63,982 bases of DNA from Zygnema circumcarinatum SAG 698-1b (taxonomy: Eukaryota > Plantae > Zygnematophyceae). Both the position numbers and the translations under genes were made by a program. Below, piece after piece: positions 1 through 63,982 of the stretch (positions are counted from its first letter, which is position 1; the number at the start of each line of letters is the position of its first letter). A model generated the notes under the pieces. The model searched no databases, was not told the DNA's origin, and was given only the letters and a program-made list of their open reading frames with translations. Location of the stretch: contig CM074812.1 of NCBI GenBank assembly GCA_037447605.1, positions 1,240,001 through 1,303,982 on the forward strand. The letters run 5' to 3'.

Positions 1-263
1 TGCCGCTCTCGCAGGAGTCGCTCTACCCGCGAGGAGGAGAGGGACGCGTTGAGCCGCGCATTGGGCGACTTCACGTCCAAATCGGGGGGGGCGTCGTCGG
101 AGAAGGAGGCGCCGCGGGAGGGAGCGAGAAAGCCCGCCTTGGTCCCGAGCTCGGACGGAGTGGAGAGAGAGAATCTGCGGCGCCGGCCTGAGCCTGCCTC
201 CCCATCGTCCCACTCCCGGTTGCCTCTCTCGGCAGGCGGCTTGATGGTGAGAGGGTACGGCAT
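1..263 (-). CDS. TPS1: 5' part of class I trehalose-6-phosphate synthase (TPS1-like); truncated by the window edge
   Basis: An open frame from ATG at 263 runs to position 1 without a stop: MPYPLTIKPPAERGNREWDDGEAGSGRRRRFSLSTPSELGTKAGFLAPSRGASFSDDAPPDLDVKSPNARLNASLSSSRVERLLRER(Q). The end matches the N-terminal motif of plant class I TPS as I recall it (Selaginella TPS1 SLASSRVERLVRERQ; Arabidopsis TPS1 SRTERLLRDRE). It is missing from the supplied ORF track because it has no stop inside the window. The catalytic domain lies outside the window. Confidence 0.75.
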   Translation of the reverse strand, partial: MPYPLTIKPPAERGNREWDDGEAGSGRRRRFSLSTPSELGTKAGFLAPSRGASFSDDAPPDLDVKSPNARLNASLSSSRVERLLRER

Positions 264-384
264 GCATGCGCTCAGGCAGCCGCAGGGCTGCCCTCCCTCC
301 CTCCCTCCCTCTCCCTCCCTCTCTCTGCTCAAAGCCCCTCTATTTGGACCGCCCTGCCTTCCTGCAACTCTCCCTGCAGGACCC

Positions 385-440
385 TCGCCCTACCCCTACC
401 CCTAACCCTAACCCAATCCTAAGCCCTAGCCCTAGCCTTA
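385..440 (+). repeat. Short degenerate CCCTA(A/G) telomere-like repeats in the TPS1 5' region
   Basis: taccccta-ccccta-accctaacccaatcctaagccctagccctagcc. A similar tagggttagggttaggg run lies at about 2016-2035 in TPP-1 intron 1. Confidence 0.55.
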
Positions 441-778
441 GAGGGAGCTGCAGGCCTCTAGAGCGCCATGCCGAGCTCGCCCCTCCATGGCTGCTTGCAT
501 GCAGAGAGAGAGGGTGAAGCTTGGCAGGGGCGGGCCAAGGAGAGGGGGAAGGCGCCCTGCTCGGTCCACCCCCTTGAGCGATATGGGCACCATCTGGGCG
601 CAACTTACACACCCTATCCAGAGGCGGGCGCAAGCGTGACAGGGATAGGCGCACGCACAAAACGGTACGAGTGAATACGGAAATGTACGAATGAGCTAGG
701 GCCTATGGCAGATCAAAATAGTGATTTGTCGGACCGAATCTTGGATCGGCCAATGGGAAGATAGGCGTCCTCATTGGG

Positions 779-1455
779 CCACGTGGCAGGAAAAAGATTC
801 TGTATACGGCAGAATATCGCGATCCGAGGGAAAATTTCAACGAAGTGAGCGAAGCTAAAAAAAATATCATGTTTGACGAAAATAATAGCTGGAGAGAAAC
901 AAGTTTGAGTTTATCACGGACTGCGATTGGATGAGGGAAGTCGATTTCGCGCCGGTCAGCTCGCTCGCTACTTCAAAAAAATAAACATTTGAACGGAAAA
1001 TAAATCGCTTGTCTTGGGGCAGCTTCCAGGCAAGTGTGGCCGCATCTGGTGACGTCATCCAGGAATATCTGTTCCGTAGACAGGAATGATTGCTTCGTAC
1101 AGAGAGTCTCTTCATGACGACAAATCTGAGATTCAGAAAACTCAGCATAACTTGATGGCGGCCTCTGATTAGTTCATTAAAGATTCGGTCACCAATATTC
1201 AAGATCTAGTCGCTTGCTATGATTAAGGAAGTCCTTAATCCCCTGACCGAATCTAGGAAAGGATCTGCGACCAGGAAAATGGACAGAAGAAAACGAACTT
1301 TTTTCACGTAAAACAATCAAAACGAGTACTCCATCCATAATAGTACTCCTTCTATAATATTACCAGAGTATCTTCCAGTTCGATTTCAGCAAGTCTGACA
1401 GGCCGCTAAGGGCACAAGCACCTCAAAAATGTAACGAATCACGTGTCGCCACGTG
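779..1455. promoter_or_regulatory. G-box/ABRE-like elements in the TPS1-TPP divergent promoter
   Basis: CCACGTGG at 779-786; tandem CACGTG at 1440-1445 and 1450-1455. The motifs are present; function is inferred. Confidence 0.45.
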
Positions 1456-1696
1456 AATTTATCCATGTACAACTGATTTGAACACAATCTACACTGGATT
1501 CTCTTGCAAGTCATCTCGGCCCCTGATTGGTGGATGTTAGATTCACACGTATCTCACTTTTGGTCCGTTCGCCAAGATTCTCCTATAGTCTCCGTACAGT
1601 CCCCCCCCGGCCTCCCTACGGGGGGCCTTCTTCCTGGCCCCGACCTCCGCTCCTCTCCGAGGTCCTCCCTCTCCGCCATGGCTCAGCCTGCCCGCC

Positions 1697-4600
1697 ATGG
1701 CGGCGCCCGCCCGCCGCCTGCGCCACGTGTCTGCCTGTAGAGCCTCCAGCCTGCCGCCTTCCCGCCCGCCCGCCCGTATCCCCGGGCGAAAGGCGGGTCG
1801 AGTGGCGGACGCGGCCATGGCCGGCGAGGCGCGGCTGAACGCGTTCCCGGCAGCCGCCGCCGGCAGCTCCAACTGCTTAGCGGCTATGAGGGCTCTGTCA
1901 CCGCCTAGGGCTGACATGGCAGGTGAGGATGCAGATCTGTACGGAGAGGACGCCGTGGTGGCGCAGTATCGAGCTTGGACGGTGCGCTCCTAGACCTCCC
2001 CGGGTGTGCCGGCAGGGCTAGGGTTAGGGTTAGGGCTTGCAGGGAAGGGATCAGGAGGAGGGGGGGGGATGCAGGATGGAGGGAAGGAATTGCCTATCAA
2101 ATCTGGAACTCCATGGCGAGATTTGCACTGTTTGGACGTGGCAAGCGTCTGAAAGGGAGAGGTTCAGCGGATGATGGCATGGGGGAGGCGTCATTGCTGC
2201 ATGGACAAGTGGATGCATCGCGTCATTTTAGAGAGCCGACTATGCCCTTGGAAAAGCAGATTTGGAGTTGTTAATCCTCCTGCAGCAATGATAAGATATG
2301 CTGCTTCTGAGACTGATTTGAAAAATAAATTCATAGATTCGGTCGGCCTGTTCCTTTCCATTGTCCGAAACCTAAGCCTCAGCAGACTAAGGTGTCAGCC
2401 GATGCGAAGTAGGCGAATTCTGTGACGCCTCGTTCAAAAGCAACTTGAGATCTGCATGGTTTGAAAGGAACTAGAACTGCCGCCTACCTTTGTGGGCATG
2501 AATCCCTCATTGGATAATGAATTAGCGGCCAACTTTCACCTTATAAGGTGGGACTCTTGAAAGAGTCCACCTGATTTAGACTTAGAAATATGCACTGAAT
2601 ACAATCTACCTCTAAAGATTTGCAGCGTGCCTTATTGGCTCAAATGATGTTTCTTTGCCGCTAAGCCTTCTTGTCCGTGAATCCCCCCCTGTACACCTGA
2701 TCCTCCATTTTGTGATTTCATTGGAGGTATCCAAATATATGGATACTTCTGCATGGTTTCGTGCGCTTTGGTGCTCAGGAATGTCTATCCAGTAGTGAGT
2801 TTTTCACTTTTCCATTCGATTTTTGATCGTCGAAGCCAACATTCATTCCGTCGAGATATTTTTTTTAATAGTTTCAGAAATCGGTTTTCGGTTTTCGGCT
2901 TTCAGGCTTCCAAGAATCACCAATCTGTATGAAGCGCCTTCTATTTTTTGATTTCTGACTGCTGGAGTGCCTATGCACTGAATCTTGAATTGAAGCAAAT
3001 TTTTGGTCTGTGAAAAACGCATTCACATGGTGCAGGCGGAGCATCCATCGGCAATTGACAGCTTCGAAAGGTTGATGGAATTGGCGGAGGGGAAAAAAGT
3101 GGCAGTGTTTTTGGACTATGATGGCACGCTTTCGCCCATCGTGGAAGACCCCGACAAAGCATTCATGTCCGAGGCAGTAAGTGCAGGCCTGCTTAGAAGT
3201 TTGTCCTTTTGCTGGACTGGAATACTGTGTTGGAATATGTTCTGATTCCAAGGAATTGCAAAAGTATACAATGTAGGGTGGTAGGGTTGGTTGAATTAGC
3301 GCTCTATGTGGGGGGCGGGGAAGGTTAGGTCTGTTGGACGACTGACTCCTTGACTGTGCTCTTGCAGATGCGAGAGGTTGTGAAGAAAATTGCGCTGCAT
3401 TTTCCAACAGCGATCATCAGTGGGAGAGGGCGGGAGAAGGTTAGTCGTTTTTTGACAGGAGGGAACAATTGAAGGAGAAGTACGAGAAGAAGCTGCTTAC
3501 CGTAAATCTACACTATGCGTACACTTTCAATCGAATTGAACTGTCAAAATAAACTCGATCATTAACTTCAACTTTGCACTCGAAGGGGTGCTATTGCTTT
3601 CAGCTGAAAATTTGAATTTGTTCTTTGATTGATTTAAGTGTTCCTGATGTTCACCCCCACGTTCGGATTCCAGCTAATTGCACCTCAAGATTCAGACAAC
3701 TGACCTATTGTCCAGTTAAACCGGGGACCGTACAACTTTTTCTTTTAAAACTCGTGTCATCTGTGGACCAAGAAAAACGATTTGAACAGAAAAAAAAAAG
3801 AAATTTTCAAATTGAAATTCATTCCGTCTTGTCTCGAATAGTTTCAGAATTGAATGTGATTGAACTTGCAGGTCTACGACTTCGTGCGGCTCTCGGAACT
3901 TTATTATGCTGGCAGTCATGGGATGGATATTAGTGGGCCAGCCACTCGTGCAGGTCTGCATGGAGGGCCGACTCTGAACGGAACAGCTACATGTAGCACA
4001 AATAACGAGGTATTTTCCTTATGGGCTGCCGCAAGCATTGTCCACTAGCTGACCCACTAACTGCTTTTCATGGTATCTGATTCAATTAATTCAATCAATC
4101 AATCAATTCAATATCAATATTCATCAATATTCAGTATCAATTTTCTTTGATCCGAGGATACTGATGCTTGAGATGGCGGCGTGGGGACTGGAGGAGTGTG
4201 CGGTTTGATCTGTGCTTTGGCAGGGAAATGCAATCACCCTTTTCCAGCCTGCTAGCGAGTTCTACCCAGTCATGAATGAGGTAGCTGCCTCTCCCTCACT
4301 GGCATGCAGTCTTTCGCTGCTCTGTGGTTTCTATCTGAATAACAGAAGCCCCTGAGGTGGCAACTGTTTCGTCGTTGAGGTAAGGCCATAAACGTTTCTT
4401 GTTCTTGATACTGAGTGATGTGCAGGTGTATGAGCGACTTAGAGCACAAGCAAAGCATGTGGAAGGAGCCTTGGTGGAGAACAACAAGTTTTGCATTACT
4501 GTGCACTTTCGACGGGTCCGAGAAGAGGTCTGCTGCACTCTCGAATCTGCTTTCCAGATTGACAGCGCTTTCTTTAGTTTGCTTTCAATTCTTTAGGGTA

Positions 4601-6152
4601 CTTCATGGCAATCCCGTCTACCACTTTTTGTCGATGTAAAGCTTAATAATAATGCTTATACATCATACTTGCTCCTTTATACCGTTCACTCCCTTGAACC
4701 TGGCAATCACATTTTTCATATCAGGCTACTATTTTTGCATGTTCTGTTCAGAGGTGGGAGGCCCTGGCGGATATCGTATCGGGAGTGTTGAATGATTATC
4801 CAAAGCTGCGCACAACACATGGGCGGAAGGTGCGTCTTTTGTAGCAATACATTGTCAAAATACTATCCAAACCTAAAGCAGAAACTTTTCGTTTCATAAA
4901 GCCTAGCTGGGAGGGTGTGATTGGTTGGCTTCAAATGGGAAGTTTGAGTCCTACTCTTCACATGCAGGTGTTAGAAGTGCGACCGGCAGTCGATTGGAAC
5001 AAGGGAAAGGCTTTGGCTTATCTTCTTTCTGCTCTTGGTAAGAGCATTTCTGAAGCACAATGTCGTCAGTTGGGGTCTGTTGAACAGCAGTAATCTGCAG
5101 GTTACTCTCAGAGTGCAAGTTTAGGAGTTATGTCTATGGACTCAGTTACGCTACACGACTCGGAAGTTGATGCTAGGGTAAGTGCAAGAGTGATAGGAAG
5201 ATGCAAATAAGGAAGAATGAGTTTAGTCAAACCGATCGTCCCTTCGTTTGTTGTGATTGAGAGGTCTCATTTTGAACCTCGATGGATCGGATGGCCAGGG
5301 CTAGAGAAAGGTGACGAAGTGTTACCTCTCTACATTGGAGATGACCGCACAGATGAGGATGCGTTTTCTGTAAGCCCCCCCACTCATAAAGTCAATAATG
5401 TGTTATGCAACGCTAATGGCAGTACAGCAATTAAGTTAAAAGTTCGCATTCCGTGGAGTCGCTGCTGGAACGAGGCAAGCGCTAATCTCGAAGCATTGAT
5501 ATCGTTTTTGTTGACGAGAAAGTTGAAGCTAAGTGAATGTTAGGACAGGAGGCTTTTTGAAGCAGGCCTAGAAAGCAGTGCGTGGAGCGTAGAGGGCTCC
5601 CTACGGAGCAAGGTCTGAATGGTAGTAAGAAGGAAAACAAGTTCAGGCTTTACTCCAGCAGATCTGAAGGAGCTGTGAGATGAGGAGTGATTGGTGCAGG
5701 TTTTGAAAGACCGTGGCATGGGTTGTGGCATATTAGTTTCCACAACTGTTAAAGTCACACGCGCATCCTATTCACTTCGGGATCCTTCTGAGGTGGGTTA
5801 TGGCACAATCAATCGCCACCTTTACTCTGGTTTGTTCTTCTACTCGTTGCTGTGCAGTCTGCTCAAGTAAGTCAGGAATAATTTGTCTGAGTTCTATGGC
5901 TCCCTATGGCCCTCTCTGTCTCGAGTGTTGAATTCTCCTTGTCTACGCATAGGCTAAATAATTTGGTGAAGACACCGGAAATGGAGTTTCTGAAATTATA
6001 AAACTGGTCTTCAACTGAAGCCCTTTGAGTGGCCTATATTTGCAAAATGTTTCCTAATCAGGCGCACTGACTGTTTATGGCAGGTAATGACCTTTTTGAA
6101 GAAGCTTGTGAATTGGAGAGATGCCCAGCTAAAGCAAAATAGGAGCGATTGA
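1697..6152 (+). CDS. TPP: Trehalose-6-phosphate phosphatase, copy 1 (11 exons; 351 aa from ATG 1817, 391 aa from ATG 1697)
   Basis: GT-AG exons in phase: 1697/1817-1981, 3036-3176, 3368-3439, 3872-4009, 4224-4280, 4426-4527, 4752-4829, 4968-5037, 5299-5369, 5700-5792, 6084-6152. Plant TPP motifs: [13 protein letters not shown] (HAD motif I), [76 protein letters not shown]. Confidence 0.95.
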
Positions 6153-7520
6153 GCCTGGCGGGTTCCGGCGCTGCACTTCCTGTGCAGCTGCGCGATTGGC
6201 CCTCTCTTGCCATAAACACAGAGGAGCACTTCCTCTCCCTCTCCCTCTTCTTCCTGCCTTCCGTCAGGCTGGCGACCCAAGGGCCGTCAAATTGGTTATC
6301 ATATGTTGTTTAACTTAGTTAGACTGGGACGGAGACGTGGCCCAGGCTCCTCCGGGAACACCAAGCAAAGTGTTCCCACGTGGTTATTTGCTCTTGCTAT
6401 TCCGCCTAGCGCCCTGAATACTATCCAGAGTTCTGGAGAAGTTCTTGGCAGACTGATAGAAGCAGCTGACCGGGCAGGACCCTTTAAATTGGTCCTCCTT
6501 TTCTCAAAGCCTTTTGAGCAGGGGTTGAGGGGGGAGTGCGAAAGTGTTGTAGTCGGAATGATCAGGCCATCCGCGGTCCAGGCTGAGGCTCAGCCAGCCC
6601 TGTTGCTGGTGAATGCGAGGAAGTTGAGAGCTCGGGAAGGTCCGGCACCTCCTCGTGGAAAGGACGCCTGCTTCTTGTGTACTCGCGGATTGAGCCGTTT
6701 GATGTGCCACGTTTTACACGCAAAGCGCTACAAAACTCCCGCTACTGAGAACAGATCAAATTGCATATGAAGAGTCAGCCTCGGCAGGATGCTCGTGATG
6801 GCGTGGACGGAGAGCAGCAATTCAAAGCAAAGCAACTGCAACCAGAGGAATTCACGACCCTCGATTTCATTGCAGCCATCAGACTGCCGAATGGACATTC
6901 CAGCAAGAAAGCGTCGAGTACAAAAGCCCAGACGCATCTCTCCCTCTGAAGGAGCCAGGATTGAGAGAGAACCTTGTCCTCGCCCTCACAAGCTATAGTG
7001 AGTGGACGGCTGTTAAGCCCTCCAACCTAAGGAGGGCCATACTTAAGTTCTTGCTTCATTCTACCACGAGGAACACCATAGCTCCCGCTCCACTCCATCC
7101 ATCCCTCCGCTTCCCTCCCCTTCCTCCTCCCCCCTTCCCTCCCTCCCTCCCCCCCATCCCTCTCCTCCATCCGTCCCTCCCACCCGCCCCTTCCCGCCCT
7201 CCCTCCTTCCTCCCTCCCTCCCTCTCTCCCTCTCTCCCGATCTCGAGCCTCAGCCTCAGCTGCTTCCACCTCACAAGGCATGATCGTGCGAACTACAGCA
7301 CAATTCTCCCCAAAACCCGAATACTTTACAGAAAACATTGAGAAACAAGAGGACGAGCAAAAGGGTCCCGCATGGTAAGCTGCTACTGTCATCTTTCCCA
7401 AAGCATTCTTAGGGAAAAGTGACGGAAGGTAGGAAGAAGAGGGAGATACAGCGCTCGTTGTGCAGGGAAAGAGAGGGGCAGTCGTGCAGCTGCACAGATA
7501 GAGCAGACCCCCAGCCAGGC

Positions 7521-10500
7521 TCAACCGCTCTTCTGCTGTGCCACTCTCCAATTCACGAGCTTCTTCAAGAACGTCATTACCTGCCATAAACAATCAGTGC
7601 GCCTGATTAGGAAACATTTTGCAAATATAGGCCACTCAAAGGACTTCAGTTGAAGACCAGTTTTATAATTTCAGACTCCATGTCCGGTTTCTTCACCATA
7701 TCAATTGCCTTATGCGTAGAAAAGGAGCAATCAACACTCGAGACAGAGAGGGCCATAGGGAGCCACAGAACTCAATTATTCCTGACTTACTTGAGCAGAC
7801 TGCACAGCAACGAGTAGACGAACAAACCAGAGTGAAGGTGGCGATTGATTGTGCCATAACCCACCTCAGAAGGATCCCGAAGTGAATAGGATGCGCGTGT
7901 GATTTTAGCAGTTGTGGAAACCAATATGCCACAACCCATGCCGCGCTCTTTCAAAACCTGCACCAAGGATTCCCGCCAATCACTCCTCATCTCATAGCTT
8001 CTTCAGATCTGCTGCAGTAAAGCCTGAACTTGTTTTCCTTCTTACTACCATTCAGACCTTGCTCCGTAGGGAGCCCTCTACGCCCCACGCACTGCTTTCT
8101 AGGGTGTGAATGCTTCTAGATAGCACTTGCCTTACAGAAAACCTCCTTTCCGGCAGCTCCTCCATGGACTGCTAATTTCTTAACTTAATCAATGTACCGC
8201 CATTAGCGTTGCATGACACATTATTGTCTTTATGAGTGGGGGAGCTTACAGAAAACGCATCCTCATCTGTGCGGTCATCTCCAATGTAGAGAGGTAACAC
8301 TTCGTCACCTTTCTCTAGCCCTGGCCATCCGATCCATCGAGGTTCAAAATGAGACCTCTCAATCACAACAAACGAAGGGACGATCGGTTTGACTAAACTC
8401 ATTCTTCCTTATTTGCATCTTCCTATCACTCTTGCACTTACCCTAGCATCAACTTCCGAGTCGTGTAGCGTAACTGAGTCCATAGACATAACTCCTAAAC
8501 CTGCACTCTGAGAGTAACCTGCAGATTACTGCTATTCAACTGACCCCAACTGACGACATTGTGCTTCAGAAATGCTCTTACCAAGAGCAGAAAGAAGATA
8601 AGCCAAAGCCTTTCCCTTGTTCCAATCGACTGCCGGTCGCACTTCTAACACCTGCATGTGAAGAGTAGGACTCAAACTTCCCATTTGAAGCCAACCAATC
8701 ACACCCTCCCAGCTAGGCTTTATGAAACGAAAAGTTTCTGCTTTAGGTTTGGATAGTACTTTGACAATGTATTGCTACAAACGACGCACCTTCCGCCCAT
8801 GTGTTGTGCGCAGCTTTGGATAATCATTCAACACTCCCGATACGATATCCGCCAGGGCCTCCCACCTCTGAACAGAACATGCAAAAAGACTAGCCTGATA
8901 TGAAAAATGTGATTGCCAGGTTCAAGGGAGTGAACGGTATAAAGGAGCAAGTATGATGTATAAGCATTATTATTAAGCTTTACATCGACAAAAAGTGGTA
9001 GACGGGATTGCCATGAAGTACCCTAAAGAATTGAAAGCAAACTAAAGAAAGCGCTGTCAATCTGGAAAGCAGATTCGAGAGTGCAGCAGACCTCTTCTCG
9101 GACCCGTCGAAAGTGCACAGTAATGCAAAACTTGTTGTTCTCCACCAAGGCTCCTTCCACATGCTTTGCTTGTGCTCTAAGTCGCTCATACACCTGCACA
9201 TCACTCAGTATCAAGAACAAGAAACGTTTATGGCCTTACCTCAACGACGAAACAGTTGCCACCTCAGGGGCTTCTGTTATTCAGATAGAAACCACAGAGC
9301 AGCGAAAGACTGCATGCCAGTGAGGGAGAGGCAGCTACCTCATTCATGACTGGGTAGAACTCGCTAGCCGGCTGGAAAAGGGTGATTGCATTTCCCTGCC
9401 AAAGCACAGATCAAACCGCACACTCCTCCAGTCCCCACGCCGCCATCTCAAGCATCAGTATCCTCGGATCAAAGAAAATTTGAACAGCAATCAGATACCA
9501 TGAAAAACAGCTTGTGGGTCAGAGTGGACAATGCTTGCGGCAGCCCATAAGGAAAATACCTCGTTATTGGTGCTACATGAAGCTGTTCCGTTCAGTGTCG
9601 GCCCTCCATGCAGACCTGCACCAGTGGCTGGGCCCATAATATCCATCCCATGACTGCCAGCATAATAAAGTTCCGAGAGCCGCACGAAGTCGTAAACCTG
9701 CAAATTCAATCACATTCAATTCTGAAACTATTCGAGACAAGACTGGAATGAATTTCAATTTGAAAATATCTTGTTTTTTCTGTTCAAATCGTTTTTCTTG
9801 GATGACATGAGTGGTAAAAGAAAAAAGCTGTACGGTCCCCGGTTTAACTGGACAATGGGTCAGTTAAATCCATTGTCTGAACCTTGAGGTGCAATTAGCT
9901 GGGATCCGAACGTGGGGGTGAACATCAGGAACACTTGAAACAATTTTAAGAACAAGTTCAAATGTTCAGCTGAAAACAATAGCACCCCTTCGAGTGCAAA
10001 GTTGAAGTTAATGATCGAGTTTATTTTGACAGTTCAATTCGATTGAAAGTGTACGCATAGTGTAGATTTACGGTAAGCAGCTTCTTCTCGTACTTCTCCT
10101 TCAATTGTTCCCTCCTGTCAAAAAACGACTAACCTTCTCCCGCCCTCTCCCACTGATGATCGCTGTTGGAAAATGCAGCGCAATTTTCTTCACAACCTCT
10201 CGCATCTGCAAGAGCACAGTCAAGGAGTCAGTCGTCCAACAGACCTAACCTTCCCCGCCCCCCACATAGAGCGCTAATTCAACCAACCCTACCACCCTAC
10301 ATTGTATACTTTTGCAATTCCTTGGAATCAGAACATATTCCAACACAGTATTCCAGTCCAGCAAAAGGACAAACTTCTAAGCAGGCCTGCACTTACTGCC
10401 TCGGACATGAATGCTTTGTCGGGGTCTTCCACGATGGGCGAAAGCGTGCCATCATAGTCCAAAAACACTGCCACTTTTTTCCCATCCGCCAATTCCATCA

Positions 10501-11720
10501 ACCTTTCGAAGCTGTCAATTGCCGATGGATGCTCCGCCTGCACCATGTGAATGCATTTTTCACAGACCAAAAACTTGCTTCAATTCAAGATTCAGTGCAT
10601 AGGCACTCCAGCAGTCAAAAATCAAAAAACAGAAGGCGCTTCATTCAGATTGGGGATTCTTGGAAGCCTGAAAGCCGAAAACCGACTTCTGAAACTATTA
10701 AAAAAAATCTCCCGACAGAATGAATGTTGCTTCAATGATCAAAAATCGAATGGAAAAGTGAAAAACTCCACTACTGGATAGGCATTTCTGAGCTCCCGAG
10801 AACACTTAATAGCATGGTTAAGAGTCCATGTATTTCTGATTTACAGGAATGCATGGATACTTCCAGTGAAATCAGCATGAGCATTTCCTTCAAGAAAATA
10901 TGACAACGGAGTCACGGACACCAAGGCTCCGTGGCAAGAAACATCACTTGAAGCCATTGAGGACGCTGCAAATCCTTTTAGCTGAATAGTATTTGGTGCA
11001 CATTTCTAAGTTTGAGTTAGGCGAACTCTTCCAAGTGAAAGAGGACCTCCTAATACTGTGAATGCTGGTCGCTGAGTCACTATTCAATGGGTGAACACTG
11101 CCCACAGAGGAAAGCAGCAGTTCTTGCTCCTTCCAAACCATCTCGAATCTCGAATGTTGCTTCAACGCGGCGTTGAAGAAAACCCCTAGCTTATTGCGGC
11201 TCCTTGGTCTGCTGAAGCTCAGGAAGCAGATAATTGAAATCGAATAGACTGACTGAAACGGTGAAAGTCCTTTCAAATCAGTCCCAGAAACAGCATATCG
11301 TGTCAATGCTGCTGGTGGATTAACAACTGCAGCACAGCAAGCGCATAATCGACTTCCAAACTTGATGCGCGTATCCGCTGCTTAGCCCCTTCCCACTGGT
11401 CATCCACCGTAACTCTCCCTTTCAGACGCTCCCAGCGTCCACATATTGCAGAATGTTTTGGATAGGTTCCAAATTGAACCAAACAGCACATCAACTTCTC
11501 CCAACCCTAACTCTTCCGCCACACACTCCCCCCTTGGGAGGTTCAGGATCCCGACCTTCCAAGTTCGGTACTGTGCCTCCATGGCTTCCTCCCCGTACAG
11601 ATCCACGTCCTCATCTGCCACGTCCGCCCTAGGCGGCGACTGCGCCCTCATCGCTTCCAAGCAATTGAGGCTGTCGTTGTGCGCCAGCGGGAAGGCGTTT
11701 AGCCGCGCCTCCCCGGCCAT
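7521..11720 (-). CDS. TPP: Trehalose-6-phosphate phosphatase, copy 2 (11 exons, 348 aa); inverted duplicate of copy 1
   Basis: Exons (minus): 11720-11556, 10537-10397, 10205-10134, 9697-9560, 9395-9339, 9193-9092, 8867-8790, 8651-8582, 8320-8250, 7957-7865, 7580-7521. Exon lengths equal those of copy 1 except the last, and the same catalytic motifs are present. Confidence 0.95.
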
Positions 11721-12119
11721 GCCCGTCCCCGCCCGCGCTGCTCCACCTGCCTGTTGCCGGGAGGGCGGCCGGGCGGGTCGCAGGTTCTAGAGGCCGCCAC
11801 GTGGCGGGCGGAGGCAGCCATTTCGCACGTGCGCAGCCATGGCCGAGCCTCCGCGAGCAACAGCGGGCGGCAGCGCCTTGGCTGGGGGGGGGAGGGAGGA
11901 CCGGAGGAGGAGGTGTACGGAGACCGTATCGAATGCCGTACAATTTGGACATAGCGGCCGTACAGAGTGAATGGGACACCGTACACACATTTTCTGGTTC
12001 ATTTTTTTTTTTTTTTTTTTTTTTTTTGTGGATGATGACGCTCCAAAGTTGCAAACCGGAGACGGAAAGTAGACTTCGAAACGAAGTTTTCCGACTGGTT
12101 TTTGTTTGTTTCCACCGAG

Positions 12120-12360
12120 AAACCCTGCGGTGATCGCTGAACCCGAAACTTTAAACCCGAAACCCACGAGAAACCCTAGCCTCTAAACCCAACCCCTCAG
12201 TCCTAAACCTTAAACCCACCGAGAAACTCTAACCTCCAAACCCTAACCCTAAGCCCTAAACCCTCGAGAAACCCTAAACTCTAAACCCTTAACCCTAAGC
12301 CCTAAACGCACCGAGAAGCCCTACCCCCTACCCCAAACCCTGCACTCTAAACCCGAAACT
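12120..12360 (+). repeat. Degenerate interstitial telomeric (CCCTAAA)-like / telo-box array
   Basis: About 25-30 variants of AAACCCT/AACCCTA/AAGCCCT over 240 bp upstream of TPP-2. A site II-like TGGGCCCA follows at about 12410. Confidence 0.8.
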
Positions 12361-14477
12361 GTTGAACTCCCTCCGCACGTGCGAATCGGTTTGTAATGCG
12401 GATGAAAGCTGGGCCCATTTCCCGTTCATGAAGGACGAGCTTCCTCCCCTTTCCCAACTGCTCTGAAAGTGGCCTCAAACCATCCAGCGGACACTCAAAT
12501 GAACATGGATAAAGACAAAATGCAGAAGCAGTTCGAGCAGATAAGTGTGGCATGGATGGAGGCACGACATTTGAGCATGTCACGAAAGATGAGAGCTTGG
12601 TTTGGGTTGGTTTCATTCAGTTTCGTTAGGTTTAGAATGATTTGGTTCGTGCTGTTGCATTCTTATATGATTTGTTTCTCTATCTACAACGTTCGGTCGC
12701 TATACTCGTTCCATATGGTTTGGTTAGGTTTGCTTCCTTGTGGACATTGGCGGCTGGGGGCTATCAGGAGTAGGACGGTAAGGGGGGTACTGTCTCAGAC
12801 TTGATAGAAACTAACCCTAATTGGAACTGTGCTCCGGTAATGGCTCGATAAGGCCTTTGAGATGGAGTCGACACTACTCTCTATTGAATTTCAATATGTA
12901 CATGATTCGCGAGAAATCGAACCTCCTGTCATGCTGGTCGGTAGAAAGTTAAAGTAGTGGTAGCCCCTGCTTAAATTAAGCCGTTGAAATTTCTGAATAA
13001 TGCAAATTGAATTGACGAGCTGCGGTTGCCCTTACGTGACAGCCAAGGGATGCCGACTACTTACTAAACCATTACCGCCGCCAGTCTTCAGTAGTTTGCT
13101 AGCAGCTAATAACTTCCGAAGTGTGGGTCAGTTAGTAACCATAGTTGCTACCTAAGTGCTTCCGAACCAGGGTTAAATACTAAGTAAGAAATCCCAACAC
13201 GCGTTATTACTAGTAGCGACCAGCAGACGCAGAACTACATGCAAGTGCGAAGGCGTTTGGAGACAGCAGCCATCGCCGCTCAGCTTGGTCTGCCCTCTCA
13301 CTGACTGCCGAAACATCTCAACCACCCGCTCTCCCGGCAAACGCCCTAATGTGGAACATAGGTCTGAAAAAGCAGGTCGAAAGCCCTAAGTGAATCTCAC
13401 AAAGGGTGAGCATTCAATACCACAGGAGTTGGCTGCAAGAACGAGCGCAAGCCCAAAATGATTACGAGCACCTACTTGTTGCTCCCAAGGATAAATGCAG
13501 AGCTTTAAAAAAGGGCCCACTTTACAGGCGCTTAGGCACAGAGTAACACTGCAGACGAGACAAGAACTTCCATTGGCCGAACTGGAGGTGCTCATAATAT
13601 GCGGCAATTCATGAACTGATAGGAAATGGCATTCCACGCCTCTGGCTCTTGAGCAAGATTGGAGGAGGAATTCTGCAAAGATATGACGAAGTTTAGGGTT
13701 CAAGGTTTCTTCTTTGAAGACAGATTTTGACCACAGCCGGCGTTTCTTGGCCACAAATCGACTGGTCAAACTCAGTTTGACAGGCATTGCAGGCCACACT
13801 AACATCCAGAAACATCCACGATTGTACCACTCGCGCAGAAGTGTTACCTCCGTTAGCACATAGTTGCAGAAGATAGATGGACGAATCATATATTAAATTA
13901 ATCGACAAATTGAATCAGTAAAGTACAACTTGAAAGAAAGAAAAAAGAACTTTTACTATACATGTTCGTTAGCCAGTGCTGTGTTATAAGAAAACAGCTT
14001 GGCGTCATCTGCTCTTTACAGTGAGTAGCCAAAGGAAACAAGCTGGAGAAGGGGCAAGCCTGCAACCAAGACGGATCTCATAACCGAAAGCTTGCTTCCA
14101 ACATGTTCTCCTGCCACCAATAACAATAAGGATGATGCCTTTTTCCAGCCGACCAAGGCCGACAAGAGCAAAAAGCAACAAAATTTGTATCCAATGAGAG
14201 GAGCGCCTTGCAAAAAAGTGACCAACCTTCATTTCAGAGAAGCGATGGCATCTCTCCGCAGCGCCTCGCTCCTACCCTGCCATGAAGCCCGGCACACTGG
14301 ATATCCCTACAGAACTCGGACTCCTCAGAGTGGAAATCGTTCATCCTCAGACTGGGGGGTCTTCAATAAATGATGCTTGGTGCAGGAAATCCATCTACCT
14401 GGAAGTTGCTTCTGACGATGTTGCGAGCGAACTGCTCATGCACAGCATGCCGGGTTGAGGAAAAGGAGTTCTGCTGC

Positions 14478-14960
14478 TTACGATACTTCTCTTTCAGGAT
14501 GCTCAGTTTCTTCCCTAATCGTTTCTATGGAGGTTCGCTGCTGCTCAGGCCGCCATATCTCCCCTGAATTGATGGTATCCAGGGAGCGGTCGATGGGCTG
14601 CCACAGCGGCCCGCTCCTATCCTTCTCAAATCCTGGCGAACGCTCCCCTGCACGAGGGCTTTCCCAATATTGCTCCCTCCTCATTAATCTCCTCTTCCTG
14701 ACCAACATCACTACAAGGACTAGCGCGGCAACCAGCAGCAAGACTGCGCCCGATGCAATGCCTCCGATGACGGCGAGGTTTGGCGAGGAAGAAGACGGAC
14801 TTTCTGTGGGAGGCGGCGGAGGGGGAGGGCTTGCTGGAGAGGAGGTCGGAGCAGCAACCCCTGTCCGGCTCTGCTGCAGAAGCCTTCCTGCTCTGCAGAG
14901 GCAAGCTTCTGACAGAAGGAGCCATCCCGCCAGCAGCTTCCTTAGAGACCCCCCCGCCAT
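14478..14960 (-). CDS. Single-pass membrane protein: signal peptide, Pro/Ser-rich ectodomain, one TM helix, short cytosolic tail (160 aa)
   Basis: MAGGSLRKLLAGWLLLSEACLCRAG (signal-like); TSSPASPPPPPPPTESPSSSSP; hydrophobic AVIGGIASGAVLLLVAALVLVVMLV followed by the basic stop-transfer RKRR. A further 3' exon cannot be excluded. Confidence 0.75.
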   Translation of the reverse strand: MAGGSLRKLLAGWLLLSEACLCRAGRLLQQSRTGVAAPTSSPASPPPPPPPTESPSSSSPNLAVIGGIASGAVLLLVAALVLVVMLVRKRRLMRREQYWESPRAGERSPGFEKDRSGPLWQPIDRSLDTINSGEIWRPEQQRTSIETIREETEHPEREVS

Positions 14961-16287
14961 TGCCCCAGTCGCCTGCACTCCTCCTCTGATGCTATATCTT
15001 GCAGGGACGATTGCAGCACGTTCAGGAGCACGGGAAGCAGCCGTCCTTCACTACTGCAGCAAGCAGTGCAAGAAGCCTTCAGACCATTTCCAAATTCTCC
15101 AGAATACAGTTCCCTCTCCGCCTCCCGCTCTCTCACTCTCCCACTCCCCTCCCCCTTTCTCTCTTCCACTCACCTCCCTCAGTCTCTCCCACTCCCCGGC
15201 CTCTCTCTCTCTCTCTCTCCCTCTCCCTCCCTCTCGAACTGTATTACCTTCCGATACCCTCCCTACTACGAATTAGTTGAACACACAAGAAATTATATAA
15301 TTTTTTGAGCACGTGGCGCCTCGCCATTGGACGATGTCCACATAGTTCGATGGAGCCGCGTCGACTCCGGGTCAGCGGCGCGCCGACGACCGAACGACAG
15401 AGGCGGGCAGCTGCCCGGAAACAAAAACGTTTGAATTCAGCCAATGGTGACGCTTCATGACACGTGTAAAGTGAAAGACGTTCACTTTGTTTCCGACGGG
15501 CAGGTCGTTGCGCGCAGCTGTTTGGACGCGGAAAAAGTCGGAAAAAAAACCGCCACTGTTTGTCCGCGGATGGTCAAATTCCGGTCCGCCGGGTGGGAGA
15601 TTCGGGGGCATGTCCGTACTGTACAATGTCGTATCTGGTCAGAATAAAACAAAAGAATCTTTCGAAAGATCCGGCATATCCGATCCGTCCCGAAACAAGG
15701 ACTGGTAAAGATCGATTACCGTACGGAAAATATTTGTCGTCTTCAAATCGACAAAGGTAAACATTTGATTTAGATCCTCTCCCAAAAATCTCGGCGTATC
15801 TGGCTCTTTGCCGTATCTCCGCAGCAAGGTCAAATGAAGTAGAAAGCGACACGTGTCGACTTGGAAATCGGCAGCCCACATGCCTACGCTCTTTCTAAAC
15901 TGTATCTTGACGGGAAACCGCTACAAAGGTCAGACTATAATTTGTTGTTCATCACATACATGGACATAAATTTCTCGATTTGCTTGGAAAACAGAAACTG
16001 GAACAGACTGTAGTTCTCCGATGGAAATACCATGAAGCGTTCCTTTGACGACGACCATTTTCCATGCGTGGCTCGCTGTTCGCCGTTGCAAATGCCCGTT
16101 TGCGATCGTTTTACGGAACTGTATTTGTGACGCTGCCACCATAGAACGCAGACGACCCTGCAGCGACGTCAGCATTCGACTCGCAGTGTGAGAGAGAGTG
16201 TGAGAGTGAGCGAGCGAGAGAGAGTGCGAGAGAGAGCGAGAGAGAGGACGGAGAAGAGGGAGAGGCGGAGAGAGGGCGCAGGACGCC

Positions 16288-20542
<4,255 letters not shown>

Positions 20543-21670
20543 CTGCTCTCTGCCATTGCTCTGCTCTCGTGTATTTAAGAAAATAAGTTTTGTTAAGAAG
20601 TTATCGCTCTGTGAATGTCCGCTTCTACAAAGCTGTTATCGTTAGATCGTGTCACTTTTTGACATTTCCCAAGAAAGTCGAGGTCAAAACCAGTAGATGC
20701 TTTCCTGCTAAATAGACTGGAAGCATGAAATCCATGTTTTTGAAATGCAATTCAAAGTGCAGCGTCAAAAGTTGACACGCACTATTCCTATCACTTTTGT
20801 GGCAAGCTTCGTACCGTACACGAGAGTTTGCTGTTCTTTACATCTGTTATCTGGAAGAGTTTGGAACCAGTACATATCTTTCAACGAAAATACGTAGTGA
20901 AGGCAAACTGAAAACGTCTGCTTACAAAACACATCCAATAAGAAAACATCAACGACAACGAGACCTACTGCGGGCGGCCCTTACTCGAGGCCATACTGTC
21001 AGTATCCCTTTGAAGCTTCAAAACTTCAAGTATAGTTAGTCACACTACCGGGGCGTCTTGCTCCCCCTCCCCCTCACCCCCTTCCTCTTCCGCAGTGCCC
21101 GCTTCTACCGTGCACTGACTGTAAGAAGGGGACTCTTCCAGACTACGGAAAAAAAAGACGGACACAAAGCATCGACTGAATGAACAGAGGAATAAAAATA
21201 AAATAAAATACAGTAATGTCCCATTAAGTGATCAGCATCTGTCGGGATGTACTGGAACATATAGGCCTGACCACTTACAGGGATGCAAACTAGGGGGAAC
21301 CGTGCGAACCTCTTGTGCAGAAATTCAAACTCTCCGTACTATTATTCGTTCGGAGATCTGAGACGGAACGTAAGTTATGGATGAAAAACCAGTAAAATTT
21401 GAGTAAGGAGTAACCGGTTAGTGGGGAGCCAGTCAGGAAGCTACTACTGAAAATCAAAACGAGTTAAATAAAGGAGAGGAGTGACGACAGTCAAACGAGC
21501 GAAGGGGCAAAACGTTGAATTTCAAAAAGAACAGAGAGAGATTCTCTGCAGCATCATTTCCTACAGCCTTCTGGTCTCCTCATGTCAAAACTGAGAAGAA
21601 ACGAAGGCACATCCTTTTCTTTCGGGCCAACCATTGCTTACTCGCCTGCCATGAGCTCGTCCTACGCGGC

Positions 21671-24600
21671 CTAAAACTCAAACTCTCCGTTGGCCTGCAC
21701 AGGAAGGCCAACCGGAAGGTGACCTTCAATACACATCACGACACGCCCTTCATCCCACGATGTTAAAGCTCAAGATTTCATCATCAAGCGGCATACTAGT
21801 ACTATCACCAATACGATGGAGACGATGCTAGAATAAATTACCGATACATGCTAGAATCAAGAAAAGGGTTGGTGTGCCATGATTCGAAACACGGGCACAA
21901 AGGCACGGGAGGCAGAACACTGTCCCGCCCTCCCATTTCGCCAACAATACGAGCAGAGAAATATAGGTTCTGGCAGAGACTTACTCTGTAAAAAAGAATA
22001 TCTTTGCCATTTAAGTGCATGATCCCATCCTTTAGAACACATTTCCACTTGTTCTTCGACCTCGTCACCTACAAAGAAGGAGGAGGCGTAATAGCCATGT
22101 CAGCTAATACAGCAGCCTACTGTCACCCTGGCAGGAGGTGAGGGGGGGGAGAGAGGAGGGAGGGAGGGAGCGAGGGGAAAGAGAGAGAGAGAGAAAGCGA
22201 GAAAGATAGAGAGAAAGAGAAAAAAAATGGAGTGAGGGGGAGAGGGAGAGGGGGGGGAGTAGGAGGTGTTTCTTCGAAGTAAACCAGATAAAAACGCACT
22301 TTGTCATATGTTGCCAGGACATAATGGTCCGTCACAGGATCCTCGGAGCTGGAATTGGGATCATCTACATCATCTTCGTCATCGTCTGCCCCAAGCGGAG
22401 GCTCGTCATCCTCCTCCTCTTCTGCCTCTTCACGGGGAACAGCAGGCGCAGGCTCTACTGGGGCAGGATCTGCGATAGGAAGATTCACCATAGAAAACAT
22501 GCAAAACTCCCTCGACCTCGTCAGCTCCAACATGTATTAGATCTGTCCTAATGTTGAGAGGTGAGGCGCATGCCAAACATCTAAACCGTCGACTTAATCA
22601 GAAAACACCAGCGACACTTTTGTGACTAGATAGTACGGCATCTTTGTGTCCTATCAAAGGGACTTCAATACATCGTAGAAGAATCCCCGCAACGTAAGCG
22701 AGAGACTGTTTAAGGTTTTACCCATGGACGCCTAAGAAAAACTCGTTGACTACTAGGATCGAAGAAGAGGAATCGCTGCCAGACGAAGTTCCCAGGACTG
22801 GGACATCCTATGGATTGTGGCTGGTAGCCCAGCTTCCTCAGCCTTCACCATGCCATATGCAAAAAGAGTGTAGCTCATGAGACTGAACAGAAACTTAATC
22901 ATGTAACGATATACGTACCAGTCGTCTCCCCGGGCTCATTATAGTCCTCCTCCTCGGCCTCCTCCTCGGGCAGCTCATCCTCTTCAGGTGCGCCATCCTG
23001 CAAGTAGCAGCGATGACTGGTCATCATTAGCTGTTGACTAAAGTCCTTCGGAACAGTTTCCCGTGGACTGCTCCTCGTCAATTCATCCCAAGCGGCATCC
23101 TCTTACACGGAAAATGATCATGTCAAACCCTGAAAAGGTATACCCGAGATGGTACAGTAATGTGCTATTCATAGGAGCCGACTTAAATAATAAACCCATC
23201 AAATTGCTCATCTGGATTATACACATTGTAATCTGTAAATTTTCCTAAACTCAAACGTCTGGAAATATCCTGATAGCCAAGAAAGAAAGCAAGCATTGTG
23301 ATTGCGCATAGCACATTGTCCCCTCGCTTACGTCTTCATATGCATCCTCGTCGTCTTCTCCATCCACCTGCGGAATGCAGCCAATCCCACCAGCGGATGC
23401 AGGCCTGAATTCAGCCACTGCATCTCCTTCATCCTTCCGATCTGCATCAATGCAATGCCTCCTCTTCACCATCGCCTTCCACTTCTTCAACCACCTGTCC
23501 TCATTCTGAACAAAACCCACATACAAGTTTGACATTAATAAACTGCTAAGAGTGGACAAGAGGGTCGACTCTCTTCCTTTTCACTTAATAGTGGACCATA
23601 TCATCACAGCCTGACCAAGTTATCGAGCAAGCAAGCACCTCACCCGATGCAAGAGACTGTCCCCACTACACTGTTTGATAACATCAAATAATTTGCCACC
23701 TTTGCTTATGAGAAAAAAGTAGGCAATACCAGTGGCTGGAATACGGAATTATACCATGCCAGAAGCAGCTGATGACGACGATGGCGCTCCCTGCAATCGC
23801 CTGCCTGCATCTTCATCGTTACCGCCATCAACTTGAGGAATATAGCCCTGATTCGCACCATCCAATCTTCTTCGTTTTCTCTCCACCGAAAAGAAATCCT
23901 GGAATGTCAACAAACATTCCCTAAGTACCATTGAAGGGCTAAGCCGGTACATAGAAACTCATACATTCACAATAATGACAACATTTACCACGAAAGAGAG
24001 CATTACGATCGGTAAACAGAGTTTACAGCAATTCATCTTCCCAAACAATTGCAAGGCATGTATGGGGGCTCCGCACAACTTGCTAGGGACTGCTCTGCTG
24101 GTGTACAACTAATCTTCTCTTTCTTAATATCCCGAGCCAAACAAAGAACGCCGGAATGAAGAAGGGTCCCTTCCCTTGGGGCAACTTGCAAGCACATGAC
24201 TGTGCAGGCCTGATCAATGAGCAGACCGTCACATTTACCTGAGTGACACCATCTCCCTCATTATCGTCATCTGCATCAGGCTCCAGTGCTGACAAGCAAC
24301 AACACGAAATACATAACCGCGGTTCAATAGCATGCTCTCAACACAGCTGGGTACATGCATTATCCACAGGTGACCACTTGCAACACACCTGAATATAGAA
24401 GGCATGAAACCGAAGACAGCATATCTTTCAAAACCACACAACTAACCGTCCCAAAATACAGAAAGCCACAGACACATTTCACCGAGGGCATACAGAAGCA
24501 GCAAAGTCTAGAACCTCATACCACAATGGCCACAGGATCAAGGATCTACATCAACAAAATCACCCAAAGAGATCTTGTTCCAACTCACCGTTATTGAGAT

Positions 24601-26272
24601 CAACACCTCCTGAAGGCTTATGCTCCCAGTGCTCGGGTTTGGGCTGCAAAAGCACATAACGAGCTTCAGCTAGTAGAGGGTGTTGGACATGACGCATCAA
24701 GGGAGAAAAAAAAAGTTCTGACTTCGGGAACGGCGTATCAAATGCCCCTTTAGAGTACAGTCGCTTCAAAATTTCTTCAACAACATCAACGATACTTCAC
24801 TCTATGGGAGACTCAAGGCGGACTTATCGATCAAGCAAAAGTTTCAGGGACAAAACAAGGAAGGAAAGCGATAGCCTACCCATAAAGGAGGCACGCAAGA
24901 TCAAAATAAATAGTAAGTAAACAAGAGGAGGAAGTAGTAAAGAACTGGGGGAAGTTCAGAAAAAAAACTGTATTCAGCAAAAACGAGTCAAGAACTCAGC
25001 CATCCCCGACTCAACAAGTCAAGTACCAAGTATGGCTGAGGCCTTCCAAGTGTAGGTTCAAGGTCCATACGACCTCGACCACTGTTAGGAAAAGGCATAC
25101 TCCCATACTGTGCATGCAGAGGCTGCTGGCCCCTGTGAGGAGCCTGCAAAGTACACAAAACGAACTCAAATCAGGTCAGGACGAGAAATCATCCTCCAAC
25201 GTCAGCTCCACATTAGAAGAACATGAAGGAAAAAAGTGCACAAGTGGAGATTCTATTGGCTGTCATTTACAAAAGACGGGCCACCATGTCGAGCATATAA
25301 GAGTGCATAAACTTCTGCTCTCTGCCAATTCTTTTCTTGCTAGGTCCAGATCAATAATTAGGCGAACTCTGCGTCCTCACCGATGCTGCCTGTAACAGTT
25401 CACGCGTTCTGAACTCCTCATCTGCTGGGATATACGGCATATTCAAGTCATGAGCTGCCATTATTCCAGTTCGCATGTTCATATGAGAAGCTCTGGAGGC
25501 ATCATTACGCGCATGGTTGTCTGCTTCACTCGGGGGAGCCAAAATTGCTCCCGACTGCAGCAGCTTCTGCTCCCACAGCTGCAGAAAAACGAAAAGGGGG
25601 GGACAGAGAAGAATAAAAACAGCAGAAAACAGCAAAAATAAACATCAACAAGTCTGAAACACAACCACGACAAGTGAATACGAGTAGCCAGAGTATCCAA
25701 TGGGAGGTAATCTAATAGTCGTCAACTTCGGGGTCACAATTGAGAACACGATGTAACTGAGGTCCTAACGTACACTGAAGATCACCATTTCAAACACTTC
25801 CTCGAGGGAAATATGATGCAGATTTTTCACTCAATCAGCAGTCAACAATGAAGCCCCTCCTCCCCTCCCCACCCCACATTGACTTGTTGTTTAATACCTA
25901 TAAATAGCGGCATTTCGCAAAAAGGACCATCTCTCAGGACATTCTATCTCTCTCTTCCCTCTCACACTTTCCCGCGCCCCCCTCACTCCCTCCCTCTTTC
26001 CCTTCCTCTCTGTATCTCCGTATATCTCTCTCCCTCAGACAATTCATGTCCATACAAAAGTGACGTGATCCAGTAACAAAGGAGAGCATATGTACTTCCA
26101 AATGAGTTGAAACATCAGTAAAGTGAAAGAGGGAAAGGAAGCCGTGCACGGCACTCACTGCTTGAAGCTCCTGAAGCACCGAGTCATCCATCCCCTCACT
26201 CTGAAAGTCTGCTTGAACATTTTTCACCACATCATCAATGACATGAAGGTAGACATTCGTCACGTGTGCCAT
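21671..26272 (-). CDS. TFIIA-L: Transcription initiation factor IIA large subunit (alpha/beta precursor)
   Basis: Exons (minus): 26272-26159, 25578-25404, 24669-24589, 24288-24239, 23898-23755, 23505-23332, 22997-22919, 22469-22300, 22068-21985, 21694-21671; the central exons are less certain. N-terminus VYLHVIDDVVKNVQADF..VLQELQALWEQKL, acidic region, and C-terminus YVLATYDKVTRSKNKWKCVLKDGIMHLNGKDILFYRANGEFEF* are diagnostic. Confidence 0.93.
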
Positions 26273-27080
26273 TCAGAACCCGTCCTCCACAGGGACCCTT
26301 CCTCCGCTGCACCAAAAACTACCAGCAATACCTCCTCCCTCACCTCCGTCCCTCTCTCTCCATACAACAAATCCTCTACACCTCTTCCGCCGCTTCTGCA
26401 CCCACTCCCTATCACTTTTTTTAGAGTATCGTCTCTCCCTCTCTCTCCTCCCCTTCTCTCCCACCCGCTTCCCTCCCGTCCCTCTCTCCCTCTCCCTGCC
26501 GCCCCCCTCTTATACCTACCGCCAAGAAGGTACCGGCAGACAGCCTTTATACAAGGTCCCACTAGCGCCCGCCCCCCTGGCCGTCCAAACGCCATTTGTA
26601 CAAACAATGGCGAAAAGTTTCGAAAACAAAATTTTACCCTCGTTGCCGTCGATTACGAGTGTGTTGCGTATCGGACAGCTAAAAAAAATTTAAGAACTTT
26701 TGGAGAAACAATTTTTCTGCCCGTCCAGCGTGGAAATGTACGGAGCAAGATTATGCTGTTTTGTGACGTCTGTGAACATGGATTACGAGTCAGGTTTCAT
26801 GTTTATGACGTTATAAATTACCAGATTTCTGGCGTTAAAATTGGGGCCCAGTGAGCCGTTTCTATGCTGGACGCGTCCCGTTAAACGGCGAAAGTCTCGA
26901 AATTTGGACATGTGTCGGTCCCTGCACTTGCAAGCGTCCTCTTGACGCCTTCCTTGCAGACCAACCCTCGTCAATAGCAGATACTCATCTGTCAGCTGCT
27001 CATAATGAAATATTACTTTCTTGGCATGCACATATCGAGCATAGCATAGCATAGCATTTGTGACTTAATTCTCAGGATAA

Positions 27081-30000
27081 ATGGATGAGAAAGGTCCTGT
27101 TATGTCCCGTCCAGCGTCAATGCAAGAAGAGAAGCTGCCGGCTGCCGGAACGGAGCTTGTTAGCAGATGTGCAGGCGGACCTATCTGCAGGCCCCCGCTG
27201 GCTGACCTCCGTTCTGCTGACGCGCTTGTTGGGGGCATTGTTCACGTGATAGGCCTGGTCCAGCAAGCCATGCCGGCTGAGGTAATGCTGCAGCACTATC
27301 CGGTAGCCTGTGTTATTTTCGTTCTTATTTCTCTTTTTTGTTGCTATCCTTTGCTCCTCCTCATGAAGGACTCCCGGCAAAATGCTGCTTTGCTTTAGTT
27401 GCATTCGTCGCCAGGAATTGGAATGTTTTTTAAGAAATGTTTGCAACCAAGTCATCACTGAGGTTATACTGCACTTGTGTCTGTGGTGATAATTGCACAG
27501 GATGTCATGACACGGAGAGGCGCGCGCGCATGCAAGGCTAGCGTGAAGCTGGGAGATGAGAGCAGGAGCTATTTCCAAGTTGCATTGTGGCAGAGCTGTG
27601 CGCGGAGAGAGCTGCAGGTTGGCGACGTTCTTTTCCTTCGCAGCATCCTTCACTAGCCTTCAGTGGCGGTGTATGCAACGCACGCATGCTTGTTATAATC
27701 AATCTGTATGCTGCCGACGCATATGACAGCTATATATTCTACCATGAATCGTGTAAAGGCGACATGTTCAATGTGAAGGAAAGAATGACCTCTGAAGGCC
27801 TCTGAAGAGCTTTCTTTTGTAGGCGTTCTTTTCGAGTGGATGATGTTGCGAATGATCTGCAGAGTCTTAATCTTGTCACGGTGCATTTGTAACGGTCTAG
27901 TTCCTGAGAGTTCTTCTTGGTCCTTGACCGCTTTGAGCAGACATAAAGATTAGCACGTTTCGTGGCAAAACAGAAGGTTCGTCGTTACATTCTTCCTCGG
28001 TGCTAGTGGCCTTAAAGTGCCGGCAACTGGCTGAAGGCAAAGGTAACCGTGAGTTTTCTCCCCTGAGCTGTGATGAATTGATGAATCTCAATGTTATAGG
28101 TTCAAAACGCATTCTGTTGTAGTGGTTCTCAAGACGAGGTGATGCCAAGTTTCTACTATCTACGCTTCCTGTCACAGTTTTCCTGCCTCGGTATTCAAGC
28201 TACGAGTACGTTGATTTGATAAAACGATTTTGAGTTCTTGCTGTATGCAGATTTGGTTGACGCAGTCAGTAAATTCTCCAAGGAGCCAGCTTTCAAACGG
28301 AGGCTGAGTGCGGTATTGGAATGGGCAGTGCAAACACAATCCACTCTCATATCATTGGCTGCAGGCGGCTTGGGCGCCCAGCTGCAGGTCTCAGCGAAAC
28401 AGAGACTATATTCTTATCGCAATCTTTCAGGATGTGGTATGGACGACAGGTTCAAGGGAGCAGACGGTAAAAGACCGAGAGGTGCGTTGCTAAAGCAGGG
28501 ACCAGAAGGTACAGCCATCCGTACAGTTCAGGAGGGGGAACTGGCGAACCAGGCAAGGGTGATGATGCAGAGAGAAGAGAGCCTTTGGGGAGAAAGGACA
28601 AGGACTACAACTGCTGACAAGTTGGACTACCTTGCGAAGATCAAAGATTTAAAAAGCTCGGGTGAGTAGACATACTACTGGTGATCTCACTGACTCAGCT
28701 GACTGCGCTGGTTTTGGCGATTCACATGAAGTCGCACAATAATTATGTTTAAATTACCTAGAATGGATGACACATCCAGGCCAAACGGATTTTTTTTCCG
28801 TGCCTGTACTTTGGACGTGTTCAGATGCTGTCTGGTAGGGGATGGGTGCATAAGAGGCCATTGCCTGGTAACGTTGAGGCCAGTGGAGCTTGTATGATGG
28901 TTTTTGCGTTGCATTTTTTGTAAGCCTTGCAAGCTTGATAGCCGGATATGCTAAGTGAAGTTGCGACCATCCAGGTCCAGAAAAACCATATAAATTGATG
29001 GATTGTGATGTTTGAGCACCTGCTCGAGAAGCTTTGTGTTTGATCCACTCTCACCTTTGGCCTATGGCTTGTATTTGACGAGTGAAAATTTCTACGATTG
29101 CTCACAGTACAGTAGCCGGGCAGGGAAAAGGATGCTATTGTTCATGATCGATACTCCATATTGATTCTGCTATTTGCCCTTTTGTATTTTTGTTTTTGTG
29201 CCTTTGCACTTGACAAAGACATACTTCTCATAGCTTTAGGAACCTGTTGGAATGACTGGTTCTCTCCACTAAGACCTTTCATCCCTGCGGATTTGTATCC
29301 TCCAGCCATGATTGAGGTGGATGCCTGGGTCGCTCGTTTTGTGGTTCCACCGCCACGTCATCAGCACGCAGGCGCTGAAGTCTGCTCAGAAGGGATACCA
29401 TGGTGCAGTGAAGGAGGCCCGATGTTCAAAAACAATCGTCATGCTCTGCATAGCCTAATCGGCCATGGCTGCCTTAGCTGTGGACGAGAGTGGCCTGAGG
29501 AGTGCATTCGGTGAGTGTCCTGAGGGGTTTTAACTTCAGACGCTAAGTACTGCGAACAACAAGAGAAGGAATGGAATGGAAGGGGCTTGAGACAGAGGAG
29601 TTCTTGATGTTGCAAGTTGTACTTTTCCATGTTTTTCATGAGGCATTGAATTTGAATTTACACTCATGCTGCATGATCTTGCTCACTTTCGCTTATAAGT
29701 TCATTGAGCTGAAACATTTGTCACATGAACCTTCGTTGTGCAGCTGTCCATGCTGGGATCCAATTATGCCAGAGTTGATAAAGATGGAAGGCTCTCTGGC
29801 TGGCGTCCATCATCATACGGCGGATGATGGCCGTGGATTTCATAGAGCCTGTAAAATGGGTGTCATTTATCGCCCCTTTTCGGTGAGTATTATTCTCGAC
29901 GTAGCACCGGGTTGAAAACCCCCTTTAACAGATGTTCCTTCTGTTTCTTAGTTAGCTCCGTTGTTCACCTTGGAGACCACGATCCCCATAATGAGGATTG

Positions 30001-30399
30001 TCTATCTTCACATAACAGGTACACCTTTGGGATGAAACATCGACCATCTCTTCACTCGTCCCAAATCATGTCGCTGAGCAAATGTTCGCGGGAATCGAAG
30101 CGGGCAACTTGAAAAGGAGTTTCAAGTCGACGAAAACTACTTATCACGGCGGTGGTTCTCAGAAAAGGTCAGATCAGTATGAGGGATGTGCGGAAACGTG
30201 TGAAGAAGCAGATGCTGTGGACAGGGAGGCAATTGTCCTCCTCCTCGTTTATGCCCTTCTGGGCAAGAACAGCAAGTTCCGCTTCAGCATCTTGTACGAC
30301 GCGGATAGAGAATGCAGCCCACAGTCGCCGTATAGACTATGTTTGCAGGCATTCTCTGCGCCTCCTGTAAGGGAGGGAATCCTTGGGCCCTTGCGCTAA
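27081..30399 (+). CDS. OB-fold + Zn-ribbon (CxxC) nucleic-acid-binding protein; At3g17030-like / SHLD2-type OB fold (7 exons)
   Basis: In-phase exons 27081-27281, 27501-27642, 27941-28042, 28251-28661, 29306-29510, 29744-29882, 30019-30399. OB-fold pattern VKLGDESRSYFQVALW..GDVLFLRNIKI; LSAVLEW; GCLSCG; VIYRPFSVHLWDE..MFAGIEA; LLGKNSKFRF. All resemble the recalled plant family. Continuity requires the U12 intron 27643-27940. Confidence 0.75.
27643..27940 (+). other. U12-type (minor spliceosome) intron with GC-AG termini
   Basis: 5' end GCATCCTTC vs U12 consensus RTATCCTT; branch site TCCTTGAC at 27921-27928; AG at 27939-27940, 13 nt after the branch A. Removing it restores the frame (..FLR-N-IKI..) and skips an in-frame TAG. 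Confidence 0.75.
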
Positions 30400-31094
30400 C
30401 CCGTTGGCCTCTTTCCTCTGCCAATGGTTGGAGGGATTGCCTCCCCATGACATGGTTGGTCCCTACCTCACAACGTGTAGGATCCTACGAATGCGGGGCC
30501 TCGCTCGAAGAGAAGAATGAACTAGTATTTATCACGAGATGGTGACGGAGGAAATGAATATGTAGTGGCCGGGGTGTATCAGGAAGGCGAGGCACTATGT
30601 ACAGCATGAGTGAAGTTTCTTCCAAAAACAGCATTCTCGATGTGATGATTCTGAAAAAATTCACTGTCTGGTTCAGTAATGAAACACGTAAATTCGTCGA
30701 TCTTGACACAACTTTCAGAGCTGTTCTCCATTGCGGATACAGATTAGTTTAGCATCGTAAACCTGTCAATGGCTGCTCGCTAGGCCGACCTATGTTACGG
30801 TCGTTGCGACCGGAATTTGGCAATAACTGGAACTGAACTACATGTGTAACTGAACCGCAGCGAGACCACCATGGAACTGGCCCTCGGCCGCGCGCAGCAT
30901 CGGAAGTCGCAGTCAAGGGCGCCTTTCATTGTGTCAACCAATCAGAGCGTGCCACGTAATCTTTGATTTTTAGTATTGTCGGACGTGGAGATCTCCCATT
31001 GATCAGTTTATGATGACGTGTCACGAGTTACGGATCCATCCCGTTCTGTGGATCTCGCGCTCACACGTGGCAGCCCCTCCGTGTAGCACGCCCC

Positions 31095-31190
31095 GTTCGT
31101 ACGATTAGACGGCTCCACAATGCAAAGTACGGTTATGTCCGTACAGTGGTATGTCCGGTAGTGGCCGTACATGTTTCGTACGGTACGGCA
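31095..31190. promoter_or_regulatory. Dense GTAC cluster (SBP-box/CuRE-type core) upstream of the coiled-coil gene
   Basis: GTAC at 31099, 31127, 31141, 31167, 31178 and 31183, mostly as CGTAC/GTACG. Similar clusters occur upstream of other genes in the window. Confidence 0.5.
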
Positions 31191-32355
31191 GCATAAAGCA
31201 TCCGCAGAGTTCGGGCTGAGGGAGGGCCGCAAGCCGCCGCTGGAGGGGAGGGTGGAAGAGGGCCAGAGTGGGCGAGGGAGAGGGAGTGGGAGAGGGAGAG
31301 AGCGGGAGGGAGGGGGAGAGAGAACGGTAGAGGGCGGAGGAAAGGGAGAGGAAGCAGGTGAAGAACAAGGCGGGTAAGGAACATCTGCTAAAGTGTTTCT
31401 TGCCTTATGCTTGTATTGGAAATGGCTGACTGGATACAGGAGGGTGAGTGGAAGGGGATGACGGGAGAGGTGGGAAGGGGTAGGATGTGCGCAAAGATGG
31501 AGCCAGCTGTGGGAGGGGAGAGAGTGAGGTGGCGGTGATGAGGGGGTGAGGGAGGGACTGTAGGAAGAGGAAAGAATGGAGAGGGATAGGAGGGGGGGGA
31601 GAGGGGGCAGTGTGTAGAGAGGGAGATAAGCGAGCTGTGGAGATGTGGAGATGAAGGAGGAGAGAGGAGTGGGTGCGACATAAGAGTGGCTACACTTCGA
31701 GTGCTTGGCATTATCTCAGAGGCTGCATATTTTAGTTTTTGTTGTTCCGTTTTCGCGGTTGCTGCTTGGATCATGTTATCTTTATGTAGGAGGCAGGCTG
31801 CTGTCTATCATGCGGGGAGCCTCTCTGTCTGCCATTCCTCTTTTAGTGTGTGCTTCTCTTGTTTGACAGAACGTGTTGTGCTCGTCCTTGGCTGCTTCTG
31901 TCCATGTTGCCTTCCGCTTATGTGAGATATCAGACGCCATTTCTCGGATTGAAGGTCGTTTTTGTTTCCTTTTGAGAAAGCTGACTGAAGTCTTGCTGTA
32001 CGTGCTGTTGACTCTCCAATTTCTCTTGCAGTTTCATTACAGTTTCAATCCGGTGTGATCATTTGCGATCACTATCATCATTTGATCGTACCATATTTAG
32101 TCGCCTTGTCATTTACTTTCTCTTGGCTTCAGTTAACTCGTTTCTCCCTTGTGAATGATTTGAAGTGATTGGTGTATCACAGCATACTTGATTATGGATG
32201 GTGGTTTGAAGTATCTAGCTGTATGCATCTTCCTAACAAAAAGGACGAAGGGGAGTGATGCACTTTAGTTTTGATGACTCAAAACGCACCAAAATTATGG
32301 CCTTCGTTTGATGTTTTTGGTTTTCGTCGTCTTAGTTTATTGCGCAGGTATATCA

Positions 32356-34644
32356 ATGGCTGGAGGTCAGAAGAAAAAGGGGAAGAAGCCGGGCGGACAG
32401 CCTGCAAAAGGCGGAGAGAACACAGCAGCGTCATCTCTTCCTACTGATGCTATCGCTGGAGACGGCAGCACCGTTCCAACTAGAGCTGAAGGAACTTCAG
32501 TTTCTGATGCTTTCAGTGATGCCAGCAGTGTGGGACATGCTAGTGATGTGGCCACGAGTGATGTTACAAATGGCTCGGATTCCGTGAGTGCTGCAAGCAT
32601 CACGGCGACGGATGGAGGCTCGACAACTTGGTCGAGAGATACTGAAGTGGGGAATGACGATCTTGGTGGGGTTGGGAAGAGCGTTAAGAATTCTTTGGAG
32701 GAAAAATATGGAAAGTATGGGTTGATTGAAGGAAATGGCAATGAAGCGTATTTGGAAAATGGGGAAGGCGTTGTCACTCCGGAACTTGTAGAGTTAAGGG
32801 CTGAACTTTCAGCTCAGAAAGTGAGGTGTTCAGAGCTTGCAGCTCGGTGTGAGGAATTGACAAGTGTGAATCGCAAACTGGAGGAGGAAAAGGTGAGTAT
32901 GAAGGATGAGGCAGATAAGAGGTCTAAGGAGGTTCAGGACCTGCTTCATGAGAAGGAAATTATTAAAACAGATGCAGAAACTTTTTCAAATGACTTGACA
33001 AGCATGAAGACTCTGATTTTGGAGTTTAGCAGTACAACTGAATCACAATTGAAGGAAATTCAGAATTGGAAGGAAAAGACATCTATTGCAGAATCAAGAG
33101 CGGAGGATGCAGAAAAAAGGCTGCAAAGTGCGGAGGAAAAGGAGAAAGAAGTCCGAGAGCGATTCGAAACTTTGGCCGAGGAGAAGGAGGAAGAGGTCAA
33201 GTGCAGAAAAGATGCAGAGAAACTTGCTATGGAAGCACAGGAGAAGCTGGCTGGCAAGGTAGCCGAGTTGACGCAATTGGAGAACCATCTTGGAGAGCTC
33301 AGAGTTGAGCAAGAAAGCTGGATGGATGAGAAGAAGTATTTGCAAGAATCGTCCTGGCAGGCGGTTGCAAGAGCAAATGCTGCGGAGGAAAGAATGAGAA
33401 TCGCTGGGGATAGGTCTCAAGCCGATGAAGAAGCGGGTGCGAAGGTGAGAGAATTGGAGAGCGAAAACGAGAAGGTAAAGAAAGAGAACGAAGAGCTGCG
33501 CGTATGGAAGAGGAGTGCTGAAAAGAAGGCAACAGATGAATTCGAGGCAAAAATGGCTTTAGAGAGGATGAAGGTCGCTGCAGAGCGGGAAGCTGCGGCA
33601 GCAATAGAAAAGGAGAAGAGTTTAGAGAAGGAGCTGGACAGGATGAAGAGTAAGATCCAGGAGCTGGAAACTGAAGTACAGAAATTGGGAGATGTCGGAA
33701 ATTCTTCCGAGGGAGCAAGTCAAAGGACAGGAGATTTGGAGACACAGACGAGAGAATTGGAATCTACTGCAGAGAATTCAAAGAGGCTATATGAGGATAT
33801 GCGGAGGGAGAAGGCGACAGTTGATCAGGAGCTAAGGAGGGCGATAGAGAAGTATGAACAAGTAGAAGCTGACGCAGAGCAGCAGACTAAGGGGCTGAAG
33901 GCGAAAGTGAGCTCGATGGAAAAAGAAAACTCCAATTTAACCAGGTACATTTTGAGAAGCAATAGTTTGGATCCATCAGGTGTTGAGTTTGGAGTACCAT
34001 GTGATGCCTAACTCTTTCATCCTTTCATATTCCGTTGCTCGTGCCACGGCCCTTCTATACTCCTGTCGTCATAGGTAGATGTCTGATGTCAGCCCGTCTT
34101 GTCGAAGTTTTTTTTTCTGGTTTTCGTATTTGTTCCCATAGCATTTAGATGAGCATTGTGAGAGTTTTCCTAAACCCACAAAGCTTTAATTCGTATGAAG
34201 CCCAGAGGTCCCACTCCGCTGTTTCCTTTCAGTTTGCTTCTGATCTTGAGAGTAATCCAATCCATCATTTCCCGCCTTCACAGTAATGGGGTTTAAGGTG
34301 TTGGTGGCTCGTTGTGCAGCCAAGTGCAAAAGCAGGAGGCGGACATGGCCAGGCTTCTTCACCAGCTTGGTGCCATCTCGCAGGAGCTGAAAGCCGTCGA
34401 CGAGGAAAGGGTGAAATTCCGGGAATTGAACGACCAACTGAAAGCACGCCATCGTGGCATGGACTCCTCCTTGATGAGTGCTACGGCAGATGCAGAACTT
34501 CTGAGGATGGAACATCAGGCCCTGAAGCAGCAGTTCCATGCGAACTGGAGCCGTTGGACGGCTGCAGCGGCGGTGGCTACGGGAGCCATTGCAGTGGTGG
34601 GACTTGTGGGAAGGATGCAGGCGAGGAGGCTGGGAGGGAGCTGA
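32356..34644 (+). CDS. Tail-anchored long coiled-coil protein (PMD1/PMD2-like architecture), 637 aa
   Basis: Exons 32356-33944 and 34320-34644 (phase-2 GT-AG intron); probable 5' UTR exon ending near 31374. Heptad-rich E/K region and C-terminal hydrophobic WTAAAAVATGAIAVVGLVG followed by RMQARR. The family call is from architecture only. Confidence 0.7.
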
Positions 34645-36625
34645 GGCCCTCCTTTTGCAGCCTGAGGCTCTCTCTCACTCTCGTTTTCTCTCTCTATCTC
34701 CCTCTCTCTCGCTCTCTCTCTGTGAGGTAGTAATAAGAGTACGTACGGTTGATATTGAAGGTGCAGGGTCAGGCAGGAGTGTGGGAGGGGTTAAGGCTTG
34801 TTGGATGATTGGCAGAACAGCAGAACTTGTGTATGGGGGAGAGACAAAATGGATAGGCGGTAATAACGGCTGGGCAAAAAAGAAGCAAGTTTGACATCAG
34901 CGCAGTGGATGCGAGAGATGGAAGACGTTGGCAAGAAGAGAGGGAAGGAGAGGGAGAGAAGAAGGAGCGCTGAAGCTTGGTTCCGTCGCCATTGACGACT
35001 TGCGAGCAGTTATGGCGGCTGCCAGACGACACAGGACTGGGTTGATGGGAGCGGCTAAACGGAAATATTAGGGTTCAGATTCGGACATGATCGGAGTTTT
35101 TTGATGACCGAATTGAGTCGACATTGCTATGAATAGGATACGTGTGCAGCGGCCTTTCCTTGGGCTGCATAATAGTTGGAACTGAGCTGCAACTGCTGTG
35201 TCCCCCTGTGAAGGAGAGAAGGAACTTTGGAGGAGAGGAGACTTTTGTCGTTTGTAGGGAAGTGAGCTGCAATGGGAACACTCTCCACTCACGAGTCATC
35301 ACTTTAACTCAGCCGCCTAAGGTTTCCTTTTCTTCCTTTTTCAGTTCTCTTTTCGAGCTTATAACGAAGAGTTAGATAAGGCTACTTCTCCGGAAAAAGA
35401 GCGGAGGGAATTGACTTTTTTTTCTGAAACAATCTGATCAAATTGAGTGTGGCGATCAAGATCTGCTTTCCCTGTGGTCCCGTAAATCATCTTTTCTAGC
35501 TGCAGCTTTGTTCTAATTTTGGTGTTTGGGGATTAGGGTTTATGGTGGAGTGATGCTACCGAGGTGCTTCTGAACATGTTCTGTCAAATCCAGTGGGGGT
35601 TGTCACTAAAAAAAAGGAAAAAAAATATGCCGTTTGTTTTGGGTGAAAGGAAGTCTCACGCCAGCCCTGCAACTGGATTGAATCTGGGAAGTATTCTTTG
35701 TCTGTCACGAAGAAAATTACTGCCTTCACACTTTCATGCGACTTTGGAAGACCGAGACCCTCTACTGAAATTTTGCAGCAGTCCCTTTCCCTTAACAGTT
35801 GCTTAAGTGAAAACTAACAGAAGCCACCGCTTCTTGGTCTCATGTCCCGTGTCTTTCCTTCTGCAACACGTAGATCCGCGATGCGGTCAGTTGCAATACC
35901 AATTGCTGTAGCATGAGCCAAAAAACTCTCCAACCCATATCTCTTTAGACTTTTGAAGTTCTCACGATGGGAAGGGTGTTGGTGAAGATTGTGATGGCCA
36001 CGACTAACCCGTCTTCATCACAATTCAACGGCGCCTTTTTCAGTTCCTCGTGGTTCCTATGATGATTTTGGCATGTACATTTGATGGCATCATCGCCTTC
36101 GTGAGATCAACGTGACATCCTTTCCCCCTTTTGAGAGTGCGACTGACATACGAAACGACCATCGCGGTTCCCGCTACTGTCTGCAGTATCCGCCTTTGGG
36201 AAATAATTGGAAACTGCTGCACTACACAGCTGGAGCTGCCTGACAACCTAGCACTATACTGTAGTGACCTCATTGCAGTTCAAAAGTTGGAGCATTGCCT
36301 CTCAATTTATTCTTCTCCTGATCTTTATTTTTTATTTTTATTTTTTTGTTGTTTCATGTGCTTGCCTACAACGTATACTTTTCAGAAAAATGGTCGATCA
36401 CGAGATCAGCACATTAAAGAAGGGCGGGGATGGGGAGGGAGAGAGGCCAGTGACAAGTCTGAGAGATTTGACAGTGACGCCGTAAGGAAGCGGAACTCCT
36501 GCATTGGCATGAAGACAGAACAATTGTAATGTACTACGCACGTCTGTGTGTGTTCAAATGCTTGTAATAATGATCATCCTTCAGTTGACAGAAGCATACG
36601 GGGGTACAGCTCGGCATGAGCTGGT

Positions 36626-39600
36626 TCATAGAAAGGAGAAGATACTCTCAATCTCGTCGTTATAAGAGGACGGCGTTTCTGACGTTCCATTGCAGTCAGC
36701 TTCATCGCTGACGTCGATTCTGGAAAGTCCAGAGGGCATGTCGGCAAACCTGGGAAGAGTACGGCAAGACAAGCAGAACAGTACGAACCTTCTCTCAGAC
36801 GTTCTTGAACTGTGGATGTCCCATTGCAATTAGTTCCTTGCATCCGCTACAAGAACTAATGAGTGCTGAGCTGAGCACCTTAAGAGGACGGAGTTCTGGA
36901 AAGTCTTACCTTATACTCACATCTCGCTCGGCTGACGTGTCTAAGGACATGTCTGCAGGTGCCTGGCTGCTGCTTCTTGACACATCATTCTGAAAACGTG
37001 CCGAATTCAGAATGTCACCGGCTAAGCTCGTGCCCTTCGTATCATTCAGCTTCTCCTTCTCTCCTTCTGCGTGAAGAATACCATTGTCTTTCCAGGGGGT
37101 ACTTTGTAAGTAAATGTTCTCCTCTCGCCTCAATCCTTGCGGTGCATTTGAAGTAGATCCAAGATCATTTTCGGCCAAATCTTGAATTGCAGATGCGGAG
37201 GAAATTAGGGACGATAAGCATGGCCGTTGGTCTTGTTTAAACAAACCGGAGTCCGAAGTAGATGGGTTAGTAGGTGAGCTTCCTGGATATAGCAGTGAGT
37301 CAAAGAGGCTGCAAGCAGGTTCACTATCCGGTGAATTGGCCACCACTGAATGCCCGGCTGAAATCACCGATGGTCCAGAAGGGGCTCCTATGTTGTCAGC
37401 TATGGTGGCCTGGTTGGAGCCTTCACTTACATCCCCATACGTCCCAGTTCCACCTGCACCATAGGAAGCGTAACCCAACGAGCACAGGAACGGGTCTTCA
37501 AATTCCATTCGTGGCTTGCGCCTTTTCTCAGGATCGTGAAGCGGAAAATCAGTCGTGCATGTCGTAGGTTGATCGTGACAGTCTGGAGTAATTGCCCGGC
37601 TATAATTCTGTCCGATACTTGTTGAGAATCCTCTCGGTTCTTTGAACTGCTGCTTGTGACGAAGCCGTTCTTCTGTTCTTAACTGGAGGGGTTGCTGAAT
37701 GAACTGCCCGTTCTGTTCTCCAGATAGTACTGCTGAAGAATTTGCAGCGGGCGCACCTTTTTCTTGTCTGTTGCCAACTTGTCCAATAGCAGTAAGTGGA
37801 CGAGAGAAGTAGTTGTACGTTCCTGACAAGTTCCCCTGACAGAAGTGGTCGTCATGATCAGCTTCGGATGTGTGTGATTGCCAATATGGCTTTGGACCAT
37901 GGGAACGTTTTGAAAACTCCGAGATTTTCCGAACACATTGTGAGGTCTGGACATTCTGAGTGTGTCCTTGCTGCTCCACTGCACCGGTCGAGAGTGCCGG
38001 AGCATTGGTCGTAGAAGACATTGGACGTGAGGTTGGAACAGCGAGAGGAGTTGGTGATGGAATGTACCGAGACAGTCCTGTCGTGTCAGTCAAACTCTGT
38101 GATCTATTCAGGTGATGGGGCTCTCCGCTTGCTATGGCTGAAGTTGCTTGCCCACTTCCAGTGCTTGAATGACCGTTCCGCAGAGGAGCTTCTACTTCAG
38201 AAGAAGAGGTGATGGAGCTGCTGTTGGAAGAAGCTGGAATGCTAAATTGACCGCCTGCGTTCGGAAGGGTCTTGCTTTTCTTCCGAATGTGGGAGAAGAT
38301 TGATTCTCCAGGAGGTGTTCTTGGATCATGTGGAAACTGTTGCTTCGCAGAAGTGAGCTCGTTTGTGGACTGTACAGGCTTCGCTTCCCATAGTCCTGCA
38401 AACCATTACGATGGCAACGGTCAGCTCCCATCTGTCACATTAAAGGTCTCATAGCGGCCCAGCAATATGGTAAGGCTGCCACTATGGAAGCGATAATCGA
38501 GGGGATATTCTCAATAAGTGGAGAGCCTCTAGGAATGGGACGTAGTCTATGGGTAAGGCCACAACTGCAGAGTCTCAAGAAGATTTGATTGCCAAGTAAC
38601 GACACTTAACAATGGGATGGAGCAGGAGGATCTCACCGCTTTGCCATTCCTGCCAAGCCTGAGGAGACCAATGCAGGTGTTTTTTGCAGCAGACATGTTT
38701 GCATGTAGATTTATCTGCTCCAATACAAGCAGACAAAAGACGATTCGTAGCATTTCAGACAGTATTTTTCCAAAGGACACTGGTTTTAAGTGCGGTAAGG
38801 TGAAAAGGATTGCAACTCTACACACACGAGAGCAGCTGGAAAATTACAAGACGTGAATATGTAGACCGATCAGTTCAGACGTACCTCTGCAACGGCACCT
38901 ACATCCTTGACTCTGGCTCTCTTCATCCGTCACACTCGAGGATGCAATTGAAATCCCTGCCCCAAGTAGCAGTTTTTAATGAAACTGCTTAGTATAGTGC
39001 AAGGAATAAAGCAAGCGTTTGCATCGGAGCACTGTCAAAACAGACAAAAAAGATCGATTGCGGTGTACAGGAACTTCATTTTGTTGAAAGGACTCGGTAA
39101 TGCTCACTTTGTCTGTCGTCATTGTCGTTGTCTGGCAAGAGCTTGAAGCTTGGCCTTCAGCCAACAAAAAAGGAGGAAGTCAACACGCTTGTTTGCATCA
39201 TAAAGAAATGAATACGACCAGTCCTGTAACTCATAAGAGGCCGTACATTCTCGACCGCGGGAAGAAAAATACAAACAAGAAGAGAAAACCCAAAAGCACT
39301 CATCCAGCCGATATTCAATCTAAATGGACAATGTTTCTTCGAATTTGCAGCTTCGATTAGAAAAATATCAAGAAACAAACTCACATGGTGTCCAGAGAAT
39401 CGTCGTCGAAATGGGGTGCATTCCCTTGGTTGCTGCAGGACCTTTTGGACGGGGTCAGCATGGGTGTAGGCTCTGGGCGATAGGCCTCCATATCCGCCAT
39501 ACCTAGTAATGTTTGTCGGTCCAACGACACCTTTGTTTTTTGCTTGTTTCCATCACCTGGAGGCATCCTCTTCTGTACAATCGGATGGCGCTCATAGATT

Positions 39601-42600
39601 GGCCGAGTACAAATAAGCCTGTCACTAGAGTCCACACCCACTAACAATACAAGGTAGACGAACGGCCCATGTGAGGACCAAAGCTTGTGGTTGATTATAC
39701 AGACAAGACAGATAATCAGCGCTCGTCTAAGAAACTGTGCGTTGATCAGGGTGTTTTTGAAGGCACACGTGTCTATGCCACTGACTTATGTCCATACAAG
39801 TACTTTCATAGTAGTCAAGGACATGCATGTTCTGCTTACCCCAATCTTCAGAAATGACGTGTGCGACAATGTCTGGTGGCATGCCTTGTGGCAAAGATGC
39901 GGCTGTGAATGATGCTGTGTATGGACTAGCAACCATTCAACAAGGAAAAAGTAAGTTGAACTGTTCGATTCACGTTGGAAGCAGAGACAACTCGACCACA
40001 ACGACCACAAGAGTTGGTAAGTTAAGCTCCGCATGATTCCAGTTACAATCCTTATTTGTTGATGACCACTGGACAACTGCATGATCGTTCATGTCCACTT
40101 TTGAAATTGGACTAATGGCTTCATGCAGCAATGAACGCGCTCTAACCCATTCCTTTACTTCAATTGAGCTGTTCGTTGAGGAATACACAGAATGATGTGC
40201 CTATTCTTGTTCTTTTTTTGCAAAATAGAGAGTCAACACGGGCCTTAACAATTGAGTTGGAAACATGTATACCTCATGAATTGATCCAATCTGCCAAGCC
40301 AATATACCAAGTTCCCAAATGTAAGTCAGATCACGACACACAAGATAGCTTCCATCCAGCTTGCCAGAAAAAAAATGAACTTGGAGCCTTGAGCGTACAG
40401 GTGAGTTCTTAAAAACGTGAGAAGGGGGAGTTGCGACTGGGAAAGTGAGGAAAATTGTCCGCGCTTTTGACTGACCTGATGCGTTCACTGTAAAGCACTT
40501 GATTGTCGTGCTCGCTGCCAACGACCTGCCCATGTGTCAAACCGAAATAGCAGATTGCATGAACGTCATGCTGGAATCACACGTCAATTCATACACTCTG
40601 CACACCAAGGGGTCTTTCTGAACTAATGCACGTTTTTTCACTCATGTCATCGTCTGTCCTTCTCATTCGATGAACTTGTCTTAGAATTATGGCCATTGTA
40701 TCCAGTGACTGAAGTCAGCCGAAGTACAGACTTCGCCTTTAGTTAAAAGAGGTTTCACTGTACACAATGCAGTGCTCAAGGAGTGATGCAAACCAGATAG
40801 CCACTGTGCCATTTCCCAGATTGTCGTGAAGGGCTTAAGCGAGTCAGGGTGACACTGTATCCGAGCTTCCCGTTATGCTGCAGGGTCGTCTCCGCCAACC
40901 TTACTTCAACCTTTGGCGGCAAAGCTTCCAAGGTATCCTTTATTTGGTTTCCAAATGGATACTTCCGGCCTGCAATGGTCTCCAGGCGGCGCGGATCATA
41001 GTTGGCCAACGTCTCAAACGTGCAAATTCCCGCACCCAACAACGCCTGCACGGAAGAACGAAAGCAAGCATGGAAAAGCGTAGACTGGCTGCCCGAATGA
41101 TCAGAGAGAAAAGGAATGAACATCAACTGTATGGCAAAGGCTAATTTGTGTCAATAATGAACATCACTTCGAAGAGGCTATTGCCGGGTATAACAGCTAG
41201 AAAATCAAGAAACTAAAGAAATCGAGTCATCAGCCTAAGACAACGTTGTTGATTCACTCCAAAGTCTGTGTTCGATACAAACCTTAGCTGTAACCATTCC
41301 GATACCGGCTAGTTGTTTAAGTTGATAAGGACTGTCATCCCACAGCCTCTGCTTTAGGCACTTTGCCAACTTAAGAGAGCCGATCGTTTCATGATATCGC
41401 CTTGAATAAAGGAAATAATGCACCATGCACTGGGCGAATCTTGCGCCCTGTAAGCAAATTGCGCTAACATCCTGCAGAAGGCAACACAAACCCGGCCAAA
41501 TCCAGATAATGACGTACTTGATTGACCTCACGTAGATATACAACTCTGTTGACTGAAATGGATTCGTAATTTTCTGACAAGAAAAAGGAAGAATTTTAGA
41601 AGGATTTGATTGCGTACACGGATTTGCATGGTTTTTCTGTAACTACTTGCAAAGTGAATGACGACAAGCACATGCTTGAGAGGCATATTCAAGCAGCTAT
41701 CCATGGATAATATTTAAAGCATTCAGTGCGCTAGCTGTCATCCGCTTACCTGTGTCATGGTGAAATCAAGAGTTGAAGGATCGCCAGAGAGGCAATCATT
41801 TGCCAGCAGGAAAATCTTCTCTGCATCTTCTTGTACCTTTTTGAGTTTTCCATTTGGCCCAACAATATGATACTTCAACTTTCCTGCGGAATCATTGTTG
41901 ATGTCATTGAGAGTTTTCTTTTCGTCTCGACGCAATTTTATCCCTGTCATATCCAACACCACATTATGATACTTCGACAGTTTGGCTGCATATCCCGTTT
42001 CCAAAACAGCGATCGACAAAAGGTAGAAACCCAGTGTCCCGGAAACCTACAAGATAACTCATCTGCTTTGCCGAGTGCCCAAAGGAGCTCCTCCACACCA
42101 CTACCATTGGGTACTTCGGTGATTGCTTTCATGGACTTAAAGCTTAAGTAATATCTAGCCATGAGCCGACCTGGTTCTGCATGGAGTATACAATAAAGGG
42201 CTTAGAAAATGAATAGATATGGATCTTTGTAGGGTCTTCGATTCTATTAAGTCATGCCACGAACAAAATACTGCAGATTGCCTGCTGTTGTTGCACACTC
42301 GCCACGGAATTAAATGCGCACCAACTTTGAGCCTATGGACGGCTTTCATTTTTTGACGTGTGTATTGACTGACTGATGGCCCCTACTCCAAAAAAAATGC
42401 CGCAGGATCTTGCAACAAGCCAGACGTCGTCATTTCATCCAAAGTGCAAACTAAAGCCACACAATTGCAGACAATATTGATGACCTACCGAGTGGCCGAA
42501 GGGAGAAGCCGTACTCATCTGTCTCCACCATTCCATACTTAGCCAACTCATTGATGCTCTGCAAGCAAATATCTGCTCAGCCATACAAAACACTGGACAC

Positions 42601-45600
42601 CGTCGTCATACTGCGTTGAATTACAAAGGAACATAAGTGATGAACTTTGGTTTAGTTTCTTTTGGACCCAAACATTGGCTTTAGAACGTGTGGTATATAC
42701 ACAAGGTTGGTGGATGGTTGAAGCATTAAGTGGAACTGGCCTTTGAGGTTGTTTTCCAGCTGTTCTTCAGTCAGGTTCTTCCGGATACGGTAATGCTGAG
42801 GATTCTGCATTAGAGCACCAGCCACTCCTTCAGAATGTGTGATTGTTACGATAGGAATCTACCGAAAATTGATCACAACTTAGGTTTCCAAGAATTACAG
42901 CTCACCCTCTTCAGACGCACATACAGAAAAGATTTTTTCAACCTGCACATTACGGAAAAGACGGGCAGAAATAAGGGGCCAGGGGCCCAGGGCCCTTTTG
43001 TTCATCTGTTAACTTTTGGCGATAATATCCAAAGTTTCCTTGGATTCGACTGCCAAAAAACATTCAAACCCGTTCGTTTACAGCTTTTTTCTCCCAGAGT
43101 TAGCGAACATTTTGCTCTGACAGTCATACCAATCCTGTATCGATTTTCAGTGCTGTAGTCGTGAGCAATGTCTGGCTTACCAGTCTATCGCCAAGCTTGT
43201 ATCCGAGACAGTCAACAACGTAATCTCGGCATTAAGGTGCTCTGTGATTGTTTCAAGAAGTCTGCAAAAGCAAAACCCAGAAAGCCATCAACAGGGAAAT
43301 CGAGCAATGATAGGCATGCATATCCAGGTCATACTGCTTACATTGACTAGAGAAGGGTAGATACAAATCGAACACAAAAGGGTGCAAACAAGTGTCATGG
43401 CATTCAAATTTGTGGGATAGTTCAGAAAGTTACTGGGATTCCACAGCTTCTGAACCAGCGAGAAGATTCTTGTACAAATGAACCTGCAAGCTTGCATCCA
43501 CAGAACACTCTTGAATGGATTCTAATGTGAAAAGGTCACAAATGAGAAATGACCAACATTCAAACGACGCGTTTCACGTCATATCTCCATTTTCGTCCCC
43601 TCCCCCACCCACCCCCCACCCGCCGCCCGCGAAGAAGGGAGTAGGGAAAAAATATCACAGTGACAGAAAATGTATACGGTATTACCGTTTCCTTTCGAGT
43701 CATTATTACAACTGTTCCAGAATCGTCGAACTGCGGACGTCCAGCTCGGCCGGCCATCTGCTTATCCACCTCATGGTTAGGAACGAGTGCAAGACAGCAG
43801 AAGGGAAGCGCTGAAAGGGTCCATGCATGAATGTGGAGGAGGCTTTAAGCCTCTTGCAACCTTGCCAGGACAAAACTGTGAATGACGGCTCACCTGCAAC
43901 ACCATGGATCGCTCATACTCCCCGTAGCCTCCTTTTGCTTTATTGCTGCAAGCATGGTTTCACGTGTTACAATGCCCTTTTAAGAATAATCCCTCCAGAG
44001 ATAAAGATTGATGTTTATCTTCATCCAATCCTCTTGTGCATCTTCAAATATGTTTCTCCACAGATATGCTGCATGCAATTTTTATTGCTCTTCCGAAATG
44101 AAGTTATTAAACAACTTACTAATACTGAGTTGACTTTATGACAACCAAGTGAGCAGGTAGGTTGACGCCAAGCGCCAGTGTATTCGTTGTGCATATAACT
44201 TGCAACTCTGTCTTAAGGAATAGCCCTTCCACCAAGGATCTATCGTTGAAGTCGAGTCCTCCATTGTGAAAAGCGACTGAGCAGCCCAGTGGTTATATGA
44301 TGTGAGAGCAAGGATGGAATATGCCAGCAGCAAAAAATAGATGGGGTTTGGGCATCAGAACCAGGATCATCCATTAATTTCTGTAATGTGCAAGTTCGAA
44401 ATGACTGTAACAACCCTTTTCCATTATTCAAAGAACTTGTTCAATTTCATCCTCCTAAGCACTGGTCTAAGGATGGATTGATTGCAGTTGGTCAATTTCT
44501 GGCTCGCTCGTACGGACCTCCTTGTCGAATACATGTCTGCATATGCTTGTCCTTAGTAGACAAGGCGGCAGCATGCAGATGATCATATTGTTGGTTACTC
44601 TTTACGAATGGGTGGTTTGACCGTTGGCCTGCAACCTGCAAGATACAGTGACAACCCACTTTCCATTCAAATACATCCGGGCTTCGAGCATCTCGAGCAT
44701 AAAAAAATGATCTTGCGAGGAGCACTAAATAAAACTATAGTGACTATCCGGTAGCTAAGGCCTGTCACAGCTGCCCAGGGCCAATCGAATAGAGATTTGC
44801 TTATAAGTCTTGCTTGTCGAACTCGTGCCAGCCTTTTACGAATATGGTATGGTGCAATATTCAGCAGATTTGACGACACTCTGCAGTTTACCTGTCCTGC
44901 TAAATGAAGAGCAGCCTCTTGTGCTCCTTTCCGCGTTGAGCAAAACACCAATGTCGGTCTTCCTTGGCTGTACTGCGAAATGACATCTGTATATAACAAA
45001 GTGCACAGTCATAAAGTCAACAAACTTGATACTGCAGATATGCAAAACACTTGTACCAACTCAAAAGGATTACAGTACTTGAGTAAAAAAGATTAGCAAA
45101 AAGGGAGTGGGTTCAATTGGAAGCACTAGAAACGGAGATCTTTAGTAGCCTTACTCAAAAGAAATGTTTGCAGTCGCTGTAGCACAATGAAAAACAGGGC
45201 TCCCCAGTTAGAGAAACAGCGAGCGAACGGCCATAGGACCAAAAGGATGGAGAATGATTTTTCATGTACATTCTGTCATGCTGCTGAAATCTTGTTCAAT
45301 AGAAGGCTGTGAACGAATTGAAAATTGTCGGCTTACCCTTTCAAATAGAAAATCATTTTTTGCACGTGTGTACCCTGCCTCATCCAGATCACGTTTTAGT
45401 GTCCGTTTGTTGCAGAGTAGGCACTCGTCAGAGATTTGTCAGAGAAGGAGGCTGGCAACCTTTAAGGCGTCACTATGAATTGCACATGCACATCTTAAAT
45501 GTAAAGTAAATATTATGACGGTCATTTGAAAACAGAAGGGGAAACGGGGGAAATGCTTACCAAGAACTTCAGTTGTGAGTTTGACAGGGCGCATCTCCTC

Positions 45601-48363
45601 GCCGAATCTGTTGCCCAATGCCAATTTCCGGAAAGATTCAGCTGACTATCAAATTTAGGTGCACGCTGCCAAGTGCTTCGGAATTACAATTACACTTAGG
45701 AATGCAAATGAAGTACCTTTTCATTCCTCTAGTTGAAACGTTCAGCCATTCCCCTGCATCCGCTCAGAAACCAAAGGGAATGATAAAGAAACAGAAAGGA
45801 ATTGAACAAGCACAGCCACGTTGCTATAGTTGTAAGTATGAATAGTTGGCACGATTTGATTCGTCTACAATGATACCGCTCCAAATACACAGTGGTTGCA
45901 GAGTCGTATATAATACTGAACTCTGTACAGGGAGCTCTTCACAGGTCCCTCTGCGAAACGGCAGGTTTAACCAGCTTTTGCAGATGCTCTCATCGTCGTT
46001 AATGTTTGAACATTTTTTTTCGCGGTTTTTTTTAACAAGAAGCTGAAACTAATAATGCCGTACAAGGTTCCAGAGTCAAGATTCGACATTTCGAAAAACA
46101 TTCGTCTTACCGATATCTTCAATGTTGGAAATAGTCGCAGATATTGCGAGAACACGAATATTTGAGATAGGGCAGCTCCTCATTTCTGGGTATCGTGATA
46201 GCATCTTCATTCTGCTAACTATGGCCTCCAATGCAGCCCCTCGAGGATCTCCAAGAAGATGAACCTCATCGATCAATAGAAGTGCGATGTCGCTGAAAAA
46301 ACCTACTCCACTGAATTCCCTTCGTTTCCTACTGAGCGAGTCAAATTTCTGCAGGCGAGAGTTCACAGTTAATCAACCAACCAATCATCTGACGATGGCA
46401 TTCCATAAAGTTGTGCATTTTTAGTGAGCAAGTCTGCAAGGAAACCTGACAGATGAATGAACCATCGTCTCGGTAATTTACTTGAATCTTTCACTGCATT
46501 TCCCCCGATTTATTCCTTAATGAATTCCTTAAATTAGTCATATCTCAGAACAGACAGGGGAAAAAACTTCCACCTATAATACTTTTGTTGAAACGGAATC
46601 TATAAAGCTGAAACCTACTGAACTATAACATTTATTCCTCGTCAGTGAGAAACTAGTCAGGCTTCAGTCCTTCATTCTAGCCCTTTCAGTAAAGTTGTTT
46701 CGTTTATAATCAGTAATTCCTCTCCAGGACCTCGGGGGTTGTTAGAATAATGTCCACGTCGTGCATATCCTTTTCGCTCGAAAATTCTGCATGCACAAAC
46801 AAGTTTCCGTGATAAACTGCATGAAGCTTTCATCTTATCCCGCTTTCCTTCCCTGTCTCTAAAGCAAATATGCAGATACTGCAATGCCATATTTAAAAAA
46901 AACTATAGTTCTTGAAACTATAAGACAGAGACTCAAAAAACCACAACAGACTACGTCCAAAAGCATCTCAGTCCATAGAAAAATTCCTATTCAGGACAGG
47001 GGCATTAAACTTGCTGACGTGAGATTTGCTGTGACAAGGCCTGATGATCACGCGTTTTCCTTAATGCGGCAAAAAGGTTACGTCAATTGATTTCCGCCTA
47101 ACTCGAACCAGAACCAGATTGTTGACAGCTTTCTAGTTTTTTTACATGACACTTCGTCATCATTTTGAACTTTGCCGCGGACAGATTTAAGTTGCTGAAA
47201 TCTAACCAGAGATTTTTTAGTTACTCTGATTGAAGAATAAGCAGAGATGGTACTAGCGGATTCGACAGGTGCTAAATATCGAATGGAACTTCAGAGGATT
47301 GTTGTACCTGAATCTCCCGTAAGCTCTTGACACTTGAGCTTCAACTGGTTAAACTTTTTCTGCCAGTCTCTTTGTTTTTCTTGGATCAATGCCTGTAGCA
47401 AGTCTTTTCAACAGATTAAGTAAACTGCGTGGAGATATAGAAAACATCAAACTCAGTGAGCACAAAACATGTGTTCCAAGATTATCAAAAGCGTTTTTTT
47501 ACATAGGCCTTGACCGAAAACGATGCTCTGGTGTTTGAAGTTTTTGATAAGACCTTCATTGGTGCGACATAAACCTGCAAAGAGGGAATGACAAAGAGTC
47601 AAAAAAGTTATTATAAGGATACATAAATTCCAAGTTCGTTCAATTCTAGTGGCACGACCAAAATTATAATCCAGCATTGACAAAGAAAAGTCTATTCGAA
47701 TGTTTCCAGAAGCTGAGTGAATAAGAAAACCTACAATTTTGAAGGAGCCACCTGTGTGAGCCAATTCTCCTGTAGGTGTCAAGCTTTTGCTCAAAAGTCG
47801 GAGAATGGCAAGTTCAAATAATACAGTTTTTCCGCTCCCTGTGATGGAAATGCGGTTTTGCACACAACGTTAAGAGAAAAATCTTGTCCGTTTAACTGTG
47901 GAGATCTGCAACCTGTTGCCGATTATACTACAGTAGGTGACCAGAAAATACCAGTTGGCGCAGATACAAGAAGATTCTGATCTGAGAGGAAAACCTCGTT
48001 GAAGGTCTCACTTTGCACCGCATTGAAGTACCTGCATCCAAATCTTGCATGTCCGTTTCTGACAGTTGCAGCACAACTTGCAAGGCAGAGATGGTCATAC
48101 ATTGCCTGCTTCTCCATCAGTCGAACCCTTGCCCAAGTATCCCATTCATCAAGCTCAAAAAGAGCTAACCTGAATTCAAATACACCCTGGAAGCATTTTG
48201 GAAGGGATGAAACCGATTTCAACGTATCCTCCTCCGGCCAATCCATGGACTCTGCCCAGGCCTCCTCATCACCTACGCGCATTCTACCTCCAAAACCTGT
48301 TCCTGCGTTTTCCTGGCGTTGCCGAGGTGTCCATAGACGCTGAGGCTGGCTGAGATCCGCCAT
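36626..48363 (-). CDS. MER3: Meiotic DExH-box helicase MER3/HFM1 (RCK, DExH17), about 35 exons
   Basis: Exons include 48363-48170, 48031-47952, 47838-47735, 47574-47554, 47392-47308, 46786-46731, 46348-46111, 45753-45717, 45607-45561, 45374-45337, 45176-45155, 44986-44892, 44635-44518, 44276-44120, 43945-43894, 43757-43686, 43483-43434, 43261-43181, 42942-42906, 42804-42741, 42572-42489, 42176-42051, 41943-41750, 41471-41283, 41045-40794, 40525-40476, 40290-40273, 39925-39840, 39640-39503, 38395-36910, 36749-36626. Exons between 38400 and 39500 and the start codon are uncertain. Motifs: SAPTGSGKT, IDEVH, ISAT, VFCSTRKGAQEAA, FHNGGL, TTNTLALGVNLPAH, QMAGRAGRPQFD, Sec63 region LWDDSPYQLKQLAGIG, C-terminal SIFSFL*. 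Confidence 0.95.
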
Positions 48364-48697
48364 ATCCGAGACGCTCCTGGGAGCTTTTCCTGCCTTCAGG
48401 CAACCATCGCAGACCTTGCAACCATTTGCACCGCCTTGCAGTCCGTAGCCACCGCAGTCTTGCCTCCGTTGGCAAATACTATGTATACCACGCTTCGCGC
48501 ACAGCCATATCCATGTAAATTTATATCTCACCCGTTCCAGTTCCAGTCGCAGTAATATTTTCTGAATTTTAAAGCGTGATTTTTGATTCGAAATCTTTGT
48601 GAACGCTGCTCTGTTCCACAGCAACTGAGAGCGTTGGTTCCATGCAGCCCCCCCTTCCTCTCCCCGGCTCTCTTCCGCTCAGTGCGAGCTCGCGGCC

Positions 48698-50105
48698 ATG
48701 GCGACCTCCGCCATAGCGTCGTTGGCGGCGCGGCTTCGGCCCTCCTGGGTGGGGGGAAAGTGGCGCGAGGCCGCCATTTCCGCCCGCCACCGGGCAAAGC
48801 TCCGCCGCCAGACACTCCTAGCGGGCGAGTGAGTGCCCCACCCCTCTCTCTCTCTCCCTCTCCCTCCCCCTCCCCCTTCTCTTTTCGCCCCTCTCCCGCT
48901 TTTGCACGGACATATCCAGGGTATGTAAACAAGGATTCATCAGTTCAACGTATGGATAATAAATCGGTCCAGCAGTCTTGAGAACTGTCGTGCTCTTCAA
49001 AGCTTAATGTCGAATTATGGCTGTGGAAGTAGGGAATGGCCGCATGATCCCCCAAGGAAGGAGATGAAGTCGAAAATGAAGGGCCACAAGCACGACCGCG
49101 AAGCTGCAGAGAGGTGAGCCGGCAGTGTGATGTGTGTTATGTTCCATTCCTATTGAAAGGAAGCAGAGAATATGTGCAGACATTCCAGAAGGGCATTTGG
49201 ATTTTTTTTTGCTCAAGGTGAGCAGGCTCCTGTCTTTTGTGCAGACTAAATCATACGTGACGCTTTTAGTTTCATAATTGTCTAGTGGAAGCTTCATGGT
49301 CAGCCGTGAATTATGGTGATCGATTTTGCTAGCTTCGACATAATCACAGAAAATTCTAATTTCAAAAAGCTATATTTTTTTTTTCCCATCGGCAATTTTT
49401 TTTTACGTAAATGAAGTTTGATATAAAGGAGTGCCAAGACGGTTCCGTGCCAATGGGGCTTTTGCAGTTTACCTGTTCCCCAATAGGCAGATGGCTAGGG
49501 TTGTTCGGATTGACTTTCAGATCTTAATTTTCATAATACAAGTGATTTTTGTGGTGGCCAGGCAGAAGCGAATTCAGGAGCTCATGGCTCGAATGCCAAC
49601 GATTTTGGATGACTGGAAGGTCAGTGGGAGGGGTCTCTTCATCTTGAGATGTTGCAAGCACTGTCGTGAATGTGCTGTCAGTAGCGAGTGTTGCATTTTG
49701 CTGGCCTTCATGTGCTAACTTATGTCCGGCAGATGAAAAGGGAGTTAACTTGAGTCAGATATATGCAAAATCTGTGCTCTATCTGTGGTATTTGGAGAAG
49801 CGCAGGCATGCTGTTCCATGGCATGGCCTTTGCCTTTTACCAATGCACTGAATGTTTCAGACCATGCACATGAAACAAGTCCCTGCCGCTCGAGCACGTA
49901 GCTAACTTCCCCAGTAACTAAGCAACTCCATTATATCACTTCAGATTTGAGATTACATATCCTTAGGAATCCTGCTATGGCTTTGGCAGATGCCTCTTAT
50001 GGGAGAGCCTTTGGACCTCCAAGGTTGCAATTGACTGGAGTTTGTATGCGTGCGTGCATGCAGAAACGAAAGCTGGCTGCAAAGGAGAAGGAGTCAAAGA
50101 ATTGA
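48698..50105 (+). CDS. Mitochondrial large-subunit ribosomal protein mL59(/mL64)-like, 103 aa (At4g22000-like)
   Basis: Exons 48698-48828, 49033-49113, 49562-49619, 50064-50105 give MATSAIASLAARLRPSWVGGKWREAAISARHRAKLRRQTLLAGEEWPHDPPRKEMKSKMKGHKHDREAAERQKRIQELMARMPTILDDWKKRKLAAKEKESKN*. The GKW..AISAR..A.LR and KGHK motifs fit mL59. Not captured by the ORF track. Confidence 0.85.
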
Positions 50106-50902
50106 TCGAGGACTCACACAAGAGGAGTTATGAACCTGACTACTGAGGCACGTCTACGAGTGGTATGTTGATAAGCCGATCGTGGGTTTTTACTTTCCGA
50201 GCACTCTATCATCACGCGGGTAAATTTTTTTTGGGGCCTTAGGTCAAAGAGTTATACTTCCGGGTTACCTTCAGCGTGCCTTTGCCTGTTTGGCTCCCCA
50301 TTGCGAGGTGACGAAGAGAATTATTTCTTAGTGTGTAGAGTATTTTCTAGTGTCCTTTAGTGTTTGCTGGAGGAACGAAGGCCAAATTTGGGGCCTTGAA
50401 TAGGGTTACAAGAGATGTGCATATTCAGAGCAGCTGAGAGCAGCAGAAAGACTCAGTAGCAAGCAGCTAAACCAAGTCAAGTCAAGCCAAGTCTTCCCTT
50501 TTCTGAAATTCCAAGCACGCCCTTCAGCCTTCTTCTTGCAGCTGCAATAGGGGATAAGCGTTCATCGCATTCCGAAAAAAAAAAATATTTTAATTGTTGA
50601 AATTTGTAAGCCTGGAACGTTTGTCCAAGCTCTGGAAGGAAGCAGGGCAGGTAGGTGTTCAAGACTCGTAGGTTTTTTCCCTCATGAACAATTGTACTAT
50701 TTCCTTTAGCTTTGAGTAGTGCCATTGTTCGGTTCATTGTGCCACCAAATGTGTACATCTCTTTCATCTTTCATCTTCACGAAGGCCATTTCGTGAGCAT
50801 TGAGATCTTCTTTTGCCTTGAAATTGCATGAGATTTTTCACAATTCTGGAACTCCATGTGAAGGAGGAGCTTATGAGCACATGGCACAAGATGGTGATGT
50901 AA

Positions 50903-51005
50903 CTAAACCCTAAACTTCAAAACCTGAGTCTTAAACCCTAAACGCTAAACCTTAAACCCTAACACTAAATTTTGAACCCTAACTTTTAACCCTGAAGCTT
51001 AAATC
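50903..51005 (+). repeat. Second degenerate (CCCTAAA)-like telomeric/telo-box array
   Basis: aactaaaccctaaacttcaaaacctgagtcttaaaccctaaacgctaaaccttaaaccctaacactaaattttgaaccctaac... Confidence 0.75.
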
Positions 51006-51097
51006 TAGGTCGAAGATAATGCGAGAACTCACTCATATTGCGACGGTCAGAGGCGTCGCAAGCATCTTACGCAAAGTGTCGCAGAGCCATAGGTAAA

Positions 51098-51231
51098 TCT
51101 AACGGTCAGATTAGCGCCTTGTAAAGCTTTTAGCCGTTGGATATTCTCGCACGTGTCTGCGACGTGGGTGACGTCGCACGTGTTCCTGCGACGCGCTGCC
51201 TCCGTCGCAGGCGGTCAAAATTCGACCGTTG
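51098..51231. promoter_or_regulatory. Three MSA-like (YCYAACGGYYA) elements interspersed with GTCGCA/TGCGAC repeats
   Basis: TCTAACGGTCA at 51098-51108 (+), TCCAACGGCTA at 51131-51141 (-), CAACGGTCGA at 51222-51231 (-). No associated gene was identified. Confidence 0.35.
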
Positions 51232-51756
51232 TTGTTGGGGCGTCGCGTGGTCTAGCACGTTTCGGTTTCATGCTGGTTCCACATTTTGCCGGTTCCGCAT
51301 TGTGCTACTATGTTGCTTTTCATGTTCCATGTTGTTGTGGTTATTGTCAATGCACATTTGGTGGTATCGCCATCGTGTGATCCATACCTTGAACACCAAA
51401 GTTTTGAAACCCTGAATGTTAAGCATAAGCTCCTTGGAAGGTTTGGGGTTTATGGGGTTCATGCTTTCCAAGGTTTTATGTTTTGCAGTTGGGGGGGGAG
51501 GGGGCGCAAAGCCTTACCTGTACTAGCAAACCTAAGCAGCCGTGCTATTCATTCATTCATTCATTAATTTCAACTCATGAAAGTCTCCCACATTCAAACC
51601 ATAAAGTATGAAATTATACAAATGGAAGGCATCCGACACATAAATGAAAACCATTCACCTGTTTTCCGCAGTGCCTTAATCTCCACGATGCCTGCCCTAA
51701 CCCCCTCCCCTTCCCTTCTTTCTACTTTCCTTTGTGCAAGGCCCTGCATGGCGCTG

Positions 51757-53400
51757 TCACGTCGTGCGGTTGTGCTTGAGATAGCGAAGGGCGAGAAAGG
51801 CGAGGAGCCGGAAGAGCACAGAGTAGAGCGCTAACGCCATCATGTCAAGGGCCACCCGCGAATGGTCCAGACTGCGGCTGCCTTGAATCTGACTCCATAT
51901 GAACACATTGCTGCAAGGCGGAACAGCAAGAAATGCAACATAATAAGCAAAAGGAGAGGCAGACATTTCTTGAACTGCTGAACCCTAAAAAGGGAAATGG
52001 TGGCCTGTTTTAGGGCGGAACAGCAAGAGGAGCAACAATAATAAGAAAAGGAGAGGCAGAAGTTTCTTGAACTGCTGAACCCTAAAAAGGGGAATGGTGG
52101 CCTGCTTTTAGCTTGCAGTTGGGCGAACTCTCCTCACTTTGAAAGGCGCGGGCAGTCGCAAGCAGGGCATGCTGCCGGCAGCAGTTGGCAGGCAGGAACG
52201 CGTCCGCCATCGATGCACTGAATGGAGAAAACAAAAACAGACAAGGTATGGTCAACACCTCACAACTGCCAGGATCTGAAACCCATCTCCTTTCAACGTC
52301 ATTAAAAAGGGTTTTTAGGGTTAGTTTTCTGCGATCACTCTCTCCCTCTCTCCGCATCTTCACATGAGGAGAGGGCTGCATTCACCTGCGGCTTATTCAC
52401 ATCGCAGAAGAAGGTGGTCGATGTCATGGCGTTCAGGGCGTATTGCAGAGGGTTTATCCAAAACAGCCACAAGTAATAGGCAGGGGTCCGCAGTCGGACC
52501 AGCACAAGGCCCCCTGTTGGCACCATGATGCTGATCACCATGGGGACGAGCACGGAGGCGAGCTGCACCCCCCCCATGCATGCATGCATGCATGCCTCCG
52601 CATGGGGTTAAAAAGTTGAAGACACCTTTGAAAGTGAGGAGGACATTGACGGATAGCAGTCAGCAGGCAGCACGAGTTAGCAGGCTGAGCGCTAAGGGCG
52701 ATTGCGAGGAATGAAGTATTTAATATTATTATTATTATTTATTTTTGAAGTTTTAATTGTGAGTAGGGGTTTGCTTTTGTGGTTCTGCGATTCTTACAGG
52801 AGGGAACGGAGCGGCGACGGCGAGGAGGAGAGCGAAGAACGTGACAGCGAGCACGAACTCGAAAAAGATGAACCACACTTTGAAGAAGATAGCGGCAGAT
52901 TGCGTGGCGAGTCCCGACATTCCGAAGGAGATGGAGCAGAAAATCAACGTTATCATCACCAAGTATGGAATCTGAAACCCTCACAGACCCCATTTCAGGA
53001 CTAGGAAATTGGAAAAACCAAGCAGTCTGTGACAATCTCAGTTGATTTTTAGCTGATTAGTTTGCATCTTTCTCACCTCAGCCAGACCCCACGAGAGGTT
53101 GTAAAAGATTGCATGATACTGCTTTTGCGAAAGCTCTCTCCGATATGCAGCAGCTGCTCCCAGAACTTGCGGAATCACTCCTCCCGCATTGGCCACAGCA
53201 AAAAGAAGGCAAGAAATGAACATCTGTCCCGCTCTCGCATTCATTCCGGGGATAGAAGTCACGTTTTCCTGCCAAAAAATGGACCCCACAAGCAGCCCCA
53301 ACAGAATGGCTGACATAAAGCGCCCAAAACTGTAGTGAAGGTTGCGCCAATACTGCTTCTGAAGCCTGCAAATGGCAACGGAGAAAAGCAACCCCCCGTC

Positions 53401-53432
<32 letters not shown>

Positions 53433-53905
53433 ACCCACAACCCCAAACCTAAACACTAAAAAGCAGTCGAGATTTCATTTGCGAGTGATAAAGTTGTGGA
53501 ATTAACCCTCACCTTAAGATGACCATTTTGGCCTGCAACAAGCTGCCGGCGGCGTATCCGCGAGCCGTGAGCTGTGGGCCCACCCCCCCGCCCTTGTTGT
53601 GGCGCAGAGCCTCCAGTGTGCCCGCATTGCGAATGGCCAATCGGCTCACGCGGTACTCGAAGGCGTAGTCTCTGCGCATGACTCGTCTCTCGCTGACGCC
53701 ATCGCCGATGATGTCGAACACATAGCTCATGGGACTCATGTTGGCATCGCAGGGAGGGGTCCCTGAAATTCCCTCAAAGTAGCTCTGCAGGGGAAAGAGG
53801 AGGAAGGAAATTTCTCTGCTCAGTTCGAGCAAGCTCAAGTTTCACGAAGGCTTGAGCATTCCTTTCCAGATCTCTCTCTCTCTCGCTCTCTCTCTCTCTC
53901 GCGCG

Positions 53906-53936
<31 letters not shown>

Positions 53937-54130
53937 CCCCTCCCTCCCTCTCGCCCTCTTTCCCTCCCTCCCTTTCTCCCTCTCTCCCTCTCGCCCTCTT
54001 TCCCTCCCTCCCTCCCTCTCTCCCTCTCTCCCTCTCTCCCTCTCGTCCTCTCTCCCTCTCTCCCTCTCTCCCTCTCCTCTCTCTCTCTTCCCCTCTTTCT
54101 CTCTCTCTCTGTCTCTCTCTCTGTCTCTCT

Positions 54131-54181
<51 letters not shown>

Positions 54182-57100
54182 AGTGTGGACCCCCCTGCCA
54201 CAAACCTTGATAGCCGCACATTTCTCGCCGATGGGTCCAAAGTAAACGCATTCTCCGCCTGCTTTAAGAATGAGAGCGGAGTCAAAGTGGGCGACTAAGC
54301 GCAGGCTGGGCAGGTGCAGACTGGCAGCAATGGTCACTCCGCCTCCAGCGATGTTCTGCAATGCATGATGGCAGAACTATGTCAAATTGAGAGCAAGAAG
54401 CCAACTTTCTTGCTCAATTTTGACCAAAACACAACTTGCAAGAAGCTTTTTGAGCAGAATCTCGCATTTGGGCTATCAGTACACAATTGGGTCTTTCCTA
54501 CCTTCAAGCATTTGACAACATGGAGAGCTGCCTGACTGTCTATACCAGCTGTCGGCTGCTCCAATAGGAGGACACTGGGATTTGCTGCCATCTCTATGGC
54601 AATCATCACTCGCTTCGCATCTCCCTGACCGAGAGTGCTCTTCAGGGAAACCACGAGCCGCTTTTCCATGTGCGACAGTTCCGTAACTTCGAGTATCTGC
54701 AGAACAGCAGCATACGAACGCTTAGTCAGAGGCCTGAAAATTCGAAAATTTTCAATTAGTTGTGATTAAAAAAAGGAAAGAAAGGGGAAGGGGAGGGGGA
54801 TAAGGGTCTCACATAGTCAACGAAGGCTCGCCGATCTTCGGCGGTCACTGTTGATCCGATCCGCATTGCGGCGCTAAATTCAAGAGCTTCTCTCACAGTT
54901 GTGAAGGGCCAATATGCATCTTGGCGGTCCACAAACCCTACAATTCGAGCAAATGTGGCCCTCTTCCTCGGATATCCGTTCACTAAAACTTGCCCAGAAA
55001 CCTCTTCCGGATTCACATACCGCTCTGCAAGCAAAGTACAATTGTAAATGCGTCAATCTCTATGTAAGTTTTTGACTCTCAGATAAGGGGTAGGCTTCCT
55101 TAAAGTCTTGAGTGTGAGCAATTCAACTTAGTGTGATATTCCTTTTGGCAAATTGTTGGAGTGAGAGAGAAGTGAGAGAGAGAGAGAGGCATCTTCCCTC
55201 ACCTGCTAGAATGTCTAACAGAGTCGATTTTTCTGCGGTGGAAATTCCAAGAAGGGCGAGCATCTCTCCAGGACGAACCCAACCGCTGACATCATGGATT
55301 ACACTTTTCTTTTGTTGGATTTGCGGAATAAAAATACTATAGCTGAGGTCATACCAGCTCAGCGTAACTGGCACAAGGGGAATACTGCTGCGGAATCCCG
55401 CCGCTTTCTCTGCCGCATATTCCTCATCTTCTGCCCTAAAAATTGCTGACTCATCGCGATCAGCAAGCTGCGAAAAACCGGCTCAGCACATATTAGAAAG
55501 ATGCAGGTGAACATAGAAAATTTATTCAAGCATGCTTTTTTGGTTTAGGGCATTGCTGGGTGCATCCTAATGGGTGGCAGTGCATTTCTCACTTCTTTCG
55601 CAGGCAAAGCTCCCTCTTCTGTGGGAGGAATATGTCGAATTTTTGCAATGCAGAGGTAGGCCAAAAAATTCCACAAAACAATCCATCCAATGATCACCCC
55701 CGCTCCAACTCCTATCCAACCTCGGTCGACCAAAAACTGTCCCGAAGCGAGGTAGGCTCGGCCGAGGGTCTGCTCAATGCGACCTCTGCACTGCAGTCCA
55801 TGGCCGCTCTCCCTCCCTCCCTTCTCTCACATCAGAAGCAAACTCCAATTTCTCACAAGTTCCCCAAAAGGATATCGCAAACAAGCACTGGAAATTCAGT
55901 TTTGAGTCTCAAAAACTTAAGAAACTTCACTTATCCTTTAAACTTTAGGGAAACGTAAAAAAAACTTAAAAAAAAAAACTTTAAACTTCAACTTAAAAAA
56001 AACTTGAAAATAACTTGAAAACAAAAAAAAAAAAACTTAAACTTTAGGGAACTTTAGGGAACTTTAGGCTTCTTGGGTTCTCATTCATCACTTGACAGGT
56101 GAGGGGGGAGGGAGGGAGGGGAGAGAGAAGGAGTGAGAGAGAGAGTGGGAGAGAGAGAGAGAGAGAGGGGTATGGTTGACCTGCGGAAAGAGCGCCAAAT
56201 TGGCTTCTGCACAAGAGCGAGTCCAAGTTTTGGAAGAAAACTCGTTGATGAGAATGTCAGTGATGGCCCATTGTAAAGGGTTTATGTAGTAGAACCAAAT
56301 CCAGTACTTGGGGATCTTGAACCGCGAAACGACAAAACCCGCGAAAAGGACGAAAAGAGCGATGAACACTCCTGCAAACCCGGAAATTCTGCATTTGTTT
56401 TAGTTGAAAAAAAAAGGTAGGGTTCGTGGATTGGATTTTAGGGTTGCTGCTCATGGCAAAGCTGCTGCAGAACTGCAGAAAAAAATAAAAAAATTTACCA
56501 GAAATGGCGTTGGCTACGCCAATATCGGGAGCGAAAAAAGCCACAAATCGCACCATGGCGGCTCCCTGGACATTAGAAAGAGGGCTCAGCTCTGAAATTA
56601 TTTCGAAAGTGAGAGAATGAAAAGCCCATTTTCCTACCTTTTTTATTTTTTGTTTCATCCTCTTCTTCTGCCCATCCCTCCATTCCTCTCTCACCTTTGA
56701 GAATTCTTCATTCTCTGTTTCATTCCTAAGGGATTTCTCCTTTCTTGACAGGAAATGACAGAGGGAAGGTGGCGATTCTCACATGCAGTTGAACCAAAAG
56801 CACGAGCACATAGAACACCCAGAAGTGTAATCCGCCGCTGTCTGTGCTCAAACCGGAGAGGAAGTAAACTAAGGTGCTCCAAATGGTGGCCTGCACAACA
56901 CACCCAATTTTCATGAAACTTCGTCAAACTAAAAGTTGACCTTCAGGACTTCTTTCTTTCAAACCTTAAAGTATAACTCACTTCAGAGTTTTAAAATTTA
57001 AGCTTTCGAGTCGGCTTGGAGTTCAATTTGGCCCCACATTCTACAAAAATCCCAAAATTGAAGGCTTCTTTCGTTAAAGCGGGGGCCAATGGCCGGCAAC

Positions 57101-60100
57101 CATTGGCAATGGTTGGTACGGACCTCTGCGAGCGAATACAAGGCTCCACCGGCAAAAAGGCCGAACCAATAGGAAAATGGACGGAAAAATCTTCCAGCTT
57201 CCTGCTTGTAGAAGACATTTCTCTCTTCAAAAAGGGCCGGATATTGACCCAAATTGACCAGCGTGTTGACCATAAGCGAGTAGAACCCCACTCCGCGACG
57301 CAAGTTAGCATCAAGCTGGTTGACGTCATCACTCATTTGGAAAAAAAGGCTGCCTGCATACAGGCTCAGCAGAACAATCTGTGCCCCAATTGACAAAAAA
57401 AGAAGAAACAAAAAAAAAAAAAATCCTTAATTCACCGGTTACACATGCTCTACACCCCTCAGAGAGTCGTTCAGACGAAGTGAAAAGACGAGATTTTCAG
57501 ACTTTTTGCTTCTTTTGGTGATCCGAATTCAAAGATTTTTTTAGTAATTCTTTCCTTTCTGAGCCTTTGGGTACTTTCAAAAGTTGTGCAGAATGCAGAG
57601 GAGAGCCTTTGAGAGGACAAACCTGGAAGGTGCGCGCGTAGAGACTGAACTTATTCCGCCATTGAAGCGCCACGTGTCGACACGTGAGTCGCCACATTTC
57701 ATACCATACACTTCGGAGGTACTCGTTCTCATATTGCGCCGCAGCAATAGTTTCCGGCTGCCACCACCTCTCAAATTTCCACCAATTAGACCATTGTTCA
57801 CAATGCATCCCTCCTGCATTTGGAAAATAAACCCCAAGTCCCCTAGTGGGGGAGAGAGAGAAAGAGAGAGAGAGAGCGAGAGAAAGAAAGAGGGAGAGAG
57901 ATAAAAGGGAGAGAGAGAAAGAGAGGGAGAGAGAGAAAGAGAGAGAGAGGGAAAGAGAGAGAGAGAGAAGTAGGAAGAGAGTGTTTTTTTTAGGTGCAAG
58001 TTGTGAGTGAACTACCTCTTTGTATGGCCGAGTTGTTAGTAGCGTTATGGGCCCCTTTGCTTCATCCAGAAGCTTCTGCACCTTCTCCGCCGGCTCTCCC
58101 ACGACATCCTCCACGAGGGAATCCATGGCTGCCACCCCTGTAATGGCATCCCCTTCCTCAATTGGGGCTGTCTTAGTGAGAGAAACTTCACGGAGAGTGC
58201 TCGCAGGGCCGAGAGATGCAACGGATGGTCCAGGCCCCACTTCAATATCGAAGGGGGGCATTACCTGCAGGTGTCCATTTGTCCAAGAAAAAAAAAAAAA
58301 ACCCAATAAGCTTCCATGATATAAACTTTTGCTAGATAGCGCTTCTTAGACAGAAGAAGTCCTTTTCCTTCAAAATTTCTTGAACTTCAAAAATGCTGTT
58401 GACAGCAGTGCAGAAGCTTCCAAAGGCAATTCTTTAGAAATCTGCCCCAAACGAACTGAAAAGTTGACGCACCCTCGCCGACACCTCCCTCGTAATTTGC
58501 GGCGAATTCACAATGCGTAAAATCTGTGCATGGAGCGGCGACTTTTCGAAGGCCTCCGCGAAGCCGTCCGCGTCGAGATGCGCGCACCCCTCTTTGAGGT
58601 ACGCGCACCCCTCTTGTGTCGTCACCTCCTGCAGGAACTCCGCCGTCTCCACGTTGGCGGGCTTCACGTACCTGTTCTCGCACACACATATATTGAATTA
58701 AAGTACAACTTTTTAAGTCTCTGAAGGAGAGAGGGTGATAGAGAGAGAGGGGACGGGGAGAGGGAGAGAGGGTGAGAGAGGCGGGGGAAGAGAGAGAGAG
58801 AGACGAGGGGGAAGACGGTTAGAGAGTGAGAGAGGGAGGGGGAAGAGAGAGAGGGGAAGAGGGTGAGAGAGTGAGAGAGGGATGGGGAAGAGAGAGAGAG
58901 AGGAGGGGGAGGAGGGTGAGAGAGTGAGGGAGTGAGAGAGGGAGGGGGACGAGAGAGAGAGGGGAGGGGAAGAAGGAGAGAGAGTGAGAGTGGAGGGGGG
59001 AGAGAGAGAGAGACGAGGTGGAACTGGGTGAGAGAGTGAGAAAGGGAGGGGGAAGAGGAAGAGCGAGGAGGGGGAAGATGGGGGGAGAGTGAGAGAGGGA
59101 GGGTTCGGGGTATTCGCTTTCCGCAGTCTTAACCGGTCGGAAAGGGAGAAAGAAGGGGGTCTTGACTCACCCGAGGCTTTCAAAGTATGGGAGAGCATCG
59201 GATATGGGCCCTTGAAAAGCAACTCGCCCGCGGGAGAGGAGGATGAGCCTGTCGAAAAGTTGAAATACTTCGGGATTGGGCTGCTGGAGGGAGATCAGGC
59301 AGGCAGTTCCTCGAACCCGCGAAAATATGAGAGTAGCAAGAACCATCTCATACGTCACTTTCGGATCGATTCCGCCTGCACTACACCAATTACCGGTATG
59401 CTTTTTCACTGTTTTTTCATTCTGCATTCATCCAATTCTTGACTGCAGCATTGTATATTGTTAAAAAAGACCATAAAGCCCCCCTTTTAGAAGCCGATCT
59501 TACCTGCATTCAGCTCATCAAAGAAGTAAGCTGGATATGTCCCTGATAGAATCTCTGCCACGCTTAATCTGTGCCGTTCATCCGCTGTAGTTGTCGGAAT
59601 CGTAGGGCTTCCTGCAGGACGGTTAAGTATCCTTTTAAGACCTGTCATGCTGGTGGTAAGCTCAAGCTTGGGATCTAAACCCATTTGCAGAGCCTCCCGC
59701 ATAATATCCTGCATTCATCCATTCAAAAAATCGCCAACTAACATGTCAATAACCACATTGCAGTCATAAAACCCATCTGATTTTCTTTAAGTAAAAAATT
59801 GCAGATTACTTTAGTGACTTACTTTAAGCTCAGGGCCGTAATTCTTCCATGTCCAGAACTGAGTAAAGTCTCTTGCGAACTCCATGGTCTCCTTCACAGA
59901 GAGGAGAGGGAGATGGAAGTCGCTAGAGTCCACCACTCCCACGAGTCTCTGCACCTTCACCTCCGCTGCTGTTCTCCCATTGTAAGTCACTCTCCCACTA
60001 AACTCAATTCCCTTTCCGAGATTGGCTCGCCCTGCAAGCACTTTATGGAGAGTGCTTTTTCCGCAGCCCGGGGGACCTGCACTCCATCATGAAAAAACTG

Positions 60101-62110
60101 CACAGTGAATATTGGGTTGTTGAGGCTTTAATGGTTTGTAGAGTTGTCATATTTTTAGAGAAGATGCAGTAGAAAAGCAGAGAAGATTTTTTTTTTTTTT
60201 TTTTTTTATTCCGGTGGTCTATTTCGCTCTCACCAAGGACAAGAGTGAAGCTGCCGGGCATGATGTGGCCCGTCACTCCACGTAGCACCGCCACGTCAGC
60301 AATTTGCGGCTTCTTCTTGAGGGGGCCCGACACAATGCCCTTTGCCTGCGCCCCAAGAAACAAACTAAGCAAACAAATAATGAACGAAAAATAACAAAAT
60401 TACTAAATTGATTGAATGAATGAATGAGTGTTTCGCAGCAGCATACCTTCGTTCCCAAAGTTTCAAAGCCTTCCGGAACAGTGCGCTTCAGCTTGTACGA
60501 AATGTCTTTGAAACAAATCACCTGCCAGAAAACCACTGCCATCAATTGGAGTGCTTTGAAGCTCACTCAAGTCAGGTCAAGTCAAGTCAAGTCAAGACAT
60601 TTCCAGTCTACTAAACTCAGCTAGCTCAACTCGATTCGACTCGACCTTTAACTCACATTAGCTCACTCTTTCCACAAACAAAACTTTTCTGAAGAGAAAC
60701 TCGATCGACTGATTCGAATTGGGTTTTTTCTTTTTGCCTGCGTAGCCTCACCTGATTCTTGGAATTGGGCAAGTAGGGGTTGATGCGAAGCAGAAACTGA
60801 AGCAGCCCATCTTTCAGGAGCAGCTCTATTCCATGGAGCTCCTTCTCCGGGCCCACTCTCCTCCCATCACTTTGCATAACTGCTGCCAAGGAAGCTGCAA
60901 TACTTTTCGCCTTCTCCTCCTCTCCAGCAGCCACTAAAGATTGGTGATATTCCATAATGAGGTGGATAAGCCAAGCTTGAGGGGCCTGCAGGAGAGCCTC
61001 AAAGTAGTCTCTCTCATCTGCTGTAGAAGCTTCTGGAAGCTTCCCTGCAAGCAGCAAAGGAAGGTCCCTTGGCATTGAACCTTTCTCGGCTTCAAGATGG
61101 GCTGAAGATTTCGCAGTTTCTGAAGGAGAGGCGAGGAGGGGAGCGGTCTCGGAGAGAGAGGGAGCGGGAGAGCCATGGCTGCCGCTGAGACTGCTGCTTC
61201 GGCGAAGGCTAAGGGCCCTGTAAAGGGAGGAGGAGGGCAGAAACCGTATTGATTAACATTAAACGAAAGTAATGCTTACATTTTATCAATATTGGCGTTA
61301 ATGTTGACAAATGTATTGTTATTGGTGGTAGCATTAGTGTCATAATACTAGCGTTAGTGATAGTAGAACCAAAAGTAGTTCCATTATTATCATAAGTGTT
61401 GTAGGCCCTAATAAAGTGTTTAGATATGTTCCAATGCGAGACCATGCTGCATTGTGCGCACACCCCACCTCTCTCGCCACGCGGGCAGACCGCCCTCCAA
61501 GAAGGAGGCGACGGCATCGCCTGCACAGCCACCGCGGGATGGTCAGTGGGACGCGGGGGAGGAGGGAGAGAGAGGGGGCAGAGGGAGAGAGAAGGGGCAG
61601 AGGGAGAGGGAGGGGGCAGAGGGAGAGGGAGGGGGCAGAGGGAGAGGGAGGGGGCAGAGGGAGAGGGAGGGGGCAGAGGGAGAGGGAGGGGGCAGAGGGA
61701 GGAGGAAGCAAAGGCAGAGAGGGGCCAGAAATGGGTGGTGAGTGGGTGAGGGGGGGTGGAATGGCGGAAAAGGATAGATAGTATACGAGAGGGGAGGAAC
61801 TGAAGGGAGGAACTGAAGGGAGTGAACTTGGGAGTTACAATGGAAGCGAGAGGGATAAAATAACAAGGAACTAAGAATATCAATGTGTGTGCTTGTGAGA
61901 GAGAGAGGAGAGAGAGCGAGAGGGAGAGGGAGGGAGAGTGAGAAAGACAGAGAGTGAGAGAGAAAGGGAGAGCGAGAGCAAGAGAAAGAGCGAGAGAGAT
62001 AGAGGGAGAGAGAGAGAGAGATAGAGGGAGAGAGAGGGGGAGAGAGTGAAAGAGGAGGGCAAACCTTCGTCCTTCGCCATGGCGCCCCCTCCGCCCTCTC
62101 CTCCCGCCAT
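51757..62110 (-). CDS. Full-size ABCG/PDR-type transporter (NBD-TMD-NBD-TMD, about 1590 aa, 26 exons) with degenerate ATPase motifs
   Basis: Exons (minus): 62110-62065, 61520-61469, 61217-60752, 60521-60447, 60345-60234, 60076-59823, 59708-59504, 59375-59171, 58671-58485, 58264-58016, 57757-57623 (acceptor uncertain), 57378-57124, 56890-56783, 56565-56499, 56371-56181, 55790-55593, 55467-55203, 55024-54813, 54696-54502, 54355-54206, 53784-53513, 53365-53077, 52971-52798, 52562-52386, 52217-52138, 51910-51757. PDR hallmarks: LRGVTGHIMPGSFTLVLGPPGCGKST, ERNVFYKQ, IPKYWIWFYYINPLQWA..NEF, LSWYDLSYSI, DVSGWVRPG, YFGPIG, YWRN, LAEIPY, WINPLQY. Confidence 0.9.
51915..52111. repeat. Tandem duplication of about 97 bp in the last ABCG intron
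   Basis: 51915-52013 and 52014-52111 are near-identical. Only one copy is followed (minus strand) by the CAG acceptor. Confidence 0.9.
53860..54180. repeat. CT/GA-rich simple-sequence tract in an ABCG intron (others at about 57850-57980, 58730-59100, 61900-62050, 19880-20090)
   Basis: Directly visible polypurine/polypyrimidine runs; they generate the spurious RE/SL ORFs. Confidence 0.95.
61565..61705 (+). repeat. About 7 copies of a 19-bp G-rich unit (GGGGCAGAGGGAGAGGGAG) in ABCG intron 1
   Basis: Directly visible tandem array. Confidence 0.9.
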
Positions 62111-63982
62111 GGCTGCCCGCCGCGTCCTCGTATCGTCCTCACTGTCAGTACATCAATTGTACGAACAATCCGTTTGTACGGAGGGCGCATGTGCGACAAT
62201 AACGGATGTGCTGCCGCGTGGCACGTAGACAATGGCAGACCAGATCCGGGCAGGACTCACAGGAATAGAAACCTGCCCGGGGACGATTCAAGCAACAAGA
62301 TTGGCTGAAAAAAGGTCACGCTGACGCCGACACTCGTTCCGGGCAGACCGAAATTGATTCGAGGACGAAACTTCGACGAAGCCCACCTTGAGGGGACGTG
62401 CGTTTTCCTCTGATTTGCGACATTTGGATGACGTCGTATGATGTCCTATGCCGTCATATGTACGGAACTTGAGTGGACCAGAGGTTCTCAGCATTAAGGT
62501 GAAATCGGCCAGCAACCAATGGAGACTCGCCACGTGGGCAGTTGTGTACACGTAGGACAAGTACGGTTCTAGAAGGGAGTTGGGGACCATGGAATTCATG
62601 CCTAAAGACAACCAAAAGGAAATGAGGAGAACTTGGAAATTGACATTGGAAAGGGACCCAAAAGGGAAGTGGCTTGATTTAGGAATATGGAAGTGATCAT
62701 GTGTATCAACCGTTGGAATGGTTGCCAACTATTGATTCGTGACCCAGCCAACCATTGCCCATGGTTGCCAACCATTGGACGACCAACCATTGCCATCCAA
62801 TGGCTGTCCAATGGTTGGCGACTCCAGTGGTCCGACCACTGTTACTTTTTACAGATTGGTAAATTTAATTAAAGCCATTAGGGGGAGTCAGACCTTGACC
62901 ATCGCCAAATCAATTTCGTAAGCCTGTCGGGCGAATTAAGCATTGGCTAGGTACGCATTTCTGTACGGCTGTGTACGGCGGAGCCGCGGATCCCGACCCG
63001 GAATTCGTACACGAAAGAAGGGGCGTTATTCTTCATTTCGCAGACGTTTGGCCGAAATTTTTGGCCCGGCGCAGACTATTATAGCTGTACGGAAAGCGTT
63101 AAGGAACTGCCTGGTTGCGATAACCATAGTTATGCTTGATTTCGCAGCTCGCGAAGAACCGTCGATGAAATGGGCGGACACGATGCCGCCAGGAAGGTAT
63201 TCGCATGGAGTGAATTCGCCGTTGCGTGACAAGCAACGCAACGGCTAAGTCGCCGCTTGGAGAGGGAGTGGTCCTGGTGGTTTCGAAGGCAGCTTAGCCG
63301 CCGCGTTCGCGTAGTACGCAATCCCTTGCGCGTTCAGTTCGCGCATGTGAAGGCGCGGCCCGACCCTTGGGCAAAAAAAGGAACTCACAGTATCACACAA
63401 GACACAAGCCACAATTTGAAACCAAGAGACAATTGTAAACTTGTACGAAATTGTAAAATGTGTAGAGACCAGTACATCGAGAGAACCGGACACACAACAA
63501 CTCGATGGTATGCGTTTACAAAATTCGAAACCTTGTATATATGAAATGGCTTTGTGTACAAATTTGATTGTTAAAAGTGTGAGTAGTTGCTAGTGGCTGG
63601 TATGAATGAAACCGGCGTTGTTTCCCTTGTTTGGTAGATCCTTCTGTCCAGTTTACAAACTTGTGTGCCTATAAAGGTTTGTAGGATTAGAGCCCGCCGA
63701 ATGGCATTGGTACGTTTACACAGCATTGCCTTTGTGCGCGTGGGAATGAGGGAGGGATGGAGGGAGTGTGCGATTGAGTTGAGTTGCGCGTTTTGTGTTT
63801 GTAAGTGTTTTCGAGTTTTTTTCTGTGTGGTTATAGTGCTGTTCCCAATGGAACTCGCACTCCAAAAGCCTAGCAAGATTATCTTATCGACAAATGTTTT
63901 GGCCTAGTTTATAAATTATCGGTCAAAAAGCTCTCAATGTTGAAAGTGTTGCAGGCTGGTGGCGCCTTCACGGTCTCTTGGT

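Follow-up and report, generated by a model that had tools for sequence, protein, structure and literature searches.

Trehalose-pathway genes as neighbours in Zygnema circumcarinatum: the first exon of a class I TPS gene head-to-head with one of two inverted TPP genes

Gene content of the locus

We report on the left end of a 63,982-nucleotide stretch of Zygnema circumcarinatum DNA (the window), where genes for two enzymes of the trehalose pathway lie side by side: the first exon of a class I TPS gene and a trehalose-6-phosphate phosphatase gene (TPP-A), which is followed by an inverted second copy (TPP-B). RNA contigs indicate that all three genes are transcribed. The window as a whole had no match in Rfam. 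The features are as follows.

1..263, minus strand: class I TPS first exon (open frame, alignment, RNA contigs); the gene extends past the left edge
264..450, minus strand: probable 5'UTR and start zone of the TPS transcript; CT-rich tract, degenerate telomere-like CCCTAG/CCCTAA array at 382-441
564..1629, no strand: silent stretch separating TPS from TPP-A, with G-box/ABRE-type sites at 780, 1440 and 1450 and CCGTAC at 1592
1630..6152, plus strand: TPP-A, trehalose-6-phosphate phosphatase; 11 coding exons (RNA joints, PF02358, HAD motifs)
TPP-A exons 1-6, plus strand (splice model): 1817-1981, 3036-3176, 3368-3439, 3872-4009, 4224-4280, 4426-4527
TPP-A exons 7-11, plus strand (splice model): 4752-4829, 4968-5037, 5299-5369, 5700-5792, 6084-6152
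6153..7520, no strand: spacer between the convergent TPP 3' ends; outer parts form an inverted repeat (5989-6134 / 7530-7675), CT-rich low-complexity tract at 7088-7238
7521..11720, minus strand: TPP-B, inverted duplicate of TPP-A; 11 exons (11720-11556 ... 7580-7521), 348 aa, intact
Upstream of TPP-B (motif and tandem-repeat scan): G-boxes at 11798 and 11826, four CCGTAC at 11915-11984, telomere-like array at 12152-12317

The TPS first exon

The minus strand from 263 to 1 translates as an open frame of 87 codons, without a stop up to the window edge. (As to the remaining two minus-strand frames over 1-263, one has stops and one is also open.) The part of the predicted protein within the window reads MPYPLTIKPP...SLSSSRVERLLRER, with S-L-S-S-S-R-V-E-R-L-L-R-E-R at the window edge; it is colinear from Met1 with class I TPS proteins and keeps all 27 invariant columns. 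The N-terminal extension motif S-R-V/T-E-R-L-L/V-R-E/D-R is present in the alignment, which comprised eight sequences including P0001-P0005, P0168 and the Mesotaenium TPS1 P0227. Among the best 120 class I TPS matches the closest was P0168 (73% identity, over its residues 1-85), and the host's own TPS protein was not found among these 120. P0168 is a 992-aa transcript protein with GT20 (PF00982) at 134-600 and a TPP-like domain (PF02358) at 659-855, and in the tree it is sister to Mesotaenium TPS1 (support 100/100). Exon 1 of the relatives reads on into QRLLVVANRLPVS...SAGGLVSALLG, where GT20 starts, and when the stop-free 129 codons (minus strand, 1-389) were used as a query the only matches were exon-1 ORFs of relatives.

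RNA contigs span the exon (1-281; depth 12-67) and overrun the window edge by ~390 nt, while a DNA contig overruns it by 795 nt. The data hence support the suggestion in the first-pass annotation, made from the open minus-strand frame, that the left-hand frame is the N-terminal start of a class I TPS; the colinear alignment, the invariant columns and the transcription all agree with it. As far as the sequence goes, the gene is known from its first exon alone, and it is presumably complete beyond the left edge.

Two complete TPP genes and their duplication

TPP-A and TPP-B are both complete, spliced genes, as had been noted from the sequence: the former is an intact gene on the strand opposite TPS, and the latter follows it directly in inverted orientation. 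The TPP-A product has 351 aa if translation starts at the ATG at 1817 and 391 aa if it starts at the ATG at 1697, in the same frame; the stop is at 6152. Its introns have GT..AG borders throughout; nine of the ten are seen as RNA-contig joints and the tenth is backed by a loose end at 5794. Four TPP-A exons match successive positions of the PF02358 profile (1-22, 24-49, 51-73 and 95-125), each by itself below the cut-off of 27 bits, with a simple sum for the four of ~77 bits. The HAD catalytic motifs DYDGTL (nucleophile motif, DxDxT) and GDDRTDED (acidic motif, GDDxxD) are found in both products, and the frames are free of stops with GT..AG borders. The two genes converge tail-to-tail, their stop codons 1368 nt apart. 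RNA contigs with B-type letters show word depths of 305-1224, and the contigs are deeper for TPP-B.

The duplication is limited to the gene body (TPP-A 1807-6134, TPP-B 11728-7530). Identity between the copies is 99% in the core and drops to 73-79% at the 5' ends, and the inverted-repeat arms 4139-5439 / 8180-9480 and 2888-3625 / 9948-10685 are 99% complementary. TPP-B is an old inverted duplicate of TPP-A, with its core kept 99% identical, presumably by gene conversion. Upstream of the ATGs no homology between TPP-A and TPP-B was found, the likeness ending at 1807 / 11728. Since the duplication spans the gene body only and the upstream regions are not homologous, TPP-B has no share in the region on the TPS side.

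The region between TPS and TPP-A

The distance from the TPS ATG to that of TPP-A is 1554 nt (1434 nt with the ATG at 1697), close to the ~1.4 kb first estimated, and the head-to-head order is real in the present assembly. RNA contigs on the TPS side reach 281 and break at a repeat (282-448), with weak RNA (depth 5.4) over 449-563, and the TPS transcript ends between 281 and ~450 (weak signal to 563); the RNA contigs of TPP-A begin at 1630 and 1681. The transcribed ends are ~1.2-1.35 kb apart, as read from RNA contigs, which locate the starts only roughly. RNA depth over 601-1600 was 0 in runs X8 and X18. Bidirectional promoter pairs are usually defined by transcription starts ≤1000 bp apart (PMC2648788), and with a gap of ~1.2-1.35 kb between the divergent starts the TPS/TPP-A pair lies outside this definition. 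Over the three RNA-like runs the TPS exon had contig depths of 12, 67 and 28 and TPP-A exon 1 had 20, 101 and 103, both minimal in X7, but these are assembler word depths and cannot show co-expression.

The motif CACGTG occurs four times in the ~1.5 kb made up of the spacer and the TPP-A leader, against ~0.5 expected from the window average. G-boxes are 3-fold enriched over the whole window, and TPS and TPP-A each have a proximal G-box of their own. The enrichment of G-box, CCGTAC and telomere-like motifs extends over the window, where they occur at other sites as well. All three genes seem to carry promoter-proximal elements of their own (G-box, CCGTAC, telomere-like tract), and these are general traits of gene starts in this compact genome. 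Telomere-like repeats were also considered as a trehalose-specific shared element and rejected: of six clusters, three mark the 5' ends of these genes, one is at 50.9 kb and two are near 56 kb.

We infer that the promoters of TPS and TPP-A are separate. The proposal of one divergent promoter is not supported by the gap, which exceeds the usual 1 kb, by the lack of RNA over 600-1600 or by the proximal G-box of each gene, and "operon-like" does not describe genes on opposite strands with separate spliced transcripts.

Linkage in relatives

The linkage survey was run from the TPS1 side only and covered five land-plant loci and one algal relative; TPP was sought in the TPS1 flanks among Pfam-listed domains or with TPP-A as tblastn query (E≤1). 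In Calypogeia (L007), Riccia (L008), Sphagnum (L009, L015) and Selaginella (L010) no TPP was detected at ≤10 kb from TPS1, and none lay beside TPS1 in the 8.4-kb contig of the algal relative (L001), whose upstream part is just 2.1 kb long. On L001 a complete TPS1 gene lies head-to-head with a Cpn10 exon, 1.5 kb upstream on the opposite strand. Cpn10 was therefore sought in the window, as would fit an insertion of the TPP pair between Cpn10 and TPS1, and none was found. The metagenome contigs L011 and L012, from the exon-1 alignment scan, have <1 kb upstream each and are uninformative for linkage, and in ENA the contigs carrying P0001 and P0003, from nearer relatives, extend just 412 and 205 nt upstream of TPS1. 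Diphasiastrum P0155, Selaginella P0174 and Amborella P0212 have no gene entry and lie outside the survey.

Gene order kept in related genomes, a mark of metabolic clusters, was thus not seen at L001, L007, L008, L009, L010 or L015. The first-pass annotation had named species-specific linkage with uncorrelated expression as evidence against itself; the first half of this, linkage specific to the species or lineage, is what the sampled relatives display. The literature searched yielded no description of TPS and TPP genes linked in a plant or alga, a search that left most subscription journals outside and so leaves such absence unproven. Judged from these sequences, the adjacency most likely arose in the host lineage and is not ancestral to streptophytes.

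Discussion

At a probability of roughly 0.6, we favour the reading that these are three ordinary, expressed trehalose-pathway genes that became neighbours by chance in this lineage, with functional coupling possible. The TPS and TPP genes are most likely ordinary orthologues in a lineage-specific neighbourhood, and their adjacency presumably arose without selection. A class I TPS (UDP-glucose + glucose-6-phosphate -> trehalose-6-phosphate, T6P) is transcribed leftwards and TPP-A rightwards from a start ~1.2-1.35 kb away; the adjacency may lend a shared chromatin or enhancer context, and co-regulation is required by no observation. What had first been proposed holds for gene identities, order and spacing, and is not supported for the operon-like arrangement and the single divergent promoter.

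Several observations act as a counterweight to chance. With ~17,000 genes and a few members per family, values that were assumed and not measured, random order would place a TPP as immediate neighbour of a TPS in ~1 in 500 to 1 in 2500 genomes. The enzymes catalyse consecutive steps, and their coupling is useful elsewhere (bacterial otsBA, fused TPS-TPP enzymes). The CACGTG excess in the spacer would fit a common bZIP or bHLH input, and the sole close algal comparison, L001, has 2.1 kb upstream.

A functional two-enzyme cluster, in which TPS1 and TPP-A are co-regulated via the G-box/ABRE-type sites of the spacer, is in our judgement possible though rather unlikely. Synthesis and removal of T6P would then rise together, and we offer only tentatively that flux would pass to trehalose (e.g. 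under desiccation or osmotic stress) with the T6P signal undisturbed, the TPP duplication adding phosphatase capacity. Consecutive pathway steps lying head-to-head, four CACGTG in the spacer and TPP-A leader with two more upstream of TPP-B, and the presence of transcripts from all three genes in the same RNA runs speak for such a cluster, as does, very weakly and from three runs, the coincidence of the lowest depths of the TPS exon and TPP-A exon 1 in X7. However, the spacing exceeds 1 kb with a silent middle, the linkage is absent from all sampled relatives, the motifs are generic in the host genome, and TPP-B lies outside the shared region yet has the deeper RNA contigs; assembler word depths from three runs cannot, moreover, establish co-expression. 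The boldest form, that a zygnematophyte-type alga near land-plant ancestry assembled a TPS1-TPP-TPP cluster whose divergent G-box spacer jointly induces the making and the removal of T6P, in the manner of a eukaryotic otsBA, we hold to be unlikely. It would be very improbable, in turn, that the TPS frame is a truncated first-exon remnant, or that a misassembly within the 282-448 repeat joins it to the TPP side. Just 87 codons of TPS are visible, and 282-448 is spanned by no short-read contig in four runs, the contigs ending at the repeat. Yet the frame is unbroken and retains each of the 27 invariant positions of the family, RNA contigs (depth 12-67) and a DNA contig pass the window edge by ~390 nt and 795 nt, respectively, and DNA contigs from both sides stop in the same repeat, as low-complexity tracts cause in short-read assemblies.

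T6P is the central sucrose-status signal in land plants, its level set by the balance of TPS1 and TPP. If the cluster were real, it would provide bulk stress trehalose without perturbing T6P signalling. An alga near the land-plant base with TPS1 and TPP coupled both physically and in regulation would be a natural model for trehalose production apart from T6P signalling, and the green lineage would gain a rare primary-metabolism gene cluster. For now, the value of the locus lies in a clean annotation of its three genes and in an inexpensive hypothesis for those with expression data from the alga.

Comparison with known systems

Plant class I TPS proteins (AtTPS1, Selaginella lepidophylla TPS1, Physcomitrella PpTPS1/2) likewise have an SRVERL(L/V)RER extension before GT20; of the algal protein the window holds the first 87 residues only. 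The S. lepidophylla TPS1 protein P0020 carries ...SLASSRVERLVRERQLR..., and lacks the blocks MPY-L-I-P, RRRFSLSTP and RGASFS-D that are common to the algal and bryophyte-type TPS. AtTPS1 presumably lacks these blocks as well. Removal of the N-terminal extension raised class I TPS activity in yeast assays, according to a passage in PMC6984353 that cites Van Dijck 2002.

Plant TPPs of the AtTPPA-J type (PF02358, HAD) resemble TPP-A and TPP-B in being single-domain proteins of ~350 aa with DYDGTL and GDDRTDED, encoded by intron-rich genes (11 exons here). The plant TPP family often grows by duplication; the present copies differ in lying tail-to-tail in inverted orientation, in their homogenised core and in the position of one of them next to TPS1.

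Bacterial otsBA yields one polycistronic transcript from one strand, whereas the genes studied here are monocistronic and spliced, and a silent spacer separates TPS from TPP-A on the other strand; TPS and TPP-A hence share neither strand nor transcript. In Thermoproteus tenax the TPSP is a fused TPS-TPP enzyme on one polypeptide (PMC3634074). Both otsBA and TPSP couple the two steps of trehalose synthesis physically, in which they resemble the present neighbourhood. Eukaryotic head-to-head pairs tend towards co-expression and related function (PMC1487180, PMC2648788), and TPS/TPP-A has the divergent orientation in common with them, at a spacing of ~1.2-1.35 kb as against ≤1000 bp.

Identity of the left-hand gene

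The window, nuclear DNA rich in introns, belongs to an alga of the green lineage. Its left edge cuts a minus-strand exon (TPS), followed to the right by two trehalose-6-phosphate phosphatase genes arranged tail-to-tail (TPP-A and TPP-B).

Trehalose genes (positions in the window; TPP-A exons according to the GT..AG model)
263-1, minus, TPS exon 1: open 87-codon frame with ATG start, ending ...SLSSSRVERLLRER at the window edge
1817-1981, plus, TPP-A exon 1
3036-3176, plus, TPP-A exon 2
3368-3439, plus, TPP-A exon 3
3872-4009, plus, TPP-A exon 4
4224-4280, plus, TPP-A exon 5
4426-4527, plus, TPP-A exon 6
4752-4829, plus, TPP-A exon 7
4968-5037, plus, TPP-A exon 8
5299-5369, plus, TPP-A exon 9
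5700-5792, plus, TPP-A exon 10
6084-6152, plus, TPP-A exon 11
11720 down to 7521, minus, TPP-B: mirror gene of TPP-A, 348 aa, intact

Over the TPS exon one of the remaining two minus frames has stops and the other is likewise open. As query we took the 129 codons without a stop in window 1-389 (minus strand) and scored residues 43-129 only. The search matched four ORFs of relatives, each an exon 1 with 48-58% identity, in which the exon extends ...SRVERLLRERQLRRSGSCFQFG..., then QRLLVVANRLPVSA...SAGGLVSALLG, i.e. the start of the GT20 domain. A full-library search with one of these ORFs reached the Selaginella lepidophylla TPS1 (P0020, 994 aa), which in turn returned at least 120 class I TPS. 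Of all the proteins retrieved, P0168 is closest to the 87 residues in the window, with 73% identity. It is a 992-aa protein built from RNA runs SRR8128902-8, carries GT20 (134-600) and TPP-like (659-855) domains, and groups as sister to the Mesotaenium endlicherianum TPS1 with 100/100 support when 25 class I TPS are placed in a maximum-likelihood tree. On this placement, the window most probably derives from a streptophyte alga of zygnematophyte type. The TPS N-termini are colinear from Met1 with 27 invariant columns in an eight-sequence alignment, and in the moss, Arabidopsis and Selaginella enzymes this extension is known to be inhibitory (PMC6984353). The catalytic portion of the gene would lie outside the window. 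Past the window edge RNA contigs (depth 12-67) continue for ≈390 nt and one DNA contig for 795 nt, and it is therefore unlikely that the frame is a mere remnant. The gene identities and the adjacency proposed in the first-pass annotation hold, with TPS identified by its first exon only.

At the TPS start, ATGCATGCC (window 261-267, minus), the conserved MPY start is preceded, 4 nt upstream, by an ATG in another frame; that frame is open up to the window edge and the context is weak at both ATGs. Besides SRVERLLRER, the extension of the algal and bryophyte-type sequences in the alignment contains RRRFSLSTP and RGASFS-D, two blocks that are both invariant and of the basic-x-x-Ser type and look like basophilic kinase sites; the Arabidopsis TPS1 N-terminus is not known to have either.

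The two TPP genes

TPP-A was modelled from GT..AG borders and compared with spliced RNA contigs, giving a complete plus-strand phosphatase gene with a product of 351 aa. Nine of its introns were seen as joints in three RNA-type runs, and the final intron is backed by a loose end at 5794 reading into the last exon. One joint came out as AG..TC (3442 to 3875), which we take to be a slipped alignment at the real 3439/3872 border. Four exons match Pfam Trehalose_PPase at successive profile positions, and the HAD motifs DYDGTL and GDDRTDED are retained in both the TPP-A and TPP-B products.

Since the RNA contigs begin at 1630 and 1681, the ATGs at 1678 and 1697 are both in the TPP-A transcript. The latter is in frame and would add 40 Arg/Ala/Pro-rich residues that look like a transit peptide, while the former opens a 20-codon upstream ORF in the leader (window 1678-1816).

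The inverted-repeat arms are 99% complementary over the middle of the genes, but identity falls to 79% in exon 1 and 73% in intron 1, and the homology ends at the start codons, at 1807 in A and 11728 in B. We therefore interpret the pair as an old duplication that took in only the gene body and whose core has been homogenised. The region upstream of TPP-B is unrelated to that of TPP-A, and the TPS-side spacer is not common to TPP-B.

Transcription and motifs around the genes

In two clearly RNA-derived runs (X8 and X18) the depth is zero over 601-1600. RNA coverage of the TPS exon reaches 281, the contigs end within the repeat at 282-448, and a mere trace is seen over 449-563. No short-read contig was found across 282-448, and the join over the repeat therefore rests on the assembly itself. 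From these contig ends and the TPP-A contig starts, the transcribed ends are ≈1.2-1.35 kb apart, i.e. more than the 1 kb by which bidirectional pairs are usually defined (PMC2648788). The word depth of RNA contigs was 305-1224 for TPP-B letters, 20-103 for TPP-A exon 1 and 12-67 for the TPS exon, these being assembler depths that give no precise expression ranking.

CACGTG occurs between TPS and TPP-A (780, 1440, 1450, 1724) and upstream of TPP-B (11798, 11826), and is enriched 3-fold window-wide (22 vs 7.4 expected); the ABRE-type ACGTGKC pattern behaves likewise. CCGTAC, over-represented 5-fold (36 vs 7.4), has one site at 1592, just ahead of where TPP-A starts, and four within 11915-11984; its tight groups (e.g. 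11915-11984, 31127-31188, 62460-63092) are apparently at gene starts. Degenerate TTAGGG/TTTAGGG repeats form telomere-like clusters, with (TTAGGG)2 at ≤1 mismatch occurring 7 times vs 0.15 expected, and in the clusters at the 5' ends of all three trehalose genes the sense strand is the G-rich one.

Telomere-like clusters
332-475, near the TPS 5' end
1951-2099, near the TPP-A 5' end
12180-12368, near the TPP-B 5' end
50903-50983, away from the trehalose genes
55969-56120, away from the trehalose genes
56365-56493, away from the trehalose genes

These motifs look like general promoter features of the genome and not a trehalose-specific code.

Upstream of TPP-B a pure 26-T run (12002-12027; A on the TPP-B sense strand) separates the telomere-like array from the CCGTAC group. 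Elsewhere strand composition is strongly skewed at 16-18 kb (GC skew -0.25 with AT skew -0.29; region 16001-20000) and 32-34 kb (GC skew +0.34; region 30001-34000). The former region holds a stop-free frame at 17445-18878 (477 aa) with no Pfam match; another at 32308-34011 (567 aa) matches Pfam only below threshold, with Shugoshin_N at 21.5 bits (cut-off 30 bits).

Adjacency and gene order in relatives

The first-pass annotation further proposed an operon-like cluster co-regulated from one divergent promoter, for which the tests that we ran provide no support. That TPS and TPP-A nevertheless form a functional, co-regulated pair is a doubtful but live minority reading, because members of two such small families would seldom be neighbours by chance if gene order were random, and coupling the two trehalose steps is physiologically sensible. 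Against it, the spacer is long and silent, its motifs are generic in the genome, the more strongly represented copy, TPP-B, lies beyond the shared region, and the TPS1-TPP order was present in no relative sampled. A literature search without most subscription journals found no paper describing TPS-TPP linkage in plants or algae.

Linkage was examined from the TPS1 side in 10 kb flanks, through the Pfam annotation of called genes and a tblastn search with TPP-A (E≤1), and no TPP was detected in these flanks at the TPS1 loci of Calypogeia fissa (L007), Riccia fluitans (L008), Sphagnum magellanicum (two loci, L009 and L015) and Selaginella moellendorffii (L010). The annotated TPS1 is intronless in the liverwort C. 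fissa (L007 10001-12916, 2916 nt for 971 aa) and nearly so in R. fluitans (L008 10001-13408, 3408 nt for 1078 aa), and the Sphagnum genes span 7.8-9.4 kb (L009 10001-17836; L015 10001-19414); on gene structure, the liverwort TPS1 may have been replaced by a retrocopy. Arabidopsis TPS1 (At1g78580) is likewise not known to have a TPP neighbour. An 8.4-kb Logan contig from an algal relative (L001, SRR9302961) carries TPS1 as a complete gene, with P0168 as its nearest match; this gene is compact with short introns (2120-6364, ≈4.2 kb), and after it comes an exon for the transketolase C-terminus on the opposite strand. Further contigs were of insufficient length to inform the comparison. With 2.1 kb of upstream sequence only, the head-to-head neighbour of this TPS1, 1.5 kb upstream, is not a TPP but a Cpn10 exon (483-662), and a search of the window for Cpn10 found none.

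What the first reader, a model, noticed from the sequence alone, without database searches (positions are those of the whole stretch)
54206..60076. Full-size ABCG/PDR protein with both ATPase sites apparently inactivated
Seen, against plant PDR consensus. NBD1: Walker A GPPGCGKST and Walker B FFDE are intact, but the Q-loop is VDSSD (Q to S), the signature is TTADE instead of ISGGQ (about 59580-59600), and the H-loop is SLQQP. NBD2: Walker A is GISTAEKST (both Gly lost; about 55225-55255), the Q-loop is VDRQD (Q to R), the signature is LGQGD instead of LSTEQ, and Walker B is LLLEQ instead of FMDE (54556-54570), the classic hydrolysis-dead E-to-Q change. Known: each site combines one NBD's Walker A/B with the other NBD's signature, and in PDRs the NBD2 site is the canonical catalytic one. 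Here that site is hit in Walker A, Walker B, Q-loop and partner signature. Yet all 26 reconstructed exons keep frame and both TMDs look conserved. Inference: a pseudo-ATPase ABCG kept by selection, perhaps a nucleotide-gated channel or facilitator, sensor or scaffold (analogous to SUR/CFTR), rather than a pump.
Basis: partly seen in the sequence, partly recalled or inferred. Interest (0 to 1): 0.82.

Follow-up and report, generated by a model that had tools for sequence, protein, structure and literature searches.

The report
Pump-like ABCG protein, ATP sites disabled
This green alga expresses a protein built like a drug-efflux pump whose normal ATP-splitting site is wrecked and whose other site can probably only hold ATP; it belongs to an old branch of similar proteins shared by algae and land plants, so it probably does something other than ordinary pumping.

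Summary

The gene is larger than reported. It lies on the minus strand at 51757-61075, with 24 GT-AG exons encoding 1514 aa.

- **Site 2 (the catalytic site in PDR-type ABCGs):** every element is hit except the H-loop His. NBD2 Walker A is GISTAEKST, NBD2 Walker B is LLLEQ, the NBD2 Q-loop has R, and the NBD1 signature is TTADE.
- **Site 1:** Walker A and Walker B are intact. It lacks the Q-loop Gln, the H-loop His and a usable partner signature.

This is a lineage trait. The protein sits in a well-supported clade with Spirogloea, Mesotaenium, Marchantia MpABCG27, Riccia, Selaginella, Diphasiastrum, ferns and Tasmannia. All members lack the NBD1 SGG signature, and different members lost different other catalytic residues. 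The sister proteins (Chlorokybus, Chara, Closterium, Riccia) are canonical.

One exon (58016-58264) encodes a PDZ-fold insert shared with that sister group.

The scan had already reported the same traits in a paralog 877 kb away in this genome.

The parts
51757..61075 (-). Whole coding region of the full-size ABCG gene: 24 exons, 23 GT-AG introns of 101-499 nt, 4545 nt CDS, 1514 aa. Domain order is N-terminal region, NBD1, PDZ-like insert, TMD1, NBD2, TMD2.
   Evidence: Model built. Thirteen junctions are listed directly in transcript contigs. Two more come from loose ends (54206 to 53784; 60076 to 60234). One comes from contig length bookkeeping (55790/56181). The other seven rest on collinear homology to P0001 and the total length (1146 of 1176 nt in the contig).
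59171..60345 (-). NBD1 (exons 3-6). Walker A is GPPGCGKST (60234/60076-60051). Q-loop is VDSSD (59919-59933). Signature position is TTADE (59577-59591). Walker B is YFFDE (59514-59528). H-loop position is SLQQP (59278-59292).
   Evidence: Pfam ABC_tran on the Walker A exon. Motif columns against 40 relatives. Coordinates.
58016..58264 (-). A single exon (aa 459-541) encoding a PDZ-fold domain inserted between NBD1 and TMD1.
   Evidence: The exon is present in transcripts. AlphaFold2 on a 16-sequence alignment gave pLDDT 86 and pTM 0.75. The Foldseek top 50 are all PDZ domains. VIA-align gave Z up to 10.2, rmsd 1.6-2.1 A over 70-73 of 83 residues, with 313 chains at Z>=8. The Pfam PDZ hit is only 13.2 bits, E 0.12.
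55593..57757 (-). TMD1 (exons 9-14).
   Evidence: Pfam ABC2_membrane, hydropathy peaks, 43-52% identity to clade relatives.
54206..55467 (-). NBD2 (exons 15-18). Walker A is GISTAEKST (55222-55248). Q-loop is VDRQD (54918-54932). Signature is LGQGD (54619-54633). Walker B is LLLEQ (54556-54570). H-loop is SLHLPS with His kept (54305-54322).
   Evidence: Pfam ABC_tran on two exons. Alignments to Pdr5/Cdr1 chains. All four exons appear in spliced contigs with 0 differing letters.
51757..53784 (-). Linker and TMD2 (exons 19-24), including a Cys-rich extracellular loop exon (52138-52217) and the stop codon at 51757-51759.
   Evidence: Pfam ABC2_membrane on two pieces. tblastn collinearity with P0001 to its last residue. 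Junction enumeration.
60447..61075 (-). N-terminal exons 1-2 (aa 1-133), a helical region conserved within the clade. The start ATG is at 61075.
   Evidence: tblastn to P0001 residues 77-191, alignment with nine relatives, no Pfam family. The junctions here rest on homology only.

Best explanation
The locus is an expressed, intact gene for a full-size (NBD-TMD)x2 ABCG protein. It belongs to an old streptophyte clade that has given up the family's only canonical ATP-hydrolysis site.

In PDR-type ABCGs, site 1 (NBD1 Walker A/B plus the NBD2 signature) is already deviant, and site 2 (NBD2 Walker A/B/Q/H plus the NBD1 signature) does the catalysis.

- **Site 2 here probably cannot close on ATP, or even bind it.** Two Walker A glycines are replaced by Thr and Glu. 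Walker B is E-Q instead of D-E. The Q-loop Gln is Arg. The partner signature is T-A-D-E instead of S-G-G-E.
- **Site 1 most likely still binds ATP.** It keeps a complete P-loop and Walker B. It lacks the Q-loop Gln, the H-loop His and a usable signature. It would hold ATP as a structural or regulatory ligand, like the deviant site of Pdr5, with little or no turnover.

I therefore infer that the protein is not an ordinary hydrolysis-driven pump. Its conserved membrane domains, Cys-rich outer loops and cytosolic PDZ-fold module would serve a function that needs ATP binding at most. That could be a regulator, sensor or passive conduit, possibly working with partner proteins.

Shown: gene structure, expression, motif states, clade membership, PDZ fold. 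Inferred: loss of hydrolysis, ATP binding at site 1, and the non-pump role.
For: - **Expression and intactness.** Spliced contigs in four runs from two studies carry 0 differing letters. The model has 24 in-frame exons, all GT-AG.
- **Motif identities.** Alignments to Pdr5/Cdr1 fix which residue is which. The window's Thr and Glu sit at Pdr5 G908 and G910, and G908S inactivates Pdr5 (PMC8421411).
- **Which site is catalytic.** The same paper states that site 2 is the hydrolytic site and site 1 is non-catalytic in Pdr5.
- **Clade-wide decay.** All 14 clade members compared lack the NBD1 SGG and a canonical NBD2 signature. Different members lost different further residues:
  - NBD2 Walker B is DE, DG, NE, RE, DN, EE, ED, DD or EQ.
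  - NBD1 Walker B Glu becomes Q, N, H or S in all the land-plant members and in Mesotaenium_1.
- **Canonical sister.** The four sister-group proteins aligned with the clade (P0004, P0006, P0007, P0019) are fully canonical.
- **Clade support.** The clade is monophyletic, SH-aLRT 100.
- **Relaxed constraint on NBD2.** NBD2 identity is 46-48% between alga and liverwort in this clade, against 68-72% in the canonical sister. The TMDs are about equally conserved in both.
- **NBD1 P-loop is held.** The NBD1 Walker A glycines are invariant in the 9-sequence clade alignment, and no NBD2 Walker A position is.
Against: - No biochemical data exist for any member.
- In the window protein and three other algal lineages (Spirogloea, P0015, Mesotaenium_2), NBD1 keeps Walker B Asp-Glu. 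All but P0015 (GAPGCGKAT) also keep a complete Walker A. Site 1 could therefore hydrolyse slowly.
- His-less and Gln-less ABC sites can retain partial activity (my knowledge of Pdr5 H-loop mutants).
- Some clade members (Spirogloea, liverworts, Diphasiastrum) keep NBD2 Walker A and B, so loss of binding at site 2 is not universal.
- No close ortholog was available, so codon-level selection on this particular gene could not be measured (one search was uninformative).
Confidence: 0.6

Rival explanations
1. Site-swapped pump. The protein is still an ATP-driven exporter, but uses site 1 (NBD1 Walker A/B) as its working site, with site 2 reduced to a structural contact. This is the mirror image of fungal PDRs.
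For: NBD1 Walker A GPPGCGKST and Walker B YFFDE are intact in the window protein. Walker B Asp-Glu is also kept in Spirogloea, P0015 and Mesotaenium_2, and a full Walker A in Spirogloea and Mesotaenium_2. The NBD1 P-loop glycines are invariant in the clade. The membrane domains are conserved like those of transporters.
Against: - Site 1 lacks the Q-loop Gln (Ser here).
- It lacks the H-loop His, which is absent in the whole family.
- It faces LGQGD in place of a signature.
- The land-plant members replace the NBD1 catalytic Glu by Q, N or H, so the function the clade conserves does not need hydrolysis there.
- In Pdr5, converting the deviant site into an active one abolished function (PMC8421411). 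That argues the two sites are not interchangeable.
Confidence: 0.25
2. Pseudo-enzyme partner. The protein has no activity of its own. It regulates or scaffolds a catalytically active ABCG paralog or another membrane protein, with the PDZ-fold module providing the contact.
For: - Canonical sister genes coexist with degenerate ones in Riccia (P0006 and P0021).
- Zygnematophytes hold both kinds: canonical in Closterium, degenerate in Spirogloea and Mesotaenium.
- A PDZ-fold domain is present.
- The same genome holds a second degenerate copy (scan notes).
Against: - The PDZ insert is older than the degeneration and is also present in the canonical relatives, so it is not specific to the dead-site proteins.
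- In the window protein, the Gly of the PDZ carboxylate-binding loop is Asp.
- Full-size ABCGs are not known to need a partner (my knowledge).
- No interaction data exist.
Confidence: 0.1
3. Decaying paralog. The gene is on its way to becoming a pseudogene, and the motif losses are neutral damage.
For: There are many simultaneous losses of catalytic residues. A second similar copy exists in the genome.
Against: - The 4545-nt frame is open across 24 exons with 23 canonical splice sites.
- Full-length spliced transcripts appear in two studies.
- The terminal branch (0.43-0.53) is no longer than those of its relatives.
- Orthologous proteins are 42-51% identical over their full length from algae to ferns.
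Confidence: 0.03

Closest known systems
Fungal PDR transporters Pdr5 / Cdr1 (solved structures 7P03, 9IUK, 9S2C)
   Same: They share the (NBD-TMD)x2 ABCG architecture and are the best solved-structure matches for the NBD2 exons. They are built asymmetrically, with one deviant, ATP-holding, non-catalytic site (PMC8421411).
   Different: In Pdr5 the deviant site is site 1 only, and site 2 is fully canonical and drives transport. Here site 2 is the more damaged one, and site 1 also lacks Gln, His and a signature. Pdr5 has no PDZ insert.
Canonical sister proteins of the same green-lineage branch: Chlorokybus P0007, Chara P0025, Closterium P0004, Riccia P0006, Cymbomonas P0019. This is probably the 'V1-Type' full-size ABCGs of Cho et al. 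2020 (PMC8359288).
   Same: They are the nearest canonical relatives in the tree. They share the domain order. Four of the five (not Chara P0025) have the PDZ-like insert. They share the ERHR motif after the NBD1 signature.
   Different: They keep GVSGGE, GSSGAGKTT, LFLDEPTSG and CTIHQPS. Their NBD2 is 68-72% identical among themselves, against 46-48% between alga and liverwort in the degenerate clade.
Uncharacterised clade members: Marchantia MpABCG27 (P0120), Riccia P0021, Selaginella P0029/P0070, Diphasiastrum P0121, Adiantum P0123, Pteridium P0125, Tasmannia P0026, Spirogloea P0001, Mesotaenium P0124/P0009
   Same: They fall in the same clade (SH-aLRT 100). All lack the NBD1 SGG and a canonical NBD2 signature. 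All have the PDZ-like insert except Mesotaenium_1.
   Different: Each lineage lost a different further set of catalytic residues. The window protein is the only one with E-Q at NBD2 Walker B, and it keeps the NBD2 His. None has a published function that I could find.
CFTR and SUR1/2 (ABCC family)
   Same: These are ABC-fold proteins used for something other than pumping (a gated channel; a channel regulator), with one deviant ATP site. This is a functional analogy for what a non-pumping ABC protein can do (my knowledge).
   Different: They belong to a different subfamily and fold type (type IV exporter against the type V ABCG). They retain one hydrolytic site. The analogy is only 'works like', not membership.
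Paralog in the same genome, about 877 kb before this window (scan notes s1-337026, s1-337037)
   Same: It was reported as a PDR-type ABCG, transcribed, with both ATP sites degenerate and a PDZ-like insert between NBD1 and TMD1.
   Different: It is a different locus, and I could not read its DNA. Its relation to this gene (recent duplicate or old paralog, as with the two Mesotaenium genes) is unknown.

Membership tests
Full-size ABCG (PDR-type) ABC proteins | Reverse domain order NBD-TMD-NBD-TMD in one polypeptide | tested here: met
   Pfam ABC_tran and ABC2_membrane hits alternate along the minus strand. The gene is collinear with 1400-1700 aa relatives. The model is 1514 aa.
Full-size ABCG (PDR-type) ABC proteins | Deviant site 1: no His in the NBD1 H-loop and a non-SGGQ signature in NBD2 | tested here: met
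   The window has SLQQP and LGQGD. Canonical relatives have SLLQP and LSVEQ.
Full-size ABCG (PDR-type) ABC proteins | Canonical catalytic site 2: NBD2 GxxGxGK[ST], hhhhDE, Q-loop Gln and H-loop His, plus NBD1 xSGGx | tested here: not met
   The window has GISTAEKST, LLLEQ, VDRQD and TTADE; only the His is kept. It is therefore a structural member of the family but not a catalytic one.
'V1-Type' early-diverged Viridiplantae full-size ABCGs (Cho et al. 2020, PMC8359288) | Found in charophytes, bryophytes, lycophytes and a basal angiosperm, and absent from other angiosperms | tested here: inconclusive
   The relatives found have that kind of distribution: Chara, Chlorokybus, Closterium, Spirogloea, Mesotaenium, liverworts, Selaginella, Diphasiastrum, ferns and Tasmannia. 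The paper's sequence list is not held, so identity of the two groups is inferred.
Classical land-plant PDRs (AtABCG29-43 type) | Pfam ABC_trans_N and PDR_assoc domains; nearest relatives are classical PDRs | tested here: not met
   There is no Pfam family on the N-terminal exon or on relatives' N-termini. PDR_assoc scores only 16.6 bits against a cut-off of 24.9. The exhaustive search with the TMD2 exon gave only 111 hits. The 29 I looked up, all from the better-scoring half, are algal, early land-plant, Tasmannia or protist proteins, or unnamed, with no classical PDR among them; the other hits were not looked up.
PDZ domain | PDZ fold (about 80-90 residues, beta-sandwich with one long helix) | tested here: met
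   The AF2 model has pLDDT 86. All top structural matches are PDZ domains, with Z up to 10.2 and rmsd 1.6-2.1 A over 70-73 residues.
PDZ domain | Sequence match to the Pfam PDZ model above its gathering score; h-G-h carboxylate-binding loop | tested here: not met
   The Pfam PDZ score is 13.2 bits against 23.2. Relatives have P-L-G-V-x-F, but the window has P-F-D-I-E-V. Peptide binding cannot be tested here.
ABCC-type regulatory or channel ABC proteins (CFTR, SUR) | ABCC sequence family with TMD-NBD order | tested here: not met
   The best solved-structure matches are ABCG/PDR chains, and the domain order is NBD first. The resemblance is functional analogy only.

The most novel reading that the evidence does not exclude
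Streptophytes, from zygnematophyte algae to ferns and at least one early-branching angiosperm, keep a family of PDZ-bearing, full-size ABCG 'pseudo-transporters' in which neither nucleotide site hydrolyses ATP. These proteins would use the ABCG membrane fold for a job that needs at most ATP binding: sensing, regulating a partner, or passive conduction. That would be the first exporter-fold ABC family that is non-catalytic at both sites by long-term design. This alga carries at least two copies.
Probability: 0.4. Interest if true: 0.8.

Novelty: new variant of a known kind. Interest (0 to 1): 0.62.

Why it matters
ABC exporters are defined by ATP hydrolysis. Known exceptions (CFTR, SUR, the deviant sites of Pdr5, TAP and ABCG5/G8) still keep one working site.

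A clade that has lost the consensus site in every member, keeps eroding the other, and yet stays conserved and expressed over the algae-to-land-plant transition asks a direct question: what can the ABCG fold do without its engine?

The question is testable, because the clade includes Marchantia MpABCG27 in a tractable model plant.

It also flags automatic annotations as probably misleading. Examples are 'pleiotropic drug resistance protein 1' and 'ABCG31' on the Selaginella members and 'pleiotropic drug resistance protein 1-like' on Tasmannia.

The PDZ-fold insert is a clean marker of this little-studied green-lineage ABCG branch.

Tried and rejected
1. **dN/dS between the two nearest relatives.** I fetched the CDS for P0015 and P0114. 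There were only 3 synonymous and 4 non-synonymous differences, which is uninformative.
2. **Finding the window's own protein in the databases.** It appeared in neither search, so whole-protein tools such as full-length Pfam or structure prediction could not be applied to it. The spliced protein has no reference.
3. **PDB search with the NBD1 signature exon.** There was no hit even at E 10. That motif is placed through the family alignment only.
4. **Cross-checking membership in Cho et al.'s V1-Type.** The supplements are not held.
5. **Pfam on the conserved N-terminal region.** It matched no family.
6. **Gene-model artefact** (canonical motifs hidden in other exons). Rejected: transcript contigs join exactly the exons that carry the deviant motifs.
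7. **Odd joints.** These are 58596 to 59297, 59017 to 59898, and 58306 to 56018 through A-runs. They have 20-27 nt anchors next to GA or A-rich repeats, so I treated them as assembly artefacts.
8. **The second structure job was not used.** Models come without coordinates, so site geometry could not be inspected.

Full report
**Gene structure**

Stop-to-stop translation of the minus strand shows ABC_tran and ABC2_membrane pieces (Pfam).

An exhaustive HMMER search with the TMD2 exon (53077-53361) returned only 111 proteins. The best was P0001 from Spirogloea muscicola at 46% identity. tblastn of P0001 against the window is collinear from 61009 to 51760.

I built a model from that alignment, GT-AG enumeration and the transcript data:
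- 24 exons and 23 GT-AG introns of 101-499 nt
- ATG at 61075 and stop at 51757
- a 4545-nt CDS encoding 1514 aa

The domain order is N-terminal region, NBD1, insert, TMD1, NBD2, TMD2.

**Expression**

Five public runs of the same organism hold 40-55% of the sampled words of the 8.8-kb stretch. That is about the exonic share.

I laid four of the runs on 54150-60140. Contigs skip 13 introns exactly, all CT..AC on the plus strand, which is GT..AG for the gene. One 4820-nt contig spans the whole mRNA.

- Loose ends give two more junctions (54206 to 53784; 60076 to 60234).
- Contig length bookkeeping fixes 55790/56181.
- The same bookkeeping fits the 3' part, with 1146 of 1176 nt accounted for.
- No differing letters were reported.

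The runs are labelled only as guessed RNA, but intron-less contigs can hardly be anything else. Two studies are involved.

So the deviant motifs are in the mature message. The seven remaining junctions (two at the 5' end, five at the 3' end) rest on homology.

**Motifs**

Alignment to solved Pdr5/Cdr1 chains is gap-free across the NBD2 Walker A. GISTAEKST lines up with GASGAGKTT at residues 905-913. The window therefore has Thr at Pdr5 G908 and Glu at G910. The Pdr5 structure paper lists G908S as inactivating (PMC8421411).

The Gly before the Walker Lys contacts the phosphates with its backbone and tolerates no side chain. This is general P-loop knowledge, not tested here.

LLLEQ lines up with FLDEP, so Asp becomes Glu and the catalytic Glu becomes Gln.

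In the family alignment:
- the NBD2 Q-loop Gln is Arg
- the NBD1 signature GVSGGE is TTTADE
- the NBD1 Q-loop Gln is Ser
- the NBD2 signature GLSVEQ is TLGQGD

The NBD1 Walker A (GPPGCGKST) and Walker B (YFFDE) are intact, and the NBD2 H-loop His is kept.

Canonical relatives have SLLQP, so NBD1 lacks the His throughout this kind of protein.

**It is a clade trait**

A multiple alignment of 40 full-length hits and two trees (LG+G4, SH-aLRT) place the window protein in a clade with support 100. The second tree holds 17 members of that clade.

- **Algal subclade.** The window pairs with an unnamed transcriptome protein, P0015 (support 95). Also here are two Mesotaenium genes and three Spirogloea homeologs.
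- **Land-plant subclade, sister to the algal one.** Riccia, Marchantia MpABCG27, Diphasiastrum, Adiantum, Pteridium, a fern-like Logan cluster and a metagenome cluster.
- **Second branch.** Two Selaginella genes and Tasmannia lanceolata.

The sister proteins have fully canonical motifs. These come from Chlorokybus, Chara, Closterium, a second Riccia gene and, further out, the prasinophyte Cymbomonas.

Earlier notes of this scan call the genome a streptophyte alga. The tree position among zygnematophyte sequences agrees.

**Pattern of decay**

- All 14 clade members compared lack the NBD1 SGG and a canonical NBD2 signature.
- All but Marchantia lack the NBD2 Q-loop Gln.
- By the G-x4-G-K-[ST] rule, NBD2 Walker A is intact in 8 of 14.
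- NBD2 Walker B reads DE, DG, NE, RE, DN, EE, ED, DD or EQ.
- NBD1 Walker B Glu is kept in four algal lineages only. It is Q, N or H in all the land-plant members.
- NBD1 Walker A is complete in 10 of 14. Its glycines are invariant in the 9-sequence alignment, where no NBD2 Walker A position is invariant.

Different lineages losing different catalytic residues is what one expects if hydrolysis became dispensable in the clade ancestor. The stable NBD1 P-loop suggests that nucleotide binding there still matters.

**Conservation by domain**

| Comparison | NBD2 identity | TMD identity |
|---|---|---|
| Degenerate clade, alga vs liverwort | 46-48% | 39-45% |
| Canonical sister group | 68-72% | 40-64% |

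The extra constraint that normally makes the catalytic NBD the best-kept part is gone. The protein as a whole stays 42-51% identical between algae, liverworts and ferns.

The window's terminal branch (0.43-0.53) is among the shorter ones in the algal group.

This, the open 24-exon frame and the transcripts argue strongly against a pseudogene. A direct dN/dS test was not possible; the only close pair available differs at 7 codons.

**PDZ-fold insert**

Exon 8 (58016-58264, aa 459-541) lies between NBD1 and TMD1, and I noticed that it has a PDZ-like sequence pattern.

- The Pfam PDZ hit is weak, at 13.2 bits and E 0.12.
- AlphaFold2 on a 16-sequence alignment gives pLDDT 86 and pTM 0.75.
- The 50 best Foldseek matches are all PDZ domains, with TM 0.45-0.68.
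- VIA-align gives Z up to 10.2 at rmsd 1.6-2.1 A over 70-73 of 83 residues, with 313 chains at Z>=8.

The insert of about 90-120 aa is present in the degenerate clade and in its canonical relatives, including Cymbomonas. It is absent from 28 other full-size ABCGs, which have at most 28 residues there. It is missing in Mesotaenium_1 and in the Chara model.

The insert therefore predates the loss of the ATP sites and marks this whole green-lineage branch. In the window protein, the Gly of the presumed carboxylate-binding loop is Asp.

An earlier scan note on the paralog (s1-337037) reports the same insert but says land-plant relatives lack it. That holds for classical PDRs perhaps, but not for the land-plant members of this clade.

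**Reading**

In Pdr5, site 2 is the hydrolytic site, and site 1 holds ATP without splitting it (PMC8421411).

The canonical sisters of this clade have the same asymmetry in milder form: no NBD1 His and LSVEQ in NBD2.

The clade then lost site 2. In the window protein the losses at site 2 are severe enough that even binding is doubtful.

Site 1 looks able to bind ATP-Mg through its P-loop and Walker B Asp. But it has no Gln, no His and no signature to complete a catalytic pocket.

My best reading (0.6) is an ATP-binding protein that does not work as an ordinary hydrolysis-driven pump. The rivals are:
- a site-swapped pump using site 1 (0.25)
- an inactive partner of another protein (0.1)
- a decaying copy (0.03)

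**Known or new**

Cho et al. 2020 (PMC8359288) describe a 'V1-Type' group of early-diverged full-size ABCGs. They find it in Chara, Klebsormidium, mosses, Selaginella and Amborella, and nowhere else in angiosperms.

The distribution found here matches that description. The paper never mentions Walker motifs (0 occurrences), and its sequence lists are not held.

Full-text searches found no description of the dead sites or the PDZ insert. They covered MpABCG27, degenerate or non-catalytic plant ABCGs, PDZ with ABCG, and V1-Type. MpABCG27 occurs once, in an unrelated paper.

Within this scan, the same two traits were already reported for a paralog 877 kb upstream in the same genome. I could not read that DNA.

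What this report adds:
- a second locus with the same traits
- the transcript-verified gene model
- the extent of the clade into land plants
- the canonical sister group
- the lineage-specific pattern of loss

**Limits**

- All functional statements are inferred from sequence.
- The whole spliced protein could not be handed to the structure or family tools.
- Classical land-plant PDRs were not in the trees.
- The root of the clade relative to the canonical group is not resolved beyond SH-aLRT support.

Noticed in passing
window 58016-58264 (-): One exon encodes a complete PDZ-fold module. Exon and domain boundaries coincide, which would fit insertion by exon shuffling. In this copy the loop that binds peptide C-termini in PDZ domains has Asp where relatives have Gly.
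   Followed up: yes
window 53871-54179, 57852-57968, 58727-59103, 61562-61701, 61897-62059: There are long GA/TC-type microsatellites and G/A-rich minisatellites inside introns and upstream of the gene, for example (TCTC)n with 77 copies in intron 18. They caused skipped stretches and probably false joints in the read layout.
   Followed up: partly
window 51917-52111: A 97-bp unit is repeated twice (90% match) in the last intron, overlapping the acceptor of the final exon by a few bases.
   Followed up: no
window 46079-48678 (-): The downstream neighbour on the same strand has a DEAD/DEAH-box helicase exon (Pfam DEAD, E 3e-7) and P-loop-like and DEVH-like pieces. It is probably a Ski2/Brr2-like helicase gene.
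   Followed up: partly
window 52138-52217 (-): Exon 23 encodes a Cys-rich stretch (C..C..CPxCxCPRL) in the last extracellular loop. It is conserved across the clade and suggests disulfide-stabilised outer loops, as in other ABCGs.
   Followed up: no
window 58596-59297 and 59017-59898: Two extra joints were seen in two or three runs with short anchors (20-27 nt). One has GT..AG on the plus strand. It could be an antisense splice or, more likely, a repeat-driven assembly artefact.
   Followed up: no
L001 and L002 (Logan ERR12684110 and ERR12684111): The closest relative of the window protein (P0015/P0114, about 47% identical) comes from two transcriptome runs of an unnamed organism. Its NBD2 Walker A has His-Lys in place of Gly-Lys, and its Walker B Glu is Gly.
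   Followed up: partly
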